52,373 nucleotides of DNA, taken from sequence record PV173770.1; one strand, written 5' to 3'. Shown here in pieces: positions 1 to 52,373 of the stretch. Each line of letters starts with the position of its first letter. Position 1 is the stretch's first letter. The notes beneath the pieces are model-generated. The model was given only the letters and a program-made list of their open reading frames with translations, had not been told where the DNA came from and ran no database searches. A program made the translations under genes and the position numbers. This stretch comes from Pseudomonas phage P7869.

Positions 1-36
1 AGTCACTTTCCATTTCCACAGAATTTAGGTTTCAAG

Positions 37-417
37 ATGGCACGACACAAACAGCCAGATGTCGTCGCCAAGTTCAAAGGCGCCGACAAGAAAAACCCCC
101 AGCGCTACCGGCAGGAGTCGGCAAAGGGAGAGGGGGAGGTCGGCGAAGCGCCCATCCATCTGCAAGGCCCCGCTCGTCTCGCATGGAAAGAGTTGTGCGC
201 TCAGTCGATCAAGGGCGTTCTGACGGGATCGGACCGGATCATCCTGGAGGTCACCGCGAACTTGCTCGCTGAATACCGTGCCAACCCGACAGAGTTCGCG
301 GTTGGCAAGTACACCCATCTGATCGGAAACCTGGCCCGGCTTGGACTAACGCCGTCCGACCGCCAGAAGTTCGGCCTGGAAAAGCCGAAGGAGAAGGACG
401 AGTTCGAGGATTTCTGA
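37..417 (+). CDS. Terminase small subunit, P27-family-like
   Basis: 126-aa basic protein immediately upstream of, and 1 nt from, the large terminase. Sequence resembles the P27 TerS family. It is the first gene after the cos/HNH region. Confidence 0.75.
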   Translation: MARHKQPDVVAKFKGADKKNPQRYRQESAKGEGEVGEAPIHLQGPARLAWKELCAQSIKGVLTGSDRIILEVTANLLAEYRANPTEFAVGKYTHLIGNLARLGLTPSDRQKFGLEKPKEKDEFEDF

Positions 418-418
418 G

Positions 419-2110
419 ATGACCCCCAGCGACATTGCGCGACAGTACGCTAGCGATGTCGTGGGTGGGGGCATCGTTGCGTGCCGGTATGTGAAGTTTG
501 CATGCCAGCGCTTCCTGAATGACTTGGACCGCCAGGGCGATGACGATTGGCCATACGTTTTCGATGAGGCCAAGGCAGATCGTGCTGTCAAGTTCATGCA
601 GCTCATGCCTCACACCAAAGGCAAATGGAGCGCTTCGAAGTCGAAGCTAGTGTTCGAGCCTTGGCAGGTATTCATCGAGGCCAACATCTTCGGCTGGGTG
701 AAGAAGGAAACCGGCAAGCGCAGGTTCCGCGAGGCCTACGAAGAGATTCCCAGGAAGAACGGGAAGTCGGCCCGTCTTGCCGCACGAGGCATTTACCTAT
801 TCGCCGCAGATGGAGAGTCGGGGGCCGAGGTCTACTCCGGCGCCACCACCGAGAAGCAGGCCTTCGAGGTTTTCCGTCCGGCGTGGATGATGGCGCACAA
901 GCTGGAGAACCTGCGTAACCGATTCGGTATCGAGCTTTCTGGCAACCAGAAGAACCCTGGCCCCATGTTCGTCATGGAGGACATGTCGAAGTTCGAGACG
1001 GTTATCGGCAACCCAGGGGACGGTGCGAGTCCCCATGCTGCCCTGGTGGACGAGTACCACGAACACGACACGGATGCCCTGGTTGACACCATGCAGACCG
1101 GCATGGGGGCACGAGAACAGCCATTGCTGTCGATCATTACGACGGCGGGGTCGAATCTCGGCGGCCCATGTTACGAGAAGCGCAGGGATGTGATCCGCAT
1201 TCTCGAGGGGCAGACGATCGATGAGACGATCTTCGGGATCATCTACACGATCGACGAGGATGATCCGTGGGATGACCCGGCCAGCCTGATCAAGGCCAAT
1301 CCGAATTACGGAGTGTCGGTATTCCCTGACTTCCTCCTGGCCCAGCTCCAGCAGGCCAAGCGTTCGGCGTCGAAGCAGAACGCCTTCCGCACCAAGCATC
1401 TGAACCAGTGGGTGGGGGCTAGGACGGTCTGGATGAACATGCTGGCCTGGCAGCGGCAGAAGCGCGACTTCACGATTGCGGACATGGCCGGATGTCGCTG
1501 CTGGATGGCTTTGGACCTTGCCAGCAAGAAAGACGTGGCCGCCCTGGTAATGCTGTTCGAGAAAGCTGGTCAGTTCTACTGCATTCCGCGCTTCTACGCT
1601 CCAGAGGCCGCCGCTGAGGAAAACGAGAAGTATCAGAACTTCGCACTTGAAGGTCACCTGATCCTGACGCCAGGGAGCATGACGGACTACGCCTTTATCG
1701 AGGCAGACATCCTTGACCTAGCAAAACAGATCGACCTACAGGATGCCGCTTTCGACGACTGGCAGGCCAACTACCTGATCACACGCCTCTCGAACACCTC
1801 AATCCCGGTCGTGGACTTCAACCAGACGGTGAAGAACATGAGCGACCCGATGAAGGAGGTGGAGGCGAGGGTGATAGCGCGGACGCTCTGGCATGACGGA
1901 AACCCAGTCATGACCTGGATGATGGGCAACGTGGCGGCAAAGATCGATGCCAAGGAAAACATCTACCCGCGCAAGGAAAACGACAACGACCCCAACTGCA
2001 AGATCGACGGTCCAGTGACCTTGATCATGGCTATGGGGCGCGCCCTGGTTGCCGGCGTTGATGACGGCGACGACTTCATGAACGCCATACGGAACCCGAT
2101 CATCGCATGA
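419..2110 (+). CDS. terL: Terminase large subunit (ATPase + nuclease)
   Basis: 563-aa ORF with terminase_1-like organisation. It is followed by portal, protease and capsid genes in canonical order. Confidence 0.9.
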   Translation: MTPSDIARQYASDVVGGGIVACRYVKFACQRFLNDLDRQGDDDWPYVFDEAKADRAVKFMQLMPHTKGKWSASKSKLVFEPWQVFIEANIFGWVKKETGKRRFREAYEEIPRKNGKSARLAARGIYLFAADGESGAEVYSGATTEKQAFEVFRPAWMMAHKLENLRNRFGIELSGNQKNPGPMFVMEDMSKFETVIGNPGDGASPHAALVDEYHEHDTDALVDTMQTGMGAREQPLLSIITTAGSNLGGPCYEKRRDVIRILEGQTIDETIFGIIYTIDEDDPWDDPASLIKANPNYGVSVFPDFLLAQLQQAKRSASKQNAFRTKHLNQWVGARTVWMNMLAWQRQKRDFTIADMAGCRCWMALDLASKKDVAALVMLFEKAGQFYCIPRFYAPEAAAEENEKYQNFALEGHLILTPGSMTDYAFIEADILDLAKQIDLQDAAFDDWQANYLITRLSNTSIPVVDFNQTVKNMSDPMKEVEARVIARTLWHDGNPVMTWMMGNVAAKIDAKENIYPRKENDNDPNCKIDGPVTLIMAMGRALVAGVDDGDDFMNAIRNPIIA

Positions 2111-2271
2111 ACATCGCTACTGGCCTCTACCTCTTCTTCGGCGTCCTTGGTCTGGCTCTTTTCGTAGTTGGAACCTTCGTGCTGCTGGGGCTCGGCTGGG
2201 CGCTCATTTCCGGTGCGGCGTCGGCGTTCGCCATCGCGGCGTTCATTCGCAAGGGGCTAACCAGTGAGTAA
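2107..2271 (+). CDS. Small hydrophobic protein (54 aa, 2 predicted TM helices)
   Basis: The ATG overlaps the TerL stop (ATGA). Sequence MNIATGLYLFFGVLGLALFVVGTF...AFIRKG fills the gap before the portal. Shorter than the ORF-track cutoff. Confidence 0.3.
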   Translation: MNIATGLYLFFGVLGLALFVVGTFVLLGLGWALISGAASAFAIAAFIRKGLTSE

Positions 2272-3568
2272 GAGTCTCGGAAAAGTCCTGAGCAGTGCTA
2301 CGTCTGCGCCCAGGTCCTCATTGTTCGGCTGGGGGGATAAGACCATACGCCTGACAGATGGCGCATTCTGGTCGCAGTTCCTGGGGCGAGAGTCGTCTAG
2401 CGGGAAAAAGGTCACTGTCGACAAGGCAATGAAGCTGTCTGCGGTATGGGCTTGCGTTCGCTTGATCTCTACTTCTGTCGCCGGTCTTCCGCTTGGAGTG
2501 TACGAGCGGAAAGCGGACGGAAGCAGAGTCGATGCTCGGTCGTTCCCGCTCTACGATGTTGTTCACAACAGCCCCAATGACGACATGACGGCCTTCCAGT
2601 TCTGGCAGGCCATGGTCGCATCAATGCTGCTTTGGGGGAACGCATACGCGGAGATTCGCCGCGCTGCGGGCAGACCGGCTGCGTTGGACTTCCTGCTTCC
2701 ATCGAGGATCGACCTGGAGTGTGATGACAACGGTCGGCTGAAGTACTTCTATACGCCAAAGAAGGGGGCTCGTAGAGAGATCGAGCGTACCAACATGCTG
2801 CACATCCCGGCGTTCACGCTGGATGGTCGAATTGGTCTCTCTGCAATCAGGTACGGAGTTGATGTCTTCGGCTCGGTCATGTCGGCGGAGGACGCAGCCA
2901 ACGGCACATTCAAGAACGGACTTCTACCCACGGTCGCCTTCAAGGTTGATCGCATTCTCCAGCCTGCGCAGCGGGAGGAGTTCAGGGAGTATGTGAAGTC
3001 CGTATCGGGCGCGATGAACTCCGGAAGATCCCCGGTTCTGGAGCAGGGGATTACCCCTGAAACCATCGGCATCAATCCGGTCGATGCTCAGTTGCTGGAG
3101 ACGCGAGAGCATGGAGTGATCGAGATTTGCAGATGGTTCGGGGTTCCGCCCTGGATGATTGGTCAGACCGACAAAGGGAGTAACTGGGGGACCGGGCTTG
3201 AACAGCAGATGCTCGCGTTCCTGACATTCTCGATCAGTTCGATCACCAATCAGATTCAGCAGTGCGTCAACAAGCGGCTGCTAACTGCGCCCGAGCGGAT
3301 TCGCTATTACGCCGAGTTTTCCCTTGAGGGATTCCTGAAAGCTGATAGCGCGGGTCGCGCTGCCTGGTACAGCACCATGGCGCAAAACGGATTCATGACT
3401 CGCAATGAAGGTCGCCGGAAAGAGAACCTTCCAGAGCTTCCCGGCGGCGACATCCTGACTGTGCAATCCAACCTTGTCCCCCTCGACCAACTCGGTCAAT
3501 CCAATGAGAGCCAGGCGGTTCGCGCCGCACTCATGAACTGGCTCAGCCAGCCAGAACCACAGGAGTAA
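2264..3568 (+). CDS. Portal protein, HK97 family
   Basis: 434 aa with a GTG start, lying between the terminase and prohead protease genes. HK97-type portal sequence features. Confidence 0.9.
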   Translation: MSKSLGKVLSSATSAPRSSLFGWGDKTIRLTDGAFWSQFLGRESSSGKKVTVDKAMKLSAVWACVRLISTSVAGLPLGVYERKADGSRVDARSFPLYDVVHNSPNDDMTAFQFWQAMVASMLLWGNAYAEIRRAAGRPAALDFLLPSRIDLECDDNGRLKYFYTPKKGARREIERTNMLHIPAFTLDGRIGLSAIRYGVDVFGSVMSAEDAANGTFKNGLLPTVAFKVDRILQPAQREEFREYVKSVSGAMNSGRSPVLEQGITPETIGINPVDAQLLETREHGVIEICRWFGVPPWMIGQTDKGSNWGTGLEQQMLAFLTFSISSITNQIQQCVNKRLLTAPERIRYYAEFSLEGFLKADSAGRAAWYSTMAQNGFMTRNEGRRKENLPELPGGDILTVQSNLVPLDQLGQSNESQAVRAALMNWLSQPEPQE

Positions 3569-3571
3569 CCC

Positions 3572-4462
3572 ATGACTCTGCGAAATCTTCCGGCAGCGCC
3601 GGAGGCTCGCCCGCGCTCGGGCGTCCAGTGCGACCTGGCGCCAAAAGCGCTGGATGCATGGCGTCCTGAGCTTCGCGCCGCGTCCGGCGATAACCCCGAC
3701 ACCACCATCACCATCTACGAGCCCATCGGTTATGACTGGTGGACCGGCGAGGGCGTAACCGCGAAACGCATTGCCGGTGCGCTGCGCGCCATCGGCGGCG
3801 ATGTCGATGTGACCGTGAATATCAATAGTCCGGGCGGCGACGTGTTCGAGGGGCTGGCGATTTACAACCTGCTGCGCGAGCACAAGGGCAAGGTCTCGGT
3901 GAACATCATCGGATTGGCTGCCTCTGCCGCCTCCTTTATCGCCATGGCAGGGGATGAAATCCGCATTGGCCGCGCCGCCTTCCTGATGATCCACAACGCC
4001 TGGCTGATCGCCATGGGCAATCGGAACGACCTGCGTGAGATCGCCGACTGGCTGGAGCCATTCGACATGACGCTGGCTGACATTTACGCGCAGCGCACCG
4101 GCATCGATATCGACGACATCGTGAAGCAGATGGACGCCGAGACCTGGATCGGCGGGCGCGAAGCCGTCGACAAGGGGTGGGCAGATGCCTTCCTGGAATC
4201 CGACGAGATCTCCAGTGCGCCGAGCAACCGCAGTGAAGCCATCTTGGCCAAGCGCCGGATGGATGCCGCTCTGGCTCGCAGCGGCATGCCGCGAAGCCAG
4301 CGCAATGAACTCATCAATGACTTCAAGACCAGCATGCTTGGCGCTGCTGGCGGGGGTGGTGACACCCCGACCGATATGCCTGGCGCTGTCGCTCCTGACC
4401 TCTCCGCTGCACTACGGGCAGCACAAGACATCACTAAATTCCTCCAAGGAGAATCGCAATGA
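3572..4462 (+). CDS. Prohead maturation protease (ClpP/S14-like)
   Basis: Motifs TITIYEPIGYDWW, NSPGGDV and GLAASAASFIAMAG are typical of ClpP-like head proteases. Lies between portal and capsid. Confidence 0.85.
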   Translation: MTLRNLPAAPEARPRSGVQCDLAPKALDAWRPELRAASGDNPDTTITIYEPIGYDWWTGEGVTAKRIAGALRAIGGDVDVTVNINSPGGDVFEGLAIYNLLREHKGKVSVNIIGLAASAASFIAMAGDEIRIGRAAFLMIHNAWLIAMGNRNDLREIADWLEPFDMTLADIYAQRTGIDIDDIVKQMDAETWIGGREAVDKGWADAFLESDEISSAPSNRSEAILAKRRMDAALARSGMPRSQRNELINDFKTSMLGAAGGGGDTPTDMPGAVAPDLSAALRAAQDITKFLQGESQ

Positions 4463-5646
4463 GCGACTTCGAGAAACAAATCGGCGAACTGAACACCAGC
4501 CTCAAGCAGGTCGGCGATCAGATCAAGGCCCAGGCCGAACAGGTCAACACCCAAATCGCCAACTTCGGCGAGATGAACAAGGAAACCCGAGCCAAGGTCG
4601 ACGAACTGCTGACCGCTCAGGGCGAACTGCAAGCACGGCTGAGCGCCGCAGAACAAGCCATGCTGGCCAACGAGAAGCGTGACGGCGGCGAGGAAGCACC
4701 GAAGACCGCCGGCCAAATGGTCGCAGAGAGCCTGAAAGAGCAGGGTGTAACCAGCTCCCTGCGCGGTTCGCATCGCGTATCCATGCCGCGCTCGGCCATC
4801 ACCTCCATCGACAGCTCTGGCGGTGCCCTGGTTGCTCCTGATCGTCGCCCCGGTGTCGTTGCCGCTCCGCAGCGTCGACTGACCATCCGCGACCTGGTTG
4901 CGCCGGGCACCACTGAATCGAACTCCGTCGAGTACGTTCGCGAGACCGGCTTCGTCAACAATGCCGCTCCTGTTTCGGAAGGCACCCAGAAGCCGTACTC
5001 GGACCTGACCTTCGAGCTGGAAAACGCGCCGGTTCGCACCATCGCCCACTTGTTCAAGGCAAGTCGCCAGATCCTGGACGACGCATCGGCCTTGCAGAGC
5101 TACATCGATGCGCGCGCTCGTTACGGCCTGATGTTGGTCGAAGAAGGTCAACTGCTCTACGGAAACGGAACCGGTGCCAATCTGCACGGCATCATTCCGC
5201 AGGCACAGGCCTACGCTCCGCCGAGCGGCGTAGTGGTGACTGCCGAGCAGCGAATCGACCGCATCCGCCTGGCGATCCTTCAGGCGCAACTGGCCGAGTT
5301 CCCGGCCAGCGGTATCGTGCTCAACCCCATCGACTGGGCGCTGATCGAGCTGACCAAGGACGCCGAGAACCGCTACATCATCGGCAGCCCGCAGAACGGC
5401 ACCACTCCGACCCTCTGGCGTCTGCCGGTGGTGGAAACCCAGGCCATCACTCAGGACGAGTTCCTGACCGGAGCTTTCTCGCTCGGCGCCCAGATATTCG
5501 ACCGCATGGACATCGAGGTTTTGGTTTCCACCGAGAACGACAAGGACTTCGAGAACAACATGGTCACTATCCGCGCTGAGGAGCGGCTGGCCTTCGCGGT
5601 CTATCGCCCCGAGGCTTTCGTGACTGGTTCGCTGACCGCCAGCTGA
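4459..5646 (+). CDS. Major capsid protein, HK97 fold, with N-terminal coiled-coil delta/scaffold domain
   Basis: 395 aa. N-terminal coiled coil (QIGELNTSLKQVGDQIKAQAEQV) is followed by an HK97 MCP-like body. Gene order supports the call. Confidence 0.9.
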   Translation: MSDFEKQIGELNTSLKQVGDQIKAQAEQVNTQIANFGEMNKETRAKVDELLTAQGELQARLSAAEQAMLANEKRDGGEEAPKTAGQMVAESLKEQGVTSSLRGSHRVSMPRSAITSIDSSGGALVAPDRRPGVVAAPQRRLTIRDLVAPGTTESNSVEYVRETGFVNNAAPVSEGTQKPYSDLTFELENAPVRTIAHLFKASRQILDDASALQSYIDARARYGLMLVEEGQLLYGNGTGANLHGIIPQAQAYAPPSGVVVTAEQRIDRIRLAILQAQLAEFPASGIVLNPIDWALIELTKDAENRYIIGSPQNGTTPTLWRLPVVETQAITQDEFLTGAFSLGAQIFDRMDIEVLVSTENDKDFENNMVTIRAEERLAFAVYRPEAFVTGSLTAS

Positions 5647-5685
5647 CTGGAAGGGGCCGGTCTCCCGGCCCCCTCTTTCTTTGAG

Positions 5686-5979
5686 GTGATTATGTCTGAC
5701 GTAATGATCAAGCCGGTTCGTTCATACCTGGATGGCGGTCGTGTGAGAAAGGCTGGTGGTGATGCATACCTCGCATCCGAGTACCTGGCTCGCCAGTTGG
5801 TGGCGCGCGGACTTTGCCAGATTGTGGAATCAGAGATCCCAAAGCCTGTGGCTGGCGAGTCGCTGTCTGCCTCGCAAGTGGCCCCAGCCTCACAGCAGAA
5901 GACTGCGAACGAGTCCGAGAGTGGCGGAACTCCTCGCCGCAGAGGGCGGCCATCTGCACGAACACAACGTTCCGACTGA
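5686..5979 (+). CDS. Hypothetical protein (97 aa), C-terminal half disordered/basic
   Basis: ORF directly after the capsid gene. It overlaps the next ORF by 165 nt in another frame (see findings). Confidence 0.3.
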   Translation: MIMSDVMIKPVRSYLDGGRVRKAGGDAYLASEYLARQLVARGLCQIVESEIPKPVAGESLSASQVAPASQQKTANESESGGTPRRRGRPSARTQRSD

Positions 5980-6410
5980 CTCCCTGGGCTGATGCGCTGT
6001 GGGCAATGGATAAAGTCTGGTGGGAGAGATACGCCGCCGAGGCTAAAGCAAACTTCTGCGGTGAGCTTCTGACACTCAGCGCCAATCCCTTCGGCATCAA
6101 AACGGCACGCATTGAGCACTACAGGAACTCAGGCGGCGGCGCAGTTTCTTTGGCCATAGCCAGGGGCGCCAAGCGAATCATCCTTCTCGGCTACGACATG
6201 CAGAAAACTGGCGGGATGTCTCACTGGCATGGTGATCACCCCAGAGGGCTGGGTAGTGCAGGGAAGATATCCGAGTGGCCGGTAGAGTTCGAAAACCTGA
6301 AGCGCAAGAACCCTGGGATAGAAATCATCAATTGCACACGCGAAACGGCGCTTACCTGTTTCGCGCGTAGACCGCTGGAGGACGCGCTGAATGAGCCTGA
6401 TCCCGCTTGA
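5814..6410 (+). CDS. DUF115/MptE (Maf)-like putative glycosyltransferase
   Basis: Motif VAVCLASGPSL (the GPSL signature) and a C-terminal GGGAVSLAIARGAKRIILLGYDM match the MptE/Maf-like family pattern. The only in-frame start is TTG 5814, or else ATG 6006. Confidence 0.45.
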   Translation: MPDCGIRDPKACGWRVAVCLASGPSLTAEDCERVREWRNSSPQRAAICTNTTFRLTPWADALWAMDKVWWERYAAEAKANFCGELLTLSANPFGIKTARIEHYRNSGGGAVSLAIARGAKRIILLGYDMQKTGGMSHWHGDHPRGLGSAGKISEWPVEFENLKRKNPGIEIINCTRETALTCFARRPLEDALNEPDPA

Positions 6411-6711
6411 TACGGCAAAGTCCTTTCTTGATGTGATCCACGATTGGGATGACGCCAAGCTCCAGTTGCTGCTGGATGGAGCGGAGGACGAGGCCTGCCA
6501 GTTCATGTGGCGCCAGTCCCTTGATGGCCTTTGCAACTGCGAAGAGAGCAGTGAGGCTGTCAGTAGCGAACCGGGACTTCCGCCTAGCGTGGTCATCGGA
6601 GTGCTTCTTTTGCTTCAGGCCAGCTATCAGGCTGCTCCCGAAGAAATCGCAACGCTGCGCAAGGCGGCCGAAGTGAAGCTGATGCCGTACAGATGCGGCT
6701 TGGGGGTTTGA
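6391..6711 (+). CDS. Head-tail connector protein (gp6-like)
   Basis: 106 aa. LDTAKSFLDVIHDWDDAKLQLLLDGAEDEACQF is typical of gp6-like DNA-packaging/connector proteins. Confidence 0.7.
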   Translation: MSLIPLDTAKSFLDVIHDWDDAKLQLLLDGAEDEACQFMWRQSLDGLCNCEESSEAVSSEPGLPPSVVIGVLLLLQASYQAAPEEIATLRKAAEVKLMPYRCGLGV

Positions 6712-7068
6712 ATGCTGGCCTACCGTATGCGCCACCGCATTCAGTTTCAGCGGCAGGTCCACACACAAGACCCTGACACGGGAGAAGAGACGACGACCTG
6801 GGAGACGGTTCTGTTCTCCGGTCACGCTGACCTGCCCGCAGAGGTTCTGACTGGACCGGGGCGCGAGTTGATCGCCGCAGACGCTACGCAGGCGGAGACC
6901 ACTGCCAGGATCAACTGTCGGTGGTTCCCCGTTGAGCGGTTGGAACTGTACACCTGGCGGGTCATCTGGGATGGCAGGGTCTACAACATCACCAGCGCAG
7001 AGACCGATGTCACCGCTCGCCGTGAATGGAGACTGCGCTGTTCTGATGGATTGACGGACGGTCGGTAA
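6712..7068 (+). CDS. Head closure / head-tail adaptor (SPP1 gp16 / gp7-like)
   Basis: 118 aa. MRHRIQFQRQV...W..V.W...VY pattern of head-tail joining proteins. Confidence 0.7.
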   Translation: MLAYRMRHRIQFQRQVHTQDPDTGEETTTWETVLFSGHADLPAEVLTGPGRELIAADATQAETTARINCRWFPVERLELYTWRVIWDGRVYNITSAETDVTARREWRLRCSDGLTDGR

Positions 7069-7186
7069 CTATTTGGCCCGAAAGGGCGCTCAACACGCAG
7101 CTAGGCCCGTACAGCCGAACGGCGGATGTCGCTCATCCGTCCGCCCCGCTGCGTTTCTATTCGCCTGATGAGCGAGGTAACGACAG

Positions 7187-7759
7187 ATGCGCGACAGTAA
7201 TGTTTTCGAGATTAAGAGATTGGCTGATGGGCTGGACGCTGCTTTGAAGGCGACCGATGCCTATGAGTACCTAATAGATCGGATAGCCGCTGTCTTCCTG
7301 AAATGCAGCCTCGTCCGAACTGTCGGCCTATTCGATGAGATGGCAGTCCTCGAAGCGATCAACGAGATCGATCTTTGCATCAAAGCCTCTGGCGAAGACT
7401 CGCGCGTCGCGGGCTTGTGTCGCTACGCTTTGGAGCTATCTGGCGTAGGGGAAAACGAATTGATGATCGACGGTGACGGGAAGGTGAAGCGCCGCATGGT
7501 TTACTTCATTCGGAACAGTCGTGGATCGATCAAGATCGGTTCGAGTATGAATGTCGAGGATCGCCTACATCAGCTTGAAACTGGAGCTGGCGAACGCCTC
7601 GAACTTATAGCCTCTGTACCAGGATCCTTCGGTGCGGAGCGAGAGCTACACGCGCGGTTTACTGGTTTGCGCGAGCATGGCGAATGGTTCAGCCCTGGGG
7701 AGGAATTGCTGGAGTACATCAACCAGCTTCAATTGACCTTCGGCCTCGACGCCGCCTAA
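7187..7759 (+). CDS. GIY-YIG (T5orf172-type) domain protein with unknown N-terminal domain
   Basis: C-terminal VYFIRNSRGSIKIGSS...ERLHQLETGAGERLELIA...AERELHARF...EWF is a GIY-YIG/T5orf172 signature. It has its own upstream intergenic region and a downstream terminator. Confidence 0.6.
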   Translation: MRDSNVFEIKRLADGLDAALKATDAYEYLIDRIAAVFLKCSLVRTVGLFDEMAVLEAINEIDLCIKASGEDSRVAGLCRYALELSGVGENELMIDGDGKVKRRMVYFIRNSRGSIKIGSSMNVEDRLHQLETGAGERLELIASVPGSFGAERELHARFTGLREHGEWFSPGEELLEYINQLQLTFGLDAA

Positions 7760-7779
7760 CCCAATCGCGACGAACGAAA

Positions 7780-7800
7780 GCCCGCCTTGAGCGGGCTTCG
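7780..7800 (+). terminator. Intrinsic terminator-like hairpin (GCCCGC-cttga-GCGGGC) plus U-rich tail
   Basis: Stem-loop seen directly after the 7759 stop. It is part of the repeated junction module (see findings). Confidence 0.55.
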
Positions 7801-7820
7801 TCGTTTCTGGAGATCATGAA

Positions 7821-8183
7821 ATGACCGACCAAGCAATCGAGCAAGAAATCCAGGCCAAGGGCCTGACCGCTCCCCGCATCACGCCTGCTGACGTTGAGGC
7901 GAACATCGTGGGTGAATACTTCTTCACTGCCGAGGATGGGGTGAAGACCGCTTTCAACCAGCAGGATGAGCTGACGCGTTTGACGGGATACCACGCCGAG
8001 CTGGGATTGCTGACCTTCTGCGTACTGGTACTGAAGAACGGCTTCACCGTCACCGGCGAGTCGGCCTGTGCGAGCCCGGCGAACTTCGACGCGGAGATCG
8101 GCCGGAAAATCTCCCGGCAGAATGCCGTCTCCAAAATCTGGCCACTGATGGGCTACGAACTGCGTAGCAGACTGGCTGACTGA
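7821..8183 (+). CDS. Gp49-like phage protein (Phage_gp49_66-type)
   Basis: LTFCVLVLKNGFTVTGESACASPANFDAEIGRKISRQNAVSKIWPLMGYELR is the hallmark of this family. Confidence 0.5.
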   Translation: MTDQAIEQEIQAKGLTAPRITPADVEANIVGEYFFTAEDGVKTAFNQQDELTRLTGYHAELGLLTFCVLVLKNGFTVTGESACASPANFDAEIGRKISRQNAVSKIWPLMGYELRSRLAD

Positions 8184-8186
8184 TCC

Positions 8187-9020
8187 ATGCTGATCCGTGG
8201 AATGCTCGGCCTCGGCGACTCGATCTATTCCAGGGCATTCCTGAGGAAGTACCCAGGCGCATTCCTCGAAACACCCTGGCCAGAGCTTTACCTCGACCTC
8301 GACGTGAAGTGCGTTCGCCCGGCGACGCAGTTGAGAACCCAGGCCAAGAACATCCAGCGCGAGCACGACTGGCACCGCCCTGTCGGCGGCGGCCAAATGC
8401 GCATCGCCTACGGCCGAGACCCGATCATTCAGGGGCTGCGCAAGGCGTTCCGTTGCGAACCCGGCGAGTTCGACCTGCCGGACTTTGGTCCTCCGCCAGT
8501 CGATGGGCGCTATGTGCTGGTTCGCCCAGCCACGGTTCGCGCTGAGTGGCGCGCAGACACGCGCAACCCACTGCCCGAGTACATCGCCAGCGCTGCCTCA
8601 GAGATGCGCCGCAGGGGCTGGAAAGTGGTTTCCGTGGCAGACCTGGAGCCGGGCAAGGAATGGGCGCTTGATCCACTCCCGCCGGCAGACATCCAGTTCC
8701 ACAAGGGCGAACTGCCGGTTGAACAACTGCTGGCGCTGCTCCAGCACGCAGATGCCGTGATTGGCGGCATCGGCTGGATCGTTCCGGCCGCCATAGCCGC
8801 CAAGGTGCCGGCCTGGATCATCTGCGGCGGCCAGGGCGGCTACAACTCGCCGGAACACATCACCGACAAGTGCATGGACCTGTCCCGCATCACCTTCGCG
8901 GTCCCCGACAGGTTCTGCCGCTGCACCCTCAAAGAACACAACTGCGACAAGAGAATCACCGACTACGAAAGAAAATTTTCGAAGTGGGCTGACGCACTTC
9001 AAATCGAGATGACACCATGA
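8187..9020 (+). CDS. GT9-like (heptosyltransferase-fold) glycosyltransferase
   Basis: N-terminal GLGDSIYSRAFLRKYPGA resembles the GT9 GDxxxxxPxxxxL motif. C-terminal LLALLQHADAVIGGIGWIVPAAIAAKVPAWIICGG resembles the GT9 acceptor/ADP-heptose binding region. Confidence 0.5.
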   Translation: MLIRGMLGLGDSIYSRAFLRKYPGAFLETPWPELYLDLDVKCVRPATQLRTQAKNIQREHDWHRPVGGGQMRIAYGRDPIIQGLRKAFRCEPGEFDLPDFGPPPVDGRYVLVRPATVRAEWRADTRNPLPEYIASAASEMRRRGWKVVSVADLEPGKEWALDPLPPADIQFHKGELPVEQLLALLQHADAVIGGIGWIVPAAIAAKVPAWIICGGQGGYNSPEHITDKCMDLSRITFAVPDRFCRCTLKEHNCDKRITDYERKFSKWADALQIEMTP

Positions 9021-9202
9021 CCACGAAATACGCTCTCGGCTCCGATGAGGGATTGATCCCGACTGTTGACCTCGAATCGCTCTCTTCCTATTTGGTTGAC
9101 GGTCGGGAGTATGTTGACCTTTGCCTGACAGAAGCAGGTTACGAACGACTCAAACAGCACTTCTTCCGCTTGTTCGAAAGTGAGCAGGAGGGCCAGGCAT
9201 GA
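9017..9202 (+). CDS. Hypothetical protein (61 aa)
   Basis: Translationally coupled between the GT9-like and methyltransferase genes. Confidence 0.3.
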   Translation: MTTKYALGSDEGLIPTVDLESLSSYLVDGREYVDLCLTEAGYERLKQHFFRLFESEQEGQA

Positions 9203-9816
9203 CGCACGCTTTGCCGCCTGTGTTGACCGACTGCCTGCTCTGGTCTGAAGAGCTTGGCATGGGCTTCCACCCGCGCCCTCCGATGGACTATAGCGGGCCG
9301 TATTTCGAGAAGTATCAGGTGCTTGACGCTACCCCGATGGGCGCCGCGCTGACCCAGGCCCGTATTGATCTGGTGCGCCGTCACTTTACCGGCCAAGTGG
9401 TAGACATCGGTATCGGCGGAGGCCGTTTCGTCACAGAGTCCGGCGCGATGGGCTTTGACGTGAATCAGGAAGCGGTGGCTTGGCTGAGGGCGCAGGAGCG
9501 CTACTACGACCCGTACCAGCACCACGCAGAGGCCGTGACCTGCTGGGACAGCCTGGAGCACATTCCCGAGCCGGAGAAGCTGCTCGACCATGTTGGCGAG
9601 TGGCTGTTCGTGTCGATGCCGATTTATAAGGATCAGGCTGACTGCCTGTCCTCCAAGCACTACAAGCCGGGTGAGCATATCTGGTACCACACGATGCACG
9701 GTTTGATCGGATGGTGCGAGCGTCAAGGTTTCGAATGTGTCGAGCTAAACGACCAGGAGTCGAAACTTGGCCGAGAAGGCATCACCAGCTTTGCGTTTCG
9801 GAGAGTCCATGGCTGA
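9199..9816 (+). CDS. Class I SAM-dependent methyltransferase (non-DNA type)
   Basis: Motif I VVDIGIGGGRF and post-I motif CWDSLEHIPEPEKLL, then LFVSMP. No DNA-methyltransferase motifs are visible. Confidence 0.65.
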   Translation: MTHALPPVLTDCLLWSEELGMGFHPRPPMDYSGPYFEKYQVLDATPMGAALTQARIDLVRRHFTGQVVDIGIGGGRFVTESGAMGFDVNQEAVAWLRAQERYYDPYQHHAEAVTCWDSLEHIPEPEKLLDHVGEWLFVSMPIYKDQADCLSSKHYKPGEHIWYHTMHGLIGWCERQGFECVELNDQESKLGREGITSFAFRRVHG

Positions 9817-10291
9817 TACCGTCGAATTCAGCATGACTGGGATGGATGAGGTCATCGAGAAGCTGAACCAGATGTCGCCGATGGTGAAGAAGAAAGGCGG
9901 CCGTCGTGCCCTGGCAAGAGCAGCCTCAATAGTCCGCGCTCAGGCGCGTCAGAATGCGAGAGGGATCGACGATAAAACCACTCGCGAGATGATCGCCAAG
10001 AACATTGCGATGCAGTGGATGACTAGGATGAATCGCCAGACGGGCGACCTTGGTTATCGAATCGGAGTCCGCGGCGGCGCTCGGGATATGAGCGAGTACG
10101 GAGAGCTCAGCGGTGAGGGTAGGAACAATCCAGGGGGCGATACCTGGTACTGGCGGCTAGTTGAGTTTGGCACAGAGAGAACTCGGGCGAAGCCTTTCAT
10201 GCGGCCAGCGCTTGAGAGCACCGTTCAGGAGGCAACAAATGCGTTTGCCATCGAACTCGAAAAGCAGATCGACAAAATTCTGGAGGGGTAA
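9809..10291 (+). CDS. HK97 gp10-like tail-component/head-tail joining protein
   Basis: WYWRLVEFGTERTRAKPFMRPA matches the HK97-gp10 family. Start refined to ATG 9809, which has a GGAGAG RBS. Confidence 0.65.
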   Translation: MADTVEFSMTGMDEVIEKLNQMSPMVKKKGGRRALARAASIVRAQARQNARGIDDKTTREMIAKNIAMQWMTRMNRQTGDLGYRIGVRGGARDMSEYGELSGEGRNNPGGDTWYWRLVEFGTERTRAKPFMRPALESTVQEATNAFAIELEKQIDKILEG

Positions 10292-10656
10292 TGTACCCGC
10301 CAATCTTTAAGGTCTGCTCAAGTAGTCCCGCTGTTACCGCGATTCTCGGTGCGTCCCCGCTGAGGATGTATCAGTTTGGCCTGGCCCCCCAGCTCGTCGT
10401 CAAGCCGTACGCAACATGGCAGACCATATCTGGATCGCCGGAGAACTACCTATGGGGGCGCCCTGACGCCGATGGGTTCACCCTCCAGGTGGACATTTTC
10501 TCAGCCACCGCTGCGGAAGCCAGAGATGCAGCAAAGGCCATCAGGGATGCAATTGAGCTTTCAGCCTATGTAGTCCGCTGGGGAGGGGAATCTGTTGATC
10601 CTGATACCAAGACCTACCGAGTCAGCTTTGACATCGACTGGATAGTCCAGCGATAG
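10291..10656 (+). CDS. Tail completion protein (HK97 gp11 / DUF3168-like)
   Basis: 121 aa in the conserved position before the major tail gene. Pattern MYPPIF...VVKPYATWQ...LQVDIFS fits. Confidence 0.6.
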   Translation: MYPPIFKVCSSSPAVTAILGASPLRMYQFGLAPQLVVKPYATWQTISGSPENYLWGRPDADGFTLQVDIFSATAAEARDAAKAIRDAIELSAYVVRWGGESVDPDTKTYRVSFDIDWIVQR

Positions 10657-10674
10657 ACCAACCAATACCGACAA

Positions 10675-10696
10675 CCCGCCTTGAGCGGGTTTTTTT
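10675..10696 (+). terminator. Intrinsic terminator (CCCGC-cttga-GCGGG + T7)
   Basis: Perfect hairpin followed by TTTTTTT between gp11-like and major tail genes. Confidence 0.65.
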
Positions 10697-10729
10697 GTGC
10701 TTCAAGAAACCCGCCACAGGAGAAACACA

Positions 10730-11251
10730 ATGGCAATTTTGGCTCAAGGAACTCAGATCTATGCGCTGGTTCCGTCCAGAGATTCTAGCGGCAGCCCGAC
10801 TGGTAACTACGAAGTCATCGAGGTCGAGTGCGCTACCGCCTTCAACCCCGGCGGCAACCCTGCCGACCAGATCGAAACCACATGCCTTAGCGAAACTGTT
10901 CGGCGCTACCTGCGCGGCCTGCGCACGCCGGGGCAGGCTTCGCTGACTCTCAACGCCGACCCGCGCAACAGTTCCCATATCCGCCTCTACCAACTGTCCG
11001 AGTCTGACGATCAGATCGACCAGGACATCGCTTTCGCGGTTGGCTGGTCTGACGGGATCGGCATTGCACCCACCGAGGCCCAGGACAGCAACGGCGACTG
11101 GGACTTTGTTCTGCCGCCGACGCGCACTTGGTTCGTCTTCCGCGGCTATGTGAGCGATTTCCCGTTCGATTTCGCAGCCAACGCTGTTGTCACTTCCACT
11201 GCAACCATTCAGCGCTCCGGCGGTTCCGCCTGGATTCGCAAATCCGCGTAA
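10730..11251 (+). CDS. Major tail (tube) protein
   Basis: 173 aa. AGGAG RBS 8 nt upstream of ATG 10730. Position between tail-completion and G/T chaperone genes supports the call. Confidence 0.7.
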
Positions 11252-11254
11252 GGA

Positions 11255-11620
11255 GTGGTCATGCATCTGTCGATTGATTCGCTTAAAGAAGCTGGTGCCT
11301 TCACTGGGGCTCCTATCGAAAAAGAGATCACCTGGAAGCAGGGCGATAAGGAACTGACCGCCACCGTCTACGTCCGGCCCCTGTCGTACAGCACCGCTGT
11401 CTCTGACCTCCTTGCGATGAATGGCAAGGTCGATGGCGTAGCAGGACGTATCGCTGCGTCAATCGTGGACGAAGAGGGCAGGCCGGTATTCACGCCGGCA
11501 GATATCACCGGCGAGGCTGATCCCGGTCGTGGCGCCCTGGATGGAAACCTGACCATCGCCCTGCTCACTGTGATCGCTGAGGTGAACAACCTGGGAAAGA
11601 CGACCAGCTCAGCGAACTAG
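11255..11620 (+). CDS. Tail assembly chaperone (lambda gpG-like)
   Basis: 121 aa immediately before the tape measure gene. Contains the GGGAAAG slippery heptamer 22 nt before its stop. Confidence 0.7.
   Translation: MVMHLSIDSLKEAGAFTGAPIEKEITWKQGDKELTATVYVRPLSYSTAVSDLLAMNGKVDGVAGRIAASIVDEEGRPVFTPADITGEADPGRGALDGNLTIALLTVIAEVNNLGKTTSSAN
11593..11599 (+). promoter_or_regulatory. -1 programmed ribosomal frameshift slippery heptamer G GGA AAG
   Basis: Identical to the lambda G/T slippery sequence. It is in the X XXY YYZ register of the G frame. The -1 frame stays open into ORF 11641..11898. Confidence 0.7.
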
Positions 11621-11898
11621 ATGAGGTTTGGCATGAGCTGGTGATGTGCGGGATTGGCGGAAGAACCATTGCGGAAGCCAAGTCTCGCCTCAGCTACAGG
11701 GAGTTCCTGAGCTGGTGCAAGTTCCGGGACAAGCGGGGGAGTCTCCATGTTGGCATGAGGGTAGAGCGCGGAGCAGCACTGCTCGCTGCGCTCTATGCAA
11801 ACTCACATAGCAAGGAGACGTACAAGCTGTACGACTTCATGCCGCATGAAGAAGAGCCCGTAATCAGTCTAGATCAGGCCCTTGAGACCTGGGCCTAG
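11599..11898 (+). CDS. gpT-like C-terminal extension of tail chaperone, expressed as G-T fusion via -1 frameshift
   Basis: The -1 frame has no stop from 11599 to 11898. Fusion reads ...NLGK|DDQLSELDEVWHELVMCGIGGRTIAEAK.... Confidence 0.6.
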   Translation, partial: DDQLSELDEVWHELVMCGIGGRTIAEAKSRLSYREFLSWCKFRDKRGSLHVGMRVERGAALLAALYANSHSKETYKLYDFMPHEEEPVISLDQALETWA

Positions 11899-11909
11899 TC
11901 CTTCGTTTT

Positions 11910-11932
11910 GCCCGGAGCGTTCCGGGCTTTTT
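11910..11932 (+). terminator. Terminator-like hairpin (GCCCGGA-gcgt-TCCGGGC + TTTTTC) between T and tape-measure genes
   Basis: Seen in sequence. Its location inside an otherwise contiguous tail operon is unusual and suggests attenuation. Confidence 0.45.
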
Positions 11933-11946
11933 CATTGGAGCCCGCA

Positions 11947-14397
11947 ATGGCATCACGCAGCCTGGGGACGCTTACGCTCGATCTCATCGCCAAGGTTGGC
12001 GGCTTCGTGGCCGGCATGGAGAAGGCCGAGCGCACAGCAAAGAAAGGTGCTAAGGAAATTGGCAGCGCCGCCGATGCCGCATCGCTGGCCTGGGGGAAGC
12101 TTGGTGAGGTCGCTGCGGGCGCCCTCTCAGGAATCACTGTTGGAGCAGTTTTCGGTGCAGTGATCAGAAACACCAAGCAGATGGAGAAAGAGCAGGCGCA
12201 ACTCGAAGCCGTTCTGCGCTCGACGGGAGAGTCTGCTGGTTTCAGCCGAGAACAGCTGAACGAAATGGCCTCGTCCATGGAGAGGACTAGCACTGTATCT
12301 GCCGGAGAAATCAACCAGGCACAGACCAACCTGCTGGCCTTCACTGGCATTGTTGGAGAGCAGTTTCCTCGCGCGCTTCAATCCGCCATTGACATGGCGG
12401 CGCGCACTGGAACTACTGTAACGTCCGCTGCCGAGACAATAGGTCGTGCCCTTGATGTTCCATCCAAGGGTCTTACCGCTCTGAGCAAACAAGGGTTTCG
12501 GTTTACAGAGGAACAGAAGAAAGCTGCTGAACAGCTTGAGGCAACTGGACGCACTGCTGAAGCTCAGGGAATTATTCTCAAAGCCCTTGAGGAGTCATAT
12601 GGGGGGGCTGCTGCGGCTTCGCGCGATACCTTTGGCGGGGCCCTCATGGCTCTGCAAAACACCATTGACGGACTGTTGACAGGAAGCGAAGGAAGTCTGG
12701 ACGGTGCCAAGGTTGCTATCGATGATCTCAATAGGGCATTGAGCGACCCCGCTACAGCGGAATCCGTCTCCAAACTTTTCGACCTGCTCGCGCAGGGAGC
12801 GTCAACCGTAGTTGATTCCTTGCCGTTCCTGATTGATGCGGGGGATGGCGTGGTGCGGGTATTCAGTATCGCGGCCGATGCCCTGGTAGGCGTTTTTGCC
12901 ACTGCGACCATGCACGCGCAGGGGCTGGCCGCCTCAATGTTCGAAACGCTTTCGCTGCTACCAGACGCCCTTGGCGGGGATGATTTCGCAGCTAGAGCTG
13001 CTGAATACCGCGCAAGTGCTGCCATAAATCTGGGAGTAGCCAAAGAGGCTGCTGACGGCATTCGAGACGCGCTTGAGCGACCTCTTGCTGGATCCGCTAT
13101 AGCAGATGCGGCCAGCAAGACGAAGGAGCTGAATAAGGCGAAGAAAGAGAGCAAGGATCTCGATGATGCAGCGATAAGCGCTGCTGCCAAAGTGGCTGGC
13201 GCAAGGAAAGAGGCCGAAGCTGCCGCAAAGCGTCAGCAGCAGGCGGTCGCCAGTCTTATTTCATCCATGCAACTGGAGGCTGCCACTGTTGGCATGACCG
13301 CCAACGAGCAGAAGCTTTACAGACTTCAATTGGACGGAGCAACTGCCTCTCAGTTAGCGCAGGCAAAGGCAGCCATTGAGACTGTCGAGTCCTTCAAGCA
13401 ACAACAGAATGCCCAGGAAGATTACAGGAAGCTGGTCCAAGACCTCAGGACTGACGAAGAGCGCCTGCTCGATACAACGAAAGAGCGCCTTGCTGTTCTT
13501 GACGCAATGCAGGGTCTGAGCGACGAGGAAAGAAATCGTGTCGCTTCGCGGATCGTGTCTGACTCGTTCTCTGCTCCGCCTTCTTTCGGTGGCGCAGACG
13601 CTGTAGTCGCTGGGCCTCAAGGTGAACTCGACAAGATCGACAAGGCAGAGGAAGAACTTGAGAAGTGGTATCAAACCCAACTCGATCTTCTGAATGCCAA
13701 TCGAGAGGCAAAAGCTGAATTGACTGCTCAATGGGATGAGCAGGAATTGAAGCTAAAGCAAGAACACGAAGATGCCCTAGCCGCTATTGAGCGGTCCCGT
13801 CAGCAGGTGACGTTGAGCGCCAATGAGCAGTTCTTTGGAAATCTGAGCGGCTTGGCCAAGAGCTTCTTCGGAGAGCAATCCGGCCTCTACAAGGCAGCAT
13901 TCGTTGCCGAGAAGTCATATGCGATAGCGAAGACCCTGCTGAACGCTCCAAAGACTGCGTCTGATGCCTATGCGGCCATGGCGGGAATTCCCGTCATTGG
14001 CCCAGCGCTTGGTATTGCAGCAGCGGCTGCTGCGGTTACAGCTCAGTTGGCACAGGTAGCAGCAGTGAAGAACGTCAATCTCTCTGGTCAGGCCCATGAC
14101 GGCATTATGTCCGTCCCTGAGGATGGGACCTGGAACCTCAAGAAGGGCGAGAGGGTAACGACGGCAGAGACAAGTGCAAAGTTAGACCGGACGCTTGATG
14201 ACGTACGGCGTAATCAGGCAAGCGCAGGCGCTCCAACCATAAACCTGATCGAGGACCGAAGCCGCGCGGGGCAGGTCAATACTCGCCGCCAGGATGACCA
14301 GTACATCATCGATGTTGTAGTGGCCGATCTATTCGGTGATGGCCGTTCGTCGAAAGCTATCGGAAGTTCGTTCGGTATTCGTAGGAGCGGCACATGA
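11947..14397 (+). CDS. Tail tape measure protein
   Basis: About 816 aa, Ala/Gln-rich and coiled-coil. Follows the G/G-T chaperones. Start refined to ATG 11947 (GGAG RBS) downstream of the hairpin. Confidence 0.85.
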   Translation: MASRSLGTLTLDLIAKVGGFVAGMEKAERTAKKGAKEIGSAADAASLAWGKLGEVAAGALSGITVGAVFGAVIRNTKQMEKEQAQLEAVLRSTGESAGFSREQLNEMASSMERTSTVSAGEINQAQTNLLAFTGIVGEQFPRALQSAIDMAARTGTTVTSAAETIGRALDVPSKGLTALSKQGFRFTEEQKKAAEQLEATGRTAEAQGIILKALEESYGGAAAASRDTFGGALMALQNTIDGLLTGSEGSLDGAKVAIDDLNRALSDPATAESVSKLFDLLAQGASTVVDSLPFLIDAGDGVVRVFSIAADALVGVFATATMHAQGLAASMFETLSLLPDALGGDDFAARAAEYRASAAINLGVAKEAADGIRDALERPLAGSAIADAASKTKELNKAKKESKDLDDAAISAAAKVAGARKEAEAAAKRQQQAVASLISSMQLEAATVGMTANEQKLYRLQLDGATASQLAQAKAAIETVESFKQQQNAQEDYRKLVQDLRTDEERLLDTTKERLAVLDAMQGLSDEERNRVASRIVSDSFSAPPSFGGADAVVAGPQGELDKIDKAEEELEKWYQTQLDLLNANREAKAELTAQWDEQELKLKQEHEDALAAIERSRQQVTLSANEQFFGNLSGLAKSFFGEQSGLYKAAFVAEKSYAIAKTLLNAPKTASDAYAAMAGIPVIGPALGIAAAAAAVTAQLAQVAAVKNVNLSGQAHDGIMSVPEDGTWNLKKGERVTTAETSAKLDRTLDDVRRNQASAGAPTINLIEDRSRAGQVNTRRQDDQYIIDVVVADLFGDGRSSKAIGSSFGIRRSGT

Positions 14398-14873
14398 AGC
14401 AGTACCCCAATATCTGCCCGCCTCAGCGCGAGGGCTACGGGTTCTCCCCCGTTAGCCCTCTAATCCGCACGGAGATGCAGACAGGCAGGGCTCGGCAGCG
14501 GCGCCACTTCACCGCTACTCCAACGATGGCAAGTGTCAGGTGGAGGCTTAACGACAGCGAGGCAATGCTGTTTGAGGCATGGTTTCGTGATGTTCTAGTG
14601 GATGGTTACCACTGGTTCGAATGCCCGCTAAAGACGCCGGAGACTCCTGATGGTTTGCGTGCGTATGCCGCCAGATTCACCGACATCTATGACGGTCCAA
14701 AGCTGGTCAGCGGCAGTATCTCGCTCTGGGATTTCACCGCCACACTGGAGTTGCGTGAGCGCCCCGTCATCGATGCTGGGTGGGCCGAGATTCTGCCCGA
14801 GTACATCCTCCTCGCTGACATCTTCGACATCGCGATGAACAGGGAGTGGCCTCGACATGGCGACGGCTCTTGA
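14394..14873 (+). CDS. Minor tail protein (lambda gpM-like position)
   Basis: 159 aa directly after the tape measure, overlapping it by 4 nt. Confidence 0.5.
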   Translation: MKQYPNICPPQREGYGFSPVSPLIRTEMQTGRARQRRHFTATPTMASVRWRLNDSEAMLFEAWFRDVLVDGYHWFECPLKTPETPDGLRAYAARFTDIYDGPKLVSGSISLWDFTATLELRERPVIDAGWAEILPEYILLADIFDIAMNREWPRHGDGS

Positions 14874-15348
14874 GCGGTTCTATGCCTCAGGCGGTGAGGA
14901 CCTGCAGCTCGCCACGATCGAGTTGTCATGCCCGGCGTGGCCGGAGCCTATCCTCATCTGCCAAGGCTATGACGACATCACCTGCATGACCGAAGACGGG
15001 CGGCTGCTGACGTTCATCGCCGGTGCGATCGACGTATCGATTCCGAAGCGAGACAACAGCGGAAACCAGAACGTCGGATTCGCAATCGACAACGTGACCG
15101 GATTCGCCCAGCAGCGTATCAACGAAGCCCTGGAGGCTGGCGAGTATGTGACCCTGATCCTGCGGATGTACCTGGAGAGCGATCTCACAGCGCCCGCTGA
15201 GCGGCCATACCGCATGAGGGTCAAGACGCCGGGTTTCGAGGGTCTCACTGTTCAGGTCGAGGCCGGTTACTACGACCTCATCAATACCGCCGCGTTGCGG
15301 CACATCTACAACGTCAGCGAGTTCCCTGGCCTCAAATACTGGCCCTGA
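14857..15348 (+). CDS. Minor tail protein L-like (DUF1833-type)
   Basis: DLQLATIELSCPAWPEPILICQGYDD...GFAIDNV pattern resembles the gpL N-terminal domain. Confidence 0.5.
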   Translation: MATALERFYASGGEDLQLATIELSCPAWPEPILICQGYDDITCMTEDGRLLTFIAGAIDVSIPKRDNSGNQNVGFAIDNVTGFAQQRINEALEAGEYVTLILRMYLESDLTAPAERPYRMRVKTPGFEGLTVQVEAGYYDLINTAALRHIYNVSEFPGLKYWP

Positions 15349-15352
15349 TCCC

Positions 15353-15760
15353 ATGCCGAACAGATACCTCACCGCCATCTATACCGAAGGCGGGCGGGCC
15401 CTGCCGTGCCTTGACTGCTGGGGCCTGACGCTCATAGCGCGGGTTGAGCTGTTCGGACTGCCGATGCTGACCAACTTCGGCGGTGTGACTCGACTCACCC
15501 CAGTTTCGATGCAGCGGGCGTGCGATACGGAGATCCAGCGCGCGCTTGAGCAGTGCGAGCCAGGGCCTGGGGTCATCGCTGCGGCCTACAGAGGGCGGCT
15601 GCTCGATCACGTAGGCCTGCTGGTCGAGGTAGATGGACGCCTGCGGGTTCTCGAAATCAATCCGGGGAGCGGGGTGTCGCTCACCCCGCTCCAGAAGTTC
15701 TCCGACAAATACTCCAAGGTGGTCTTCTACCGTGATCGAAATCTACCCATCGCTCCTTGA
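15353..15760 (+). CDS. Tail assembly protein K-like, NlpC/P60 peptidase domain
   Basis: CLDCWGL carries the catalytic Cys context of NlpC/P60. Lies between the L-like and J-like genes. Confidence 0.55.
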   Translation: MPNRYLTAIYTEGGRALPCLDCWGLTLIARVELFGLPMLTNFGGVTRLTPVSMQRACDTEIQRALEQCEPGPGVIAAAYRGRLLDHVGLLVEVDGRLRVLEINPGSGVSLTPLQKFSDKYSKVVFYRDRNLPIAP

Positions 15761-18455
15761 CGGAGAACCGCTGGAGCGGCATCCGATCGGCCGCAGGATG
15801 ACGATTCATGCCTGGCTGACCGCGAATTCGCCTGGGTACCGCTGCCACGATGTACACCCGTTCTCCATCGGCGTTGTCCCCGCTGAGGTTGCGCTCTGCG
15901 ATGACCTCACCGATAAGCAGAAAAAGGCGCATGAGGAGTTCGTCCACCCTGGCGAGTGGGCCGAGCGCATCATCGACCGCGGCGACATTGTTCGTATCTA
16001 CAAGCTGCCACGCGGGACTGATCCGTTCACGATCACCGCGGCACTGTTCAAAGGCGTCCAGTCGGCATTCCGGATGCTCATGCCGCAGTTGCCCGGCATG
16101 CCCACAAACCCGGGGCAGGGCGAGTCACTGGCAGACTCCAGTGCGCGCGGAAACAAAGTCAAGCTTGGCGATGCCATTCGTGAGGTTGCCGGCCGTCGCT
16201 TGATCTTCCCCGACTACATCCTGCCGCCCAGGAAGTATTTCGCTGGCCCGCGTGAGCAGTGGACCGAAATGCTGCTGTGCATCGGTCGTGGTCGGTTCCA
16301 GATCCAGGAAGGCGGCGTAAAGATCGGCGATACCACGTTCCTCGCGCTGGGCGCGGAAGCTTCGTTTCAGATTTTCGAGCCAGGCCAGAGTCTTGGTTCC
16401 CACCCATCCGCCATCTGGTGGCACTCCGCGCCGGAGGTGGGCGCTAGCTCGACAGGTAATGCTGGCCTGGAACTCACCGAGTCCTCGACGCTGACCCCGA
16501 ACCCAACCGCAACGACCTTCACGTTCTCGGGGAGCAACATCATTATCCCGTCTGGCGCCGGCTCGTTCCCGTCTGACTGGGTTGCCGGAACGATCCTGCG
16601 AGTAGAGGCGCAGTATCCGTACACCGTCGTCGACGGCGGTGGAAGCGCGCGCGACACGATCTCGGGCGATATCGCGCAGCTTGGCCTGTCTGTCGGGACT
16701 GAGATTCAGGTCGTCGGCGTTAACTCGGGGCTCTACGTCGTAAACACCGTCAACTCCACAAACCTCACGCTGAACTACGACAGCGGCGCCCCCGTAAATG
16801 CCCTGCAGGTGGGTGCCGGTGATGCCGCAATCGGTCTGCGCGGGCTCCGGTTCCGAATCACTGCGTACGGCGCCCAGCAGATCACCGTAGAGCGCCTGAC
16901 GTCTGCCGGGGCTACTGATCCAACCTGGCCAGGCTTCTCCCCGCTGAACTCCAGTACGTCGCGCATCACCGTTGATACCTCGAACTCCGAGGGAGGCTGG
17001 CGCGGCCCATTCCCTGCGTGCCCGGCGGGCGAGAAAACGAGCGTTGTCGAGTGGGATATCTTTTGCCCAAACGGGTTGATATTCATCGACCGCAAGGGCA
17101 ACCAAATCCCCTTGAGTGGCTACTACACGGTCCAGTACCGCGACATGGATATCGGTGGCGCATGGACCTCGCTCGACTATCAGCATAACGGAGCCACGCT
17201 CGACCAAATCGGGTTCACGACGCGCCTGAATCTCCCGTACGCCATGCGACCAGAGATCCGCATGCGGCAGCGATACCCCATCGGGAAGAACGAACTGGAG
17301 TTCCGCGACACGCTGCAATGGTACGGCCTACGTTCGCAGCTCCAGGCGCCGACCTCATACGCTGGCGTGACGGTGCTCGCGGTTCGGTATCGGTCCTCTG
17401 ATCGCATATCCGCACAGACCGAAAGCCGCGTCTCGGTAGAGGCTACCCGCATGCTACCGACTCGGCAGAACGGTGCATGGACACCCGAGATCGCAACGCG
17501 AGACATCGTCCCGTTCCTCTGCTACATCGCGAAGGAACGCGGCTATACCGATGCGGATCTCGATCTTGAGGAGCTCGATCGGCTGGATGCCATCTGGAAG
17601 TCCCGCGGCGACACGTTCGACATGATCTATGAGGACGGCAAGGTCACGGTGGCGCAGATCATGGACGACGTTCTTGCAGCCGGGTATGCTGAGAAGACCA
17701 TCAAACGCGGCGTGATCTCTGCGGCCAGAGACGAGCCCAGGACAACGTTCGGGCACATGTACTCGCCGCAGAACATGGATGGTCCGCTGAGGATCAGCAT
17801 CAGCGCTCCCTCGGAGGACGACTACGACGGTGTTGATGTGGAGTTCGTCAATGCCAACGGCTGGATCGAAGATACCGTCCAGTGCCGCCTGCCAGGGGAT
17901 GTCGGCAGGAAGGTCGAGAAAATCACGGCTGTCGGCGTCACAAACCGCGACCGAGCCTGGCGCTACGGGATGCGCCGCAGGATGGCACAGCGATACCGGC
18001 GAACCGAGTACTCGTTCGATACCGGACTCGACGCGCTGAACAGCGAGTTCTGGGATTACGTGGCTCTCGCCGGCGATGTCCCCGGCCCTGGCCTGGCGCA
18101 GAGCGCATACCTGAAATCGTTCGTGATCGCTGGAAACTCGGTCCTGATCGAGTCCAGCGAACCGCTCGACTGGTCGCTGCTGAACTCTCCAGCGTTGTAC
18201 CTGCGCCGCCCAGATGGAACGGTATCCGGCGGATACCCGGCATCTCGGATCGACGACTATCGGCTAAGCATTCCCAGCATCGATTTCGTCCCCGATGTTT
18301 CCTGGGAAATCGAACCGCCGCACCTGCTGCTGGGAAACCCATACCCGGCCCTGATCAGTTCCATCGATCCCAATGGCAATACCTCGGCATCCGTTCGTGC
18401 GGTGAACTACGACCCCAGGGTCTACACCTACGACAACGCCAGCGCCCCGAACTGA
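15732..18455 (+). CDS. Host specificity / central tail fiber protein (lambda J-like)
   Basis: About 907-aa ORF after the K-like gene. GTG 15732 is the likely start, since the longer frame overlaps the K-like gene. Confidence 0.6.
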   Translation: MIEIYPSLLDGEPLERHPIGRRMTIHAWLTANSPGYRCHDVHPFSIGVVPAEVALCDDLTDKQKKAHEEFVHPGEWAERIIDRGDIVRIYKLPRGTDPFTITAALFKGVQSAFRMLMPQLPGMPTNPGQGESLADSSARGNKVKLGDAIREVAGRRLIFPDYILPPRKYFAGPREQWTEMLLCIGRGRFQIQEGGVKIGDTTFLALGAEASFQIFEPGQSLGSHPSAIWWHSAPEVGASSTGNAGLELTESSTLTPNPTATTFTFSGSNIIIPSGAGSFPSDWVAGTILRVEAQYPYTVVDGGGSARDTISGDIAQLGLSVGTEIQVVGVNSGLYVVNTVNSTNLTLNYDSGAPVNALQVGAGDAAIGLRGLRFRITAYGAQQITVERLTSAGATDPTWPGFSPLNSSTSRITVDTSNSEGGWRGPFPACPAGEKTSVVEWDIFCPNGLIFIDRKGNQIPLSGYYTVQYRDMDIGGAWTSLDYQHNGATLDQIGFTTRLNLPYAMRPEIRMRQRYPIGKNELEFRDTLQWYGLRSQLQAPTSYAGVTVLAVRYRSSDRISAQTESRVSVEATRMLPTRQNGAWTPEIATRDIVPFLCYIAKERGYTDADLDLEELDRLDAIWKSRGDTFDMIYEDGKVTVAQIMDDVLAAGYAEKTIKRGVISAARDEPRTTFGHMYSPQNMDGPLRISISAPSEDDYDGVDVEFVNANGWIEDTVQCRLPGDVGRKVEKITAVGVTNRDRAWRYGMRRRMAQRYRRTEYSFDTGLDALNSEFWDYVALAGDVPGPGLAQSAYLKSFVIAGNSVLIESSEPLDWSLLNSPALYLRRPDGTVSGGYPASRIDDYRLSIPSIDFVPDVSWEIEPPHLLLGNPYPALISSIDPNGNTSASVRAVNYDPRVYTYDNASAPN

Positions 18456-18475
18456 CCCGCACACACAAAACCAGA

Positions 18476-18499
18476 GCCCGCCAATAGAGCGGGCTTTTT
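18476..18499 (+). terminator. Intrinsic terminator (GCCCGC-caataga-GCGGGC + T5)
   Basis: Hairpin and T-tract directly after the J-like stop. Confidence 0.6.
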
Positions 18500-18517
18500 C
18501 ATGCCCGGAGAATTTGC

Positions 18518-20575
18518 ATGACGACCTACGCCACCGGTAACCCGCTGGGCTCAAAAGACCCGCGTGATTTGTACGACAACGCCGAGAACTTCGACGCGGC
18601 GATGAATGACCGTACGAATGTTGCGTGGAGAGACAGGTTCGGTGTTTCGCGGAAAACCTGGTTTGGCATCGAGGATCAGGTAAACACCTCCCTCGCCCGA
18701 TCTGGGTTCGAGTTGCCACCGTTGCAGTATGTCGATGGTTCCCCGTTGACCGTAGATCGCTCGACCCAGATCATCGAGCGGGGTGGCAATCTTTATAGTG
18801 TAAAACTTCCATCTTCGTTCCCTGTCGTTCTTTCTGGCAATTGGTCTGAAGATGAAGTTTTACTTGTTGTACGTGGCGATCAGTCTCTTCGCCAAGAAAT
18901 AACTAGCACTTCTCCAAGTGAAGGTTCTTCCATCATTGGTAATTCGACCGTCTCTGTTTCTTCTGTCGCTGATATAAAAAATCAGACAAAGAGAGCGGAT
19001 CTCAAACTATCTTTGTCCTCCTATCATCCTCTTGGAAAATCAGGCGGCGGGACCTTCATTTGGAGTCCATCAACTCCAAAGTCTAATCATGATGGAGGAA
19101 CAATTTTTAGTCCAACCGTTCCATGGGATGGTTCTCAGTCAACTCTTTCCGACTACCTAGATGGAGAAGGCGAAACTGACCCTTCTGGATCTGGCTGTTG
19201 GTTAAGGATTTTCGATGAAGTTAAGTTGGAATATTTTGGCGGACTAATAAGTGAGACTATAGATTCTTCAGCATCTTTTTTGGCTGCAATTAAATATTGT
19301 TTGTCAAACAATAAAGAGCTTAATCTTCCAGATGGTGTTGTTCGCCTTAATTCTCCTGCTGTAATTAATGGATCTACCACTCTTTTCTCTTCTGTTAAGA
19401 TTCGAGGAACCTTCAAGACGAGTGGAGTATCTGCTGGGTATGTGGTAAGCCGAGTAGGAAGCCTTATCTATACTGACGGTAACAGCGCTCTAGATATCTC
19501 GTTCAATGACTTCAGGAATGAAAATTTCGATATCCGTGGCGTGGCATTTGTAGATACATCATTCTATCCAGCCGGAACCCCTGTAAATCCAAATCCTGCA
19601 ATCGTTATCAGGAAGGGTAATCCTGACGCAAGTAGTAACAGATACATAACAGGCAACGTTCTTGAGGATGTTGCTTTCGTTAGCTATCAAGACGCTGTGA
19701 AAACTATTGGGGTTGCAACAGGGTTGCCCACCTATAACTACGTTGGTCCAACTTCGTTGAATCGTGTGTATTTCTACAAGTGCGGCACCGCTATGCATCT
19801 ACAGGATTGCACGTACAATCACCTGTTCCTGAACGAGTGCCTACTCTTCGATCTGTCGTCGCAGTCTATTTTCCTGACCAAGACGGTTAGCGGAACTGGC
19901 GGGAACGTAGATGTAACGTTCAGCAACTGTGTATTCGAATCAATTTGGGGGATTATGAATACTGCTAATGGATTGACGTCTTCCACGAAGCGCAACACCG
20001 CAGTTTTCAACTCGTGCAATAGAGAGTTCTGCGGCCTTTATGGACCGACTGGTGGCGGCGGAAACTTCGCAGGAAGCCCGCTTGGGTATATTGGTCATAC
20101 TGATGTAATGATCAATGGCAATTGGGAGAGAGGCCAGGCATTTGGTGAAACTGCCTTGCCAGCGATTGATTCTGGCGCTGTTATTTTTGCGAGCAGGTAC
20201 GTTGATGTTCTCATGAATGGCGGTCAAGTTGGGTCGCCAGAATATGTCAACGTCGTTGACTTTAGCGGAACGATTCCAGCATCTGGCAGCCTGACAAAAA
20301 CTTTCAATGTGAGCGGTTCGTTTGTGTTGAATGCTGACGTCGCCTATGACGACGGGTTTGGCGGGCACCAGAATGTCGTTGCGTATGGCAACCCAACTGG
20401 CTCAAAAGCGAGGGATGTGACAGGGACAATCATCTCTGCTGGCTTGACTGCAACCTACGGCGATGGCCCATCTGGCGCGGCGTTCACGGTAACGTTCAAC
20501 AACGGTACCGCGTCGCCGATCAATGTGAAGATCCGAGTCACGAACAAAGCCGGCCTGATCGTTACTGTTTCATGA
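18518..20575 (+). CDS. Tail fiber / tailspike with beta-helix (pectate-lyase-like) repeats
   Basis: Conserved GC-rich N-terminal anchor [26 protein letters not shown]. The central body is AT-rich and shows beta-helix-like repeats ([11 protein letters not shown]..., [16 protein letters not shown]). Confidence 0.75.
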
Positions 20576-20600
20576 GATGCAGCCCGAGACTCTATGACCA

Positions 20601-20625
20601 GCCCGCACTCTGCGGGCTTTTTTTT
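20601..20625 (+). terminator. Intrinsic terminator (GCCCGCA-ctc-TGCGGGC + T8)
   Basis: Strong hairpin plus poly-T after the tail fiber stop. Confidence 0.7.
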
Positions 20626-20641
20626 GTGCCTGGAGATCAGC

Positions 20642-20728
20642 ATGCCTATCACTGAGCAGCAACTGCTGCAAATCCTCCCGAACGCCGGCGCGATGGCCGG
20701 CGTTAGGTCAGCCACTAGCGGATGCTGA
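20642..20728 (+). pseudogene. 28-codon remnant resembling the N-terminus of a GH19-type endolysin (MPITEQQLLQILPNAG...)
   Basis: Good RBS (GGAGA). The N-terminal 16 aa resemble the conserved start of GH19 phage lysozymes. The frame collapses just before the inserted terminator/RBS module that precedes the GH24 lysin. Confidence 0.3.
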
Positions 20729-20797
20729 AATCAGAATACCCGTGCTGCTGGTGATCCTGGCCGGTAGCTGACCCGAACACCTTTCCGACGAAGATAG

Positions 20798-20815
20798 GCC
20801 CGCCATTGAGCGGGC
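20798..20815 (+). terminator. Hairpin GCCCGC-cattga-GCGGGC (second copy of the junction module)
   Basis: Followed by the same 17-nt TTCGTCGTTTCTGGAGA block seen at 7797-7813. Confidence 0.45.
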
Positions 20816-20839
20816 TTCGTCGTTTCTGGAGACCCGTAA

Positions 20840-21274
20840 ATGCGTACTTCCCAACGAGGCATAGACCTCATCAAATCGTTCGAGGGCCTGCGCTTGTCCG
20901 CCTATCAGGACTCGGTGGGTGTCTGGACCATCGGCTATGGCACTACGCGGGGCGTGACCCGCTACATGACGATCACCGTTGAGCAGGCCGAGCGGATGTT
21001 GGCCAATGACATTCAGCGCTTCGAGCCTGAACTGGACAAGCTGGTGAAAGTGCCACTGAACCAGAACCAGTGGGATGCCCTGATGAGCTTCGTCTATAAC
21101 CTGGGCGCGGCAAATCTTGCGTCGTCCACTCTGCTCAAGCTGCTGAACAAGGGTGACTACCAGGGAGCAGCGGACCAGTTCCCTCGCTGGGTGAATGCGG
21201 GTGGTAAGCGCTTGGAAGGGCTGGTAAAGCGCCGAGCGGCGGAACGTGTCCTGTTCCTGGAGCCGCTGTCGTGA
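20840..21274 (+). CDS. Endolysin, GH24 (T4-lysozyme-like) muramidase, no signal/SAR sequence
   Basis: SFEGLRLSAYQDSVGVWTIGYGTT contains the catalytic E/D/T triad context of GH24. Confidence 0.9.
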   Translation: MRTSQRGIDLIKSFEGLRLSAYQDSVGVWTIGYGTTRGVTRYMTITVEQAERMLANDIQRFEPELDKLVKVPLNQNQWDALMSFVYNLGAANLASSTLLKLLNKGDYQGAADQFPRWVNAGGKRLEGLVKRRAAERVLFLEPLS

Positions 21275-21639
21275 TCTCCGCTCGCGCTTTATCGGTCGCG
21301 CTGGCCTGCCTGGTGCTGGTCGGCCTCGGCACCGCCGGCGGTGTCTGGCTCGGCGCGCGACACTACCGGCCGCAGCTGGATGCCGTGAGCGCGGATCTGG
21401 CTGCCTGCCGTGCCTCCCGGGGAGAGTTGGAGTCCGCAGTGGCAGAGCAGGTCCGGCAGGTTGCCGCGCTGCGCATGGCCGGCGAGCAGCGCGCCCGGGA
21501 TGCCGCGCAGGCTGTGGAGCGGGGGCGGCAGCAGGCCGCGGAGCAGTATGCCGGAGCCCAGCGCCTGCTGAGCCAGCGAACTGCTGGTGATCAGTGCCTG
21601 GCAGCCGAAGTGGTCATCGATCAGGAGTTAGGTCTATGA
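21271..21639 (+). CDS. i-spanin (Rz-like): N-terminal TM plus coiled coil
   Basis: N-terminal TM LSVALACLVLVGLGTAGGVWLG, then Ala/Arg/Gln-rich coiled coil. Directly after the endolysin. Confidence 0.7.
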   Translation: MISARALSVALACLVLVGLGTAGGVWLGARHYRPQLDAVSADLAACRASRGELESAVAEQVRQVAALRMAGEQRARDAAQAVERGRQQAAEQYAGAQRLLSQRTAGDQCLAAEVVIDQELGL

Positions 21640-21899
21640 GGGTGGTGCTGATGCTGGTGGTGTTCGCGCTGGCGGGATGCGCCGGCCAGGTCGAGCCTGA
21701 GCCGCGCACGGTGCGCGTAGAAGTGCCCGTTGCGGTGCCTTGCCGAGTGCCGGCGGTGGAGGTGCCGGCCTGGGCAACCGCTGGGCTGAAGAAGAGCGAC
21801 GATATCCAGACCAAGGTCCGCGCGCTGCTGGCCGAGCGCCGGCAGAGGATAGGTTACGAGGCGCAGCTCCTGGCTGCGAACCGGGCCTGTCAGGATTAG
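21636..21899 (+). CDS. o-spanin (Rz1-like) lipoprotein, separate ORF overlapping i-spanin by 4 nt
   Basis: MRVVLMLVVFALAGC carries the lipobox LAGC. Pro-rich periplasmic segment. Confidence 0.7.
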   Translation: MRVVLMLVVFALAGCAGQVEPEPRTVRVEVPVAVPCRVPAVEVPAWATAGLKKSDDIQTKVRALLAERRQRIGYEAQLLAANRACQD

Positions 21900-21924
21900 G
21901 AGTCGGACCGCTAAATGCCGGGCG

Positions 21925-22195
21925 TGACGGAAACGTGAAGCGCGGAAATGGAAAACGTGAAAAGGAATTTCACGATTGGCACAGTTTAAGTGATTGCGGT
22001 CGGCGTAAACTGTTGTAATATAAGCGCTTCTGAGGTGCGAGACAGGATTTAGGTTCCAGCGCCGCAAGGCGTGAGAGTTCGAGTCTCTCCGTCCGCACCA
22101 CCTTCTAAATCAAGTGTTTACAAGCTTCAGCGGCCCTCCTTGTAGATGCGCTGGATTATCAGCGTGAACAGAACGTGAAATGCGACTTTCACGGA
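21925..22195. other. attP region with arm-type repeats (ACGTGAA / TTTCACG) flanking the core
   Basis: ACGTGAA at 21933, 21955, 22163 (GCGTGAAC) and 22175, and its complement TTTCACG at 21968 and 22187. These bracket a tRNA 3' fragment immediately upstream of int. Confidence 0.6.
22045..22100 (+). other. 3' portion of a type-II tRNA (probably tRNA-Leu, anticodon UAG) = attP core
   Basis: Anticodon arm remnant, long variable arm (CGCC-gcaa-GGCG), T-arm GAGAG-TTCGAGT-CTCTC, acceptor CGTCCGC, discriminator A, CCA. The 5' half is absent. Confidence 0.6.
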
Positions 22196-23219
22196 CTTGA
22201 TCAAGCACCCCAACTGCATCCATTACCCTGGCCGGCGCAAGATGGGCATATCGCTCAGTCATCGCGACTGTAGAGTGTCCAAGCAGATCGCGAACGTCTG
22301 CCAGCGGAACTCCTGCGCTAACCAGCCAGGCCGCACAGGTATGGCGCAGGTCGTGAATCGTAAAGTCTACGATCTTCGCTGCCTGACATGCCTGCTTGAA
22401 ACCTGCCGAAAGAGAGACCACTCGATCACCGTTGGCGCGCGCAAAGACCCAGGGGCATTCTGGGCTTGTCTCGGACCTGAATGCCATTCGTCGCTTTAGT
22501 GCTGCCATCGCCCCTTCGTTGATCGGAATGCTCCGGCGCTTTCCTGCCTTCGTGTGGCTAGCCTCCAGATAGATCAGGCGGTTGGCAAAATCCACTCTGC
22601 GCCACTCCAGACCAAGCATTTCCTCCCGCCGGCATCCGGTGTTCACCGCTAGGCGGATGAAGTCCTCAAGCATCGGGCCAAACTTCTGCCCGCGCGCGGC
22701 TCGGCACAGGCCCTCGACCTCTGCCCTGGTCAGCCAACGATCACGCCCCTCGGCCTCGCGCATCTTCCGTCCCTTTACAGGATTCGGGAGACCCCACTCC
22801 AGTTCGGTGTTGCAATGGTTGATAGCCGCGGATAATGCCGCGAGTTCGCGGTTGATGGTTGCCGGGGATGCGCCGGCGTCCAATCTGTGCGTTCCGTAGC
22901 CCCGGATGTCCTGCCCCCCTAGATCGTTGATCACACGTCCGGCAAAATACTCGCGCAGCGGCTTTATGCGGTGCACGGTCGTTTCGTAGCTGCGCTGATG
23001 CTGGCGAGCGTGTTGCAGATACGGAATGATCACCTCCTCAAAGGTCCTGGGCGGATTCACGCCCATTTCCTTTTCCTTCCACGCTTTCGCGCGTTCCTGT
23101 TGCTCTAGTGCTTTCGCCGCCGAGTAGTCGGCAGTTCCAGAAGAGCGTCTAACAAGCTTTCCTGTTGCTGATTTGAAAGAGATCCACCAGTAGGCGGAGT
23201 CGTTTCTCTTGTACGGCAT
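22110..23219 (-). CDS. int: Tyrosine integrase
   Basis: 369 aa with R...HDLRHT...LGHSTVAMTERYAH catalytic motifs. Adjacent to attP. Confidence 0.9.
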   Translation of the reverse strand: MPYKRNDSAYWWISFKSATGKLVRRSSGTADYSAAKALEQQERAKAWKEKEMGVNPPRTFEEVIIPYLQHARQHQRSYETTVHRIKPLREYFAGRVINDLGGQDIRGYGTHRLDAGASPATINRELAALSAAINHCNTELEWGLPNPVKGRKMREAEGRDRWLTRAEVEGLCRAARGQKFGPMLEDFIRLAVNTGCRREEMLGLEWRRVDFANRLIYLEASHTKAGKRRSIPINEGAMAALKRRMAFRSETSPECPWVFARANGDRVVSLSAGFKQACQAAKIVDFTIHDLRHTCAAWLVSAGVPLADVRDLLGHSTVAMTERYAHLAPARVMDAVGVLDQVRESRISRSVHADNPAHLQGGPLKLVNT

Positions 23220-23419
23220 ACTTCCTCCGGTACGCCGACCGCGTCGCGCATGCTAGCAGCGGCTTCATCTTCAAGCATCTGTTCGAGCTTTTCCTTGTGC
23301 ACCCGGATGGTCTTTTTGAACCTGACCACTGGGATCAGCTTTTCGTCCGCGTAGCGGTACGCGGTCCTGCGGCTCACGCCGAGAATGCCGGCGGCCGCCT
23401 CAACTGAAATCAAAGACAT
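23105..23419 (-). CDS. xis: Excisionase / AlpA-like HTH protein
   Basis: MSLISVEAAAGILGVSRRTAYRYADEKLIPVVRFKKTIRV matches the phage Xis/AlpA HTH family. Its 3' end overlaps the int start by about 115 nt. Confidence 0.55.
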   Translation of the reverse strand: MSLISVEAAAGILGVSRRTAYRYADEKLIPVVRFKKTIRVHKEKLEQMLEDEAAASMRDAVGVPEEVCRTRETTPPTGGSLSNQQQESLLDALLELPTTRRRKH

Positions 23420-23597
23420 AGCGAGACCTTGGCCGATCAACGGCATCGGTTTGGAGGGTAGAATTCGTGCTGGCTTGGCCGGGCAGGGCGCCCGCATCGG
23501 GCAATATGGGGGTTAACTGACCGGTCAGGCCTTCTGGTAGGATTTGAACGCCCAGCCGGGCGGGCCTCAGGAAGAGGCCCTAGTGGGCTCGGCTGGG

Positions 23598-24053
23598 CTA
23601 CTTCGGTTGTTTCTGCTTGTTGCGGCGAGCGATGATCAGTTGCTTGGACGCCGTGGCAACTCCCTTTACAACGTCTTCCGGGAGAAGCGCCTCATTGCAG
23701 TGTGGGCAAAGCGGAGCCATCTTCGTGCTGCGCCACGCTTCGTCGATCACCTTGGCCGCACGGCTGCGGATTGCAAACTGCTCTGCCTCATGCAACTCTC
23801 GGCGGCGCCTGTTCAAGTCCTTCAAGCCGCCGTCGAATACCTGTACCAGGTGCATGAAGGCATCAAACGGCTCGACCTCCGTTTCACAGTCGCTGCACCA
23901 GATGCGGCGCTCCTTGTCGTCGTAGACCATTTTCCTGTGACGGCATGAAGAAACCGGGCGCCTGGTCAATCCACGGGCGACTCGAAGGTCCTCGATCTGG
24001 ACGACCTTTACGCCGTAGAGGTATTCATGGGGTTCAATGGGTGCGTCGCTCAT
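23598..24053 (-). CDS. Hypothetical Cys4 zinc-binding protein
   Basis: 151 aa with paired CxxC/CxxC-like motifs (CRH..CSDC...CPHC). Confidence 0.4.
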   Translation of the reverse strand: MSDAPIEPHEYLYGVKVVQIEDLRVARGLTRRPVSSCRHRKMVYDDKERRIWCSDCETEVEPFDAFMHLVQVFDGGLKDLNRRRRELHEAEQFAIRSRAAKVIDEAWRSTKMAPLCPHCNEALLPEDVVKGVATASKQLIIARRNKQKQPK

Positions 24054-24231
24054 TCAACTCTCCATACCGTTCTGCTTCAATTGGCTGGAAAACCACCATC
24101 GCCCATCGCCATCCATCCCAAGCAGCCTGTGTGTTGCTGTCGAAATATCGAATGTTGCCCTGGTCATCGACGTAGCTAGACAGGTCGAATACGCCGGCCA
24201 TGCGTTTCTCGAATTCCTCCCGTTTCATCAC
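24034..24231 (-). CDS. Hypothetical protein (65 aa)
   Basis: Small ORF in the coupled leftward gene array. Confidence 0.3.
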   Translation of the reverse strand: MMKREEFEKRMAGVFDLSSYVDDQGNIRYFDSNTQAAWDGWRWAMVVFQPIEAERYGELNERRTH

Positions 24232-24560
24232 TCCCCACCTCCCATAGACTTGCCGATCTCGGCGGCGGCGCGAGTGATTGCCATGCGGGTGGCGGCGGCG
24301 CGGAGGCTTTCATCATCGAACTCCTCGACTGCGCAAGTGCGCTCACCTTGGGTGCGCACTGACACCCATGCTCTCTCGTCGGCTGGATGATTGTGATCGA
24401 TCTCCATGCGCAACTTCACCGCCAGCCTCAGCGCGTCGCCGTCGTCATCACGCGGGTTCCAGTAATATTCAACCCCAGTACTGAAATTGATCGGTTCAGC
24501 CAAGACTGGATCAATCCCCGCCGCCCGCGCCGCCAGTTCGAGTAGTTCGCGGTCGTTCAT
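24228..24560 (-). CDS. Hypothetical protein (110 aa)
   Basis: Start and stop coupled to neighbours. No recognisable domain. Confidence 0.4.
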   Translation of the reverse strand: MNDRELLELAARAAGIDPVLAEPINFSTGVEYYWNPRDDDGDALRLAVKLRMEIDHNHPADERAWVSVRTQGERTCAVEEFDDESLRAAATRMAITRAAAEIGKSMGGGE

Positions 24561-25090
24561 TGCTTGGCTCCTTCTATGGCTGCGTCGATTGCAGCGTCGA
24601 GGTGTTCTCCGAATAGATGCGATGTGCGGTTACGAACCACCACAACTCCGCGCTCCTTCTGCCGCAATGCGCGATACCGCGCAGCATCCTTCGCCATGCG
24701 CCGAATCTGCTCTGGAATGCTGACATTGCCGCCGTCTGGAGGGTCCATGTAGTAGGTGCCGGGGAGGGCGCTTGCGCATTGACTAAGCTCTGCCTTCAGC
24801 CGCTCCACCTCGGCAATCAGCCCGAGGATGGCTTTAGGGTTGGCGGCGGCGATGAAGGCTGCGTTCACTCTTCGCTGCTCGTTCATCTCCAGCCTTGTAG
24901 GTGCCGGGTTTTCCTGAGACATGGCAACGCACTGGTCGCCGGACTCGCTTTCAATGTTGAAGATGGCGCCGCTCTGCTGAGCATCCACCACCCAAGGCCC
25001 AGGCGTAGCCCGTTCCGCCAGCTCCTTCAGCTTGTTGGTGTCGGTCATTTGGTGGCTCCTTTGTCCATTGCCTTGATGATCTTCGGCCAC
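24557..25090 (-). CDS. Ead/Ea22-like protein (TPGPW motif)
   Basis: LKELAERATPGPWVVD and NAAFIAAANPKAILGLIAEVERL are shared with the next gene. Confidence 0.45.
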   Translation of the reverse strand: MAEDHQGNGQRSHQMTDTNKLKELAERATPGPWVVDAQQSGAIFNIESESGDQCVAMSQENPAPTRLEMNEQRRVNAAFIAAANPKAILGLIAEVERLKAELSQCASALPGTYYMDPPDGGNVSIPEQIRRMAKDAARYRALRQKERGVVVVRNRTSHLFGEHLDAAIDAAIEGAKQ

Positions 25091-25518
25091 AGGGTGTTGT
25101 CGTTACTGCGCCAGGTTGGATCATCCACTACGGCCTGTAGCGCTCCCCGCAGCGCCTCGTTCTGCGCCCTCAGCCGGTCGCGTTCTTCGGCTCTACGCTT
25201 GGCGGCCTCGCGCCAATACCCACATCCGCCAGGATGCTCGGTGCATGCGGATAACTCGTCGCTCAGCCCGTCGATCTCGTCCAGCAGGGCGAGGACGGTC
25301 TTGGGGTTGTTGGCAGCGATGAACTCAGCGTTGTTGCGCAGCTCATCGTCACGCATCCAGCTTTGTCCGCAGGCCATGGCTATCTGCTGTTGAGCGGCTC
25401 CGTTCGTGAACTCAAGAATCGGCCCTCCGACGATTGCCCAGTGCCGGTTGCAACTCCACGGCCCCGGCGTTGCCGCCTCAGCCACCCTCCGCAGCTCTGC
25501 GTGGTCGGTCATAGCCAT
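25045..25518 (-). CDS. Ead/Ea22-like protein paralog (TPGPW motif)
   Basis: LRRVAEAATPGPWSCN and NAEFIAANNPKTVLALLDEIDGL. Tandem paralog of the previous gene. Confidence 0.45.
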   Translation of the reverse strand: MAMTDHAELRRVAEAATPGPWSCNRHWAIVGGPILEFTNGAAQQQIAMACGQSWMRDDELRNNAEFIAANNPKTVLALLDEIDGLSDELSACTEHPGGCGYWREAAKRRAEERDRLRAQNEALRGALQAVVDDPTWRSNDNTLWPKIIKAMDKGATK

Positions 25519-25730
25519 ACCTCGCTGTTGATGCTTTCCAATATCCTTGCCGTGATTTGCTTTCTCTTCCGTTCGATCTTTTGATGCATTTCGATATGCG
25601 TGTGGTGCTTGCCCTTGAAGATGAATGATGGGGTGATGCCCCGATCATCACGTTTCCACGTAGATTTGTAGGCGTGGAAGTCCTCCAGAGCGCGCTCTAT
25701 GCGCTGCTCAGGTGTTAGCTTTTTGGCCAT
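25509..25730 (-). CDS. Hypothetical protein (73 aa)
   Basis: ORF only. Confidence 0.35.
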   Translation of the reverse strand: MAKKLTPEQRIERALEDFHAYKSTWKRDDRGITPSFIFKGKHHTHIEMHQKIERKRKQITARILESINSEVWL

Positions 25731-26057
25731 TCACTTCACCTCGATTCCGGCTTGCTGGAGGGCTTCTCTCACCAGTTCCAAGCAATCATTGAAACCCTGG
25801 GCTCGACTGTGCGAATACTCGCTAAAGCGGTAGTTGGCATTCGACTCTTCTTTCTCGGAAGGCAACTCCACCCTCAGAGCCGCACGGCTGGCTTGCCAGG
25901 CTTGCCACATCGACGTGTAGCGCGCTGCGACTCCGGCAAGAGCCACGTATACGTGGACGTTATCGGTCTGCACCGGGAAGTAATCGGTGTCACGCCACTC
26001 GATCCCTTCAGGAATCGGGAAGCGGTCTTCAAATTCCTGTCTCATTGCTTGCTCCAT
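25731..26057 (-). CDS. Hypothetical protein (about 108 aa; start refined to MEQAM with AGGAG RBS)
   Basis: The longer ORF-track N-terminus is low-complexity, so the internal ATG with a strong RBS is preferred. Confidence 0.4.
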   Translation of the reverse strand: MEQAMRQEFEDRFPIPEGIEWRDTDYFPVQTDNVHVYVALAGVAARYTSMWQAWQASRAALRVELPSEKEESNANYRFSEYSHSRAQGFNDCLELVREALQQAGIEVK

Positions 26058-26279
26058 CTGCTCAACTCCTGTCCTTTCAGTTCTGTCTGCTCGTAGAGGT
26101 TCTGGAAGTCCCCGACTATCCGGAAGATGCCGAAGACGATCAGCGCGATGACCAGTAGCGCGACCAGGGTTTCGTTTTCGTTGTCCACGGTTGGTCCTCC
26201 GGGGGTCGGATACGGTTGGGTTCGTTGCTGGGTGTCGATGCTGGAATCCCGGCATCGGAGGAAAATCAAAAGCTTGCGA

Positions 26280-26696
26280 CTATGCCTGATCGCTCAGCAG
26301 GGCGCGGAGTTCCAGGAACAGGCGAGCGTCATCGTTCACCGGCTGAGTCTCTGGCGGGTATGTTTGATCGAACTCAGCTCGAAGATCGAGTTGAGACCTG
26401 ATTCGCTCCAGCAACTCCCGCGGAACCACCACATGGCCTTCTTCTGAGCCGTTTCGGCGTTCTACATACTCCGTCAGAGCCTCGGCTAACATGTCGCCAA
26501 ACTCATCCTGAAGCTCTTCAGGATTCTCCATGTAGACGATACGGCCCCAACCCCGAACACGGAGAACCTGGTCCCCATCGACGTGATTGTCAGCCACCAT
26601 GTTTTGCTTTGCGTCCCAGATGTAACCGCCGAAACTGTCGTAGAAGAACGGTGGTGTATAGAGCGCCAAGGCGCGCTTGCGAAGTTCTTCAGCCAT
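26280..26696 (-). CDS. Hypothetical protein (138 aa)
   Basis: ORF only. Confidence 0.4.
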   Translation of the reverse strand: MAEELRKRALALYTPPFFYDSFGGYIWDAKQNMVADNHVDGDQVLRVRGWGRIVYMENPEELQDEFGDMLAEALTEYVERRNGSEEGHVVVPRELLERIRSQLDLRAEFDQTYPPETQPVNDDARLFLELRALLSDQA

Positions 26697-27093
26697 TGCC
26701 GTTCTCCTTGTCCTGGTTGAGCAGGGCGCGGAGTTCTTCGATTACCTCCGAAGGTTCAGGGATGCGCTGATCGCTGAAAGCTCTGCAATCGCCGAAGCAC
26801 TGCCACGAGATTACTTGGCCAAGCCTCCGCAACAGCTCCTCGCTGACCGTCATGCCGTTGAGGCGCGATTGAGCTTCCAGCGCTACCTGAATGTTCTCGG
26901 GACTTGTGAATAACCGCTCACGAGCATCGAGCGCCGCGTACACCGTGCTCGCATCAGGTAGAACCACCACCCTTGCGCGCAGGGCTGCCAGTTCTTCCAT
27001 CGCCTTGATGGCGACGCGCTGCTGGCTGTCTCGCTCATCCCTGAGCGCCTGGGCCTCGGCTCGCAGCTTGGCATCATGTTCTTCTTCGGTCAT
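26689..27093 (-). CDS. Hypothetical protein (134 aa), coiled-coil N-terminus
   Basis: ORF only. Confidence 0.4.
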   Translation of the reverse strand: MTEEEHDAKLRAEAQALRDERDSQQRVAIKAMEELAALRARVVVLPDASTVYAALDARERLFTSPENIQVALEAQSRLNGMTVSEELLRRLGQVISWQCFGDCRAFSDQRIPEPSEVIEELRALLNQDKENGNG

Positions 27094-27605
27094 GGCTGTT
27101 CACCTATCTGCATTTCACTAGGCACTTTCGCCCAATTGAAGCCTTTGTGATTTGGGGATTTCCCGTTTATGGAGTTGTAAATGTTTCCGTTATTAAATCC
27201 ACTCTTAACGGCTTGATTGATGGATACGAAGAAATATCCAACCGATCCGTCTATGGGCATTGCGACTACCTTGGTGGACTCTCTAAGAAGCCCCATCTTT
27301 TTTGCATGATTTAGATTTTCCAAGCGCGTAACCCATTCTAGATTTGAGTGATGATTATTTAGCTTATCTCCGTCTATGTGATTTACTTCTAGCGACTCGA
27401 AGGCCTTATCTAGGAACGCCAAGGCCACAATTTTGTGGACCGTGGTGTTCTTCTGCCTGCCATTGGCGCACAGACCTACTGACATGTATCCGCTAGTATT
27501 GGGGAATTGCTTTTTGATCTTTTTGCGTATAACCCCGATGACTTCGCCATGCTCTGATACTCGGTATAGTCCTTCATAACCAACCACTTCGCGCCATTCA
27601 GTCAT
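27090..27605 (-). CDS. HNH homing endonuclease (NUMOD4 + HNH_3)
   Basis: WREVVGYEGLYRVSEHGEV is the NUMOD4 motif. HIDGDKLNNHHSNLEWVTRLENLNHA is the HNH motif. The gene body is conspicuously AT-rich compared with its flanks. Confidence 0.65.
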   Translation of the reverse strand: MTEWREVVGYEGLYRVSEHGEVIGVIRKKIKKQFPNTSGYMSVGLCANGRQKNTTVHKIVALAFLDKAFESLEVNHIDGDKLNNHHSNLEWVTRLENLNHAKKMGLLRESTKVVAMPIDGSVGYFFVSINQAVKSGFNNGNIYNSINGKSPNHKGFNWAKVPSEMQIGEQP

Positions 27606-29259
27606 CGTTCCCCTCCTTGCCGGGCGCGGCGGCGAGCATACCGAGCGCTCGCTGTACCTCTTCTCGGTCACCATCACTGCCGTCAATGACAACGTTTCCA
27701 ATTGGGTCGCAGAGGACAGCACGTAACTTACGCAAGGCTTCCTCAACAAGAACCGGCCTTGAATAGATCGGGATTGTGTAACCGTTCGCTCTATCCTCGT
27801 TCGGCTTGCAAGGCTGGTGATCCTTTAGCGGCAGTGATTGCACCCACCCATCCGGCACGCTGTGCTGAGCCTGGGCTACAGGGGCGGCGTAGAGTGGAAT
27901 CGTGTAATGCTCGCTGACATCGAGTGGGCGATAGATTCCTCTACTACTGCCCGGCACGCGCTGTAGCAGATCCTTGACGTCTCGATGGATGACATCGACG
28001 CGGTTTGGCTGATCGTGCATCCATGCCACCGGCTGCTGCCTCTCCAGCTCTGCGACCCTGGCCAGGGCGGCGTCATGTGCCTCGCACTTTTCCAGCATGT
28101 AGCGCAGCGAATCCAGCAGTTCGCCTTTGTCCGGGTTCATACCGATGTCGTGGCCGATGGCTTCCCACGCCTCCAGAACGGTGATCACCTCGGAGCGGAA
28201 CCCGGAATACCAGAGCTTTACCGCTTCTTCCTTGTGCAGCGGGTAGCCGAGCCCGGCTGCTTCAAGCTCGTCCTCGGTTGGCCCCTCCGGCCGCTCCTGC
28301 TTCTCCAGCTCCGCGACCCTGGCCAGGGCGGCGTCGCGCTCCGCCGTGCGGCCCGAAACCAGACCATCAAGACGAGCAATTTCCGCTTCCCGTTCTCTGA
28401 TTTCGTTCTGTAATGCACGGTACGTTTCCTGGCCGGAATCCATGTAATCGTTCTTGTGCTGGCGGAGCTGGGCTATCACCGCCCGCAGCTCCCCGACGAT
28501 GCGCTCGTGCTGGGCGACGGTCATAAGCGGCCGGCGTTCGACGGTGTAGGAGCGTTCGAACTCCTCGCCTTTTCCTGGGTGCCAGAGACTCCAGCCAGTT
28601 TGCGGGCCTGCGGTGACACGGTATTGCCACGCCACCACCTCCGGCCGCTCCGCCTCTGCCTGCGCCGGGGAGGGTTGCGCTTGAAGCCGCTCCAGGGCCG
28701 CGTCGAGAATGTCACCGACGCTCGCCGTCCCACTGAAGCCCAGCACCTTGAACAATGCATTGACCTTCTCGCGTGGCGCTTCGTATGGCTGGACCAATGG
28801 CTCGCCCATGAAGGTTTGGCCGTTGTGAGCTTGCCGCAGTGCCTGCTCAGCTTCCAGTGCACGGCGCTTCCAGATGGCTATGTCTTCGCGAGCGCCTTGG
28901 TAGGCATCGCCGTACTCGCCAGCCGGGGAGGGTTGCGCCAGGGCGGCGCGGGCACGGGAAGCGTCGGCAGTGCATTCCGAGCAGAGTCCAGGGCCGCCGC
29001 ACCGCATCTTCACTCCGTCAGCACGTGGGAAGACGTGCCCATGCCCGACGTTCGCGCCTGCCTGCTCTACCGCAGGATGTGCCGGGCACGGATGGCGGAG
29101 GGAGCCGTCTCCGGAAGGGCAGGTGCAAATATCTTTCGGGGGTAGTGCAGCGTCACAGTTCTGGCACATGCCGGAGCCGGCAATGAACCCTGCGTCGTAG
29201 CTGTCGGCTGGGTACTCGTCGCCGCAAGGGCAGCGCACATCGGTCAATTCGTTGCTCAC
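27598..29259 (-). CDS. Large hypothetical protein (553 aa): Cys-rich N-terminus, coiled coil, internal duplications
   Basis: DAALARVAELE(K/R)Q occurs twice, from a 40-nt direct repeat in the DNA. (H/G)YTIP(L/I)Y also occurs twice. Confidence 0.5.
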   Translation of the reverse strand: MSNELTDVRCPCGDEYPADSYDAGFIAGSGMCQNCDAALPPKDICTCPSGDGSLRHPCPAHPAVEQAGANVGHGHVFPRADGVKMRCGGPGLCSECTADASRARAALAQPSPAGEYGDAYQGAREDIAIWKRRALEAEQALRQAHNGQTFMGEPLVQPYEAPREKVNALFKVLGFSGTASVGDILDAALERLQAQPSPAQAEAERPEVVAWQYRVTAGPQTGWSLWHPGKGEEFERSYTVERRPLMTVAQHERIVGELRAVIAQLRQHKNDYMDSGQETYRALQNEIREREAEIARLDGLVSGRTAERDAALARVAELEKQERPEGPTEDELEAAGLGYPLHKEEAVKLWYSGFRSEVITVLEAWEAIGHDIGMNPDKGELLDSLRYMLEKCEAHDAALARVAELERQQPVAWMHDQPNRVDVIHRDVKDLLQRVPGSSRGIYRPLDVSEHYTIPLYAAPVAQAQHSVPDGWVQSLPLKDHQPCKPNEDRANGYTIPIYSRPVLVEEALRKLRAVLCDPIGNVVIDGSDGDREEVQRALGMLAAAPGKEGNDD

Positions 29260-29468
29260 AATCCCTTCTCCTGCCGCTCAATAGCAGCGATGAATTCGAC
29301 AATCTCTGTGCTGAGGTCCATGGCGCCAATGCTGTTGTGGACCCCGACGTATTTGTTGGCCTTCTTGAGCAGGAGCATTGCGGTTGGAAGAAGTCCAGAA
29401 CCGCACTTGCCCTTGCACAAGGCGTCGATCTTCCGCATCTCGGCTGATTCGCAGAGTCCGCTATTCAT
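29256..29468 (-). CDS. Hypothetical protein (about 70 aa)
   Basis: Start refined to the MNSGLC ATG. Confidence 0.3.
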   Translation of the reverse strand: MNSGLCESAEMRKIDALCKGKCGSGLLPTAMLLLKKANKYVGVHNSIGAMDLSTEIVEFIAAIERQEKGL

Positions 29469-29650
29469 GCTGCCACCCTCGGGGCTATGCCCATGTCTCT
29501 GTCGTGATGTCCTGCGAGCCACAGCGACCGTTCATAGAGCATGTGCAGTCCGTAGGGGCAGGCTTGAAGACGCTCGCCGCGATCCCGGGCTTCTATGCCC
29601 TCGCGGTATTCGTCGGTCGATTCGGGGAACTCAAGCCGCTTGCTTTGCAT
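29465..29650 (-). CDS. Ribosome modulation factor (Rmf)-like small protein
   Basis: YREGIEARDRGERLQACPYGLHMLYERSLWLAGHHD parallels the Rmf core (GYQAG..G......CPY.....RS.WL.GW). Confidence 0.45.
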   Translation of the reverse strand: MQSKRLEFPESTDEYREGIEARDRGERLQACPYGLHMLYERSLWLAGHHDRDMGIAPRVAA

Positions 29651-30230
29651 TTACTGCTCGCCTCCGCGCGTTTTCACAGGCCTTGCATTCGCTGCAATGG
29701 CCGTCCTTCTTGCTCGGGTTCGAGTAGTAGTCAGATAGAGGCTTGAGCGTCTTGCACTTCGAGCATGGTTTCTCGCCGTTTATGAGCGTCGATTTCCCAT
29801 GTCCGGATGCCCTCCACTTGTCGAACTCGGTGCGGGTGGAGAAATAGGTGCGAAGCAGGCGCTGTACGGTGTGATCGCTTACCCCCATGGCAGGGCCGAT
29901 CTCCCATCGACCGCAATCGAGGATCACTAGGTCTTCGAGCATCTGGCAGTATTCGATGTCCTTTGCCGTGCGCTTGGCCTGAACACGCTTCTGCTGCTCT
30001 CGCTCCATTCCGGTAGATGCTCCGGTAATGCGGCTATTGAACGTGGCCGGCTGATTTGAAGAGACGCCCGCAGGGATATTCGTGATGACCCCTCCCGCTG
30101 CCAGGTACTCAGCAACGGCGTCTTGAATGTCATCGTGAGTCAGCGCATGGGCAACCGGCTCTTGCACGCCGGACCACGCATCAGCGCCGATTCTCAGGTC
30201 GCTTAGAATCTCGGGAATGTCGGTTTCCAT
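29631..30230 (-). CDS. Hypothetical protein with C-terminal zinc-ribbon (CSKC...CSECKAC)
   Basis: 199 aa. Cys4 cluster at the C-terminus. Confidence 0.4.
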   Translation of the reverse strand: METDIPEILSDLRIGADAWSGVQEPVAHALTHDDIQDAVAEYLAAGGVITNIPAGVSSNQPATFNSRITGASTGMEREQQKRVQAKRTAKDIEYCQMLEDLVILDCGRWEIGPAMGVSDHTVQRLLRTYFSTRTEFDKWRASGHGKSTLINGEKPCSKCKTLKPLSDYYSNPSKKDGHCSECKACENARRRAVNAKQAA

Positions 30231-30293
30231 GGCTTTCTCCTGGCAAAAGAAAAGGCCCTATTGAGGGCCTTTAATTTCGAGTAACTTGTTGAT

Positions 30294-30575
30294 TTAGAAC
30301 GGGATATCGTCGTCGAAACTGTCGTTAGCCTGAGCTTGTCGAGGTGCGCTCTGCGGTTGTTGAGGCTGATCCTTCTTCGGCTCGAACAGAGCAAGCCATA
30401 CTCCGCCGTCTTCTGATCGCTGCGGGCAACCTGCGGGGTTGAAGCAGGCATCGAGTTTCAGCCTGAAGCCGTTCTTGGTGTTTACGATCACGCCAACCTT
30501 TCGGCTCAGGTACTTGACCTGGCCATCCTTCTCGTACTGGCCAACGGTGGCCACGACGTCGTATTTCACGCTCAT
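30294..30575 (-). CDS. Small protein (93 aa) ending in the SSB C-terminal tail motif DSFDDDIPF
   Basis: The C-terminal 9 aa are identical in character to the bacterial SSB acidic tip (DDDIPF). The N-terminal 60 aa could be a minimal OB-like fold. Directly downstream of the exonuclease. Confidence 0.45.
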   Translation of the reverse strand: MSVKYDVVATVGQYEKDGQVKYLSRKVGVIVNTKNGFRLKLDACFNPAGCPQRSEDGGVWLALFEPKKDQPQQPQSAPRQAQANDSFDDDIPF

Positions 30576-30578
30576 GTG

Positions 30579-31196
30579 TTACCTCGGGATTGTTTGATAG
30601 GTCTGCTCGACCAGTTCTAGGAAAGCCTCGCGTCGGTCGCGCAGGCGTTGGATTTCATCAGCGCATTCGGATCGATACAGTCGGTGGACGATCAGTTGGC
30701 TGGCCGGAGGGAACTCCGAGCAGTAGCTAATGAAGTCGACCCACTCCCGGCCAGTGCAGTCGAGGTGGCCGATCAGTTGCCAGCGGTACGCAGGATCGAA
30801 GGAATCGCGGCGCAGGGTGGCGTAGTGGACAGCCGCAGTGACGGACTTAATCTCGACCACGCCGTCTTCCATTACGAGGCCATCAGGACTGTCTCCGTAC
30901 AGTTCCCAATCGAAGAACCCGCCGTTGGATACTTCAACGAAGTTCTCGTCCTCGTAGAGCATTCTGGCAACTGGCTCCTGTTCATGGCCGCGCTCAGTGT
31001 GATCATTGGAGAAACTGAAGGACGCCTTCACGCCGGTAGCGCGCTCCAGGGCAATCTGAAGCGCGTACTTCTTTGCCGGCTCGCCGAAGGCCTTGCCCTC
31101 GTTCGCCATGAAAGTCCCGAAACTGGACGCAGTGGCCTTTCCGATTCTCAGCGCCTCCCACACATCACTGTTCTGCGGTACGTCGTGCCATCTCAT
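30579..31196 (-). CDS. YqaJ / lambda-Exo-like PD-(D/E)XK exonuclease
   Basis: N-terminal WEALRIGKATASSFGTF (YqaJ motif) and GDSPDGLV...VEIK catalytic D...E.K. Confidence 0.7.
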   Translation of the reverse strand: MRWHDVPQNSDVWEALRIGKATASSFGTFMANEGKAFGEPAKKYALQIALERATGVKASFSFSNDHTERGHEQEPVARMLYEDENFVEVSNGGFFDWELYGDSPDGLVMEDGVVEIKSVTAAVHYATLRRDSFDPAYRWQLIGHLDCTGREWVDFISYCSEFPPASQLIVHRLYRSECADEIQRLRDRREAFLELVEQTYQTIPR

Positions 31197-31698
31197 CGGC
31201 GCACTCCTGCATCAGTTGCTGCTGGTGTTCTTCTGAGATGAAGACGCGGGCGGTCACTGCATCGAGGTTGCCGTCGCGCAGGTATGCGTTCTTCGCGTTA
31301 GCCCATTGCTTCGTGCATTCCGGCGTCAGGACGGCTTGTACCGGTGCTTTCGGGCTGATCCGCAGGCCTTCAACCGACTCCTTTCCGAAACGCACGTTGC
31401 TGTCGACGTAGACCGTCACGCGCACGTTCAGCCAGTCATCGATGAACGACGAGCCGGTCAGCGCCTTGAGCGTCTTGCTGTTGGTCGCGTTCAGGATCAT
31501 CGGCTTCAGCTTCTCGCCTGGCCGCAGTTCCTTTTCTACGAAGTGGGCGGTGTTGAACATGTCCTTGGTCTTCTTCGTGCGGTCTGGCTCAAGACCCACT
31601 CGCGCGATAGTTAGGACAGTTGGCTCGACAATGTCAGCACTGCTCAGGTACGGCGAGTCGAACGCCTTCCTGAAGTGCGTTTTGCCTTCGTTGGACAT
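31165..31698 (-). CDS. Hypothetical protein (177 aa) upstream partner of the exonuclease; candidate ssDNA-annealing/binding protein
   Basis: Positional evidence only. No RecT/ERF/Redbeta signature recognised. Confidence 0.35.
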   Translation of the reverse strand: MSNEGKTHFRKAFDSPYLSSADIVEPTVLTIARVGLEPDRTKKTKDMFNTAHFVEKELRPGEKLKPMILNATNSKTLKALTGSSFIDDWLNVRVTVYVDSNVRFGKESVEGLRISPKAPVQAVLTPECTKQWANAKNAYLRDGNLDAVTARVFISEEHQQQLMQECADEMARRTAEQ

Positions 31699-31743
31699 TT
31701 TGGTGATACCTCGCCGCGCATGCGCAGCCAGTGAAGGGAGGGG

Positions 31744-32196
31744 TTATTGCTTGTGTGCGTTCGGATCGACGATGTGCTTGTCGAACAGCTTTTTGTGCCG
31801 GCGCGCGAAGCGAGCAAGGTGCGCTACGGCAAAAAGCGTCAGGCCGCATACCGTGATCGGGTAGAGGTCAAAGGAAAGCAGGAGAAGGCTAGGGGCTGTG
31901 ACAGCTATCAGAACTGGGTAGAAGAAACCACTTGCACCATCGCTCCCACTCTTGTTCTTTGAATGCCGGTAGACATAAATGGACCAGCGATCATCTTCCA
32001 GATGAAACCCAAGTAGACCCATAACCCAATGGGTCAGAAAGTTGTGTCGCGGCGGCTTCGAATCATCAATCCAAGCCCAAGCCCTACCCCAAGCCCAAGC
32101 AAGAAAGACGGCAAAGGCCCATAGAAAAGCAAGAACGAGACCAAGGATGAAAGTGAACAGATAATCAGGAACTTGCGTGATATGTTCATGAGGCAT
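31744..32196 (-). CDS. Integral membrane protein (150 aa, 3-4 TM), low-GC moron
   Basis: Hydrophobic helices. GC is clearly lower than the flanks. Contains reiterated GCCCAAGC nucleotide motifs (the AWAWGRAWAW peptide). Confidence 0.45.
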   Translation of the reverse strand: MPHEHITQVPDYLFTFILGLVLAFLWAFAVFLAWAWGRAWAWIDDSKPPRHNFLTHWVMGLLGFHLEDDRWSIYVYRHSKNKSGSDGASGFFYPVLIAVTAPSLLLLSFDLYPITVCGLTLFAVAHLARFARRHKKLFDKHIVDPNAHKQ

Positions 32197-32346
32197 GATG
32201 TTCTCCAGGTAGAAGGGGAAAGGCGCTTACGGCGCCACTCGGCAGCGTCACCCCTGCGGGATGAATAGCGTTGCGCTAGAAGCCGCTGCTGCGGGTGTTT
32301 TCTTCATGCCGCCCACCGCCCGCTGGGGAAGCCGCAGTTATCCGGA

Positions 32347-32484
32347 TTACCGGCCTGCTGCGGACAGGTGCGTAGATTCTGCGGTGATGATTCCGCCCCA
32401 GATCGGGCCGGCTGCGAGAATGAACAGGTACAGCAGGCCGCCGAAGAGGCTGCCTAGCCAGATTGCTGTGCGTCGATGGTTCAT
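32347..32484 (-). CDS. Small membrane peptide (45 aa)
   Basis: AAGGAGG RBS 6 nt upstream of the ATG. Single TM helix. Confidence 0.35.
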   Translation of the reverse strand: MNHRRTAIWLGSLFGGLLYLFILAAGPIWGGIITAESTHLSAAGR

Positions 32485-32840
32485 GCTGCCTCCTTGGTAC
32501 GCCTGGAACCTGGGTACTCCGGATGCGATGGGTACTGGGTTGGTCTTACGACAGAGGCTAGAAGCTTCTTCCAAGTGGCTGCATTGTTCGGCAGGCACAC
32601 ACCGAACTCTTTTGTGTCGTACTCGACGTCGTCAACGAGAAATGGCATCAGGCTCAGCGGCACGGCGATGTTCGAGCAGCCGCTGTTGTAGTAGCTCAGA
32701 TGTTCAAGGATTCGTTTTTCGGAGTAGATGCCGGCGCTCTCCAGCTTCCAGCAGTAGCCGCGGTCATCAGAACGCCACAAAGTGATTGCCTTGTGGCGAC
32801 GCTTCGTGTGTTTGAGGCTGATAACTATGTAGTCAGTCAT
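32481..32840 (-). CDS. Hypothetical protein (119 aa)
   Basis: Start refined to the MTDYIVISLK ATG. Confidence 0.4.
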   Translation of the reverse strand: MTDYIVISLKHTKRRHKAITLWRSDDRGYCWKLESAGIYSEKRILEHLSYYNSGCSNIAVPLSLMPFLVDDVEYDTKEFGVCLPNNAATWKKLLASVVRPTQYPSHPEYPGSRRTKEAA

Positions 32841-32946
32841 GGCGTAACCATCCCCACAAATGCCAAGGCGAAAGCGCCGATACCGCCCAAGAAAAAGGCC
32901 GCGAAGAACGTTGTCTTGGCGGCCTCTTTCAGGTCTATGGTGATGG

Positions 32947-33222
32947 TCATAGCGTGCACTCCATCGCGGCGTCGATGGCCTTATCTGCGCGGATGCTTTC
33001 GCTTTCAGCAGGCGGCAAACCGAAGTTGATGTAATCAGATTGAGCTGACTCAATCGCCTCGACGGTCAGGATGTTCCGCGCATGACGCCAGCGCTTAGCA
33101 TAAGCCTCAGCAGCGATAAGTCGCTCAGCTAGTTCATACAGCGCAGAGATGGGGCACGGAATCGAATCCATGCAGCCATCTGCCAACTCCGCCAACTGCT
33201 CATCACTGATGGGGGTTGTCAT
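32947..33222 (-). CDS. Hypothetical acidic protein (91 aa)
   Basis: ORF only. Confidence 0.4.
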   Translation of the reverse strand: MTTPISDEQLAELADGCMDSIPCPISALYELAERLIAAEAYAKRWRHARNILTVEAIESAQSDYINFGLPPAESESIRADKAIDAAMECTL

Positions 33223-33737
33223 TTCCCTTCCTCCTGGCGGCGGTAGCCGGCGTCAAATAGCGCGTAAAGCGTAGGGTACTGATATGGAACTCCTTGAATT
33301 GACATAGCCATATCACCGACTGCCTTCTCCCGCTCCTCGGCGGCGATCTGCTCAGGAGTGCGGATGCGCCTGAAGTTTTCCGGGTTTCCGACGATGAATG
33401 AGTCGCCGTCCTCGGGCTGTAACCACGCATCGCCATTGGCGTAGGCCAGCACGGTTACGCGCCTCCACTCGTGATCCAAGCCGGATTTCCATTCCACCAG
33501 CAGGCCGGTTGGCGGCAGGCCATGGCCGCCCCAGGCCTCTTGCGGTCTAGCCTCGAATGTCGCCTCACGCTCTGCGGATACAAAACAATCTGCCCACACT
33601 CCGGCACACACTTCGCTTCCTTCGAGCCAATAGGACCATTCATTCCCGACCTTTTTCATCCAGCCTTCGCCGAATACTATCCCCCTCGGCTCCCAATGAG
33701 TCGCACCCTCCGGTGCCGTGTTCCAGTCAATGCTCAT
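33219..33737 (-). CDS. Hypothetical protein (172 aa), Trp-rich
   Basis: ORF only. Confidence 0.4.
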   Translation of the reverse strand: MSIDWNTAPEGATHWEPRGIVFGEGWMKKVGNEWSYWLEGSEVCAGVWADCFVSAEREATFEARPQEAWGGHGLPPTGLLVEWKSGLDHEWRRVTVLAYANGDAWLQPEDGDSFIVGNPENFRRIRTPEQIAAEEREKAVGDMAMSIQGVPYQYPTLYALFDAGYRRQEEGK

Positions 33738-34099
33738 GCTCGCCTCTCCCTAACCAGTCGTTCAGCGTTCTCGATAAGCGTGGATTCGAATGCGCGGAAC
33801 CAGATGCGTTGTGCCAGCTCGAGGTCGCCACGGCGCACTGCAAGCAGTAGCTGAGTCATCGGGCACTCTTTGCTGTCGACCTCTGCGAGCCACTCAGGCA
33901 CGAATCCGGCAAAGCCGTAGACCGTAAACTCAGGGCCGATAAAGGGCCTTTCTTTCCGATCATGGAACGGCACGCAATCACCGTCCTCGCAGTTCAACAG
34001 CTTGCCGACTTGCTCAGTGACATACTCGCGGTCGCCGTCATCATTAGGCGGTAGCGCGTTGTCCCAGCGCTCCTGGGCGTATTTCAATGCGGTGTTCAT
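33734..34099 (-). CDS. Hypothetical protein (121 aa)
   Basis: ORF only. Confidence 0.4.
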   Translation of the reverse strand: MNTALKYAQERWDNALPPNDDGDREYVTEQVGKLLNCEDGDCVPFHDRKERPFIGPEFTVYGFAGFVPEWLAEVDSKECPMTQLLLAVRRGDLELAQRIWFRAFESTLIENAERLVRERRA

Positions 34100-34398
34100 G
34101 CGGCTACCCTCCTGTTTTCCTGCGGAATCCGGCAGGCTAGATCTAGGTCTTCGGCAGCTTGATAGAACTCATCGAATGCCAGACCATCCGGGTAGTCGTA
34201 TGGGCCTGCCGTTTCCCATACCAGTTGTATGAGGCTGTCACAGGCCAAGCACGTCTTGGCGCTGTAGAAGTCACCTTCGTTCTGGCCGGCGACCTTCACG
34301 TATCGCTCACCTGCATTCACAATGCGGTAGCAGCATTCGCACAGGTGTCGGCGGCGAGCCTTGCGCGTTTCCTTTGTTTGGAATGACATGATGTTCAC
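34096..34398 (-). CDS. Hypothetical Cys-rich protein (100 aa)
   Basis: CECC....C..C pattern. Confidence 0.4.
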   Translation of the reverse strand: MNIMSFQTKETRKARRRHLCECCYRIVNAGERYVKVAGQNEGDFYSAKTCLACDSLIQLVWETAGPYDYPDGLAFDEFYQAAEDLDLACRIPQENRRVAA

Positions 34399-34451
34399 CT
34401 CGCGTTCGCGTGCATGCGGCAGCGTTCCGAATCGCTGTCGTCATACAGGCG

Positions 34452-34475
34452 AAAAAATGCCCGGACTTGCCGGGC
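34452..34475 (-). terminator. Intrinsic terminator on minus strand (GCCCGG-caagt-CCGGGC + T6)
   Basis: Hairpin with an A6 tract on the plus strand (T6 on the minus strand) downstream of gene 34647..35060. Confidence 0.55.
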
Positions 34476-34646
34476 TAATGAGGGGTAGGGTGGGGATGTG
34501 CCGGAGTCTCACCGGCGACTGACTTGGCGCGGACCCATTCAGTGACTCATTTCGTATGCCGAAGCAGGGACGGCCGCAGGTACCTAGTACATCTCCCGCT
34601 GCGCGGGACTCATCCCCATTGAAGGGTGGCGTCCTTGCCGGGGAAG

Positions 34647-35060
34647 TCAGCGGGCTCTGCGAACCTTGAAGCACAGCATTGCCTCAGCGCTGTCAAAGAC
34701 CTCTTCAAGATCCTTGAACACCTTGTACTTGGCCTTGCTCCGGGTTTCGGCGTAAACCCTGTGTACGTAGTGGCGTGCGTCTCCGATCAGGTAATCGACC
34801 TGAAACCAGTCGAAGTCACCAGTCAGAACCTCCCATTCCTTGAGCGGCATCTGGCGAGCCATCCCTAGGTACTCAACATCATGAGTTGGGTGGTAGTTGT
34901 TTACTGCCTTGGTTGGGTCAGAGTCCAGCGTAACGCCGATGTAATTGCCGCGATCCTCAACAATGATCCCGGGCTGACCGCAGGCGATCACCATGCGGCC
35001 AATGTGCGCTGGCACTCCGTATTGCTGGCAAACGTACTCCAGCGGCTGTCCGTATGACAT
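34647..35060 (-). CDS. Hypothetical protein (137 aa; start refined, GGAGG RBS)
   Basis: ORF only. Confidence 0.4.
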   Translation of the reverse strand: MSYGQPLEYVCQQYGVPAHIGRMVIACGQPGIIVEDRGNYIGVTLDSDPTKAVNNYHPTHDVEYLGMARQMPLKEWEVLTGDFDWFQVDYLIGDARHYVHRVYAETRSKAKYKVFKDLEEVFDSAEAMLCFKVRRAR

Positions 35061-35091
35061 CTCGCCTCCAGTGTGTATGCGCCAGGGCGCG

Positions 35092-35361
35092 TTAGGCGGT
35101 GGACTTGGCGATTGCGGCTCGGGCTGCTTCCCAAAGCTCTGGTGTGGTTTGCTCGCACTCAACCAGAGCGACAAGGGCCTCAAGCAGCTCTGGCGCGGCA
35201 GCCAATAATTTGGCATTCGCTTCGCCCTCCGGGATTTGGCGATTGTAACTAGCAATCACAATATCGCCGCCTTCGGTTGTTATCTGAGCCTCAAGCTCAT
35301 CGACTGGGTTGTAGCCAGACCAGTAGTCCCATGGCCCTGGTGTATACGACTGCTTGCCCAT
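35092..35361 (-). CDS. Small TPGPW-motif protein (Ead/Ea22-like N-terminal motif)
   Basis: MGKQSYTPGPWDYW shares the TPGPW motif with 24557..25090 and 25045..25518. Confidence 0.4.
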   Translation of the reverse strand: MGKQSYTPGPWDYWSGYNPVDELEAQITTEGGDIVIASYNRQIPEGEANAKLLAAAPELLEALVALVECEQTTPELWEAARAAIAKSTA

Positions 35362-35593
35362 TCTGTTCTCCTGCCTGTCAGGCGTCTTGCTGTTGAATAG
35401 GACGACGCTTCAGACTGATCGGCAAAAACATCGTCAGAAGCAGAAATCCCCACATTGCTGCGAACTCGCCAAGTGATGGCATGGATTCCTCTCTTGCCGT
35501 ATCAGGGCAAATGGAGCGAACGCCGGGCGCTTCCCCGGATGCGTCAGGTCTGGCTGCGCTAGCCCCTCGACTCGTTCGCTGTTCGGTGGCGGC

Positions 35594-36619
35594 TCACTCG
35601 TCGAATTCGACGAACTCGCCCTCGGCACTCAACTGGTACCAGGTGTCCGGCTTTACGCCGTTCTCCCCGACCTTGCTGGCGCGGATATGGATGAGGCGCC
35701 CCTCGTCGTCGCGATGGCAGAGAACGATGGCGCTGCCGGCAGACGCGCGAGCGCGGCCTTCGATACCCAGGGATGCGGCGACGGACTCCTTGCCGCTGAC
35801 CTCGGCTGCCGAGTAGTCGCCGGTGTTCGACGCTGCCGAGCGGTTGCCGGTGTTCGACGCTGCCGAGCGGTTGCCGGCGTTCGACGCTGCCGAGCGGTTG
35901 CCGGTGTTCGACGCTGCCGAGTAGTCGCCGGTGTTGCTGGCTGCCGACTGGTAGCCGGTGTTCGACGCTGCCGATTGGTAGCCGGTGTTCGACGCTGCCG
36001 AGCGGTTGCCGGTGTTCGACGCTGCCGAGTAGTCGCCGGTGTTGCTGGCTGCCGAGCGGTTGCCGGTGTTCGACGCTGCCGAGCGGTTGCCGGTGTTCGA
36101 CGCTGCCGAGCGGTTGCCGGCGTTCGACGCTGCCGAGCGGTTGCCGGTGTTCGACGCTGCCGAGTAGTCGCCGGTGTTCGACGCTGCCGAGCGGCTGCCG
36201 GTGTTGCTGGCTGCCGACTGGTAGCCGGTGTTGCTGGCGGTGTCGCCCACCACCGTCTGCTCAACCGAGCTGTCCAACCGAGCCATGATCCAGTCGATGG
36301 CTCGCGAGATCATGGTCGGCATGCTGATTTCCGCCTCCACCACCAGGGTGGCGCTGGCGATCTTGCTGTCATCGTCGTGACGGCTCAGTTGTCCCGAAGC
36401 CTTCACGATGGCGAATCGGCTGTCGCCTGGGGCGTAGTAGCCGAAGACATCAAGGGGGTACTCGCAGGAGTGGAAGCCCGAAGCACATGCCTCTACCTCA
36501 CCCTCGTGCTTATAGGTTCCGCCGATCTCGAACTGGTAGCCGCGGCAGGTCAGGTCTTGCTTGAACCCCTTGTAAGCGGTCACGACCTCTTCGGACGCAG
36601 CCTTTTTCTTGCTCGCCAT
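35594..36619 (-). CDS. Tandem-repeat protein: globular N-terminal domain + about 16 x 9-aa repeats SAASNTG(NR/DY/YQ) + C-terminal domain
   Basis: Start refined to MASKKK (GGAGAA RBS). Repeat array is in-frame with a 27-nt period. Confidence 0.55.
   Translation of the reverse strand: MASKKKAASEEVVTAYKGFKQDLTCRGYQFEIGGTYKHEGEVEACASGFHSCEYPLDVFGYYAPGDSRFAIVKASGQLSRHDDDSKIASATLVVEAEISMPTMISRAIDWIMARLDSSVEQTVVGDTASNTGYQSAASNTGSRSAASNTGDYSAASNTGNRSAASNAGNRSAASNTGNRSAASNTGNRSAASNTGDYSAASNTGNRSAASNTGYQSAASNTGYQSAASNTGDYSAASNTGNRSAASNAGNRSAASNTGNRSAASNTGDYSAAEVSGKESVAASLGIEGRARASAGSAIVLCHRDDEGRLIHIRASKVGENGVKPDTWYQLSAEGEFVEFDE
35806..36240. repeat. 27-bp tandem repeat array (about 16 copies, units differ at 2 codons; higher-order DY-NR-NR-NR periodicity)
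   Basis: Unit on the plus strand is CGGTTGCCGGTGTTCGACGCTGCCGAG. Both strands show long ORFs. The plus-strand 35687..36637 ORF is a mirror artefact. Confidence 0.8.
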
Positions 36620-36722
36620 CGCGATTCTCCGTTTTAGGTTTGCCCTGGGTTGGGCGATAGGGCGCCCGGATGGGCAAATGGGTTGGAGCTGGTGATGCCC
36701 CGGCGAACCGGGGAGGTGGTAG

Positions 36723-36869
36723 TTAGTCTGAAAATTCAATATCTAATCCATCCAGAACGGCCTGAATGATTTGCGTTAGCTGGTCATTGTCCAGGTCTGA
36801 ACAATCAAACCCGCATTCGCGAAGGCAGTCAGAGACTGCCTCTAGCTGGGATTCAGTCAGGCTAATCAT
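36723..36869 (-). CDS. Small acidic protein (48 aa)
   Basis: GAAGG RBS. ATGA overlap with the upstream small ORF. Confidence 0.25.
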   Translation of the reverse strand: MISLTESQLEAVSDCLRECGFDCSDLDNDQLTQIIQAVLDGLDIEFSD

Positions 36870-37039
36870 GCGGCAACCTTCATCGGGCTAGCAAAGACGC
36901 GTTTGTGACCCATTTTCTTAAGGCGCTTGACCAGCTTGGTTGCGGCTTTACGGTCGCGCAGCTTGCTGCTCATGACCTTGGAGTATCCGGCGCCTTCGTA
37001 TTGGTATTCGCGGATTTCATAGAGGGTTACAGTTTTCAT
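36866..37039 (-). CDS. Small basic protein (57 aa)
   Basis: GGAGGG RBS 7 nt upstream. Lys/Arg-rich. Confidence 0.3.
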   Translation of the reverse strand: MKTVTLYEIREYQYEGAGYSKVMSSKLRDRKAATKLVKRLKKMGHKRVFASPMKVAA

Positions 37040-37099
37040 CGCCTTGCCCTCCAGGGCGTGTTGACTTCTTCGATGCCCCTCTTGCGAAGGGCGTCAAGG

Positions 37100-37699
37100 T
37101 CATTGCTCAAGTTTTCTGGCGCGCTCCTCAAGAGCAGCGCAGATTCGCTTGTCATGCCTATCCAGTAACTCGTATCTCTTGACGGCTTCGCGGAGAACGT
37201 TTGCTTTCGCTGCCCTCCATGCGACATGCGCCGATTCAGGATCAGGAAAAACGCCAATTAGGAATTGCTTCCCATCACAGCCTCTAATCCGTGCCATGAA
37301 GGGGTTGGGTTTACTGCTTTGATTCCGGCTAACGCCTAATGGAAGGTCGCTTTTGCGATTTGCGGGTTCAGGGCAAAGGGCGTTTAGCCATTGCGGAATG
37401 AAGACTGAGGTCTCCGGGCAGTAGAGCTTTTCCCATGGCCTCAAAATGTCCTTGTCCAGGCTATTCCCCTGCCAAGGCTGCTCCTGCATCCAGGCTTTGA
37501 AGGCCATGAATGAGAGCCAGTCGTCTGACATTCGGCAGCCTTCGTAAGAGCGCTGACGGTATGGGCGGCCGCCGTAGCAGCGCTCGATGAGCCCGTGCCA
37601 CCTGTTGTAAAAGTGACAGAGGGCCTTCTTGCCATTCACGACAGACGAGACTTGATAGTCCGCGTCATTGATTCCGATGCCACAAACAAGGCCTCTCAT
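37100..37699 (-). CDS. Putative DNA-binding protein with C-terminal AP2-like domain and Cys/His-rich N-terminus
   Basis: KQFLIGVFPDPESAHVAWRAAKANVLREAVKRY resembles AP2/ERF-like domains found in phage HNH/regulator proteins. Confidence 0.4.
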   Translation of the reverse strand: MRGLVCGIGINDADYQVSSVVNGKKALCHFYNRWHGLIERCYGGRPYRQRSYEGCRMSDDWLSFMAFKAWMQEQPWQGNSLDKDILRPWEKLYCPETSVFIPQWLNALCPEPANRKSDLPLGVSRNQSSKPNPFMARIRGCDGKQFLIGVFPDPESAHVAWRAAKANVLREAVKRYELLDRHDKRICAALEERARKLEQ

Positions 37700-37881
37700 A
37701 AATCCTCCTCATCGCTGACTTCCCAAAGCGCCCTCGTGTGAAGGCGCTTCAGTGAAGCTTTCCCGCCGCGCTGAGCTACTGGCCTCTCGCGCGGCGTAGT
37801 GCTGTCCTCACCACTGCCGATAGCAGCTCGGACTCGATGTGTTTGGCCTTGGGCTTCCCTCGCAGCGCCTTCAATCGGCAT
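37696..37881 (-). CDS. Hypothetical small protein (61 aa), first sizeable ORF of the leftward early operon
   Basis: ORF only. Confidence 0.25.
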   Translation of the reverse strand: MPIEGAAREAQGQTHRVRAAIGSGEDSTTPRERPVAQRGGKASLKRLHTRALWEVSDEEDL

Positions 37882-37998
37882 ACAGCGCTGGTCGTCGGGG
37901 ACGGTGTTTCACTCCACGCTTGACTACAGCCCGGTGGCCTGGTGAGTAGGGCAGGTATGCGTGGGTTGCCGATCCGAACATCGGCTGGGCTTAGTGCT

Positions 37999-38217
37999 TC
38001 ATGGGCTGTTTCCTCCTATTGGTGTCATCTCGGTCGCTTCTCCTTGTCGGGGTTCGTTCCCACTCCTGCGTTTGCTTCTTTGGTCTATTGGCAGGTGACT
38101 TGAGCGACGTCGCGTGCAACGCATGGGCTTGCACGGCTGGACTGTCCGGCCCAGCTCGGGCTGCGTCTTTTGCCTCTCCCAGCGTCTCGCGACGTTGGCG
38201 CAGCAGAGGGTTCCCAA
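37999..38217 (-). CDS. Arg-rich small ORF (up to 72 aa, TTG start) immediately downstream of boxA; weak N-antiterminator-like candidate
   Basis: Very basic (RRWERQ..RRRSS..KRRSG). No good RBS. Could be a GC-bias artefact. Confidence 0.15.
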   Translation of the reverse strand: MGTLCCANVARRWERQKTQPELGRTVQPCKPMRCTRRRSSHLPIDQRSKRRSGNEPRQGEATEMTPIGGNSP

Positions 38218-38233
38218 ATTGTCGAAAGAGCGG
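38211..38233 (-). promoter_or_regulatory. boxA-like element CGCTCTTTCGACAATTTGGGAA in leftward early leader
   Basis: The minus-strand RNA would read GCUCUUU-CG-ACAAUUU. Compare rrn boxA UGCUCUUUAACAAUUU. Located about 50-90 nt downstream of the predicted PL. Confidence 0.45.
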
Positions 38234-38282
38234 TCGGCTCGGTGGCCTGGCGCTGCGTTGTTCTGCGGCGTTGAAGATAAAT

Positions 38283-38324
38283 TAGCAGTGCTGTTATTAA
38301 ATGGTCAATAGCACTGCTGATATT
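38283..38324. promoter_or_regulatory. OL-type operator pair plus leftward early promoter (PL-like)
   Basis: TTAGCAGTGCTGTTAT and AATAGCACTGCTGATAT match three related sites in the cI-cro intergenic region. TTGACC-N17-CTAATT is a sigma70-like element on the minus strand. Confidence 0.5.
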
Positions 38325-38340
38325 TTTCTTGCGCCCATGA

Positions 38341-38362
38341 AAAAGCCCGCGCTAGGCGGGCT
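38341..38362 (-). terminator. Intrinsic terminator (GCCCGC-ctagc-GCGGGC + T5 on minus strand) ending the X3 transcription unit
   Basis: Hairpin flanked by A5 on the plus strand. Confidence 0.6.
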
Positions 38363-38380
38363 TGGGAACGTCTCTGTCTG

Positions 38381-39034
38381 CTATAGGCCTGGGTAGCCTG
38401 TTGGGTCGAACTCGAAAACGCGCTCTCCTGCCTGGAAGAACTCTATGGCGATCCGGAAAGGCTTGCCCGATTTGACGATGGACTCCAATTGCTTAGCGTC
38501 CCGAACGAACATGAGGTCGCTGTCGTTGGTGGAACTGCGGACCCCGGTCCACTTTTGCGCCTTGCCTTCACCGACCCGAAGAACGAACCCGCAGTCTCGA
38601 TAACCGCACTGCATCTGCCCTTTGGTGATCTTGAGGAAGCCGTCCAGGTCTTTGCCCTTCTTGCGGAAGGTGAGGCTCAGGAACGAACCCCCTGCAACCC
38701 GATATGGGAAATCGAAGAGGGTTGACGTCTTCGACTGGAGCGTGAGCATTGTGGTTACTTCATCACTCATCGGGTCCTTGTATTCATGGCGCTCCCAAGG
38801 GGATTTAGTAGTGCTTGTGGCTGCCGATTGCGAACTGGATGGTCGCGACTGAGCCGCATCGCCGGAGGAGCCGATTCCCGTTCCAAACTGCCAAGCGATA
38901 GGCAGGACGATGAATATCACAAACAGCCAGCCGATGACGCCAACGCTCTTGGGTACCTTTGCACCGCACGATGGGCAGGCTTTGGCTTTGTTCGACACCT
39001 GGGCGCCGCATTCCTTGCATTTAATCAGGGCCAC
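38381..39034 (-). CDS. Membrane-anchored protein: N-terminal zinc ribbon (CxxC...CxxC), 1 TM, about 150-aa periplasmic domain (immunity-region gene X3)
   Basis: GTG start with GAGGAG RBS. Sequence MALIKCKECGAQVSNKAKACPSCGAKV, then TM VGVIGWLFVIFIVLPIAW. Own 213-nt upstream region and own terminator. Confidence 0.5.
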   Translation of the reverse strand: MALIKCKECGAQVSNKAKACPSCGAKVPKSVGVIGWLFVIFIVLPIAWQFGTGIGSSGDAAQSRPSSSQSAATSTTKSPWERHEYKDPMSDEVTTMLTLQSKTSTLFDFPYRVAGGSFLSLTFRKKGKDLDGFLKITKGQMQCGYRDCGFVLRVGEGKAQKWTGVRSSTNDSDLMFVRDAKQLESIVKSGKPFRIAIEFFQAGERVFEFDPTGYPGL

Positions 39035-39220
39035 GGAAAACTCCTCGATGTGTAATGGCTAGGTGATTCTATTCGGAGGGGACTGGAGAGGGTAGCCACA
39101 GTTTGGCTAGGCGGGCTCAGGATTCGGTGTCAGGCGGGGCAGCGCTGGGGCGAGTTCAGCGCCTGGGCATGGCTATCGTCAGCTCAGTGCAGAGCCGGGA
39201 AGGAAGGGCAGCTTGGAACG

Positions 39221-39242
39221 AAAAGCCCCGCGGGTGCGGGGC
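39221..39242 (-). terminator. Intrinsic terminator (GCCCCGC-accc-GCGGGGC + T4) after gene X2
   Basis: Hairpin 6 nt after the X2 stop. Confidence 0.55.
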
Positions 39243-39247
39243 TGTGA

Positions 39248-39997
39248 TCAATGTAGCGCTGGGCTGTAGTGCTTCTCGAAATCCGTCAGTCGTATCGTGC
39301 TGGCGATGTCCCCTAGTACGCTGATTTCTGCTTCGGCCCGCTCTTCTTGGCCTCGATCATCGACGATAAACAGCAACTTAAGCGGATCTTCGCTGCGGTT
39401 AATGAGAACGGCTTTCCTAAGTCGAGCGTTCACCGACTGCGCCAGAGGTCGGATTGCATCAACATAAGTATCTCCCCACAGGAAGTCGAAGGATATCTCG
39501 TTCTTCCCAATGGACACGGTAGCGTTCCTGACCAGTTGCTTCTCTGGCGCCTTGGCGCGGAGCAGCATCTCAATCTCTGACGTGAGAGAGAAGTCAGTAT
39601 CGCCCTCACTGAAACGCTCGTCTTCCCAGGCGGCGATAGCCGCAAAGAGTTTGAGGATGCGGCCACCCCATTCGGCCATATCCGATTGGAGGAACACAGC
39701 CTCAAACGATCCCGATTCGGTCAGGCTAAACCCATGCTTGATGGCTAGATTCTCTAGACCTTTCCAGTTTCGCTTATCGCCGAGCTGATACCCTAGGCCG
39801 CTGAGAGCGAACATGGTGATCCCATCGTCAGTGAACTCAACCAGTTCTCCGCGGGGGATTAGGTAGAAATCCAGAGGTTTACCACCAGGGAGCACGATCG
39901 GAGTGCTGATATAGGTGGCCATGGCTCCGCCGGCCTGGACTGCCTGACAGTGCCATCCAGCTTTAGTGAAGAACGTTGAGCAGCCGAGAGTAGCCAT
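39248..39997 (-). CDS. Hypothetical protein X2 (249 aa) co-transcribed with cI; two-domain architecture, no family confidently recognised
   Basis: ATG lies 3 nt after the X1 stop. Soluble, acidic. Confidence 0.45.
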   Translation of the reverse strand: MATLGCSTFFTKAGWHCQAVQAGGAMATYISTPIVLPGGKPLDFYLIPRGELVEFTDDGITMFALSGLGYQLGDKRNWKGLENLAIKHGFSLTESGSFEAVFLQSDMAEWGGRILKLFAAIAAWEDERFSEGDTDFSLTSEIEMLLRAKAPEKQLVRNATVSIGKNEISFDFLWGDTYVDAIRPLAQSVNARLRKAVLINRSEDPLKLLFIVDDRGQEERAEAEISVLGDIASTIRLTDFEKHYSPALH

Positions 39998-40000
39998 GGA

Positions 40001-40489
40001 TCACCCAAACAAATCATCAGTGAACGGAGCGCACAACTGACGGTGGTCATTGTCCAGGATTCTAGCGTGTCTGCGGAATCGCTCAATCCACCGATTGACG
40101 GTCGGCCCATCTAAATTGGCATGGACAATACGTGTGATCTGATCGAGCCGTGGATCGCCCAAATGGATGTGTGGTCCGAAGAAAACCACTCCATTTTCTG
40201 AATGCGAGCGCTCATGTTTGGGATAGATCTCTAGCATGAAGACCCTGCGCATCTCTCGCTGTTCTCGATACATGAGACCGTAGCTGATCCGGTCGCCCAT
40301 CCTTCCAGGGCGATATTCTCCCTTGAATAGCAAACGAGGCAGAGTGACACGGTTTTCGTCCAGTAAAGCGCTGGTCGCTTCAAGCCAACCACTGTGATTT
40401 GGCCGCTCTCCCCATTCCAGCTCTTCGGAAAGGTATTTGATCTTTTTGCACCAATCCCGGCACTCATCAAGCCAAGTGGCCTTGTTCAC
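40001..40489 (-). CDS. Hypothetical protein X1 (about 162 aa) immediately downstream of cI
   Basis: GTG start with AAGGAG RBS at ideal spacing. The ORF-track TTG extension was rejected. Motif VFFGPHIHLGDPR. No family recognised. Confidence 0.45.
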   Translation of the reverse strand: MNKATWLDECRDWCKKIKYLSEELEWGERPNHSGWLEATSALLDENRVTLPRLLFKGEYRPGRMGDRISYGLMYREQREMRRVFMLEIYPKHERSHSENGVVFFGPHIHLGDPRLDQITRIVHANLDGPTVNRWIERFRRHARILDNDHRQLCAPFTDDLFG

Positions 40490-40562
40490 TCCCTTGCTCC
40501 TTCGGCTATCTGACAACCGATCCCTTCAATTGCTCCATCACTCCCTTATGACCCGCCCATAG

Positions 40563-41369
40563 CTACAAATCCCCACCCCGCCAGATGACCTTGCCTATGA
40601 TGCGGTGCTCGTCGTTGTCTTCACGCGACAGGTTACGGTCTGGAAACTCGGCCTTATCCTCGTTGTCACTTCGGATTATCCAGCGGCCAAAAGTGGATGA
40701 AACCAGTCTCTTGACGATGGCTCCATCAGATCCAGCGAGCACGAAGACCTGGTGGTCTTCAGGCTCAATCTTAGATAAATCAACGAGGAGCACATCACCA
40801 TCGTTGATGGTGGGCTCCATGCTCTCGCCATCCGCATAAATCACGGCCAAGCTCTTTGGGCTAACGCCCTTCGCCTTGAGCCATTCCCGCTTAAAAGCCA
40901 AGGTGGCTCGAATCTCAACATGCGGGTTCTCACTTCCTAAACCGGCCGCTGCCTTGGCATCGTACTGAGGCACGAAGGCGTATCGCTCCTCGCTCAGGTC
41001 GGCAGCATCAAGACGATCCGGGAATGGCGCATTCGCGGCTTCGCGCTCAGGCGCCTTGACTCCATCTTGGTGACTGGCGCGCCTGATTCCAGAAGCCAGG
41101 GTTGGGCTCACCTCCGACGGCTCAAACTGAAGATGCTCGGCGAGCCTGACAAGAGCCTCAAGGTTAAGCGCAACGCGTCCAGTCATGTATTGACTGACGG
41201 TGCTTTGCCCGGACTTCCAGCCGCATTTTTCACCCAGCTCAGCCTGGTTCAGTATTGGATTGTCACCGCGTTCACGCGATTCCTTGACTCGCTTCTTGTA
41301 GATGGCCTGGAGGCGCTTAGCGTCGTCCAACTGGGATTGCGACAGAGGGGTTCTTACGGGCTTTTTCAT
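40563..41369 (-). CDS. cI: CI-like repressor: XRE-HTH + LexA/S24 autopeptidase domain
   Basis: N-terminal HTH (LNQAELGEKCGWKSGQSTVSQYMTG). C-terminal GESMEP (Ser nucleophile) ... KR (Lys). Divergent from cro. Start refined to MKKPVRTPL. Confidence 0.85.
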   Translation of the reverse strand: MKKPVRTPLSQSQLDDAKRLQAIYKKRVKESRERGDNPILNQAELGEKCGWKSGQSTVSQYMTGRVALNLEALVRLAEHLQFEPSEVSPTLASGIRRASHQDGVKAPEREAANAPFPDRLDAADLSEERYAFVPQYDAKAAAGLGSENPHVEIRATLAFKREWLKAKGVSPKSLAVIYADGESMEPTINDGDVLLVDLSKIEPEDHQVFVLAGSDGAIVKRLVSSTFGRWIIRSDNEDKAEFPDRNLSREDNDEHRIIGKVIWRGGDL

Positions 41370-41380
41370 CCGAGTGATTA

Positions 41381-41454
41381 AGTAGCAGAGCTGATATTTA
41401 TGCAAACAGCACTGCTGCTGTTTTGCTTGAAAAATCAATAACAGCAGTGCTAAT
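41381..41454. promoter_or_regulatory. OR-type tripartite operator with divergent PRM/PR-like promoters
   Basis: Three related sites (AGTAGCAGAGCTGATAT, AACAGCACTGCTGCTGTT, TAACAGCAGTGCTAAT). TTGAAA-N17-CTAATG points rightward. TTGCAT...TACTTA points leftward and ends about 8 nt before the cI ATG, so the cI mRNA is near-leaderless. Confidence 0.5.
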
Positions 41455-41484
41455 GTGTGTGCAGGACTCCAGCGAGAGCACACC

Positions 41485-41682
41485 ATGAAGACCGTAACCC
41501 TCATTGAATACCTGGCTGAGCACGGCACGCAGGCTGATCTGGCCAAAGGGCTTGGCGTGCAGCAGAGCGCTATCTCTCAGATGCTCCGCGCCAAGCGGAA
41601 CATAACCATCACGATCCGTGACGACGGGAAGTTGGAGGCTGTTGAAACGCGGCCGATCCCGGCGCGCAAGGCCGTTGCCTGA
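41485..41682 (+). CDS. cro: Cro-like HTH repressor (YdaS/Cro family)
   Basis: 65 aa. HTH in QADLAKGLGVQQSAISQMLR. Divergent from cI. Confidence 0.7.
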   Translation: MKTVTLIEYLAEHGTQADLAKGLGVQQSAISQMLRAKRNITITIRDDGKLEAVETRPIPARKAVA

Positions 41683-41717
41683 CCCCGACCAATCTACCGG
41701 CCGGGAGGCCACAAAGC

Positions 41718-42290
41718 ATGCGAAGCGAATCGCACACCCTGATCTCCACACTGCTCAGCGTGGTGAACCAATGGCGCCGCCGCGAAGGCTGGAGCCGCGA
41801 GACCGTGGTCCAGCACATCGTGGAGGCTCACGAACGCATCAACGCTCATATCGCCACCGGAATCGTATTCGACCCTCCCTCGCGTGATGCGATGGACAGG
41901 ATGAAGGCGAATGCCGATCGGGTGTTCCGCTGGCTGGATGACTCCACGAAGGACAACAACTTGCTTCCGGCAAATTTCCTGCCTTCGATCCTGGCCGCTC
42001 TCCCGAACGATCTGAAGATTCAGGCTTTGGGCGACCTGCTGACTCCGGTCGGGGTATCGGTTCGCCTGATCGATGGAGAGGGCGGCGAGCGGGAAGTGCT
42101 CTGCATGCTCCGATCCCTGATCAAAGAGAACGGTGAAGCACAGCAGGCAATTGCGAGCCTGGTTGATGGCGCTGATGAAGGTGAGCTGCAAGAGGCTCAC
42201 CGTGAACTCTCTGAGTCTCGCGCCGCGACAGAAGAGGCTCTGCGGATGATTGACCAGATGCGACGCAAGCCTCGCCTGGTGAGCGTCTGA
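41718..42290 (+). CDS. YdaT-like regulatory protein (cII-position)
   Basis: ANADRVFRWLDDSTKDNNLLPANFLPSILAAL parallels the YdaT family (IFRWVEKDT...). Follows the YdaS/Cro-like gene, as in ydaS-ydaT pairs. Confidence 0.45.
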   Translation: MRSESHTLISTLLSVVNQWRRREGWSRETVVQHIVEAHERINAHIATGIVFDPPSRDAMDRMKANADRVFRWLDDSTKDNNLLPANFLPSILAALPNDLKIQALGDLLTPVGVSVRLIDGEGGEREVLCMLRSLIKENGEAQQAIASLVDGADEGELQEAHRELSESRAATEEALRMIDQMRRKPRLVSV

Positions 42291-42292
42291 GC

Positions 42293-42505
42293 ATGCGCCC
42301 TCGTCTCACGAACTCTGACTACGCCGCAATGGCTAACGCTGCTGAAGAGCTGGCGGGCATGGGTTCGAGTGAGTGGAGGCGCAGATACAACAAAGCCCTG
42401 AGCGACTACTACAGGGCTTTGTCGGTGCGTGGATCGGTGGCAGCCGAATCACGCGTGGGAAAACAACATCAGGTGACAGGTGAATTATGCAACCTCGAAC
42501 GCTGA
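42293..42505 (+). CDS. Hypothetical protein (70 aa)
   Basis: ORF only. Confidence 0.3.
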   Translation: MRPRLTNSDYAAMANAAEELAGMGSSEWRRRYNKALSDYYRALSVRGSVAAESRVGKQHQVTGELCNLER

Positions 42506-42693
42506 CTTACAACGCCTTGGAGCTTCGTCCGGCGAAGAACTCCATTGCCATCTGCCAAGGTGATCAGGTCGTGACCATCACTCTGGATCAACTCCACCAG
42601 TTCACAAGCGACATCTGCATCCTCGCCGCATCGATGCGGGAAGACATGCGTGGCCCGCTGGACGATGACAAAGGAGAAGGAAATGTCGAATAG
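42487..42693 (+). CDS. Hypothetical protein (68 aa)
   Basis: ORF only. Confidence 0.3.
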   Translation: MQPRTLTYNALELRPAKNSIAICQGDQVVTITLDQLHQFTSDICILAASMREDMRGPLDDDKGEGNVE

Positions 42694-43582
42694 CTGGCTG
42701 CGGCTTTGGCATGACATGCCGAATGATCCGAAATGGAGAACGATTGCTCGCGTATCCGGGCAACCCGTTGCGTTGGTCCAGGCGGTGTATTTGCATCTTC
42801 TGGTCGATGCGTCACGAAATGTCACGCGCGGTCACGTGACTGTCACGACGGAAGATTTGGCTAGCGCGCTTGACGTGACAGACGAACAGATCGTGAATGT
42901 TATCGACGCGATGCAAGGGCGCGTTCTGGATGGTGATGCCCTCACTGGATGGGATAACCGTCAGCCGAAGCGCGAGGACGCCGGTAACCCTGAAAGAGGC
43001 GCAAAATCTGCTGCTCAGCGTAAAAGGGAGCAGCGCGAACGTGAGCGGGAGGCATCTAAAGTTGATGATGTCACGCAATGTCACGCAGAGTCACGCAATG
43101 TCACGCTAGATAAAGATACAGAAGAAGAGAAAGAGCATAACCCCCCTTACCCCCCTGAGGGGGTAGAGCCGGCTGTGCCGTCTCCGAAGTTCAACCCTCT
43201 GGATGCTTGCCCGGAAAACGTCACGCCATCGGTGTGGGCTGAATGGGTCAAGTGCCGGAGCGAGTTGCGCAAGCCGCTGAAGGAGACCACCTGCAAGGCG
43301 CAAGCGAAGCAGCTTGCAGGCCATCCCAACCCGGATGCAGTGATCCAGGCTTCGATCAGCGCAGGGTGGATGGGGTTGTTCCCTGACTGCGTGAAGTCGA
43401 ACGTCCACCCGATCCGCAAGGGCGCTGTCGTGAACGGGAAAACATACCCGTTCGAAGCGCCGCGTGGTTATGTGACCGAGTCCCACGAGTTCTGGCACGA
43501 CCACCTTCCGAACACAGTCCTGTCGATCTACACGCACGACTACACCTGCAAGCGCCTGCCGGCTGCCGGGGAGGCGCAATGA
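42683..43582 (+). CDS. Replication initiation/organiser protein (lambda O-like role) with embedded origin iterons
   Basis: AAGGAG RBS. N-terminal SWLRLWHDMPNDPKW motif. Two iteron clusters lie inside the gene. Confidence 0.6.
   Translation: MSNSWLRLWHDMPNDPKWRTIARVSGQPVALVQAVYLHLLVDASRNVTRGHVTVTTEDLASALDVTDEQIVNVIDAMQGRVLDGDALTGWDNRQPKREDAGNPERGAKSAAQRKREQREREREASKVDDVTQCHAESRNVTLDKDTEEEKEHNPPYPPEGVEPAVPSPKFNPLDACPENVTPSVWAEWVKCRSELRKPLKETTCKAQAKQLAGHPNPDAVIQASISAGWMGLFPDCVKSNVHPIRKGAVVNGKTYPFEAPRGYVTESHEFWHDHLPNTVLSIYTHDYTCKRLPAAGEAQ
42811..42848. repeat. Iteron cluster 1: 4 x GTCACG at about 10-bp spacing
   Basis: GTCACGaaatGTCACGcgcgGTCACGtgacTGTCACG. Confidence 0.6.
43068..43107. repeat. 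Iteron cluster 2: 4 x (T/A)GTCACGC at exactly 10-bp spacing
   Basis: gatGTCACGCaatGTCACGCagaGTCACGCaatGTCACGCtag. Confidence 0.65.
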
Positions 43583-45408
43583 CCCCCTCTGAGATTGCTC
43601 AGCGCCTCGCTGATCGCGTGATCGACGTTGCGCACCACTTGCTGCCCAGCGGAAAGCGCGAGGGAGCCGAGTGGCGTGTCGGCAGCGTGAACGGCGAAAA
43701 GGGCCAGAGCCTGGGCGTCCACCTCAAGGGCGAGAAAGCCGGCGTCTGGTGCGACTTCTCGACCGGCGAAACAGGCGACCTGTTGGACCTGTGGCGCGCT
43801 GTTCGCGGTTGTGACATGGGCACCGCACTGGCCGAGGCGAAGTCCTACTTGGGCATCGCTGATCCGAAACTCGAAGCGCCCTCTCGCAAGACCTACGTTC
43901 GCCCTGAGCGCCCCAAGTGCAAGGCTCCGGTCGATGAGTCTCCGGTCATGGCCTACCTTGTTGGGCGCGGTCTGAAGCCGGAAACCATTGCCGAGTTCAA
44001 GATCGGCGAGTCTGGCCGAGACATCGTGTTCCCGTACCTGCGGGACGGCGCTCTGATCTTCTGGAAGAAGCTCGGAGTTGATCGCCCCAACGGGAAGAAA
44101 CGGATTTCCGCCTCGGCTGACGCAGAGCCTTGCCTGTTCGGCTGGCAGGCCATTCCCGATGGCGCTCGCGAGGTGACGATCACCGAGGGCGAGATCGACG
44201 CCATGACTGCCTGGCAGTACGGTCGTCCGGCGCTGTCGGTTCCGTTCGGTGGTGGTAAGGGCGAGAAACAGGCGTGGATCGAGCACGAATATTCGCGCCT
44301 GTCCCGGTTCGACGTGATCTACCTCGCCATGGATGACGACGAGCCCGGCAAGCAGGCGACCGAAGAAATCATCAAGCGCCTTGGGCGCGAGCGCTGCCGC
44401 ATCCTGGACCTAGGCTGCAAGGACTTCAACGAAGCCCTGGATGCCCTGTTCTACACCCGCGACGACATCGACGACTGCTACGCCAAGGCCAAGACGCTCG
44501 ATCCCGAGAAGCTGGTAGGGGCTGAGTCGTTCGTTGATGACGTGTGCGCCGAGTTCTTCGAGCGCAACCCCGCAGTCATGGGTATGGCGACCCCATGGGA
44601 GAAGTCCCGCGACATGATCCGCTTCCGCGACAGCGAGGTCACGATCTGGACCGGCTGGAGCGGGCACGGGAAATCCCAGCTCCTGAACTACCTGGCTTTC
44701 CACGGCATGCGCCAGGGCGAGAAGTTCTGCATCGCCTCGATGGAGATGCCTGCCAAGCGGACCTTGCAGCGCATGGTGCGCCAGGCCGCCGGGCTCAACC
44801 AGCCCTCCCGTGGGTACATCCACGCCATCCTGGAGTTCCTGGGTGGTCGACTGTGGATCTACAACCAGATGGGTTCGGCCAACACCGCCGAGATGATCGA
44901 AACCTTCCGCTACGCCGCTCGCCGTTATGGGGTGAAGCAGTTCGTCGTCGATAGCCTGGCGAAGCTGGGGATGGCCGAAGACGACTACAACGGCCAGAAG
45001 CAGGCCATGGAATCCATCGTTGGTTTCGCGCATGAGATGGGCGTCCACGTTCACCTGGTGGCTCACCCGCGCAAGGCAGACGACGAATCCAAGATGCCTG
45101 GAAAGCTCGACGTTCGCGGCGGCGCCATCCTCACTGACCTGGCCGACAACGTGATCACCGTGTGGCGCAACAAGAAGAAGGAGTCCGCGATGAAGGGCAC
45201 CGATGAGGATCAAGCCGAGCACCTCAAGCAGCAGCCGGACGTGAAGATGATCATCACCAAGCAGCGCCTGACCGGTGTCGAGGAAACCATCTATCTCTGG
45301 TTCGACCCCGCATCCGCTCAGTACATGGAGCGCGAAGGGCACAAGCCTCGCCAGTGGATTGAATTTTCCGGGATCACCCAACAACAAGCCGATCAGGAGG
45401 CCGCATGA
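43579..45408 (+). CDS. Bifunctional DNA primase / DnaB-like (SF4) helicase
   Basis: N-terminal Zn-binding/TOPRIM (EGEIDAMTAW...DVIYLAMDDDEPGKQA). C-terminal Walker A GWSGHGKSQ and RecA-like helicase core. Confidence 0.8.
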   Translation: MTPSEIAQRLADRVIDVAHHLLPSGKREGAEWRVGSVNGEKGQSLGVHLKGEKAGVWCDFSTGETGDLLDLWRAVRGCDMGTALAEAKSYLGIADPKLEAPSRKTYVRPERPKCKAPVDESPVMAYLVGRGLKPETIAEFKIGESGRDIVFPYLRDGALIFWKKLGVDRPNGKKRISASADAEPCLFGWQAIPDGAREVTITEGEIDAMTAWQYGRPALSVPFGGGKGEKQAWIEHEYSRLSRFDVIYLAMDDDEPGKQATEEIIKRLGRERCRILDLGCKDFNEALDALFYTRDDIDDCYAKAKTLDPEKLVGAESFVDDVCAEFFERNPAVMGMATPWEKSRDMIRFRDSEVTIWTGWSGHGKSQLLNYLAFHGMRQGEKFCIASMEMPAKRTLQRMVRQAAGLNQPSRGYIHAILEFLGGRLWIYNQMGSANTAEMIETFRYAARRYGVKQFVVDSLAKLGMAEDDYNGQKQAMESIVGFAHEMGVHVHLVAHPRKADDESKMPGKLDVRGGAILTDLADNVITVWRNKKKESAMKGTDEDQAEHLKQQPDVKMIITKQRLTGVEETIYLWFDPASAQYMEREGHKPRQWIEFSGITQQQADQEAA

Positions 45409-45527
45409 AGCGCTGCTGGAAGGTAGTTCTGCCGGGCCGCCCGGCGTTCACGATGATTCTGATGGAGGACTGCGACCCGCTCGCTGTCGTGAAGAGCATC
45501 TGGCCGCAGGGGAGGGTTGAGGCATGA
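45405..45527 (+). CDS. Tiny ORF (40 aa) coupled to helicase stop
   Basis: ATGA overlaps on both ends. Confidence 0.2.
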   Translation: MKRCWKVVLPGRPAFTMILMEDCDPLAVVKSIWPQGRVEA

Positions 45528-45739
45528 AGACCTTCGAACTGATCCGCATGGAAGGCCTTCGCACCTACGGTCGCCAGGTGGAGGCCAATACCTGGCGCGA
45601 AGCCGAGCAGCAATGCCGCGACGGCGAGATCGTAAACGGCGAACTAATCGGTGTGTACGACTGCGATCCTGTTACCGAGGCGGTCTGCACTGCGCGCAAT
45701 GACGTGATGATTGAGCGGATGGAGGTGTGCTGTGGCTGA
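45524..45739 (+). CDS. Hypothetical protein (71 aa)
   Basis: ORF only. Confidence 0.35.
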   Translation: MKTFELIRMEGLRTYGRQVEANTWREAEQQCRDGEIVNGELIGVYDCDPVTEAVCTARNDVMIERMEVCCG

Positions 45740-45962
45740 CAAGAAGATCGACAAGTTCTGGACCTACATGCTGGCGGCAATCATCGGAATGAGTTTCGCC
45801 GCGCTGGCTATCCATCTCTATGACCGATTCTCCGGGAATGGAACAGCCTGGAACTTCTACAGCCCCAACACGGACATGACCTGCCTTGTCGCTCGTAGTC
45901 ATGGGCAGGAAGTTATGGCTTGCCTTCCCGGTGATCGCCGGCAGGAGGCGGACCGTGGCTGA
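45711..45962 (+). CDS. Small membrane protein (83 aa, 1 TM)
   Basis: FWTYMLAAIIGMSFAALAIHLY. Confidence 0.35.
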   Translation: MSGWRCAVADKKIDKFWTYMLAAIIGMSFAALAIHLYDRFSGNGTAWNFYSPNTDMTCLVARSHGQEVMACLPGDRRQEADRG

Positions 45963-46542
45963 ACTCGCTCTCATCCGCACAGCCCAGGGCCTGGTCCCGG
46001 CAACCGAGGCAGATCGCGAAACCGTTCAGAAGTGGAAGGCCGGCCAGGTCGTCCACGGGAAATTCACTCGGATGCGCAATGCCAAGTTCCACGGCAAGTT
46101 CTTCGCCATGCTGGATCTCGCATGGGAGTACTGGGAACCGAAAGGTGGTCTTGTGCCGCGCCAGGAGATGCGTGGCATTCGTGGGCTGGCCAAGTACTTC
46201 GAGGATCTGAATGGGCGTCCTGGCCAATTGCAGAACGCCGTCGCTGCGTACATCGCCAAGCTTGAGGCTGATCGCGCCGACCGCTTCCCGGCGGTCGAGA
46301 AGAGCCGCGAGGCGTTCCGCGAGTGGATCACCATCGAGGCCGGTCACTTCCATCTGATCCACACGCCTGATGGCGTTCGCAAGGAAGCCAAGTCGATCAG
46401 TTGGGCAAGCATGGACGACACGGCTTTTGAGCCGCTCTATCGCGACGTGTTTGCCGCCTGCTGGAGGCTGGTCCTTTCCTCTCACTTCGAAAACGAGGCT
46501 GACGCCATGGCGGCGGCTGATCAGATGGGGTCTTTCGCATGA
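45955..46542 (+). CDS. NinB/Orf-like (or DUF1367-like) recombination-associated protein
   Basis: GTG start with AGGAGG RBS. RMRNAKFHGKFFAMLDLAWEYW loosely parallels the NinB core. Positioned upstream of ninG as in lambda. Confidence 0.35.
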   Translation: MAELALIRTAQGLVPATEADRETVQKWKAGQVVHGKFTRMRNAKFHGKFFAMLDLAWEYWEPKGGLVPRQEMRGIRGLAKYFEDLNGRPGQLQNAVAAYIAKLEADRADRFPAVEKSREAFREWITIEAGHFHLIHTPDGVRKEAKSISWASMDDTAFEPLYRDVFAACWRLVLSSHFENEADAMAAADQMGSFA

Positions 46543-46847
46543 GCAAGTTCAAGGCTGGGGATTTGGCCATGATCATTTCCTGCCAACTGGTTCCTGAACT
46601 GATTGGGAAGACCGTTGAGCTGGTTATGCCTGTTCTGCCAGGCGATGAAGCCAATCATGGCGGAAGAGATTGGCGGAACCAGACGGATCGTCCTGCCTGG
46701 GTCGTCGCAGCTGAAGGGCTGTACGTCCTGACCATCAAGGGAAACCTGGAGCCTGATCAATACACGCTGATGCCTGATCACAAGCTCATGCCCCTGCGCG
46801 GCGACTTCCAGCCCGAGCAGCAGAAGGCGAAGGGGGTGGAGGCATGA
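46539..46847 (+). CDS. Hypothetical protein (102 aa)
   Basis: ORF only. Confidence 0.4.
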   Translation: MSKFKAGDLAMIISCQLVPELIGKTVELVMPVLPGDEANHGGRDWRNQTDRPAWVVAAEGLYVLTIKGNLEPDQYTLMPDHKLMPLRGDFQPEQQKAKGVEA

Positions 46848-47002
46848 GCAGGCGGCAGGTTGCAAAAATTCTGGTGGGCCAGCTTCTGGTCATCGCACTC
46901 GTCATCTACACGCAGACCTCTGCGGCTATCAGCCCATGGATTGTCTCAATGGTTGGGACGGCCACCCTATGGCTTGGCTACTTCGCGGGAGAAGAGCTAT
47001 GA
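46844..47002 (+). CDS. Small membrane peptide (52 aa)
   Basis: ATGA coupling on both ends. Two hydrophobic segments. Confidence 0.3.
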   Translation: MSRRQVAKILVGQLLVIALVIYTQTSAAISPWIVSMVGTATLWLGYFAGEEL

Positions 47003-47228
47003 GCCGCAGCTTGTTCTTCCGCGCCATGCGGAGAGTTCCTGTTCGGCCAAGAGCGCTCATTGTCCTGATGATCATGATCGCCTTTGGCTGGGTGCCGCTT
47101 GTGGTGGCCGTATGCGAGGCAGTCGGCGAAGGGGTTCGGGCCTGCCGGCAGGAATCGTCCAGGCTCTACGGTGACTTCAGCAAAGCTTTCACCGACTGCT
47201 GGAAAGCCTTGGTTTCGGGGGAGTCTCA

Positions 47229-47232
<4 letters not shown>
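46999..47232 (+). CDS. Small membrane protein (77 aa)
   Basis: ALIVLMIMIAFGWVPLVVAVCEAV is a TM segment. Coupled to the ninG start. Confidence 0.3.
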
Positions 47233-47872
<640 letters not shown>

Positions 47873-47873
<1 letters not shown>

Positions 47874-48190
47874 TGAAAACCACCATCTCGATCATCATCA
47901 GCATGACGCTGAGCCTTTCCCTGCTGTCCGGCATCGGCCAGCTATCGCAGTTCGCCTTCTACGTCTGCGTCATCATGAACGTTCTTTCCTGGATCGGGAT
48001 GCTCCTCGGCATGGTCAAGGACGAGGTCAGTGCGGGCATCCGCCGGACCTTCTGGATTCTGCTCCTACAATCCATCTTCTACGTCTATGCCCTGATCTTC
48101 AGCGGGCATCCAATGCTTGGCGCCTCCTCCTTCATGGTGCAGTTCCTGATCGTCGCCACCGCCTTCCGCAAGGAGGCAAAGCCGGCATGA
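47873..48190 (+). CDS. Integral membrane protein (105 aa, 3-4 TM); holin-like candidate
   Basis: Hydrophobic helices. Lies between ninG and the putative late regulator. Confidence 0.35.
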
Positions 48191-48257
48191 CGCTAGCCGA
48201 ATACATCGCCCAGCAATGGGAAATCCTTCGTGAATATGGGCTGATTAAGGGGGAAGC

Positions 48258-48836
48258 ATGATCTACACCAGCATTCGGTCGGCAGTCGTCTCTGCCCTGG
48301 CGGCGGAAACCATCGACAACACTGCAAAGCAAGCCTGGCAGAAGCTCTACCAGCCAGGGTATGCCGACAGTGAGGGTTTAGCTGGGCTGATCAGGGGCTC
48401 GAACACTTCAGGCATCAAGCGCATCGACGCTGATTGCTGGGTGCACGCCCGGCTGCACAGCCAGCTCAAGCCGCGGCACTGGAACGCGCTTGTGGCGAAG
48501 TACAGCACTCACCGCGAGAAGAAGAAGGCCGCAATCGAGGCGCTTATCCCCCTGATCGCCACCCCGGCGCCGCGCAGATTCCTCGGGATGGCAGTCTATA
48601 CCTGGGCTATTCCCAAGCTGAAGGGGGCAGAAGGCAAGCGCTCTACCGACATGATCATTCTCGACGCCGTGTTCTACGACATGAACAACTGGGAATCTGA
48701 AGGCCGCCCCGAACAGACGAGGCGCCGCTGGAGGGCTGGAATCCACAGCGTGCTGAACGAAATGCTCAAGGAGGCAGAGCTGGCTGCGGGTGAAATCCTG
48801 ATGGAGGAGGGCATCATCGTCGGAGAGGCTGCGTAG
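48258..48836 (+). CDS. Hypothetical protein (192 aa); positional candidate for late-gene activator/antiterminator
   Basis: Last gene before a 600-nt leader that ends in an intrinsic terminator. Sequence unrecognised. Confidence 0.4.
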   Translation: MIYTSIRSAVVSALAAETIDNTAKQAWQKLYQPGYADSEGLAGLIRGSNTSGIKRIDADCWVHARLHSQLKPRHWNALVAKYSTHREKKKAAIEALIPLIATPAPRRFLGMAVYTWAIPKLKGAEGKRSTDMIILDAVFYDMNNWESEGRPEQTRRRWRAGIHSVLNEMLKEAELAAGEILMEEGIIVGEAA

Positions 48837-49324
48837 GACTTGCAATCAGTGAGCGTTTGAGCGAGTATTTCCCCATCCTGCCGATCTTGCGCGTTATGAG
48901 GATCGGTAACTCTGAAGCCCTGGCAAATGCCGGGGCTTTTTCGTTTCCAGCCGTCTACGGAGTTCTGCAATGTCTGCCGAATCGAAAGATGTTTGGCTGC
49001 TCAAGGGTATCGGCGGTGGCGCGCTGGTCCTGCTGCTTCTGGTTGGAGCGGTAGTAGTTCTGATCTGAATCCTTCTGGGTTGCGACTACGCGGCCGAGGA
49101 TGGTCAAAGGTGGGACCCGGCCCTACCGCGACCTAATACTCCGGGATCGCCTTGGACACGCAGGCGTTAAAGTGAAGTGGGGGCCGGTGGAAGCCCGGCA
49201 CGGAGTGAATGCGCAGGCTGATGCGCAGCAAGGAATACCCGACTGGATACGATGCTATCCGACACCGCCTTAAGTGGGGGTGACAGCAGGGCCAGTCATG
49301 CCGGAGATCAGCACCGGCCACTCC

Positions 49325-49351
49325 AATAATTCAGAGCCCAGCCTAGCGCTG
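49325..49351 (+). terminator. Intrinsic terminator (GCCCAGC-ctagc-GCTGGGC + TTTCATTT) closing the leader downstream of 48836
   Basis: 7-bp GC stem plus U-rich tail about 90 nt upstream of gene 49441. Confidence 0.6.
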
Positions 49352-49440
49352 GGCTTTCATTTCAGCGGCTAGGGTCATTCCCGAAAAGCAGACTGCTCCA
49401 CTGCCTGCCGCACCTACCCTGGAGCATTTCGGAGCAAGAC

Positions 49441-49947
49441 ATGAGCGACAAGGTTGAAGAGGCCGTGAAGGCCGTTATCAATGGCGTTATCGGTGGTGAT
49501 GCGGTTGCTTTCGCGCGCGGCTTGCGGAAGCTGTCGGAGGCAAGCCCACGCCGGTTCCTCGAGGTCGGCTCTAAGGTTCTCAATCCGTCACGGAATGAGT
49601 ACGTTCACTTCCCGGAAGTTGACCCCCTGTTCGCATTCGACGATACGAAGGTATACGGAGCAGTGCTCACTCCCGTGCCGGATGACTCATTTATTTTATT
49701 TTCAATGAAGGTTCATCTCTCTGGCTCAGGCCTTGACCTGGACGTGGCCCAAGAGATGGTTCGCAAAGAGCGGGCCGAACTCGACGCGCGAGGCGCTGCC
49801 GTGATCGAGAATACGAAGGTGGCGATCGACTCGGCACTGGAAGTGCTATCGGGTCATTCCAATGTTGATCGCAAAGCGCTTGCATATGCGCGAGACGAAC
49901 TCGAACGAGGTATTGTCATGCTGAGGGGCGCAGTCGCCGCGAAGTAA
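49441..49947 (+). CDS. Hypothetical protein (168 aa)
   Basis: ORF has a short low-GC internal patch. Followed by a hairpin and tRNAs. Confidence 0.45.
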   Translation: MSDKVEEAVKAVINGVIGGDAVAFARGLRKLSEASPRRFLEVGSKVLNPSRNEYVHFPEVDPLFAFDDTKVYGAVLTPVPDDSFILFSMKVHLSGSGLDLDVAQEMVRKERAELDARGAAVIENTKVAIDSALEVLSGHSNVDRKALAYARDELERGIVMLRGAVAAK

Positions 49948-49952
49948 CCCTA

Positions 49953-49980
49953 GAGCCCGCTCATGGGCGGGGCTTTCGTT
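49953..49980 (+). terminator. Imperfect terminator-like hairpin (AGCCCGC-tcatg-GGCGGGGCT + TTTCGTTT)
   Basis: Stem has one bulge and is followed by a second GC hairpin. Confidence 0.4.
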
Positions 49981-50035
49981 TCCGCCCGGCTCCTTGCTCT
50001 GCGGGCGTGACGCCGGCTAGTCCGGCACCTATTCT

Positions 50036-50112
<77 letters not shown>

Positions 50113-50123
50113 ACTCGATTCAA

Positions 50124-50198
50124 TGACGTGTAGCTCAGAGGTAGAGCGGTCGGCTGTTACCCGACTGGTCGATGGTTCGATCCCATCCGCGTCAGCCA
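50124..50198 (+). tRNA. tRNA-Asn (anticodon GUU)
   Basis: 75 nt. Starts with U1 as in bacterial tRNA-Asn. Anticodon stem GTCGG/CCGAC, loop CTGTTAC, T-arm GATGG-TTCGATC-CCATC, discriminator G, CCA encoded. Confidence 0.7.
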
Positions 50199-50202
50199 AT
50201 AA

Positions 50203-50278
50203 GCCGGTATGGCGCAACAGGGAGCGCTGCTGATTTGTAATCAGAGGGTTGCGGGTTTGACTCCTGCTGCCGGCACCA
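50203..50278 (+). tRNA. tRNA-Thr (anticodon UGU)
   Basis: 76 nt. Acceptor GCCGGTA/TGCCGGC, anticodon loop TTTGTAA, T-loop TTTGACT (atypical), discriminator A, CCA encoded. Confidence 0.6.
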
Positions 50279-50287
50279 CACTACAAG

Positions 50288-50313
50288 GCCCAGGCAATGA
50301 CCTGGGCTTTCTG
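50288..50313 (+). terminator. Terminator-like hairpin (GCCCAGG-caatga-CCTGGGC + TTTCTG) after tRNA cluster
   Basis: Seen in sequence. Weak U-tract. Confidence 0.35.
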
Positions 50314-50331
50314 CATCTGGAGTACGTGAAT

Positions 50332-50700
50332 ATGGCCGAGCCGAGTGGTGCGGTAGCAGTCGCCGGCCTGGTCGGTATCGGTGCGTCTGCGTTGATCCCT
50401 GGCATTGATGCCAATGCAGTGATCGGGGCTTTTGCTGGGGCTATCTTCTTCGTGGTGTATGCCAAGGACATCTCGGCCTGGGCTCGCCTTGGCTACTTCG
50501 CTGCGTCCTGGATCGTTGGCTACTACGTCGCCGGCGAAGCCATTGGCCGGGAGTGGGCAAGGACATCGGGCCTGGTTGCCTTTGGTGGGGCATTGTTCTG
50601 CGTCGCAGTGGGCACAAGCTTGCTGGAGTGGGTGCAGGGGGGGAAGACGCCTGGTTGGCTCCGCTTCATAGCGGACCGCTTTGGAGGTCGTAATGGTTGA
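50332..50700 (+). CDS. Holin-like membrane protein (122 aa, 3-4 TM)
   Basis: GGAG RBS. Multiple Gly/Ala-rich TM helices. First late ORF after the tRNAs. The ORF-track start 50209 lies inside tRNA-Thr and is rejected. Confidence 0.4.
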   Translation: MAEPSGAVAVAGLVGIGASALIPGIDANAVIGAFAGAIFFVVYAKDISAWARLGYFAASWIVGYYVAGEAIGREWARTSGLVAFGGALFCVAVGTSLLEWVQGGKTPGWLRFIADRFGGRNG

Positions 50701-50977
50701 CCCTTGGACTCTGGTGGCCGCGATGATTTGCGGCGCTATCTGCATGCGTCTGGCGACATACCGTCGTGAAGGCGCGAGGTATCGCCGGGGAGTTTCCTGG
50801 CTCGCCTATCTGCTGTGCGTTGGTAGCGGGTGCTTCGCTCTGAGCGTGATGCTCGATGCGCTCCATGGCTACAGGCTGAATCCTGTCTCCCCCTGGCTGA
50901 CCTTGGTGCTGGCGATCCTGCTTGGTCTTGTCTGTCGCGCTCGGGGGAACCTGGCTCACATCCTGAGGGTGTATTGA
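50693..50977 (+). CDS. Second small membrane protein (94 aa, 2-3 TM); holin/antiholin-like
   Basis: GGAGG RBS 5 nt upstream of ATG 50693. AICMRLATYRREGARYRRG is a charged loop between TM helices. Confidence 0.4.
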   Translation: MVDPWTLVAAMICGAICMRLATYRREGARYRRGVSWLAYLLCVGSGCFALSVMLDALHGYRLNPVSPWLTLVLAILLGLVCRARGNLAHILRVY

Positions 50978-51105
50978 TGACCAAATGCACCTTCTGCAAC
51001 AAGACGCGCGAATGGGCGAAGAAGTGGGCGCGGGTTGCCGTAGAGCGGGCGGCGTCTGCTATCGCCGCCAAGCCGAAGCAAGCTGGAGTTGATGATGAGC
51101 GATAG
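50977..51105 (+). CDS. Tiny CxxC protein (42 aa)
   Basis: ATGA overlap. MTKCTFCNKTREWAKKW. Confidence 0.25.
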   Translation: MTKCTFCNKTREWAKKWARVAVERAASAIAAKPKQAGVDDER

Positions 51106-51397
51106 CCAGAAGTCTCTGTTGGTACTCAGCACCGACTTGGTTCTGTCCCAGGAGAGGGCCGAACAGTTGAGTGAGCGTCTCCAGCCGATAGCGGAGAGCC
51201 TTGGTTGCAAGCCTTTAGTCCTGAGTGGCGGTTTTCAGGTCGGCATCCATAGCGATATCCGCCCACTGCTCGGAGACCTGCTCGGCGAGCAGCGCAAGAC
51301 CAACCAACTGTTGCACCTGCTGATCCAGGCTCTCGCCGAGGATGGTGATGATCCTGAAGCCGCGCCCACCAGCTACTTGAGTGGAGAGCCGATCTGA
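51089..51397 (+). CDS. Hypothetical protein (102 aa)
   Basis: ORF coupled to neighbours. Confidence 0.4.
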   Translation: MMMSDSQKSLLVLSTDLVLSQERAEQLSERLQPIAESLGCKPLVLSGGFQVGIHSDIRPLLGDLLGEQRKTNQLLHLLIQALAEDGDDPEAAPTSYLSGEPI

Positions 51398-51648
51398 TGT
51401 CGGTATTTATGGGATCCGCCAGGGAGACCCAGATAGCTTCTGTCCGGGTGCGCCGCGGCTGGTTTGGCAAGCTGGTTGTTCAGGTTCGCTACAAGATAGA
51501 GCGCCCCGAAAGCCCGATTCCTGGCCGGGAACTGATCTACCACGTATGCGGACTCTCCCCATGGCGAGACGCTAACGCAAATGATCTCGCAGAGTCCCTG
51601 CTGGTCGCGAAGCTCATCGGGATGTCTGAGGAAGGAAAGCCCACATGA
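51397..51648 (+). CDS. Hypothetical protein (83 aa)
   Basis: ORF coupled to neighbours. Confidence 0.4.
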   Translation: MSVFMGSARETQIASVRVRRGWFGKLVVQVRYKIERPESPIPGRELIYHVCGLSPWRDANANDLAESLLVAKLIGMSEEGKPT

Positions 51649-51890
51649 AGAACCGTCCAATTCCTGCTGGCGTCGAGATCAACCCCGGTCGTGCCTGGAC
51701 CCCCGATGACGTAACCGGATACAGCGAAGAAGTAGAGAGCGCGATAAAGATTCTGGAGCCCCTGCTTCGATCTGGTCTCCTGGCTCTCCATCCTGATGAA
51801 TGGCAGGGTGGCAAGCTCTCATTCCTCAGGCCAGCACAAGCCAGGCTTCAAGGTTGGACTCCGCCGAATCAGGAACGCTTCAATGCCTGA
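51645..51890 (+). CDS. Hypothetical protein (81 aa)
   Basis: ORF coupled to neighbours. Confidence 0.4.
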   Translation: MKNRPIPAGVEINPGRAWTPDDVTGYSEEVESAIKILEPLLRSGLLALHPDEWQGGKLSFLRPAQARLQGWTPPNQERFNA

Positions 51891-52197
51891 CCTCCCTCAT
51901 CGCCACACCAAGCCAAAGGCAAAGGGAGTGACCAAGCACGAGGTAGAGGACAAAGCATGGGGGAATGGTCGCGGTGGCAGGCCGTGGCGCCGCAAGCGTG
52001 ATCGCATCCTCAAGCGGGATGGCTACATGTGCCAGTGTGCAGAGTGCAAGGGGATGAAGAGGGTCGCCACGGAGGTGGACCACATCACCCCACTGAGCCA
52101 AGGCGGCACTGATGATGACTCGAACCTGATGGCTATTGCTGGATACCCCTGCCATGCGAGGAAGACGGCAAGGGAGTCGGCAGCATCTAGGAAATAG
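51883..52197 (+). CDS. HNH endonuclease (cos-cleavage accessory of HK97-like terminases)
   Basis: CQCAECKG...VDHITPLSQGGTDDDSNLMAIAGYPCHARKT is an HNH motif. Located immediately before cos and TerS. Confidence 0.75.
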   Translation: MPDLPHRHTKPKAKGVTKHEVEDKAWGNGRGGRPWRRKRDRILKRDGYMCQCAECKGMKRVATEVDHITPLSQGGTDDDSNLMAIAGYPCHARKTARESAASRK

Positions 52198-52295
52198 TCG
52201 GGTTCCCTCAGCGCGCGGACGCGACGATTCTGGATATTTACGAATAACGTCAGTGGTTTTCACTGGATTGGTGCGGTTTGACCGAAAAATCGAGT

Positions 52296-52318
52296 TAAAT
52301 GAGAAAAAGTCTCATTTA
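52296..52318. repeat. Perfect 9-bp inverted repeat TAAATGAGA-aaaag-TCTCATTTA in the cos region
   Basis: Seen in sequence. Followed by the G-rich GGGGTGGGGCGGG and the genome end. Confidence 0.5.
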
Positions 52319-52373
52319 TAGGGGTGGGGCGGGTCAAAACCTTAGAACCTTTCGCTAGGACACCTCGCCCCCA

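Follow-up and report, generated by a model that had tools for sequence, protein, structure and literature searches.

Mycobacteriophages offer the closest described precedent for phage-encoded virion glycosylation: in Che8, Corndog and Myrna, non-essential phage glycosyltransferases (GTs) decorate capsid and tail-tube proteins (Freeman et al., 2023, cited through PMC12363180 and PMC11256854), and these sources describe glycosylation cassettes that are common to unrelated phage clusters. Pseudomonas phage P7869 (D3-like) carries three sugar-modifying enzyme genes within the head-tail gene block of the window (the whole stretch analyzed, 52,373 nt; PV173770.1), and this cassette, too, is common to unrelated phages. 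However, the mycobacteriophages infect actinobacteria, whereas P7869-type cassettes belong to phages of Gram-negatives; the glycosylation genes of Maravista are near the genome end, while the P7869 cassette is in the head-neck block; the accessible parts of the mycobacteriophage reports note no frameshift; and they describe glycosylation as demonstrated, whereas we infer it for the P7869 cassette.

The individual enzymes resemble known bacterial proteins. A Maf enzyme in E. coli uses CMP-Kdo (PMC11339370), and TibC heptosylates Ser residues of protein (PMC4358343). The first P7869 enzyme has only the central domain of Maf flagellin GTs (PF01973; 5mu5), ~180 aa as compared to the 632 aa of the matched Maf chain; it is phage-borne, and a frameshift or fusion appears to connect it to a domain of 50 aa that Maf enzymes are not known to have. 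The second is shorter (277 aa) than the GT9 heptosyltransferases WaaC and WaaF and has no PF01075 match; unlike the bacterial autotransporter heptosyltransferases TibC/AAH (TIGR04414), it lacks the TibC β-barrel, and its metal motif is CxCx4HxC instead of the four-Cys iron finger (C339/342/358/370) of TibC (PMC4358343).

The way in which the first enzyme may be made recalls the programmed −1 frameshift of the λ G/GT tail chaperones: slipping at an X XXY YYZ heptamer, here one of the XXA AAG type that slips efficiently, would give two products with a shared N-terminus; many relatives lack a start for the −1 ORF, the site keeps its position, and some long forms are in frame. There are differences, however. 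The λ site joins two chaperone domains, whereas the P7869 site would fuse an enzyme to a small domain encoded near the head genes; many P7869 relatives keep only C-CCN and would need single-tRNA(Pro) slippage; and the window has a possible independent TTG start. The first enzyme is also homologous (33% identity, E = 1e-23) to PmgO of phage P1 and HdmB of P7, which are credited with a “putative morphogenetic function”. The pmgO operon is annotated with a late promoter, LPpmgL, in the P1 record, and PmgO is dispensable for plaque formation (PMC10695390), which fits the expectation for an accessory modifier. Unlike the P7869 gene, pmgO and hdmB have their own ATG and lack both a GT9-like/methyltransferase partner and an upstream domain like that of orf6.5.

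A mobile cassette in the late operon

All ORFs named in an earlier note on this DNA are real and lie on the + strand, with coordinates unchanged. The cassette comprises the DUF115 (Maf-like) gene (5814..6410), the GT9-like gene (8187..9020) and the methyltransferase (MT) gene (9199..9816); two neck genes, Ad1 (6391-6711) and Hc1 (6712-7068), separate the DUF115 gene from the later cluster. A terminator-like hairpin (5653..5672, + strand; 8 GC pairs, then CTCTTTCTTT), which is located directly 3′ of the major capsid gene, is likely an attenuator upstream of the enzyme genes; a terminator is annotated in the matching region of the PMG1 record. The proposed late-operon placement holds: start and stop codons of the cassette genes overlap those of neck and tail genes, and a σ70 promoter search over these genes found no match. 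Since, in addition, no transmembrane segments are present in any of the three proteins, the enzymes are predicted to be soluble, cytoplasmic, and co-produced with late morphogenesis genes.

If these genes are not contiguous in P7869, why should they be considered together? The earlier note had assigned the GT9-like and MT genes to a moron cluster separate from the Maf-like gene, a view overturned by their co-occurrence with DUF115, which is far beyond chance across ~240 related loci. Of 80 divergent IMG/VR loci, 75 have the complete DUF115 > GT9 > MT order on one strand, mostly with abutting genes. Among 80 close loci, the MT gene is immediately downstream of the GT9-like gene in every one, and a DUF115 homolog is found wherever upstream sequence exists, PAJU2-like phages included, although their head genes are unrelated. 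A single stop-to-stop frame spans DUF115 and a GT9-like domain of full length, an apparent fusion, in at least five loci (L091, L102, L228, L229, and L241), although these were read from stop-to-stop frames only and an overlapping pair with the GT9 frame open upstream also fits. The co-occurrence, the fixed order, the contiguity in most phages, and these apparent single-frame fusions argue that the GT9-like and MT genes belong with DUF115 in one conserved, mobile three-gene cassette.

Its carriers have unrelated structural proteins: they include siphophages, jumbo myophages, and a T4-like cyanophage. In the jumbo Klebsiella phage Eowyn, where the cassette lies outside any obvious structural block, and in Enterobacter phage Mulvp2, the three genes are contiguous; in a Synechococcus cyanophage, a homologous GT9+MT pair is present beside neck genes. 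In loci without this pair, DUF115 is flanked by other GTs or MTs (PHROG 1962 GTs, a GT2-GT9 fusion, Methyltransf_21/23) or by second DUF115 copies. Such partner swapping among bona fide GTs suggests that DUF115 acts in a glycan-assembly toolkit and not in a fixed metabolic pathway.

Other genes at the locus are unrelated, variable morons and not parts of the cassette. The GIY-YIG and Gp49-like identities proposed earlier stand, but their membership in a cluster with GT9 and MT does not. The former gene (7187..7759, + strand) encodes a C-terminal T5orf172/MUG113 (GIY-YIG-related) domain and is followed by a terminator-like hairpin of its own (7778-7798); of the 80 loci whose cassette is near-identical, only 3 have this gene, and a fourth has a copy elsewhere. 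The latter (7821..8183, + strand), of the Phage_gp49_66 family (E = 2.5e-31), is missing from more than half of the close relatives; its 81% identical counterpart in BK061477 is labeled “Anti-CRISPR protein”. An acidic 61-aa ORF (9017..9202, + strand; 7 kDa, pI 4.3), which has no match in any library searched, separates the GT9-like gene from the MT gene only in L003-L006, L019, L029, and L074, whereas these genes overlap directly in most relatives; it is probably an independent small moron.

The Maf-like enzyme and its probable synthesis by frameshifting

The three enzyme assignments made earlier stand at the level of fold or superfamily; those of DUF115 and GT9 fail at curated Pfam thresholds and were rescued only by structural and profile-profile comparisons. 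The DUF115 protein (198 aa from TTG 5814; 239 aa as a fusion) scores 15.3 bits (E = 0.017) against PF01973, below the gathering threshold of 34.6 bits; this profile matches 22 of 44 homologs at E ≤ 0.01 (best 1e-6), and some database homologs have a precomputed match. The fold is that of the Maf central domain and MptE, Rossmann-like and sialyltransferase-related; the top structural match is the GT Maf (5mu5), in its central domain only. A nucleotide-binding motif of the G-x-G-P-S-L type follows strand 1 as A21-S-G-P-S25 and is invariant in 44 homologs; ASGPSL aligns with the CMP-binding GNGPSL motif of Cst-II, in a profile alignment that is statistically insignificant (E ~1.4). A HWHGDHP motif is specific to the phage DUF115 family. 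The three-domain architecture of full-length Maf is absent: the protein has neither the N- nor the C-terminal flanking domain, and the phage lacks a flagellar context. We regard it as a minimal Maf/DUF115-like protein and a putative CMP-sugar transferase.

This gene does not immediately follow the capsid gene, as had been thought. A 95-aa ORF (5692..5979, + strand; PHROG 7993), which matches D3 orf6.5, intervenes and overlaps the DUF115 gene, which is in the −1 frame relative to it; the small protein has a conserved N-terminal domain of ~45 aa and a Ser/Ala/Pro-rich tail encoded within the overlap. A slippery heptamer, C CCA AAG (5838..5844, + strand), is in the frame of the small ORF, the 0-frame of the proposed event; a −1 slip there would join small-ORF residues 1-51 to the DUF115 frame, giving a 239-aa product (5692-5844 joined to 5844-6410).

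Is frameshifting necessary? The window and close D3-like phages have a TTG/GTG start preceded by an SD-like GGTGG, so it is not strictly needed here. Yet 27 of 63 distinct junctions have no ATG, GTG, or TTG ahead of the essential ASGPS motif (27 of 32 outside the near-identical D3-type group), and in L235 and L236 a TGA is directly 5′ of CCC. In all D3-like loci and in eight more divergent ones (several 55-60% identical), the heptamer and the ASGPS codons are a fixed 36 nt apart, and every junction displayed has C-CCN at the matching place, 36 or 39 nt 5′ of these codons. Four in-frame long forms (P0144, P0146, P0150, and P0154; 235-245 aa) align over their whole length with the 239-aa product, ungapped at the junction; for P0144 and P0150, the two whose loci were examined, the gene directly follows the capsid gene. 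This architecture points to a programmed ribosomal frameshift as the probable source of the DUF115 enzyme, and we infer the same for P7869 itself; both the likely frameshift and the overlapping ORF go beyond the earlier note.

A possible stimulatory hairpin (5847..5892, + strand) is located 3′ of the slip site, with GGCUGG (5850-5855) paired to CCAGCC (5884-5889); its predicted stability (MFE −26 kcal/mol) is thermodynamically not significant (z-score only −0.49). A related helix in 33 junction sequences, with both arms protein-coding, pairs in 79% of cells and has four doubly changed pairs, and 0 of 500 shuffles attain the observed value; RNAalifold does not predict this helix from the junction sequences.

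The GT9-like enzyme and the methyltransferase

The 277-aa GT-B protein encoded at 8187..9020 (+ strand; PHROG 6804) matches no Pfam family at E ≤ 0.1, PF01075 included, and a PDB sequence search, with a profile included, found no match. Its structure model (pLDDT 91.6) has strong matches to GT9 enzymes only (3tov, 16.9; TibC, 16.7; WaaF, 16.5; WaaC, 15.2), whereas the best non-GT9 GT of the GT-B fold scores 9.0. The family alignment also matches (hhalign probability 93.3%, E = 2.8e-7, 241 columns) a phage GT2-GT9 protein of locus L234 that has PF01075 at E = 3e-11 and occupies the same genomic slot; this profile-profile comparison indicates homology to a bona fide GT9 member. Conserved features include an N-terminal GLGD, in which G8-L-G-D11 is invariant and aligns with ALGD of the PF01075-positive protein, making D11 a candidate for the catalytic Asp that GT9 enzymes carry in an N-terminal GD motif; RPxTxRxEW; and a C-terminal metal-knuckle motif, CxCx4HxC (C244, C246, H251, and C253). 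TIGR04414 gives 13.5 bits against a 200-bit cut-off, and the modeled N-terminus, with strands and helices alternating from the start, leaves no room for a ~100-residue β-barrel.

The MT (9199..9816, + strand; PHROG 6564) is a class I SAM-dependent enzyme, as proposed, and the one whose profile passes its cut-off: Methyltransf_23 (PF13489) scores 40.9 bits against 27 (E = 2e-10). Motif I (D69-I-G-I-G-G-G75) and a UbiG-like L-E-H-I-P-E-P are conserved, and UbiG O-methyltransferases are the closest sequences in the PDB. No DNA-methylase family profile matches, Methyltransf_23 being the sole family, and no (D/N)PP(Y/F) motif is visible in the family alignment. By these signatures, the MT is a small-molecule-type SAM O-methyltransferase and not a DNA methylase type, in agreement with the earlier proposal.

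What does the cassette modify?

Nucleotide sugars for the LPS inner core are always made by a Gram-negative host. The best explanation of the locus, which we hold tentatively and at slightly less than even chances, is a late-expressed, three-enzyme glycan-building cassette that O-glycosylates a target in the cytoplasm, with virion proteins as the probable one. The GT9-like and Maf-like enzymes would each add one sugar from host nucleotide sugars, with ADP-heptose an obvious candidate donor for the former and CMP-Kdo, or another CMP-ulosonic acid, for the latter; the MT would O-methylate the glycan. The Maf-like enzyme would be made at least in part as a −1 fusion, by slipping at 5838-5844, to the first 51 residues of the small ORF; these may direct it to its substrate. 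The acceptor would most likely be Ser/Thr of virion proteins assembling in the cytoplasm, by analogy to mycobacteriophages. The sole, and indirect, hint of a virion link is the label “structural protein” given to ORF010, the DUF115 homolog of PAJU2, in GenBank AP009624; the accessible literature holds no direct evidence of a glycan on D3-like virions.

Could the genes instead serve a small-molecule or nucleotide pathway? DUF115 would then be a pyrophosphokinase, as are its precedents MptE and thiamine pyrophosphokinase, and would act alongside the GT-B and O-methyltransferase enzymes to make or destroy a metabolite or signaling nucleotide, for example, in anti-defense. This is improbable given that the top structural match is Maf, that ASGPSL aligns (if insignificantly) to GNGPSL of Cst-II, and that DUF115 of related phages is partnered with differing bona fide GTs (GT2, PHROG 1962, GT9). 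Glycosylation and methylation of phage nucleic acid bases to evade restriction is less credible still: the MT is UbiG-like, with no DNA-methylase family match, GT9 structures score far above DNA glycosyltransferases, and genes for base hydroxymethylation or other precursor synthesis are absent beside the cassette in all loci examined. That the Maf-like gene and the moron cluster are unrelated insertions that only share an operon would fit the window, in which a pair of neck genes and the slot for variable morons split the parts, but is contradicted by near-universal co-occurrence, fixed order, contiguity in most phages, and the apparent DUF115-GT9 single-frame fusions; we give it hardly any weight.

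A modified host envelope, with lipid A-core or another lipid-linked or surface acceptor on the cytoplasmic side of the inner membrane, is unlikely but deserves more attention. The LPS core heptosyltransferases WaaC and WaaF are among the closest solved structures, the presumed donors are LPS-core precursors, and D3-type phages use and convert LPS O-antigen. Furthermore, the cassette moves among phages with unrelated virion proteins and, in Eowyn, outside the structural block; thus, a target common to the hosts would fit too. However, the genes are in the late operon, translationally coupled to neck and tail genes and without their own promoter, whereas the envelope-converting genes known so far are morons that are expressed from the prophage and located close to the attachment site. 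The proteins lack membrane segments; the GT9-like enzyme, at 277 aa, is much shorter than WaaC and WaaF, with a reduced N-terminal acceptor domain; the GT9+MT pair is beside neck genes even in a cyanophage; and the Maf-like enzyme is tied, through the proposed frameshift or by fusion, to a small gene that is invariably located after the gene for the capsid protein. Overall, the context favors, short of proof, a late cytoplasmic target such as virion proteins; were the envelope the target, the altered LPS would block superinfection or keep the progeny off debris.

Genomic Context and Conservation of the Cassette

The window belongs to a temperate, D3-like siphophage (Detrevirus) of Pseudomonas aeruginosa: 51 Pseudomonas phage records match positions 5600-10300 by megablast, among them D3, PMG1, PP9W2 and vB_PaeS-D14C at 86-94% identity. 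The plus strand encodes the large terminase (419-2110), portal (2264-3568), protease (3572-4462), HK97-type major capsid protein (4459-5646), neck genes Ad1 (6391-6711) and Hc1 (6712-7068), an HK97 gp10-like protein (9767-10291), a tail terminator, the tail tube (10697-11251) and the tape measure (11908-14397); a phage lysozyme gene lies at 20840-21274, and the integrase gene (22110-23219) is on the minus strand. At the end of the tail module, directly before the lysozyme gene, a 685-aa ORF (18518-20575) that lacks a Pfam match and sits in a stretch of markedly low GC (0.44 against ~0.58) probably encodes a horizontally exchanged receptor-binding protein.

Are the Maf-like (DUF115) gene behind the capsid gene and the GT9-like and methyltransferase (MT) genes behind the neck genes related? 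An earlier note, which had called every one of these ORFs in its proper place, treated them as separate features; their co-occurrence and fixed order across loci make them one cassette instead, and contradict two unrelated insertions, a scenario that we regard as scarcely credible. The MT gene directly follows the GT9-like gene in 80/80 IMG/VR loci found via the GT9-like family, and every one of these loci that has upstream sequence contains a DUF115 homolog. A further 80 divergent loci share 35-42% identity with the copy in a Klebsiella jumbo phage; 75 of them show the order DUF115, GT9-like, MT on one strand, with genes mostly abutting. In at least five loci (L091, L102, L228, L229, L241), the DUF115 and GT9-like domains share one reading frame; read from stop to stop, these are candidate single genes. 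Among 88 loci (83 newly fetched, most via the DUF115 family, plus five phage records), the full triad is present in 68, DUF115 without the other two in 13, DUF115 with the GT9-like gene only in six, and the GT9-like and MT genes only in one. In a variant sub-family (IMG/VR loci L225, L226, L236, L247), a single stop-to-stop frame of ~500 codons spans DUF115 and a GT9-like domain with a weaker score, and a downstream methyltransferase is lacking; at least one shortened version of the cassette therefore exists.

The cassette also travels. PAJU2-like phages keep it, with the DUF115 gene between Hc1 and the GT9-like gene, though their terminase is only 22-27% identical and their capsid protein has no match. 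It is contiguous in Enterobacter phage Mulvp2 and in Klebsiella jumbo phage Eowyn, where gp005-gp003 lie in a stretch that has no annotated structural genes; in a T4-like Synechococcus phage, the GT9-like and MT genes adjoin neck genes. Across loci, the cassette occupies one of two positions, between the head-closure and gp10-like genes or immediately 5′ of HNH-TerS-TerL. No co-variation with capsid or tail-tube variants is seen: the same cassette accompanies 98%- and 68%-identical tail tubes and unrelated capsids. It is widespread, with ~1,300 GT9-like and ~900 DUF115 protein clusters found, nearly all without a source name or labeled only “hypothetical protein.” A scan of genome contigs says little about distribution because it returned only five loci, each of them a prophage-like Pseudomonas relative.

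Identity of the Three Enzymes

Of the three family assignments made in the earlier note, the methyltransferase (Methyltransf_23) passes its Pfam profile, whereas the DUF115 (PF01973) and GT9 (PF01075) assignments fall short of curated thresholds and hold at the superfamily level, by fold and profile-profile comparison; NCBIfam scans likewise confirm neither. The 198-aa DUF115 protein (5814-6410) is sub-threshold against PF01973 (E 0.017; 15.3 bits vs. a threshold of 34.6) and matches PHROG 4603, “alpha-2,3-sialyltransferase,” at 1e-71; 22 of 44 diverse homologs reach PF01973 at E ≤ 0.01, and the family profile aligns weakly with Cst-II via GNGPSL and GID motifs. The 277-aa GT9-like protein (8187-9020) belongs to PHROG 6804 (function unknown) and draws an empty Pfam search, yet its model (pLDDT 91.6) scores 16.9 against 3tov, 16.7 against TibC, 16.5 against WaaF and 15.2 against WaaC, with the top non-GT9 glycosyltransferase well below at 9.0. 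The link to true GT9 enzymes comes from a related IMG/VR phage (L234) in which a GT2-GT9 fusion in the same slot passes PF01075 (E 3e-11): hhalign pairs the window family with this protein at 93.3% probability (E 2.8e-7, 241 columns), covering the N-terminal GxGD and a C-terminal Cys/His motif. This motif, CxCx4HxC (C244, C246, H251, C253; 8916-8945), is invariant even in 31-47%-identical homologs from jumbo phages and a cyanophage, has a C...HxC counterpart in the PF01075-positive phage GT9, and is a probable structural metal site. TibC also has a Cys-rich, metal-type knuckle near its C-terminus, but the pattern differs from that of the TibC iron finger. The MT (9199-9816) combines a DIGIGGG motif I with a UbiG-like LEHIPEP and matches no DNA-methylase family, as expected of the non-DNA enzyme that had been proposed. 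PDB sequence searches with each of the three proteins return nothing meaningful; pentatricopeptide and forkhead matches are spurious.

Variable Partners and Inserted Genes

Within a glycosyltransferase toolkit of varying composition, the DUF115 gene is the fixed member. In loci without the GT9-like and MT pair, other sugar enzymes usually adjoin it: PHROG 1962 glycosyltransferases (L219, L221, L251, L253), the GT2-GT9 fusion (L234), Methyltransf_23 or Methyltransf_21 genes (L240, L251) or second DUF115 copies (L221, L240). Enzymes vary in two slots, one bounded by the capsid gene and Ad1, the other by Hc1 and gp10; such modular content resembles glycan-assembly loci and argues against a fixed metabolic pathway. 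It also bears on the idea that the cassette serves a small-molecule or pyrophosphokinase pathway: MptE and thiamine-pyrophosphokinase are neighbors of the DUF115 family, but the glycosyltransferase partners of DUF115 vary, and we hold this idea to be improbable. In L234, the gap between DUF115 and Ad1 additionally holds two small unknown genes and one for a 457-aa protein (8069-9478; 470 codons as submitted) with a Laminin_G_3/concanavalin-A-like lectin domain; their products could be carbohydrate-binding head or neck decorations encoded beside the glycosylation genes.

The remaining genes that had been counted with the enzyme cluster are better viewed as independent morons, rare or patchy in 80 close relatives: only 3/80 have the T5orf172 gene in the slot between Hc1 and the GT9-like gene, under half possess the gp49-like gene, and 7/80 have the 61-aa ORF. 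This slot (7068-8186) is a hot spot of variable morons, holding T5orf172/MUG113-domain and Phage_gp49_66 genes in the window and a KilA-N gene in D3. The T5orf172 gene is followed by a terminator-like hairpin of its own (7778-7798). In record BK061477, the counterpart of the gp49-family gene (81% identical) bears the label “Anti-CRISPR protein.” The 61-aa ORF (9017-9202; acidic, 7 kDa, pI 4.3), unmatched in Pfam, PHROGs and NCBIfam, resembles small anti-defense proteins in size and charge; it is inserted between the GT9-like and MT genes, which overlap directly in most relatives.

A Candidate −1 Frameshift at the DUF115 Gene

How is the DUF115 enzyme translated? Between the capsid and DUF115 genes lies a 95-aa ORF (5692-5979; D3 orf6.5, PHROG 7993), the last 166 nt of which overlap the DUF115 ORF (5814-6410) in the −1 frame, a relationship preserved for 88/88 distinct homologous small ORFs in the fetched loci. 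The 0-frame contains a C CCA AAG heptamer of the efficient XXA AAG class (5838-5844), at a distance of exactly 36 nt from the downstream, invariant ASGPS codons; this spacing holds in all D3-like and eight more divergent loci. Among the junctions listed, every locus has C-CCN at the matching site, 36 or 39 nt ahead of ASGPS: the residue in front of Pro differs between loci (D, V, I, A, T, R, N, F, H, L), yet the last base of its codon is invariably C. Of 63 distinct junctions, 27 offer no ATG, GTG or TTG in the DUF115 frame between the upstream stop and ASGPS; with the near-identical D3-type group set aside, the figure is 27 of 32. In several loci this frame opens only 36-54 nt upstream, and in L235 and L236 a TGA immediately precedes CCC. 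Four homologs of 235-245 aa (P0144, P0146, P0150, P0154) have a single frame for N-domain and DUF115 domain; the two with fetched loci (P0144, P0150) follow the capsid gene directly. All four align end to end, gap-free at the junction, with the predicted product of the window (239 aa, 26.4 kDa; ...ESEIPK|ACGWRVAVCLASGPSL...).

We consider it very probable that the wider family needs recoding to produce the DUF115 enzyme; that the shift takes place in the window phage is rather probable, at a lower level of confidence. In the window and its close relatives, a TTG/GTG codon preceded by an SD-like GGTGG also occurs, 60 nt ahead of ASGPS. A downstream hairpin (5847-5892) is no more stable than shuffled sequence (z −0.49), and RNAalifold finds no consensus helix at the junction; where the GRW and ASGP codons would form a helix, 79% of cells pair and four pairs are changed on both sides, but both arms are coding. 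The Maf-like gene likely carries a programmed frameshift, new to the accessible literature, that, with its conserved overlap and slippery site, is a candidate outside the tail-chaperone paradigm. D3 orf7 is annotated in GenBank from an internal ATG that would remove the conserved ASGPSL motif, and public annotations of this gene are therefore probably wrong. The Ser/Ala/Pro-rich tail of the small ORF was considered as a glycosylation acceptor and rejected: the overlapping ASGPSL codons fully explain its conservation. Translated P1 PmgN shows no visible similarity to orf6.5 and was dismissed as its homolog.

Possible Targets

The cassette genes lie tightly among those of neck and tail, their start and stop codons overlapping; a terminator-like attenuator separates them from the capsid gene, no sigma-70 promoter-like sites are found in 5500-10400, and no membrane segments in the cassette proteins. 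Because of these features, the enzymes are expected to be made late, in the cytoplasm and below the capsid level. ADP-heptose and CMP-Kdo are LPS inner-core nucleotide sugars made by Pseudomonas and enterobacterial hosts. GT9-type TibC glycosylates protein Ser with ADP-heptose (PMC4358343), and Maf enzymes O-glycosylate Ser/Thr of cytoplasmic protein, one accepting CMP-Kdo in E. coli (PMC11339370). By secondary citation (PMC12363180), mycobacteriophages use transferases of their own to glycosylate capsid and tail-tube proteins. The PAJU2 DUF115 homolog carries the GenBank annotation “structural protein.” P1 PmgO (L083, 4944-5606) and P7 HdmB, 33% identical Maf-like homologs with the old label “putative morphogenetic function,” each begin at a start codon of their own and lack a GT9 or MT partner; PmgO is dispensable, as both CRISPRi and deletion show (PMC10695390).

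Late cytoplasmic expression and the TibC, Maf, mycobacteriophage, PAJU2 and PmgO parallels favor a late O-glycosylation that places a methylated glycan of the heptose/ulosonic-acid type on virion proteins, a tentative assignment at slightly less than an even chance; we infer the donors, the acceptor and the role of the methyltransferase. The same enzymes might modify host LPS or envelope, as resemblance to WaaC and WaaF and movement of the cassette among phages with unrelated virions could suggest, but embedding in the late operon, short soluble enzymes and the tie to a capsid-adjacent gene render this unlikely. Gene content gives no support to nucleic-acid modification, which is very improbable. 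Virion O-glycosylation can be combined with the frameshift into a broader model, doubtful as a whole, in which many Gram-negative tailed phages coat their virions with an O-methylated heptose/Kdo-type glycan: the portable cassette would draw on host ADP-heptose and CMP-Kdo, and in HK97-like siphophages frameshift fusion to a small capsid-proximal domain would bring the Maf-like enzyme to its substrate.

Implications

GenBank labels the genes singly and piecemeal (“alpha-2,3-sialyltransferase,” “GT9,” “methyltransferase,” “PmgO”); the accessible literature yielded no functional study of D3/PAJU2 glycosylation, PmgO function, phage Maf-like enzymes or the cassette, nor any mention of a frameshift at the DUF115 gene. 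To our knowledge, phage-encoded virion glycosylation has so far been shown only in mycobacteriophages, where the glycans shield particles from antibodies. The cassette is best described as a putative phage-encoded glycosylation system that differs from known ones in its enzyme families, host group and recoding feature. If the broader model is true, it would add a recoding event not recognized before, and the cassette would be the first system for virion glycosylation known outside actinobacteriophages. Glycosylated virions would extend this modification to phages of Pseudomonas, Klebsiella, Enterobacter and others, with direct bearing on phage-therapy pharmacokinetics, serology and receptor interactions. 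The enzymes could be useful for glycoengineering with ubiquitous E. coli donors, and assigning a function to the cassette would bring annotation to a large part of phage dark matter, P1 pmgO among it.

Follow-up and report, generated by a model that had tools for sequence, protein, structure and literature searches.

A 45-nt hairpin element with a ribosome-binding leader recurs at mosaic gene junctions of a D3-like Pseudomonas phage

The two copies of the element and their genes

The whole stretch of DNA analysed here, called the window, is the 52,373-nt record PV173770.1 of Pseudomonas phage P7869. It represents a temperate siphophage of Pseudomonas aeruginosa of the D3-like (Detrevirus-type) group, and its structural module matches D3, PMG1 and FBPa47 piecewise, as a mosaic, at about 91% identity. 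The late genes occupy the + strand, beginning with the terminase (37) and ending with the endolysin/spanin genes (about 21.9 kb), an integrase-type gene lies 3' of them on the - strand, and three tRNAs, a holin and an HNH gene are found at the right end of the window. A tandem array is present at 35.7-36.3 kb. A Rfam search of the whole window at gathering thresholds returned the three tRNAs only, with no match at the repeated element described below. The phage encodes a YqaJ/RecE-like exonuclease, for which an annealase partner was not found with Pfam or PHROGs.

The repeated element, named E, occurs at two junctions of late genes. The features at these junctions and the hairpins compared with E are as follows.

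7078..7170, + strand, conserved 5' leader (88-96% identity to D3-like and F10-like phages)
7187..7759, + strand, variable cargo ORF for a 190-aa protein with a T5orf172/MUG113 domain
7768..7812, + strand, E copy 1: GACGAACGAAA 7769-7779; GCCCGC 7780-7785; CTTGA loop 7786-7790; GCGGGC 7791-7796; TTCGTCGT TTCT 7797-7808; Shine-Dalgarno GGAG 7809-7812; start codon of the next gene at 7821
7821..8183, + strand, gene 3' of copy 1 for a Phage_gp49_66 family protein of 120 aa
10673..10697, + strand, intrinsic-terminator hairpin AACCCGCCTTGAGCGGGTT plus T-run, between the tail-completion and tail-tube genes
18475..18500, + strand, terminator hairpin AGCCCGCCAATAGAGCGGGCT plus TTTTT, between the J-like gene and the tail-fibre gene
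20600..20644, + strand, U-run positional homologue of E: AGCCCGC-ACTCT-GCGGGCT, T8, CCTGGAGA, ATG (d = +43)
20642..20743, + strand, scar: 28-codon N-terminal remnant MPITEQQLLQILPNAG... joined at about 20739-20743 to the sequence preceding copy 2
20786..20831, + strand, E copy 2: GACGAAGATAG 20787-20797; GCCCGC 20798-20803; CATTGA loop 20804-20809; GCGGGC 20810-20815; TTCGTCGT TTCT 20816-20827; GGAG 20828-20831; start codon at 20840
20840..21274, + strand, GH24 endolysin (Pfam family Phage_lysozyme), 3' of copy 2

The first-pass annotation had reported a 24-nt identical block followed by seven variable nucleotides and ATG at both junctions. The identity, the seven-nucleotide gap and the start codons at 7821 and 20840 were confirmed, whereas the block itself measures 23 nt: GCGGGCTTCGTCGTTTCTGGAGA is present with zero mismatches at 7791-7813 and 20810-20832, exactly two sites in the window. 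No third site was detected in the window even when 3 mismatches were allowed, and 0 of 100 shuffled sequences gave a match. The exact identity between the copies extends to 27 nt (7787-7813 = 20806-20832), and outside the tandem array no other exact dispersed repeat of the window is as long as this 27-mer. Across the stretch from GCCCGCC through GGAGA the copies are alike at 34 of 35 positions with one loop indel (CTTGA vs CATTGA), in agreement with the earlier statement that the full hairpins differ by one loop base, while the upstream A-rich arms match at 8 of 11 positions (GACGAACGAAA vs GACGAAGATAG). A longer ordinary duplication, the outcome named beforehand as speaking against the element, was rejected: blastn of ±500 nt round both copies gave the 27-mer alone.

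The E unit of about 45 nt can be written as C-GACGAACGAAA / GCCCGC-loop-GCGGGC / TTCGTCGTTTCTGGAG, followed by 5-8 nt and the start codon; its tail after the hairpin is TTCGTCGT-TTCT-GGAG. The core consists of 6 GC and 2 AU pairs with a loop of 5-6 nt (-11 to -14 kcal/mol). In the predicted RNA fold the A-rich arm also pairs with UUCGUCGU, giving -26 kcal/mol for copy 1 (z = -3.3) and -23 kcal/mol for copy 2, and the opposite strand folds equally well. Across instances the hairpin arms are constant and the loop varies. With a covariance model built on 24 diverse copies, only two full-length matches were obtained in the window, copy 1 at 74.1 bits and copy 2 at 65.6 bits. Compensatory changes were absent from the instances of E, whose core stem does not change and whose outer stem is missing from about one third of contexts; this result partly reflects how the sequences were collected, as the search pattern dictated the 3' arm. 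A 46-aa ORF (7684-7824) spans copy 1, and its coding role was rejected because the loop of E can be 5, 6 or 7 nt long, which is incompatible with translation through it.

Copy 1 closes a cassette that we call slot 1. At least six unrelated ORFs fill this slot between the same leader and E, including an unrelated KilA-N protein in D3 and at least four further ORFs in other relatives. The GC content over 7150-7750 is 0.53-0.54, compared with 0.58-0.63 in the adjacent genes, which is a modest difference. Upstream of the cargo ORF lies a gap of 118 nt that D3-like phages have conserved and that is 88% identical in F10-like phages; a scan of 7069-7186 for a sigma-70-like promoter upstream of the cargo gene found none. 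Within the leader, 7094-7170 aligned with the full length (1-71) of the Rfam model RF02996, int-alpA RNA; the alignment covers the layout of three stems as well as the motifs CUAG and CGAA. The score of 23.6 bits is below the gathering threshold of 35.8, so that the leader was not accepted as a member and the likeness is kept as a lead only. The gp49-like gene 3' of copy 1 is missing from D3, where the orf12 homologue (window 8187-9020) stands directly after E. The label "Anti-CRISPR protein" given to the gp49-like gene in BK061477.1 was unsupported, as Pfam and PHROGs assigned Phage_gp49_66 and families of unknown function. With a replaceable gene between late genes and a deviating base composition, slot 1 has, as judged from its sequence, two of the marks by which a moron is recognised.

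Copy 2 has 100% identity over 59 nt to the junction of CF23a-type phages. E was found directly upstream of the GH24 endolysin 5' end in 40 of 40 IMG/VR copies chosen without reference to the hairpin, and these 40 copies differ in upstream context (four kinds) and in loop type (five). Upstream of copy 2, the deletion scar begins with 28 codons (20642-20728) of a gene starting MPITEQQLL..., which we take from its N-terminus to be a GH19-type endolysin gene. The 20600 hairpin stands where phages with an intact MPITEQQLL... gene carry E. Between the same two points, CF23a and R656 carry 1.4-1.9 kb of cargo including an Ant antirepressor. The window thus holds an emptied cargo slot between two E-type hairpins 198 nt apart.

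Distribution of E and the breaks of homology at its edges

The 58-nt E region matched 87 GenBank phage records, nearly all from Pseudomonas, with 1-3 copies of E per phage record. Among them are D3-like and PAJU2-like phages, R656, and also F10-like phages, which are unrelated. When IMG/VR was scanned with a pattern, at least 120 E loci were recovered, and the flanks GACGAACGAAA and TTCTGGAG-N-ATG, which the pattern did not enforce, were kept in most of them. When the scan was anchored on the flanks only (GACGAACGAAA ... TTCGTCGTTTC), the stem GCCCGC/GCGGGC was obtained every time with eight different loops. Among 185,579 species-representative genomes, extended E was detected in only six, five of them Pseudomonas or Azomonas. 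With a single copy in each of the six, E does not qualify as a REP-like repeat of the host. No earlier description of E was found in the searchable literature, a scope outside which the original D3 genome paper falls.

The leader and E were also found together when the leader was used as the anchor. With the D3-type leader, E lay 547-773 nt downstream in all 27 loci with enough sequence; with a broader leader anchor, E followed a variable ORF in 86 of 98 loci. In comparison with F10, the window shares two islands only, namely the leader (88% identity) and E (39 nt, 95% identity), and the order in F10 is leader, Rha-like regulator, E and holin. In comparison with D3, the window is homologous up to 7183, followed by a break over the cargo ORF (7184-7739) and an 83-nt island of homology containing E (7740-7822); past E, there is a second break over the gp49-like gene, and homology resumes from 8193.

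Breaks of homology at the edges of E were observed on one side and on both sides. The 134 non-identical E instances fall into 52 clusters by left flank and 43 by right flank, which are joined in 60 combinations. Where the left flank was in common and the right flank different, similarity stopped 16 nt past the hairpin, right after GGAG, in 84 of 119 pairs, which are not independent events. In pairs with neither flank in common, similarity was bounded at about -12 and +16 round the hairpin.

Recombinant arrangements were also observed within E. For the A-tract type (GACGAACGAAA or GACGAAGATAR), the loop type and the downstream gene (GH24, GH19-type, gp49-like or orf12), all four pairwise combinations were seen, and identical loop types turn up in different slots. 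Loops differing at several positions are unlikely to recur by mutation, and exchange points are therefore placed inside the 45-nt E. These four-combination patterns are haplotype observations and not counted recombination events; they could in principle include some recurrent mutation, which is unlikely for loops differing at several positions. The patch of identity is 27 nt long within the window, and between phages it extends to as much as 44 nt. Red-beta is reported to need at least 23-27 bp for pairing, and RecA at least 31-34 bp (PMC3945230); the 27-nt identity reaches the Red-beta minimum, and the longer matches (to 44 nt) also exceed the RecA minimum.

The first-pass annotation had proposed such elements as candidate recombination joints. 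This proposal gained support from the 83-nt island in comparison with D3, the many unrelated flanks in IMG/VR prophages and the four combinations of sub-parts, and the junctions of related phages do coincide with E, as indicated by the D3 island, the F10 island and the 60 flank combinations. Judged by these alignments, E is a marker of the places where genes are swapped in these phages.

Hairpins with U-runs and the question of termination

In 34 distinct flank combinations, the stop codon lies about 19-30 nt before E and the start codon about 20-26 nt after it, and the orientation of E is always that of the genes. In the window, the stop codon lies 20 nt upstream of the hairpin for copy 1 and 26 nt for copy 2. 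A consensus terminator scan flagged both copies, and the tail TTCGTCGTTTCT passed the loose scan with 5 T in 8, but its tail score was 2.24. The d'Aubenton-Carafa-type score (d) of E was -13 to -15, compared with +2 to +43 for four canonical hairpins of the same genome. The score of E is below the classical threshold because the U-tract is interrupted (UUCGUCGUUUCU). With an interrupted U-tract and a negative score, termination at E may therefore be weak or absent, and it is this weak U-tract that speaks most strongly against a terminator role. The complementary A-rich arm may compensate for it.

CCCGC-N3-9-GCGGG occurs at 9 sites against 1.4 expected, and 0 of 100 shuffles reached 9. In the first-pass annotation hairpins of this kind were grouped as a CCCGCC-N5-GAGCGGG family; the notation is inexact, as the stem is GCCCGC/GCGGGC with a loop of 5-6 nt and sites 7781 and 10675 are not picked up by the literal pattern. 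The hairpins it listed at 10675 and 18477 are both among the nine sites and have the GCCCGC stem-loop in common with E, but they are U-run terminators and not copies of the 45-nt unit. In the covariance model, the hairpins 10675, 18477, 20600 and 38343 matched at the core stem-loop only, and they carry ordinary U-runs. The first three have the same layout as E (hairpin, GGAGA, ATG). The hairpin 10673..10697 has the same 15-mer core as copy 1 with different flanks (d = +12 to +26) and is conserved in D3, as is 18475..18500 with one loop difference; a canonical terminator is also present at 11910 in the same operon. The "family" is one specific repeated unit together with several generic terminators of common stem and layout.

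Canonical terminators were also found at the places where E would be expected. The site before the MPITEQQLL... start codon holds E in relatives and the same stem with a T8 run in the window, and 12 leader-bearing cassettes without E have a canonical CCGCC/GGCGG-T7 terminator at that place. These canonical terminators at orthologous positions are the strongest indirect support for E as a terminator; the replacement of E by U-run terminators suggests that termination is the selected function. The reading of E as a terminator/attenuator plus translation-initiation region, put forward in the first-pass annotation, was thus borne out in part: the anatomy and the canonical terminators of orthologous cassettes fit it, whereas the interrupted U-tract and the score below threshold do not.

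The proposed role of E and its relation to known systems

We propose, with a rough probability of 0.62, that E is a leaky-terminator linker for accessory genes that also carries a ribosome-binding site and serves as a homology patch for gene exchange. Placed between co-directional genes of the late operon, E would supply a GC-rich hairpin, a U-rich spacer and GGAG for the next gene, and the A-rich arm would lengthen the stem by pairing with the interrupted U-tract. E would end, probably in a leaky manner, the transcripts of separately expressed moron genes, such as the cassette 7078-7812 or the cargo before the endolysin, and would insulate the downstream structural or lysis genes from accessory transcripts. 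Late transcription would read through E, as it would already pass the canonical terminators 10673, 18475 and 20600, and the attached GGAG would make the translation start of the next gene independent of the upstream context. Since many co-circulating phages retain E at numerous junctions, it offers a patch of 27-44 nt in which homologous recombination could swap the flanking genes. The anatomy and distribution of E, the breaks of homology at its edges and the recombinant arrangements within it are observations, whereas termination, read-through and the exchange enzymes are inferred.

Other explanations were weighed against this proposal. E may be an element of RNA processing or stability that protects the 3' end of the upstream message or provides an endonuclease site, so that cargo and downstream messages would decay independently, with retroregulation at lambda sib/tI as a parallel. 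The poor U-tract, the extended stem (14-15 pairs with bulges, -26 kcal/mol, formed on either strand) and the conservation of the tail TTCGTCGT even where the complementary 5' arm is missing are consistent with this explanation. However, orthologous positions carry canonical U-run terminators in place of E, about one third of contexts have lost the outer stem, and the stem of E is shorter than those of typical RNase III substrates, so we consider a processing role unlikely. Recognition at the DNA level is improbable in our estimation. Here a phage or host protein, for instance a structure-specific or site-specific recombinase or a homing-type nuclease, would recognise the imperfect palindrome and drive cassette exchange, which would suit the position of E at the 3' end of single-gene cassettes, the conserved arms with a variable spacer and two extra bases on one arm, and the exchange points inside E; a T5orf172 domain, related to GIY-YIG nucleases, is encoded in the cargo ORF, and HNH genes are nearby in relatives. 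These patterns are explicable by ordinary homologous recombination, though, and across the phage backbones examined no dedicated recombinase co-occurs with E. A spacer of variable length (5-8 nt), together with extra bases on one side only, is unlike a simple dimer site, and E lacks the core sequences of integron attC. We regard as quite improbable the related idea of a dedicated gene-cassette system in Pseudomonas temperate phages, built from leader, variable ORF and E, in which E would be the substrate of a structure- or site-specific exchange and attC-like in function.

Two further explanations concern the origin of the repeat. GC-rich terminator hairpins could resemble each other by chance or convergence, without common descent or a special role: GCCCGC/GCGGGC stems with TTTCGTTTC-type tails occur in the unrelated terminators 38343, 39243, 48914 and 49956, and TTCTG extends past the enforced pattern in about half of the singletons (unrelated IMG/VR contexts). 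The 27-nt exact match is beyond chance (0/100 shuffles), and the unenforced flanks GACGAACGAAA and TTCTGGAG are conserved in most instances recovered. As an account of E, convergence is very improbable; it is refuted for the two full copies and viable only for core-only hairpins, where it may explain the looser resemblance of 10675, 18477 and 20600. A small mobile repeat of the REP/MITE type inserting into intergenic DNA, which is suggested by a short palindromic unit at many unrelated junctions, is barely credible. The single copies in six genomes, the two full copies in the window and the 1-3 copies per phage record do not agree with it, the flanks inspected contain no duplication, and the orientation is fixed, always that of the flanking genes. 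This identity was effectively refuted by copy number and fixed orientation.

The old debate whether phage mosaicism arises via short boundary sequences or by random illegitimate joining has had few clear boundary examples. As one 45-nt unit at dozens of gene junctions in co-circulating P. aeruginosa phages, E is an experimentally testable substrate for it. In annotation, E together with the leader may flag accessory slots likely to hold lysogenic-conversion, anti-repressor-like or defence genes.

Compared with known systems, E has in common with the canonical Rho-independent terminators 10673, 11910, 18475 and 20600 the GCCCGC/GCGGGC core, the place between co-directional late genes and the order hairpin-GGAGA-ATG; it differs in its interrupted U-tract, complementary A-rich arm and sub-threshold score. 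Late operons of the lambda type are read through by antitermination, whereas a Q-like antiterminator was not recognised in the window with Pfam or PHROGs. In the Pseudomonas phage phiKZ, a terminator motif of one hairpin plus TTAT occurs at 61 sites (PMC10914365). Like E, it is a sequence-conserved hairpin family of a Pseudomonas phage, but its role at transcript ends was mapped experimentally, with dozens of sites per lytic genome, whereas for E, with 1-3 copies per temperate genome at mosaic joints, such a role is the presumed one. Integron attC sites resemble E in closing single-gene cassettes at the 3' end and in being imperfect palindromes, one arm of which has extra bases. E is much shorter, no integron integrase is present, and the core sites RYYYAAC/GTTRRRY were absent from either strand of E when its sequence was read directly. 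Cassettes with E also have a conserved 5' leader, which suits a double crossover by homology.

The HK97/HK022-type morons are described as extra genes with their own promoter and terminator between late genes (summarised in PMC3594210). Slot 1 and the slot before the endolysin are alike in having an accessory ORF between conserved head/tail or tail/lysis genes, which is replaced or absent in relatives, with slightly low GC and a hairpin right after the stop codon. They are unlike in that E and the slot-1 leader are constant across cargo ORFs and unrelated backbones while the gene varies, that the U-tract of E is atypical, and that the scan found no promoter. Boundary "linker" sequences for modular exchange in lambdoid phages were put forward by Susskind and Botstein and by Clark et al. 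for HK620 (cited in PMC3029335; debate in PMC3945230). E resembles these linkers as a short gene-boundary sequence with unrelated flanks, with which exchange points coincide and which is about as long as the shortest segment that phage annealases need for pairing. It differs in belonging to Pseudomonas phages and in joining a hairpin, a spacer and a ribosome-binding leader. Since E is also a terminator-like hairpin with a ribosome-binding leader, its conservation is explicable by function, without a dedicated recombination role. In conclusion, we regard E as a probable moron terminator combined with a conserved boundary sequence, a well-documented example of these and not a new kind of system.

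Leader and cargo ORF of the first cassette

The cassette that ends in copy 1 of E, the ~45-nt hairpin and ribosome-site linker, includes the following features:
7078-7170, + strand, intergenic leader 5' of the cargo ORF, conserved in D3-like and F10-like phages
7730-7759, 3' end of the cargo ORF, encoding a C-terminal tail with similar counterparts in the compared loci L001, L176, L179 and L212-L261

The leader was 88-96% identical among D3-like and F10-like phages, and the order leader, ORF, E was found in 86 of 98 loci in IMG/VR. When 7094-7170 was compared with the Rfam int-alpA RNA, a full-length match was obtained at 23.6 bits, below the gathering score of 35.8 bits; in this sub-threshold match the three stems were aligned, as were the CUAG and CGAA motifs. 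KilA-N-type and T5orf172-type cargo proteins and those of P. putida prophages are unrelated apart from a similar tail, ...QLQ(L/M)T(L/F)GL(D/E)AA. Since unrelated proteins end alike, the homology that includes E covers roughly the last 30 nt of the coding sequence.

Downstream of E, the homologue of the gp49-like gene (window 7821-8183) in the compared record L002 (BK061477.1, 23060-23419) carries the third-party label 'Anti-CRISPR protein'. This label was not supported by Pfam or PHROGs, because the only matches there were Phage_gp49_66 and families of unknown function.

Remnant upstream of the GH24 endolysin, and the holin

20642-20743, + strand, N-terminal remnant of 28 codons (MPITEQQLLQILPNAG...) and its junction

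The remnant, which we take to be the N-terminus of a GH19-type endolysin, abuts at ~20739-20743 the sequence 5' of the GH24 endolysin gene. At the position of this junction CF23a and R656 carry cargo that spans 1.4-1.9 kb and includes an Ant antirepressor, and the window therefore holds a deletion scar there. The same remnant is kept in D3 (24665-24728 of the D3 record).

50036-50278, tRNA genes Gly-TCC, Asn-GTT and Thr-TGT, just 5' of the holin ORF
50209-50700, Phage_holin_8 ORF

The position of this ORF places the holin where the late region begins, ~22 kb round the circle from the endolysin (20840). The three-tRNA cluster overlaps the listed start of the holin ORF.

Other repeats and a protein with a SutA-domain match

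35709-36302, tandem array inside long ORFs on both strands
42811-43106, four copies of the 17-nt unit GTCACGCAATGTCACGC inside ORF 42650-43582
29631-30230, - strand, 199-aa protein with an N-terminal SutA domain match

The array has a 27-nt period and ~20 copies of 62-100% identity, lies within ORFs 35687-36637 (+) and 35594-36739 (-), and if coding would encode a nine-residue repeat. Three of the four GTCACGCAATGTCACGC copies are spaced by 10 nt, and the copies and their host ORF lie upstream of a primase/helicase-like gene (43579-45408); these repeats may be origin iterons. The 199-aa protein matched the SutA RNA-polymerase-binding domain at its N-terminus (PF20661, E = 3e-9), and in PHROGs its C-terminal region resembled the endonuclease VII and HNH families, a pairing that is unusual for a phage early gene.

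Follow-up and report, generated by a model that had tools for sequence, protein, structure and literature searches.

The comparisons of HK97, HK022 and lambda by Juhala et al. in 2000 and by Hendrix et al. are said to describe mosaic joints between modules, gene remnants and the concept of the 'moron'. In lambdoid coliphages, the endolysins include the lambda R transglycosylase, the P22 gp19 lysozyme and the phage 21 SAR endolysin. Quasipalindromes have reportedly been linked, in work by Ripley and Lovett, to template-switch mutations, of which the exact inversion of a loop is said to be the signature. In the R/F-pyocin cluster, the endolysin PaGH19Lys (PA0629; PDB 9EOI) is a crystallised GH19 muramidase with Glu51 as its catalytic residue (PMC12329726).

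The DNA considered here is the whole 52,373-nt stretch of PV173770.1 (the window), from P7869, a D3-like (Detrevirus) temperate Pseudomonas aeruginosa phage; positions 1-25000 are ~91% identical to D3 over two thirds. Between the tail-fibre terminator and the GH24 lysin gene lies a 28-codon open reading frame (ORF) with a GGAGA ribosome-binding site (RBS), noted in a first-pass annotation and read directly from the sequence. This ORF is very probably a non-functional recombination scar, the fossil of a GH19 lysin that was swapped out. As in the lambdoid mosaics, a non-homologous module has been replaced at gene borders with short leftover fragments at the joints, and, as with lambdoid morons, accessory genes with their own terminators occur between the tail-fibre and lysis genes. 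Unlike the lambdoid mosaics, the P7869 scar comprises three nested fragments and has an extant intermediate, P54, and its left joint falls on a structured element within the gene that was replaced. As in the lambdoid coliphages, different muralytic families occupy one slot beside conserved spanin genes; unlike in those phages, the holin of P7869 lies outside the cassette, ~22 kb off reading on through the genome end, and only the endolysin is exchanged.

The features of the locus, in coordinates of the window, are as follows.

18518-20575, plus strand: tail-fibre gene, ORF of 685 aa
20600-20625, plus strand: intrinsic terminator 3' of the tail-fibre gene (stem 20600-20618, 8 bp and GC-rich, 3-nt loop, T8), flagged in the terminator scan
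20632-20636, plus strand: GGAGA RBS from the GH19 gene, 5 nt ahead of the ATG at 20642
20642-20728, plus strand: 28-codon ORF, peptide MPITEQQLLQILPNAGAMAGVRSATSGC, stop at 20726-20728
20642-20704, plus strand: 5' stub of a GH19 endolysin gene, codons 1-21, colinear with the U9 GH19 gene (L003 3242-3304)
20681-20704, plus strand: stub hairpin from folding, 9-bp perfect stem AACGCCGGC / GCCGGCGTT, 6-nt loop GCGATG
20715-20741, minus strand: relic of ant (Bro-N antirepressor) from the comparison of ant genes, stop and last 7-8 codons (..GYSDFSIR, stop)
20739-20771, plus strand: relic of a 38-aa hydrophobic ORF (phrog_34597), last 10 codons (PVLLVILAGS) and stop
20786-20832, plus strand: leader of the GH24 module, hairpin and RBS block (stem 20796-20817 with ACGAAG/CTTCGT extension; GGAGA at 20828-20832)
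20840-21274, plus strand: intact GH24 endolysin, 144 aa (PF00959, E 2.6e-52; phrog_7, E 1e-69)
21266-21274, plus strand: right-hand exchange boundary CTGTCGTGA, where the lysin end (..LS, stop) overlaps the GTG start of the Rz-like gene
21271-21639, plus strand: Rz-like gene (phrog_3774)
21636-21899, plus strand: Rz1-like lipoprotein gene with LAGC lipobox (phrog_3580; weak phrog_456 Rz-like spanin match)
50209-50700, plus strand: holin ORF (phrog_198 holin, E 6e-33, residues 42-155)

The GH24 endolysin matches PF00959 at full length (176.9 bits, gathering cut-off 22.3; positions 1-125 of the 125 in the profile), and the Rz-like and Rz1-like genes that follow it are common to all types of lysin cassette. 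The holin is encoded far from the lysin, so the exchange touched the endolysin only. At 50036-50700 in the window, the holin ORF comes directly after three phage tRNA genes (Gly, Asn, Thr). This split of the lysis genes, with the holin opening the late region and the lysin and spanins located 3' of the tail fibre, resembles that of the R/F-pyocin cluster.

Two further observations concern the DNA downstream of the spanins. A 264-bp ORF of the D3 orf34 type (phrog_3944), which sits 3' of Rz1 in D3, PAJU2, U9, CF23a, PMG1 and phi297, is missing from P7869 (21893-21903 compared with L007 11614-11888); the boundaries of the loss share ~4-5 nt (GAGT), so the lysis region seems to have undergone a second deletion at microhomology here. 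A sub-threshold tRNA-like match at 21996-22097 (24.5 bits, gathering score 29) adjoins the integrase gene (22110-23219, minus strand), at a position that corresponds to D3 attP, and is probably the tRNA 3' fragment of the attachment site.

The 28-codon reading frame

The earlier annotation likened the first 16 residues of the ORF product to the N-terminus of GH19 lysozymes. The resemblance is borne out, and it extends further than proposed, through 21 codons to position 20704. In a tblastn search of 50,697 phage records (2.3 Gb of phage DNA), the 28-aa peptide matches 81 records, all from Pseudomonas phages. In 59 of these, residues 1-21 are matched at 86-90% identity (E ~1e-4), and the matches are the N-termini of genes annotated as endolysin, lytic enzyme or pyocin lytic enzyme. 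The full 28 residues are matched in 22 phage records, including R656, P54, 5371, 5399, phita81A and the CF/BR series. The sole match in the PDB is to PaGH19Lys (9EOI), to whose residues 1-21 residues 1-21 of the stub align. The similarity search that had been named in advance as the test of the idea thus returns GH19 N-termini.

A comparison with phages that have a GH19 lysin at this locus, also suggested at the outset, agrees. U9 has the same 685-aa tail fibre and an identical terminator, followed by an intact 209-aa GH19 lysin (PF00182; 9EOI, E 9.5e-102), and positions 20560-20689 of the window, from the tail-fibre end through the GH19 start, are 98.5% identical to U9 at the DNA level. The TGGAGA-N5-ATG layout at the head of the ORF is likewise that of intact GH19 genes. 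P7869 and U9 are colinear over 17398-20704, diverge for ~560 nt, and are colinear again from 21265 at the Rz-like start; since homology stops at 20704 and resumes at 21265, the body of the GH19 gene appears to have been replaced by the GH24 block. The interpretation as a fossil of lysin exchange is upheld by this comparison. Chance resemblance to GH19 is ruled out by the tblastn matches, the DNA identity with U9 and the PDB match.

The homology to GH19 covers codons 1-21 of the 28 in the ORF, and the remaining seven codons and the stop are antisense to the 3' end of ant. In comparison with PaGH19Lys, the stub stops 30 residues before Glu51 and lacks any GH19 domain. Of what defines the family, it has N-terminal homology and not the catalytic domain with Glu51, and on these alignments it is a fragment of a GH19 gene and not a family member. 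Its homology to a syntenic intact gene ends abruptly, and the DNA past the breakpoint belongs to other truncated genes, as is typical of a gene remnant.

The frame had been described as ending just ahead of an inserted hairpin and RBS block that heads the GH24 gene. The hairpin/RBS block is found in all GH24 relatives, and is therefore part of the incoming GH24 module, as proposed. The frame does not end immediately before it; the stop lies 57 nt before the block at 20786-20832 and 67 nt before the stem at 20796, and the 57-nt interval holds fragments of two further genes.

Antirepressor relics and the lysin slot

The records examined from CF23a, R656 and P54 share the stub and its breakpoint; downstream of it they have a Bro-N antirepressor gene on the reverse strand (ant), accessory ORFs, the 38-aa hydrophobic ORF, the hairpin/RBS block and the GH24 gene. 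The junction after GH19 codon 21 is common to ~22 other phage records, and was thus inherited rather than being specific to P7869. The ant products end in ..RYSGLSIR in CF23a, R656 and P54, in ..QYSDLSIR in PAShipCat1 and in ..QYSEFRIR in PAJU2, each before a stop. C-termini of the form ..YSxxSIR are also encoded by ant genes in other contexts, so the minus-strand ..YSDFSIR of P7869 is a true relic. In P7869, 20705-20714 corresponds to the 3' flank of ant, and 20705-20743 as a whole matches this flank, the stop and the last codons. The 38-aa ORF is intact in CF23a (MPTSHFLNFCIEVSLLILACGAAAWLSSPVLLAILAGS, then a stop) and truncated at its 5' end in P7869; Pfam returned nothing for it, or for D3 orf31, orf34 and the HNH ORF. 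The alignments establish the homologies, the breakpoints and the truncation of both flanking genes. A single clean exchange of GH19 for GH24 is ruled out by the relics of ant and of the 38-aa ORF.

P54 is colinear with 17626-20743 of P7869 (88%) and with 20739-21487 (96%), with 2092 bp extra in between. The deletion junction in P7869 is located at 20739-20743, and, with the exceptions of phi1 and PP9W2, all GH24 phages are homologous to P7869 from 20739-20742 onwards. The ant module is already decaying in P54, where a frameshift disrupts ant and a nonsense codon the 38-aa ORF. C4 antisense and isrK RNAs lie upstream of ant in P54, above the Rfam gathering thresholds, which makes the module the counterpart of those of the P1/P7 immI type (Rfam RF01695, RF03163; isrK RF01394). 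In the P54 module (L023 3086-5206), the C4 RNA scores 59.9 bits and isrK 61.5 bits, and a c4 a1/b1 target and a HIRAN-domain ORF are also present. The C4-RNA/antirepressor module is found in P54, CF23a and R656, whereas P7869 keeps only the stop and last 7-8 codons of ant, and an Rfam search of the P7869 locus gave no RNA match.

The arrangement seen in P7869 is absent from the phage collection, in which no record covers at least 80% of the query. It is present in two IMG/VR contigs, and its spacer is identical (264/264 nt) in seven examined loci of bacterial assemblies; at least 24 contigs encode this exact GH24 protein. In one of the seven loci, a prophage (L014 1-2758), the spacer, GH24 gene and spanins are 100% identical from 20574, the tail fibre is an unrelated protein of 374 aa, and the recombination joint falls exactly at the tail-fibre stop codon.

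The GH24 leader at 20786-20832 is a near-copy of an intergenic block at 7768-7813, between the ORFs at 7187-7759 and 7821-8183. Its 22-nt core, GCGGGCTTCGTCGTTTCTGGAG, recurs exactly at 7791-7812 in the window, where no such recurrence is expected by chance. Blocks resembling this leader lie ahead of the R656 stub (L002 3442-3495) and, in another locus (L031), ahead of an intact GH19 gene. Rfam has no family for the GH24 leader.

Among close relatives, three types of lysin are found in this slot. It is GH19 in U9 and FBPa47, GH24 in P7869, PAJU2, PAShipCat1, phi1, P54, R656 and CF23a, and a lambda-R-type lysozyme in D3, PMG1 and phi297 (1AM7, E 3.6e-50), D3 orf31 having been identified via the PDB. 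All three types end in ..CTGTCGTGA (..LS, stop), overlapping the GTG start of the Rz-like gene, and this right boundary is identical in the cassettes of U9 (GH19), D3 (lambda type), and P7869 and CF23a (GH24); the homology of P7869 to D3, like that to U9, resumes at 21265. Judged from these sequences, the slot serves as a general point of lysin exchange.

D3 (L007 9667-9745), PMG1 and phi297 (L021 and L022 2501-2580) likewise have a GH19 stub, unannotated and ~26 codons long, which lies upstream of the lambda-type lysozyme, with wzy-beta on one side and an HNH endonuclease gene on the reverse strand on the other. This stub reads a different tail than the P7869 stub. Its breakpoint differs (~codon 26), and it marks an independent replacement; with the HNH gene next to it, conversion of the cassette driven by the endonuclease is a possibility. 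PAJU2 and PAShipCat1 have an O-antigen acetylase gene upstream and keep just the hairpin part of the stub, beside ant.

A conserved hairpin in GH19 lysin genes

The P7869 stub ends at the last base of its 9-bp hairpin (20681-20704; -21.4 kcal/mol, z -3.1), which is a relic of a hairpin conserved within GH19 lysin genes. The corresponding region was compared across GH19 lysin genes of the MPITEQQLLQILPNA[GR]xxAG[VI]F subfamily, of which 108 distinct 5' ends were taken from IMG/VR and from genomes sampled one per species; the set spans many Pseudomonas groups and includes a pyocin-type gene. The same structure is formed by nucleotides +40 to +63 in 95.6% of cells (n=108), whereas slid controls give 31-57%. 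One covarying pair, C-G in 52 sequences, G-C in 50, A-U in two and unpaired in four, joins base 1 of codon 16 (Gly GGC, Arg CGC or Ser AGC) to the synonymous third base of Ala19 (GCC, GCG or GCT). A second pair occurs as C-G, U-A and A-U, with a U-G intermediate. A neighbour-joining tree built from residue 27 to the end requires at least 11 changes of state in the first pair; these 11 are not taken as independent events, since genes that recombine in their 5' ends could raise the count. The covariation is evidence that the hairpin structure itself is under selection in GH19 genes. RNAalifold found no structure in a gappy alignment of 70 sequences (A4); applied to a diverse subset of 12 sequences, it recovers the hairpin, and pairs were also counted explicitly.

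In intact genes, the hairpin is followed by a T-run, the two occupying nucleotides +40 to +69 of the ORF (alignment A5, columns 40-69). The T-run is built from codons that are rare in these genes. For Phe22, TTT outnumbers TTC by 57 to 6 at the site, compared with 53 to 201 elsewhere in the same genes; GTT makes up 83 of 99 valine codons at positions 21 and 23 (51 of 450 elsewhere) and ATT all 8 isoleucine codons at position 21 (66 of 515 elsewhere). A simple scan calls the hairpin and T-run a terminator in the intact U9 GH19 gene (L003 3280-3313) and in the D3 stub (L007 9705-9738), and the intragenic element looks like a terminator. The D3-type stub keeps the T-run. The P7869 stub has the GC-rich stem-loop and lacks the U-run (GCCGGCGTT being followed by AGGTCAGCC), and is therefore not terminator-like.

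ORF-internal intrinsic terminators and premature 3' ends are reported in 3'-end maps of E. coli and P. aeruginosa (PMC7815308, PMC8297930). The GH19 element shares with them a GC-rich stem and a U-run soon after a start codon; it differs as a predicted terminator within conserved coding DNA, kept by compensatory nonsynonymous/synonymous pairs and rare codons. In the supplement to the P. aeruginosa 3'-end map, there are almost no reads in the pyocin lysis operon (PA0628-PA0632), so the map says nothing on the hairpin. No family for the GH19/stub hairpin was found in Rfam and no description of it in literature searches that included intragenic terminators in lysins; as far as could be found, it is undescribed.

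The loop of the hairpin has itself been inverted. GCGATG at 20690-20695 in P7869 is the exact reverse complement of CATCGC in another locus (L044), and TCGAGG in a further locus (L035 1549-1554) is the reverse complement of the common CCTCGA. Exact loop inversion, at least twice, between perfect inverted repeats suggests template switching at a quasipalindrome; unlike the quasipalindromes of reporter assays, this is natural polymorphism in a phage lysin gene and its remnant. In ..AGIFLPA.. variants (for example L121, L124, L135 and L140), the right arm can instead pair with a downstream TGCCTGC across the T-run (nucleotides +52 to +80), and this pairing and the main hairpin are mutually exclusive.

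It may be that the hairpin and U-run, within the first 70 nt of GH19 genes in Pseudomonas phages and in tailocin/pyocin clusters of many species, form a new cis-element that is both a conditional intragenic terminator and a preferred breakpoint for exchange, a tentative and somewhat doubtful proposal. Such a terminator would let transcription of the lysin and spanins pass only for antiterminated or otherwise licensed polymerase. The quasipalindrome, prone to template switching, may be the preferred breakpoint for lysin cassettes and morons, as judged from just two independent breakpoints; that role, if true, would explain why the P7869-type and D3-type stubs both end just past the hairpin.

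Proposed history of the scar and other readings

The order of events that we infer begins with an ancestor of the U9 type, with tail fibre, terminator, GH19 endolysin and Rz/Rz1. The body of the GH19 gene, from codon 22 to the last codons, would have been replaced by a foreign block comprising a reverse-strand C4-RNA/antirepressor module, accessory ORFs, the 38-aa ORF, the hairpin/RBS leader and the GH24 endolysin. The left joint of this replacement would be the 3' edge of the hairpin inside GH19, and the right joint would lie within the CTGTCGTGA overlap of lysin stop and Rz start. The ant-bearing state persists in P54, R656 and the CF/BR phages. In the lineage of P7869, ~2.1 kb between the 3' ends of ant and of the 38-aa ORF would later have been lost by illegitimate recombination at 2-5 nt of microhomology (..ATACC/CGTGCTG.., the slash marking the joint), the ant module probably having decayed before its deletion. 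The result would be three abutting gene fragments within 130 nt, with the GH24 gene expressed from its own RBS. The stub retains the GH19 RBS and start codon, so a 28-aa peptide is probably translated, presumably without a role.

The preservation of the stub could be read differently. The frame has 28 open codons in P7869, P54, R656 and the loci L009-L017, and the stub varies less than the DNA flanking it; both could be the outcome of selection and not of recent recombination. The ORF might then encode a functional micropeptide, such as a lysis regulator, with a good RBS and ATG and a frame open in several lineages. In an IMG/VR contig (L009 1290-1340, reverse strand), the first 11 stub codons are swapped for AT-rich DNA adjoining an AT-rich reverse-strand gene, and a 28-codon ORF is still in frame (MAILEHKLLQILPNAGAMAGVRSATSGC); this different 5' sequence with an open frame would fit a micropeptide as well. 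However, a TGA is read at codon 18 in CF23a, and 14-17 sister records have the same tblastn identity (78.6%); the D3-type stub has a different tail, the last seven residues are antisense to the ant stop region, residues 17-18 are freely altered by loop inversion, the catalytic domain is missing, and the 28-aa peptide has no family match in PHROGs or Pfam. A functional micropeptide is very improbable. Selection might act instead on the hairpin in cis, as an RNA 3' end or insulator between the late tail operon and the genes downstream, which are a convergent ant gene in the relatives and the lysis genes in P7869. The stub would then be a domesticated regulatory fragment. In intact GH19 genes the hairpin is conserved and covaries, and it was kept by two independent truncations, at codon 21 (P7869 type) and at ~codon 26 (D3 type); its stem is perfect in every stub examined, the joint in ant-bearing phages lengthens it to ~12 bp, and PAJU2 and PAShipCat1 retain the hairpin part only, with a compensatory change of A-T to G-C. 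Yet P7869 has neither ant nor a T-run, and the terminator scan makes no call there; GH24 phages without any stub exist (phi1 and PP9W2), and frequent gene conversion with GH19 phages could also explain the conservation. Retention of the stub for its hairpin is accordingly judged unlikely.

The direction of events might also be reversed, with the short P7869-type spacer ancestral and the ant module inserted in the other phages. Just 7-8 codons of ant and 10 of the small ORF are at issue, and chance can produce such short readings out into neighbouring DNA. However, the insert would need to have arrived with no stop at either end and to read out into pre-existing DNA on both sides. The ant genes of PAJU2 and PAShipCat1, beside the O-antigen acetylase gene, have the same C-terminus, the phrog_34597 profile spans the C-terminal residues of the small ORF, and the P54 module is in decay; insertion into a short ancestral spacer is scarcely credible. 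Literature searches on the stub and on the D3 and PAJU2 lysis cassettes found nothing relevant.

Read as the scar of a swapped GH19 lysin, the locus is ordinary phage mosaicism, though unusually well resolved. It gives a stepwise, dated example of how the region between tail fibre and lysis genes is remodelled in temperate Pseudomonas phages, through cassette replacement, acquisition of a moron, and moron decay and deletion, with an extant intermediate that persists. The same region is a landing place of serotype-converting and antirepressor genes. Annotators should be wary of the 28- or 44-codon gene predicted at this site, which is not a true gene. The hairpin and U-run of the GH19 genes could matter more than the scar itself. 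If they do terminate transcription, lysis in Pseudomonas phages and pyocins would have a widespread point of control in them, and modular exchange would also be channelled by a concrete feature of the sequence.

Follow-up and report, generated by a model that had tools for sequence, protein, structure and literature searches.

Several systems are known in which RNA signals close to a promoter modify the elongating RNA polymerase, and those closest to the locus described here are the leaders of rRNA (rrn) operons (boxB hairpin, boxA and boxC, with NusB, NusE, NusA, NusG, SuhB and S4), the boxA elements of CRISPR arrays, the nutL/N system of phage lambda, and the put sites of phage HK022. In E. 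coli, boxC is dispensable for rrn antitermination, and Nus-only complexes of the rrn type pass intrinsic terminators poorly. HK022 put consists of two stems, works on RNA polymerase directly and independently of Nus factors, and is found in both early operons, and the PL transcript of lambda carries the bar minigenes (two or three codons, a strong Shine-Dalgarno sequence, and peptidyl-tRNA drop-off). The lambda-like phages of Pseudomonas aeruginosa, which include D3, phi297, YA3, and many clinical prophages, have cI, Cro, CII, and Q-like functions, and no N homologue is known for them. In CRISPR arrays, boxA alone shields long non-coding transcripts from Rho (Stringer et al. 2020, PMC7665894). 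The gamma-proteobacterial boxA consensus is GYTCTTTAANA, the element lies upstream of ribH-nusB in pseudomonads, and suhB is repressed by Nus complexes via a boxA in its 5' UTR (PMC5725501). For YA3, the relevant passages of the genome paper report that its authors found no N homologue, set PL elsewhere than we do, and leave boxA unmentioned (PMC7326022). Our searches of the open literature turned up no account of either boxA or nut for Pseudomonas phages (subscription journals may hold an earlier mention), and the way in which the early left operon of these phages escapes termination was previously open.

We analyzed a 52,373-nucleotide stretch of DNA from Pseudomonas phage P7869 (PV173770.1; hereafter, the window), which is a lambda-like (D3-type) prophage of Pseudomonas aeruginosa. 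All phage records that resemble its leader region (61 of 61) are those of Pseudomonas phages. The genes and terminators that frame the early left operon are as follows.

22110-23219: integrase gene, at the end of the leftward block
30579-31196: exonuclease gene, in the leftward block
34475-34459 and 30272-30251, minus strand: intrinsic terminators within the leftward block, between PL and the exonuclease and integrase genes
38340-38361, minus strand: intrinsic terminator (GCCCGCCTAGCGCGGGC followed by TTTTT) read from the sequence, which closes the zinc-ribbon gene and insulates PL
38381-39034: zinc-ribbon gene, upstream of PL
40563-41369, minus strand: cI-type repressor with HTH_3 and Peptidase_S24 domains
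41485-41682, plus strand: lambda Cro family protein (PF09048)
41718-42290: CII-like protein, from the Pfam/PHROG comparison

An O-like initiator, a primase/helicase, NinB, and NinG are encoded to the right of the CII-like gene. Left of cI come two genes of unassigned function, a terminator (39243-39224), the zinc-ribbon gene with its own terminator (also found before PL in related loci), and then PL/OL. From PL, the leftward gene block runs about 16 kb to the integrase, in agreement with the long leftward operon (15 kb) of the original prediction, and the two intrinsic terminators lie inside it, where internal promoters are possible. Judged from these gene assignments, the analogy with lambda holds for the gene order around PL.

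The promoter and its operators have the following layout.

38279-38308, minus strand: PL promoter (-35 TTGACC, 38308-38303; 17-nt spacer; -10 CTAATT, 38285-38280)
38308-38323: distal OL operator copy ATAGCACTGCTGATAT (plus strand), one base of which is shared with the -35 hexamer
38282-38297: proximal OL operator copy TTAGCAGTGCTGTTAT (plus strand), in the spacer and extending into the -10 hexamer

A lambda-like PL/OL with a TTGACC-N17-CTAATT promoter overlapping two operator copies had been proposed, and all of these parts were recovered. The hexamer TAATTT with an 18-nt spacer is an alternative -10, and transcription would start near 38272. Operator sites are about 16 nt long and centred on AGCAGTGCT/AGCACTGCT. 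We regard PL/OL as genuine because three further copies of the same motif lie between cro and the gene of the cI-like repressor (41382-41397, 41406-41421, and 41440-41456). Repeat families D1/D2 and the inverted pair I5 are likewise common to OL and the cI-cro intergenic region, one inverted arm pair (38306-38324 and 41437-41455) is 89% complementary over 19 nt, and the operator 9-mer, with at most one mismatch, occurs 31 times in the window (15.4 expected), a count reached by 0 of 100 shuffles. PR has the same architecture as PL (TTGAAA, 17 nt, CTAATG), and translation of cro starts about 25 nt past the PR start. Among the 96 distinct upstream 75-mers of the related leaders (at least 156), 81 contain a -35 TTGAC, which lies 59–64 nt before the conserved block in 71 of the 81.

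This conserved block, together with a hairpin that precedes it, occupies the 5' end of the PL transcript.

38251-38270, minus strand: 5'-proximal leader hairpin (CGC-C-GC / AGAACAAC / GC-A-GCG), the weakest version of a position-conserved feature
38232-38250, minus strand: C-rich linker CCAGGCCACCGAGCCGACC, 19 nt, between hairpin and boxA
38231-38219, minus strand: boxA-like element GCTCTTTCGACAA (GCUCUUUCGACAA), at about +41 from the inferred PL start
38208-38218, minus strand: 3' extension of boxA, TTTGGGAACCC, which extends the conserved block in leader classes 1 and 2 only

An rrn-type boxA in the early leader, 50–90 nt past the promoter, had been predicted; the element is present and is downstream of PL, and its start is now corrected to 48 nt beyond the -10 hexamer. 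The leader reads CGCTCTTTCGACAATTTGGG (CGCUCUUUCGACAAUUUGGG) at 38232-38213, a single occurrence in the window. Compared to the rrn consensus GCUCUUUAACAA, the window's boxA has one inserted base and one mismatch, with A8 lost. Taken by itself, the match in the window is without significance, because chance predicts loose matches: a loose boxA pattern (up to three mismatches) gave 1 match against 2.7 expected, and CGCTCTTT gave 3 against 2.6. The predicted unpaired probability is uninformative (0.63 for boxA, 0.55–0.57 for the flanks). The weight therefore rests on relatives, and it is the comparison with related leaders that places boxA beyond chance.

The search for relatives fixed only the upstream linker and GCTCTT, and returned at least 156 true leaders. 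The linker and boxA form a block in at least 156 related viral contigs, the D3 type included, and the exact 19-mer from the window's boxA leader was found in 65 viral contigs. Among the matches listed, the block is preceded by promoter/operator regions of about 29 classes, and the leader sequences that come after it fall into at least 15 unrelated classes, with boxA at a steady position of about +40 on the transcript. All 156 listed leaders read GCTCTTT(A/C/CG/TG)A(C/A/T)AA at the same position, although the 3' half was outside the search pattern; GCTCTTT and A..AA are fixed, and variation is confined to positions 8–10. The variants among the matches listed are CGACAA (at least 65; GCTCTTTCGACAA, the form in the window), CACAA (at least 39; GCTCTTTCACAA), AACAA (at least 39), and four rare ones, all counts being lower bounds that are partly seeded by the window's own variant. 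Across 15 classes, similarity among the leaders breaks off exactly where the classical 12-nt boxA ends (...ACAA), and in the window the mosaic junction after the boxA block is at 38208/38207. Based on this pattern of conservation, boxA is a real conserved element that heads the leftward block.

The two features upstream of boxA are also shared, in different ways. A hairpin ending 2–4 nt before AGGCC is found in 65 of 65 distinct 5' segments of relatives (mean z-score -1.67), and it is built from at least eight different, covarying stem sequences (e.g., GCCAGC/GCTGGC, GCCGC/GCGGC, GCCCA/TGGGC, CGGCA/TGCCG, and ATTCTGCG/CGCAGAAT). The linker accompanies boxA in every related leader, its sole variation being GACC versus GC ahead of boxA, a conservation that is partly fixed by the search patterns. 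The order of hairpin, linker, and boxA is that of the rrn leader (boxB then boxA) and not that of lambda.

To compare the phage element with that of the host, we took rrn leaders from metagenome contigs with a P. aeruginosa-type 16S marker. Ten of these contigs have enough flank, and in each of the ten boxA lies 228–250 nt upstream of the marker; the leaders read TGCTCTTTAACAAGTCG, CGCTCTTTAACAAC, or CGCTCTTTAAAAAA, after which comes a boxC-like TTCGTGTGGGT. The Pseudomonas-type rrn boxA itself reads GCTCTTTAACAAGTCG (TGCTCTTTAACAAG). The phage core GCTCTTTAACAA is therefore identical to the core in these rrn leaders, the AAAAA variant is shared as well, and the GYTCTTTAANA consensus is matched. 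The perfect core (AACAA) is present in 39 of the 156 listed viral leaders, including those of D3 type, and in the GenBank record of D3 (L078). With three AAAAA leaders, consensus-perfect elements that are identical to the Pseudomonas-type rrn boxA amount to 42 of 156, whereas the window's own variant deviates. The proposed likeness of ACAAUUU to the rrn boxA was borne out for the E. coli rrn leader only (a median of 7 copies of ACAATTT per genome in 5,426 genomes) and does not extend to the Pseudomonas-type leader (GCTCTTTAACAAGTCG).

The likeness to the rrn leader goes beyond the 12-nt core found in D3-type phages. The host rrn leader folds with a hairpin ahead of an unpaired boxA; in the phage a hairpin is also located 5' of boxA, which falls in the first ~50 nt of a long untranslated transcript, and no dedicated phage protein is evident. 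The differences are the 19-nt C-rich linker and boxC: the boxC-like GUGUGGG of the host rrn leader is absent within 120 nt after boxA in 15 of 15 leader classes. In addition, the phage promoter is under repressor control, and its transcript is an early leader followed by protein genes.

A different reading of the same block is that its likeness to boxA is non-functional, and that it is retained for another purpose, as a linker for recombination where modules meet, as the DNA site of a protein, or as a signal for RNA stability or processing. The linker is as invariant as boxA or more so, the two always occur together, and the block is located precisely at mosaic junctions, all of which would suit this reading, as does the lack of significance of the window match by itself. 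It is also in keeping with the JBD44-type leaders (7 viral contigs with 4 promoter/operator sequence types), in which the whole block is replaced and a similarly long leader with the downstream structured domain (module B, see below) is kept; JBD44 itself has been deposited as a complete phage genome, and its type is a minority of the related phages. Because these leaders are without the block, boxA is not indispensable. Against the reading, however, the variation obeys the boxA consensus, being restricted to positions 8–10 with AACAA and AAAAA forms that also occur in Pseudomonas-type rrn leaders, conservation ends at the final boxA base in 15 leader classes, and the position near +40 is constant behind about 29 promoters. 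We regard a non-functional block as very doubtful.

Downstream of boxA, the leader is mosaic and about 570 nt long (38272-37700), and the first credible start codon comes about 520 nt after boxA. It contains the following parts.

38018-38207, minus strand: module A2, near-invariant in 50 relatives, containing a hairpin and ORF 37999-38217, apparently non-coding (RNAfold z-score -0.03)
38194-38183, minus strand: hairpin CGUC-GCGA-GACG in module A2, 24 nt after boxA, with a GNRA tetraloop
37991-38017, minus strand: minigene (Shine-Dalgarno AGGAGG, 38017-38012; AUG, 38002-38000; two sense codons; UAA, 37993-37991)
37790-38017, minus strand: module B, a structured RNA domain (RNAalifold) that includes the hairpin GCCGAU/AUCGGC (37985-37968)
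37719-37757, minus strand: long hairpin of 17 pairs with a one-base bulge (RNAfold), directly upstream of the Shine-Dalgarno sequence of the first gene
37100-37699, minus strand: first translated gene of the PL operon, HNH-endonuclease-like and not N-like (phrog_953, E = 3.6e-77; Shine-Dalgarno GAGGAGG, 37710-37704)

Across the leader classes, the distance from boxA to the first gene ranges from 180 to 590 nt (182 nt in the shortest class), and the first credible gene varies both between classes and between members of one class. T content is 12% in the leader and about 20% in the neighboring genes measured, a low-T repeat protein excepted. The C/G ratio is about 1.0 overall, with windows of up to 1.9 at 38272-38246 and 38025-37960; given the overall ratio, the leader is not a strong Rho substrate throughout.

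The original prediction raised N-style antitermination as one option, with an Arg-rich small ORF (37999-38217) with weak start signals as the N candidate. In such a lambda-type system, boxA would be the conserved half of nutL, the hairpin at 38194-38183 would be boxB, and an Arg-rich peptide of module A2, starting from TTG at 38217 or from ATG at 38128 (MRCTRRR...), would be the N analogue that carries polymerase past the intrinsic terminators. The layout is that of lambda (cI, accessory genes, terminator, OL/PL, boxA), and the mosaic boundary directly after boxA recalls lambdoid phages that have a common boxA and differing boxB and N. The GNRA-tetraloop hairpin 24 nt past boxA adds to this likeness; it is identical in all 50 type-1 relatives, an invariance that leaves its covariation beyond judgment, and unrelated sequence takes its place in other leader classes. 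Frame 1 is open across module A2 in every full-length type-1 relative (one more ends at a contig edge), and the downstream intrinsic terminators would call for an antiterminator stronger than Nus factors alone.

The ORF itself is present as described (72 codons, Arg-rich, with a TTG start within the boxA flank), but its features are not those of a gene. Neither start candidate has a Shine-Dalgarno sequence, whereas the true neighboring genes have GAGGAGG or AGGAGG, and gene callers almost never call the ORF. Among 34 aligned relatives, none of the six frames is enriched in synonymous changes (synonymous:non-synonymous, forward 8:25, 10:23, and 10:23; reverse 9:24, 14:19, and 7:26). About half of the relatives have R-to-C and K-to-E changes in the Arg-rich stretch, and the C-terminus is variable, with ORFs of 61 to 245 codons according to the downstream fusion. 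The ORF had no match in Pfam or PHROG, and among 5.8 billion proteins it retrieved only three tiny clusters of 94–99% identity, with no distant relatives. Because the leader is U-poor, its open frames are likely to have arisen by chance. The shortest leader class, at 182 nt, leaves no room for an N gene. None of the ten downstream proteins of the window is co-inherited with the type-1 leader (best, 6 of 19). An N-type gene in the PL leader is therefore not supported, there being no coding signature, start signal, homologues, or linked gene.

A second site of the nutR kind, for which a search of the right arm had been suggested, was also not found. The window holds no second boxA at up to two mismatches, and 1.36 Mb of related loci (156 listed, of which 111 include 2 kb or more of the sequence upstream of PL, on the side of the immunity region) gave one extra match against 1.2 expected, a tandem copy within a left leader. 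Compared with lambda nutL/N, the phage thus shares the arrangement of cI, accessory genes, and OL/PL, a boxA about 40 nt into the leader that is common to immunity types with divergent sequence after it, and terminators in a long leftward operon ending at int. It differs in having no N-like gene, no demonstrable boxB, and no nutR in the rightward operon, in a hairpin that is 5' and not 3' of boxA, and in an untranslated leader that is 2–3 times the length of lambda's. On balance, we consider a lambda-type N system to be rather unlikely.

The reading that we prefer, and to which we give about an even chance, is that the element is a host Nus-factor boxA of the anti-Rho type known from rrn operons and CRISPR arrays, placed where the PL transcript begins. 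Of the two options in the original prediction (N-like, or dependent on host NusB/E), the host option is the best fit, and the N option is not supported. When the repressor leaves OL, RNA polymerase would initiate near 38272; in the nascent RNA, the small 5' hairpin would form first, and the C-rich linker and boxA (38231-38219) would then be exposed. Host NusB-NusE(S10) would bind boxA and, with NusA, NusG, and SuhB, would make the elongation complex Rho-resistant, as in rRNA operons and CRISPR arrays. This polymerase would cross the ~520 nt of untranslated, U-poor, and partly structured leader to the gene at 37699 and continue into the leftward early operon, and neither a phage N protein nor a boxB partner would be needed. 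The rightward operon would need no boxA site, because translation of cro sets in only about 25 nt into the PR transcript. That Nus factors bind, that the complex resists Rho, and that no phage protein takes part are all inferred.

The host-factor boxA model resembles the CRISPR arrays (Stringer et al. 2020, PMC7665894) in that a lone boxA precedes a long, Rho-exposed, non-coding stretch with host factors only, and in that mobile or accessory loci have gained boxA more than once. The RNA to be protected is different, being a phage PL leader of 230–630 nt followed by an operon, and the function is predicted. With HK022 put, the locus shares a cis-acting RNA signal just past the early promoter that would act without a phage antiterminator protein; in contrast to put, the conserved part is a single-stranded, host-type boxA and is present in the left operon only. 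Rfam gave no match in the PL region, and nothing comparable to put lies past PR, where cro starts after about 25 nt.

Several points weigh against the host-factor boxA model, among them the JBD44-type leaders, the lack of a boxC-like sequence after boxA, the overall C/G ratio of the leader, and the modest unpaired probability of boxA. The variant in the window, to which NusB/NusE would have to bind, carries an inserted base and has lost A8. Furthermore, Nus factors alone leave the expression of the exonuclease and integrase genes from PL unexplained, because intrinsic terminators lie within the operon. Since Nus-only complexes are not expected to pass two intrinsic terminators efficiently, a phage cofactor, N-like or other, stays alive at a low probability.

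The downstream half of the leader bears on a further possibility, that boxA recruits the Nus complex mainly for a purpose other than antitermination, either RNA chaperoning and looping, as on rRNA, or control of translation of the minigene or the first gene, as in the suhB 5' UTR. The Shine-Dalgarno sequence and AUG of the minigene are invariant in 31 distinct relatives, with one or two variable sense codons (MKH, MQY, MQS, or MQ), and the minigene is found in JBD44 as well. It follows the same plan as the lambda bar minigenes (Shine-Dalgarno, AUG, one or two codons, UAA, in the PL transcript), with different sequence and codons. In module B, RNAalifold predicts 58 pairs, of which 9 show compensatory changes on both sides, with 99% of cells paired; the covariation score is 0.131 versus 0.072 when shuffled (reached by 0 of 500), and slid controls gave 0–3 double-change pairs. 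Support for this structure is moderate, because only about three haplotypes contribute. At the position of the long hairpin (37719-37757), relatives have hairpins of differing sequence.

A role in chaperoning or translation would draw on the covariation in module B, on the conserved minigene and the large hairpin ahead of the first gene, and on the precedent of suhB, which Nus complexes repress through its boxA (PMC5725501). However, the minigene is ~215 nt and the first gene ~520 nt from boxA, compared to ~50 nt in the survey of suhB-type sites, and module B occurs without boxA in the JBD44-type leaders. Folding energies are also ordinary: single-sequence z-scores are -2.3 for the whole leader, about 0 for module A2, and +1.1 for module B, which gives no signal. 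We therefore hold this role to be quite unlikely. Rfam returned no match in the leader at gathering or permissive thresholds.

In a wider sense, a boxA in more than 150 genomes offers a concrete and testable answer to how the early left operon escapes termination, and these phages may need nothing beyond the Nus factors of the host, in the manner of rRNA operons and CRISPR arrays. The original observation is confirmed, as an early-leader boxA whose arrangement and conservation are those of the host rrn signal and which N, boxB, and nutR do not accompany, and the original interpretation is partly supported. If true, reliance on Nus factors alone would be a third route of phage early antitermination beside N and put, and NusB, NusE, and SuhB would be host factors on which prophage induction depends in an important pathogen. 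A more speculative idea, which we think rather improbable, is that the D3-type PL leaders are a large mosaic family of U-poor, structured non-coding RNAs of 230–630 nt that are functional products (e.g., regulatory or anti-defence), made and folded via the host Nus antitermination/chaperone machinery through the host-identical boxA, without N.

These findings also bear on annotation. In the GenBank records of D3, phi297, LC3I3, YA3, 5371, and JBD44, the leader is unannotated or carries ORFs that we judged to be spurious. The 113-codon ORF over the leader in the YA3 record begins inside the predicted -10 hexamer, and we treat it as an annotation artefact because its start is upstream of the inferred transcription start. 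An antisense gene or RNA was considered as well, and a terminator-like hairpin is present on the opposite (plus) strand of the same region at 38147-38163. For the ~0.5 kb that annotators now fill with spurious ORFs, a more fitting description is a leader that is conserved and non-coding and that contains a minigene and a structured RNA domain.

The linker-boxA block, in which a conserved C-rich linker precedes the host rrn-type antitermination signal boxA, is absent from a minority class of related leaders, the JBD44 type (JBD44 itself, L282, 2150-2612, and the contigs L283-L289). In these leaders the 5' hairpin is followed directly by AACAAGCCGGAGGCTCGCCGG; compared with L261-type leaders, this looks like a clean 27-nt replacement. 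The boxA-less class occurs downstream of four different promoter/operator sequence types. A tandem boxA pair within one left leader was found in a single related contig, L259, with the second copy (CATCGCTCTTTAACAACCTGAAGACG) lying 221 nt downstream of the first.

The elements of the PL leader, and one on the strand opposite to it, are as follows.
38017-37790, minus strand: module B, a leader segment whose relatives are collected in alignment A1
38017-37991, minus strand: conserved minigene within the leader
37757-37719, minus strand: hairpin of 17 pairs with a one-base bulge, immediately upstream of the Shine-Dalgarno sequence of the first gene
38147-38163, plus strand: terminator-like hairpin antisense to the leader (CGGCCCAGCTCGGGCTG, then CGTCTTTTGC)

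Judged from its aligned relatives, module B appears to behave like a structured RNA, with compensatory double changes at nine pairs and 99% of cells paired in alignment A1; it matched none of the Rfam families. Phages of the JBD44, DO4 and JBD88b types carry it as a module independent of the rest. The minigene combines a strong Shine-Dalgarno sequence (AGGAGG) and an AUG, both invariant among relatives, with just one or two variable sense codons (MKH, MQY, MQS, MQ) and then UAA. It is also present in JBD44, which has no boxA, and seems similar to the bar minigenes of lambda.

Leader RNAs are strikingly U-poor: in each of the 15 related leader classes, as in the window leader (38272-37700), the T content is within 9–18%, compared to about 20% T in those adjacent genes that were measured, except for a low-T repeat protein. 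Low U content in these RNAs would disfavor both intrinsic terminators and stop codons. By analogy with the lambda N leader, the hairpin at 37757-37719 may serve as a target site for RNase III or as an element that controls translation; hairpins of different sequence occupy the same position in relatives, including D3.

Hypothetical protein CDSs have been annotated across the non-coding leader in YA3 (L067, 3976-4317) and LC3I3 (L066, 4458-4838). These are probably annotation artefacts. The start of the YA3 CDS falls within the predicted -10 hexamer and lies upstream of the point where transcription is inferred to begin; the LC3I3 CDS lies on the strand opposite to the leader.

The interval between cI and PL, at the same position as lambda rex, contains three genes that look like lysogen-expressed morons.
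40516-38381, minus strand: a phrog_2017 gene; a DUF1828 protein gene (phrog_1960), followed by a terminator (39243-39224); and a zinc-ribbon protein gene with its own terminator, encoding a hydrophobic, possibly membrane-spanning stretch

At the expected Q position, the sole match of the 192-aa ORF (48258-48836, plus strand) was a PHROG of unknown function, and therefore no late antiterminator was recognized there. Two further features were observed in the window.
35594-36739, minus strand: left-operon protein of 381 aa in which a SAASNTG(N/D/Y)(R/Y/Q)-type repeat occurs in tandem about 20 times
50036-50275, plus strand: three tRNA genes downstream of the nin-like region

What the first reader, a model, noticed from the sequence alone, without database searches (positions are those of the whole stretch)
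38381..40489. Three accessory genes ride on the cI immunity transcript (rexAB-like position): candidate novel exclusion/defence module
Directly downstream of the LexA-type cI sit two tightly coupled unknown genes, X1 (about 162 aa) and X2 (249 aa), with only a 3-nt gap between them. They are followed by their own terminator. Next comes a separately terminated gene, X3, encoding a zinc-ribbon/TM/periplasmic-domain membrane protein. All three lie between cI and the OL operators. In lambda this is exactly where rexA-rexB sit, co-transcribed with cI and expressed in the lysogen. None of the three matches a family I can name confidently. X1 has an HxHxGD-like stretch (VFFGPHIHLGDPR). A cytosolic pair plus a membrane effector expressed from the lysogenic promoter is the architecture expected of a prophage-encoded anti-phage or abortive-infection system.
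Basis: partly seen in the sequence, partly recalled or inferred. Interest (0 to 1): 0.8.

Follow-up and report, generated by a model that had tools for sequence, protein, structure and literature searches.

The report
Repressor-linked two-gene defence candidate plus moron
Downstream of the repressor gene of a Pseudomonas aeruginosa temperate phage sits a tightly coupled, untested two-gene cassette that recurs behind repressor genes of unrelated prophages and is probably an anti-phage module, followed by an unrelated membrane-protein gene that moves independently.

Summary
On the minus strand, cI (S24/HTH) is followed by X1 (162 aa), X2 (249 aa, 3-nt gap), a terminator, X3 (217 aa: zinc ribbon, one TM helix) and a second terminator. 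All lie between cI and immunity-specific OL/PL operators.

X1-X2 is an autonomous cassette, adjacent in all 16 contexts examined and directly behind a prophage repressor gene in 10. These span Pseudomonas, Comamonas, Stenotrophomonas, Vreelandella and Helicobacter.

Phage 5371 has a 99% identical cI and carries a different PDC-M24-type pair in the same slot, so the slot is an exchange hotspot.

X3 is not part of the module. It is a separate cassette, absent from 5371, found with other cargo in four phages and in tail modules of other prophages.

No defence phenotype or lysogen expression has been shown.

The parts
41384..41454 (.). OR: three copies of the operator motif (AGCAGTGCTRTT-type, near-palindromic) between cI and cro
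   Evidence: motif search; 0 of 100 shuffles reached 18 matches; sequence.
41485..41682 (+). cro-like gene, divergent from cI
   Evidence: ORF. 99% identical to the region annotated cro in phage 5371.
40563..41366 (-). cI repressor (HTH_3 + Peptidase_S24). The ATG at 41366 is taken as the start.
   Evidence: S24 2.7e-15, HTH_3 1.7e-6; phrog_4. 99.1% nt identity to phage 5371 cI.
40490..40562 (-). cI-X1 spacer, 73 nt. It has no terminator or promoter consensus and carries the X1 ribosome-binding site (AAGGAG). The right-hand mosaic joint of the cargo slot lies at about 40561.
   Evidence: Homology to phage 5371 ends at 40561.
40001..40489 (-). X1, 162 aa, soluble. An N-terminal helix, a roughly nine-strand antiparallel beta-sheet and a C-terminal helix. 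Conserved C10, C14, H96, G105-P-H107-x-H109-L-G-D112. Belongs to phrog_2017 and is the A-component of the cassette.
39248..39997 (-). X2, 249 aa, soluble. The N-terminal DUF1828 domain is type III chaperone/YbjN-like. The C-terminal domain has a restriction-endonuclease-like fold. Belongs to phrog_1960, is PDC-M24B-like and is the B-component.
39224..39243 (-). Intrinsic terminator after X2. It belongs to the conserved phage backbone and is the left-hand joint of cargo slot 1.
   Evidence: Conserved at 96.6% in phage 5371, after that phage's own cargo.
39106..39223 (-). Conserved backbone spacer between the two terminators. No ORF and no Rfam match; function unknown.
   Evidence: (76% identity to 5371, 95% to Marin, D14O and FBPa47).
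38367..39105 (-). X3 cassette, absent from phage 5371. The CDS is 38381-39034 (217 aa): cytoplasmic zinc ribbon, one TM helix and an extracytoplasmic domain of about 160 residues. It is an independent moron.
38340..38363 (-). Second intrinsic terminator. It is part of the backbone and is shared with 5371 and Marin.
38279..38321 (-). OL/PL: two operator copies flanking TTGACC (38308-38303) and a TAATTT-like -10. The promoter reads leftward.
   Evidence: The operators change with cI type in phage Marin while the -35 is kept. The promoter assignment is an inference.

Best explanation
The region holds two separate accessory units in a variable cargo slot of the immunity region of a P. aeruginosa lambdoid (Detrevirus-related) phage.

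**Unit 1: X1-X2**
- It is a translationally coupled two-gene cassette. It most likely rides on the cI transcript from PRM and ends at the terminator after X2.
- It is a divergent branch of the PADLOC candidate type PDC-M24.
  - The A protein is small and beta-rich, with a conserved Cys/His motif (C-x3-C ... SH ... GPHxHxGD). It has no solved structural relative.
  - The B protein has an N-terminal DUF1828 domain with the type III secretion chaperone/YbjN fold. Its C-terminal domain has the restriction-endonuclease (PD-(D/E)xK-like) fold.
- Most likely function (inferred, not shown): a prophage-expressed anti-phage module.
  - The chaperone-like domain of X2, alone or held in check by X1, would sense a product of a superinfecting phage.
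  - The nuclease-like domain would then attack DNA. This would either destroy the invader or abort the infection.

**Unit 2: X3**
- It is an independent moron encoding a single-pass inner-membrane protein (N-terminus in, C-terminus out).
- Its most likely role is an envelope-level function such as superinfection exclusion. This is weakly inferred.

**Shown versus inferred**
- Shown: gene order, coupling, terminators, operators, mosaic joints, family membership, predicted folds and recurrence behind repressor genes.
- Inferred: co-transcription, expression in the lysogen, nuclease activity, the roles of X1 and X2, and any defence phenotype.
For: **Anatomy**
- Same strand; a 73-nt unstructured spacer after cI; a 3-nt X1-X2 gap; the first terminator comes only after X2.

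**Autonomy and coupling**
- X1 is immediately upstream of X2 in every locus. Gaps range from a 4-nt overlap to +11 nt.

**Repressor linkage**
- 10 of 16 independent contexts have the order repressor, X1, X2, with different repressors.
- The repressors range from 152 to 341 aa. One is an HTH-only repressor without an S24 domain.
- The hosts are Pseudomonas species, Comamonas, Stenotrophomonas, Vreelandella and Helicobacter.

**Accessory nature**
- Phage 5371 shares cI at 99.1% identity but lacks X1-X2-X3.
- Its slot holds a 172-aa protein (DUF6978; PDC-M24A 1.2e-8) and a 258-aa protein (DUF1828; PDC-M24B 1.3e-13).
- Marin/FBPa47 and D14O carry yet other cargo.

**Defence association**
- All 45 X2-family members match PDC-M24B (best 2.6e-10).
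- 9 of 40 X1-family members match PDC-M24A (best 2.4e-5), and no other family appears.
- PDCs were defined from genes embedded in BREX, DISARM or type I RM loci (PDC-M24 listed).
- In Comamonas prophages the pair is followed by HNH, Mrr_cat or HSDR_N genes and a RES toxin module.

**Effector fold**
- Conserved charged residues are E143, D171, D180, R194, K195, D213, D214, R215 and E224.

**X3 independence**.
Against: - There are no expression data and no phenotype for this pair or for any PDC-M24 member. The literature search found nothing.
- The window's own X1 does not reach any PDC-M24A model. X2 reaches PDC-M24B only at 1.6e-4.
- X1 is not demonstrably homologous to the A protein of phage 5371 (hhalign E 0.007, probability 5%; phmmer found nothing).
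- No canonical PD-(D/E)xK triad can be read from the sequence. The most strongly conserved block, D213-D214-R215 and E224, lies outside the usual catalytic strands.
- 6 of 16 contexts are not repressor-linked. One is the early region of the Mu-like Burkholderia phage phi644-2. There the pair sits among co-oriented early-region genes and may be expressed in lytic growth (orientation only; inference).
- The same architecture would fit a toxin-antitoxin or addiction module.
Confidence: 0.55

Rival explanations
1. One reading: cI-X1-X2-X3 is one exclusion system, in which the cytosolic X1-X2 pair signals to the membrane protein X3 as effector, in the manner of RexA-RexB.
For: All three genes lie on one strand between cI and OL. 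X3 is a membrane protein. The terminator after X2 has an interrupted U-tract (UUUUCGUU), so some read-through into X3 is conceivable. No sigma-70 promoter was found for X3.
Against: The X3 cassette (38367-39105) is absent from phage 5371, while the flanking backbone is conserved. In three of four P. aeruginosa phages X3 lies behind unrelated cargo. In other prophages it sits in tail modules. None of the other 15 X1-X2 contexts has an X3 homologue downstream.
Confidence: 0.04
2. X1-X2 is a toxin-antitoxin or addiction module whose main role is to stabilise the prophage or island. A nuclease-like toxin X2 would be neutralised by X1. There would be no dedicated anti-phage function.
For: The two genes are small, translationally coupled and always adjacent. 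They move between integrase-proximal, IS-flanked and TA-flanked sites. X2 has a nuclease-like fold.
Against: No antitoxin-type DNA-binding domain is detected in X1 or X2. The repeated placement on the repressor transcript, the embedding of relatives in BREX, DISARM or RM loci, and the swapping of diverged alleles behind an identical cI all fit conflict with other phages better. The two roles are not mutually exclusive.
Confidence: 0.15
3. X1-X2 serves the phage's own life cycle. Examples would be modulating repressor cleavage, induction or the lysis-lysogeny choice, or an early anti-defence or host-takeover function.
For: The pair is strikingly linked to repressor genes, mostly of S24 type. 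In the Mu-like phage phi644-2 it sits among early genes.
Against: Phage 5371 has essentially the same cI, OR and OL without this pair. One linked repressor lacks an S24 domain. The pair also occurs next to an integrase, between TacAT and an IS605 transposase gene, and between prohead protease and capsid genes.
Confidence: 0.1
4. These are lysogenic-conversion genes unrelated to phage conflict, for example host physiology or virulence. Alternatively they are non-functional hitch-hiking DNA.
For: The function is untested. X3-type envelope proteins are often conversion factors.
Against: Conservation is strong: 12 invariant columns in X1 and 16 in X2 across sequences 30-86% identical. The ORFs are intact and coupled in nearly all loci. 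There is an independent defence-context signal.
Confidence: 0.1

Closest known systems
PADLOC phage defence candidate PDC-M24 (two genes, A then B; Payne et al., bioRxiv 10.1101/2024.01.29.577857)
   Same: Both have two co-oriented adjacent genes: an A protein of about 150-170 aa and a B protein of about 250 aa with DUF1828. All 45 X2-family members match PDC-M24B, and 9 of 40 X1-family members match PDC-M24A. A clearer PDC-M24 pair occupies the same slot in phage 5371.
   Different: The window's X1 itself matches no PDC-M24A model, and X2 matches PDC-M24B only weakly (1.6e-4). PDC-M24 was defined from cassettes embedded in BREX, DISARM or type I RM loci, whereas here the context is a prophage repressor operon. 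PDC-M24 has never been tested experimentally.
Phage lambda rexA-rexB (and RexAB-type systems such as P. putida PP_5643-5644, PMC12894663)
   Same: The position is the same: directly downstream of cI, same strand, between cI and OL/PL. Both are two-gene accessory cassettes presumably expressed in the lysogen.
   Different: There is no sequence match to RexA or RexB (no Pfam or PADLOC match at E<=1). Both X1 and X2 are soluble, whereas RexB is a polytopic membrane effector. The putative effector here is nuclease-like.
BstA (prophage-encoded abortive-infection protein, PMC8585504)
   Same: Both are defence-type genes carried by prophages. My recollection that bstA lies next to the BTP1 repressor gene was not checked here.
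   Different: BstA is a single protein. No homology was detected: there is no BstA match in PADLOC.
Sensor plus PD-(D/E)xK nuclease effectors (for example Can2/Card1 and Mrr-like or type II/IV restriction enzymes)
   Different: X2 has no CARF or DNA-recognition domain; its N-terminal domain is type III chaperone/YbjN-like. No canonical catalytic motif is recognisable.
HK97 gp15 moron (superinfection exclusion; PMC3594210), as a comparison for X3
   Same: Both are small inner-membrane proteins encoded by mobile single-gene cassettes. An X3 homologue in an Acinetobacter prophage sits just upstream of an 825-aa ORF (no Pfam hit; taken to be the tape-measure gene) and downstream of the tail-tube gene and two small ORFs. 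That would be the position gp15 has in HK97.
   Different: There is no sequence similarity. X3 is larger, with a zinc ribbon and an extracytoplasmic domain of about 160 residues. Its function is untested.

Membership tests
Lambda RexAB exclusion system | Located immediately downstream of cI, on the same strand, between cI and OL/PL | tested here: met
Lambda RexAB exclusion system | A RexA-homologous cytosolic sensor | tested here: not met
   No Pfam, PADLOC, NCBIfam or PHROG match of X1 or X2 to RexA.
Lambda RexAB exclusion system | A RexB-type polytopic inner-membrane effector as the second gene | tested here: not met
   X2 is soluble (maximum 19-residue hydropathy 1.02). X3 has a single TM helix and is an independent cassette.
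PADLOC PDC-M24 candidate | Two adjacent co-oriented genes in the order A then B | tested here: met
   3-nt gap in the window. The genes are adjacent in all 16 contexts.
PADLOC PDC-M24 candidate | The B protein matches a PDC-M24B profile | tested here: met
   Window X2 scores 1.6e-4 (weak). All 45 of 45 family members match, best 2.6e-10.
PADLOC PDC-M24 candidate | The A protein matches a PDC-M24A profile | tested here: inconclusive
   The window's X1 has no match at E<=1. 9 of 40 family members match, best 2.4e-5. hhalign against the phage 5371 A protein gives E 0.007, probability 5%.
PADLOC PDC-M24 candidate | Anti-phage activity | not testable with these tools
   PDCs are described as untested. 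No paper mentions PDC-M24.
PD-(D/E)xK nuclease superfamily (X2 C-terminal domain) | The alpha-beta-beta-beta-alpha-beta restriction-endonuclease core fold | tested here: met
PD-(D/E)xK nuclease superfamily (X2 C-terminal domain) | The catalytic D...(D/E)-x-K signature | tested here: inconclusive
   Conserved residues are E143, D171 (76%), D180, K195, D213, D214 and E224, but there is no canonical linear motif.
Type II toxin-antitoxin module | Two small, translationally coupled genes | tested here: met
Type II toxin-antitoxin module | An antitoxin with a recognisable DNA-binding or neutralising domain, or a toxin from a known family | tested here: not met
   No such Pfam or NCBIfam domain in X1 or X2.
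Moron (X3) | A discrete insertion relative to otherwise collinear relatives | tested here: met
   38367-39105 is absent from phage 5371 and lies between conserved backbone segments.
Moron (X3) | Own promoter and terminator | tested here: inconclusive
   No sigma-70 consensus lies upstream. The terminator after X3 belongs to the shared backbone.

The most novel reading that the evidence does not exclude
X1-X2 and the PDC-M24 pairs may form one widespread family of two-gene immune modules with three properties.
- Prophages of Gamma-, Beta- and Epsilonproteobacteria wire them onto the repressor transcript, as a functional analogue of RexAB.
- They use a soluble effector with a restriction-endonuclease-like fold, gated by a type III chaperone-like sensor domain, together with a partner protein of a previously unseen fold.
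- Their highly diverged alleles are exchanged at a fixed slot bounded by conserved joint sequences, behind otherwise identical immunity regions. That would set each lysogen's exclusion spectrum.
Probability: 0.35. Interest if true: 0.7.

Novelty: new variant of a known kind. Interest (0 to 1): 0.55.

Why it matters
- If X1-X2 is validated, an untested catalogue entry (PDC-M24) becomes a real defence family, with a clear natural expression context: the repressor operon.
- It would add a second, mechanistically different occupant of the classic rexAB position, conserved across three proteobacterial classes.
- It would give a defined recombination slot in P. aeruginosa temperate phages for mining further defence cargo. 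Cargo already seen there includes DUF3800 and BRCT-like proteins and two other unknown genes.
- There is a practical angle. P. aeruginosa lysogens carrying different alleles could differ in susceptibility to therapeutic phages.
- X1 has no structural relative in the PDB, so its role as sensor, inhibitor or enzyme would be new biochemistry.

Tried and rejected
**Comparisons that found nothing**
- Pairwise BLASTP of X1 and X2 against the phage 5371 cargo and against the Marin 247-aa protein. The link to 5371 appeared only through the PADLOC and Pfam profiles.
- phmmer and jackhmmer of the 5371 A protein against 173 X1 relatives.
- hhalign of the broad X1 profile against the 5371 A protein: E 0.007, probability 5%, so homology was left open.
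- Only 2 of the 88 sequences in alignment A4 match DUF6978, and one of the two is the phage 5371 A protein that I added to the alignment.
- PDB sequence search with the X1 and X2 profiles: nothing below E 0.39.
- BFVD search with X1: one uncharacterised viral protein (2.1e-5, TM 0.65).
- Rfam scan of 37600-41800: only sub-threshold chance matches.

- The afdb50 fold library was not available.
- The search for related loci with the 45-sequence alignment failed. A 15-sequence alignment gave only 7 genome loci.
- Model coordinates are not exposed. Metal-site and active-site geometry could therefore not be checked.

**Ideas considered and dropped**
- RexAB membership: rejected (see the membership table).
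- The promoter-like site inside X1 (40086-40059): dismissed, since 1 site was found against 1.7 expected.
- Phage Fc02 (PMC9936078) and SNIPE (PMC13190303) were examined and are unrelated.

**Literature**: searches for DUF1828, DUF6978 and PDC-M24 found no functional study.
Full report
**1. What is in the sequence**

The window is a Pseudomonas aeruginosa temperate phage. All 51 phage records similar to 38000-41700 are Pseudomonas phages, several classified as Detrevirus.

On the minus strand the order is as follows.
- cI, 40563-41366.
- A 73-nt spacer.
- X1, 40001-40489, 162 aa from a GTG preceded by AAGGAG.
- A 3-nt gap.
- X2, 39248-39997, 249 aa.
- A GC-rich hairpin plus U-tract at 39243-39224.
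- About 190 nt of non-coding sequence.
- X3, 38381-39034, 217 aa.
- A second hairpin plus U-tract at about 38363-38340.
- The OL/PL region.

Supporting details:
- cI carries HTH_3 and Peptidase_S24.
- The spacer after cI has no terminator-like structure (z -0.94). The hairpin after X2 is strong (z -3.35).
- The operator motif AGCAGTGCTRTT is found at 38281-38321 and, in three copies, at 41384-41454. There are 18 matches in the window against about 7 expected.
- In phage Marin, whose cI differs, the same two positions around a conserved TTGAC carry different repeats. These are therefore true immunity-specific operators, and the three genes do lie between cI and OL/PL.
- X1 and X2 are soluble. 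X3 has a Lys-rich zinc ribbon, one TM helix (residues 30-50) and a C-terminal part of about 160 residues that should face the periplasm.

**2. X1-X2 is an autonomous, conserved pair**

- X1 belongs to phrog_2017 (1.5e-53). X2 belongs to phrog_1960 (8e-85) and has Pfam DUF1828 at its N-terminus.
- Homologues of X1 and X2 come from the same contigs.
- In all 16 independent contexts that I fetched, X1 lies immediately upstream of X2. Gaps range from a 4-nt overlap to +11 nt.
- The X1 family is small: 117 cluster representatives at E<=1e-3 among 1.84 billion proteins.
- Among sequenced phages only two carry a related pair: Burkholderia phage phi644-2 (gp48/gp47) and a Helicobacter pametensis prophage.

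**3. Where the pair sits**

In 10 of the 16 contexts the order is repressor, X1, X2 on one strand.

| Context | Locus | Note |
|---|---|---|
| This window | window | 73-nt gap after cI |
| P. oryzihabitans | L004/L007 | extra 109-aa ORF between |
| Pseudomonas-like metagenome contig (SRA) | L023/L024 | extra 111-aa ORF between |
| P. massiliensis | L019 | directly adjacent |
| P. capsici | L025 | directly adjacent |
| Metagenomic contig | L022 | directly adjacent |
| Comamonas kerstersii | L008-L011 | X1 overlaps the end of the S24 gene |
| Stenotrophomonas | L026 | directly adjacent |
| Vreelandella | L027 | repressor is HTH-only, no S24 |
| Helicobacter pametensis | L013 | directly adjacent |

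The repressors differ in length (152-341 aa), and one lacks S24. The link is therefore to the repressor transcript, not to one repressor protein.

The other six contexts are:
- next to an integrase;
- in an AlpA island;
- beside a GGDEF gene;
- between a TacAT module and an IS605 transposase gene;
- between prohead protease and capsid genes;
- in the early region of a Mu-like phage.

This is the behaviour of a mobile accessory cassette.

**4. The slot is an exchange hotspot**

- Phage 5371 is 99.1% identical to the window from 41700 down to 40561, the cI stop. It is homologous again at the X2 terminator (39215-39243), at 39106-39228 and at 38219-38366.
- Between the joints, 5371 carries other genes. 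Two of them are a 172-aa protein (Pfam DUF6978; PDC-M24A 1.2e-8) and a 258-aa DUF1828 protein (PDC-M24B 1.3e-13), overlapping by 4 nt.
- Two phages with essentially the same immunity region thus carry pairs of the same type that are too diverged for BLASTP to detect.
- Marin and FBPa47 carry a BRCT-like protein and a DUF3800 protein in the slot. D14O carries two other unknown genes.
- A sequence of about 45 nt at the 3' end of cI (40564-40612) recurs at the slot boundary in those phages. It looks like a recombination joint.

**5. Relation to known catalogues**

- All 45 X2-family members match PADLOC PDC-M24B (best 2.6e-10).
- 9 of 40 X1-family members match PDC-M24A (best 2.4e-5). PDC-M24A was the only family matched.
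- The window's own proteins are at the edge of detection: X2 scores 1.6e-4 and X1 has no match.
- PDCs are 145 untested 'phage defence candidates' derived from cassettes embedded in BREX, DISARM or type I RM loci. PDC-M24 is the cassette FAM_00129>>FAM_00065.
- No paper mentions PDC-M24, and none studies DUF1828 or DUF6978 functionally.
- In the Comamonas prophages the pair is followed by HNH, Mrr_cat or HSDR_N genes and a RES module.

**6. Structures**

X1:
- The model has pLDDT 89.6. It is an N-terminal helix, a roughly nine-strand antiparallel sheet and a C-terminal helix.
- Invariant residues are C10, C14, H96, G105, H107, G111, W134 and F138, with near-invariant P106, H109 and D112.
- H96, G105 and H107 persist in very distant relatives.
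This is an inference.

X2:
- The model has pLDDT 85.5 and two domains.
- By the lengths of the aligned segments, I infer that these fit the C-terminal and DUF1828 domains respectively. The tool did not report which residues were aligned.
- The C-terminal domain keeps E143, D171, D180, R194, K195, D213, D214, R215 and E224. No canonical PD-(D/E)xK triad can be read off, and I could not inspect coordinates.

**7. X3 is separate**

- The block 38367-39105 is missing from phage 5371.
- The same gene, 96-99% identical, is in Marin, D14O, FBPa47 and U9, behind other cargo in the three whose neighbourhoods I read.
- More distant homologues sit in the tail modules of P. marincola and Acinetobacter prophages. 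In the Acinetobacter case the gene lies just upstream of an 825-aa ORF with no Pfam hit, which I take to be the tape-measure gene, and downstream of the tail-tube gene and two small ORFs. That would be the place of the HK97 gp15 exclusion moron.
- The family has 164 relatives in many phyla, and no function is known.
- No X1-X2 locus elsewhere is followed by an X3 homologue.
- No promoter consensus precedes X3. How it is expressed is open.

**8. Mechanism**

The best-supported reading has three parts.
- cI-X1-X2 is one lysogenic operon.
- X1-X2 is a divergent PDC-M24-type cassette, most likely an anti-phage module. In it the chaperone-like domain of X2 senses a trigger, possibly with X1 as partner or inhibitor, and the nuclease-like domain is the effector.
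- X3 is an independent envelope moron, possibly for exclusion.

The organisation is shown. Expression, enzymatic activity and phenotype are inferred. Rivals are a toxin-antitoxin or addiction module, a role in the phage's own regulation or early functions, and conversion functions unrelated to phages.

**9. Verdict**

- The pair is not a Rex homologue. It belongs, distantly, to an already catalogued but untested candidate type.
- What this analysis adds: the recurrent wiring behind repressor genes across three proteobacterial classes, the exchange of diverged alleles behind an identical cI, and the fold assignment of X2.
- Interest is moderate (0.55). This is a good, well-delimited experimental candidate rather than a surprise.

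Noticed in passing
window 35594-36739 (-): A 381-aa ORF whose central part is about 20 tandem copies of a 9-residue unit (N/Y-R/Q-S-A-A-S-N-T/A-G). It sits in a stretch of 67-70% GC with strong AT skew. It could be a repeat-rich surface or fibre-like protein or an artefact of overlapping frames.
   Followed up: no
window 40564-40612; L002 5474-5522; L003 5667-5710; L014 2169-2212: The last 45 nt or so of cI are conserved (95-100%) in phages Marin, D14O and FBPa47. Those phages have different repressors and different cargo, and the conserved piece lies at the edge of the same slot. It looks like a recombination boundary sequence.
   Followed up: partly
window 39106-39228: A non-coding segment between the two terminators is conserved in all related phages (76% in 5371, about 95% in Marin, D14O and FBPa47), whether or not X3 is present. 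It has no ORF and no Rfam match. It could be a promoter or a small RNA; its function is unexplained.
   Followed up: partly
L001 2967-4559 (phage 5371): The same cargo slot holds an 84-aa ORF plus a PDC-M24-type pair: a 172-aa DUF6978 protein and a 258-aa DUF1828 protein. All are annotated only as hypothetical.
   Followed up: yes
L002 4401-6210 (phage Marin); L014 1481-3290 (FBPa47): Alternative cargo in the slot: a DUF3800 protein (5e-22; weak PDC-M04A and PDC-S51 matches) and a protein annotated BRCT or NAD-dependent DNA ligase (weak PDC-S48 match). These may be further defence candidates.
   Followed up: partly
L018 5785-6750 (P. quasicaspiana): A single 321-aa ORF matches both X1 (4e-24) and X2 (4.5e-112). 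It starts with the X1 N-terminus, so it is a natural in-frame fusion or deletion of the pair, or a decaying copy.
   Followed up: no
L008/L009 7757-8008 versus L010/L011 4638-5300 (Comamonas kerstersii prophages): The gene caller gives only an 83-aa S24-domain ORF overlapping the X1 start. A longer ORF of about 220 aa with weak cI similarity exists in L010 and L011. The repressor may be truncated or mis-called in some copies.
   Followed up: partly
L029 5001-5663 (Acinetobacter prophage); L028 5001-5657 (P. marincola prophage): X3 homologues sit inside tail modules. In L029 the gene lies just upstream of an 825-aa ORF with no Pfam hit, which I take to be the tape-measure gene; if so, this is the position HK97 gp15 occupies in HK97. 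In L028 it is next to an Arc/AntA-type immI-like pair.
   Followed up: partly
window 37800-38400: There is strong AT skew (-0.34 to -0.43) just leftward of PL, where no convincing ORF of 60 aa or more starts. This may be an untranslated leader or nut-like region of the early-left transcript.
   Followed up: no
X2 residues 6-17 and X1 residues 10-14: Both proteins carry invariant N-terminal cysteines (X2 C6 and C17, beside near-invariant W15; X1 C10 and C14). This raises the possibility of metal sites or a shared site in a complex.
   Followed up: no
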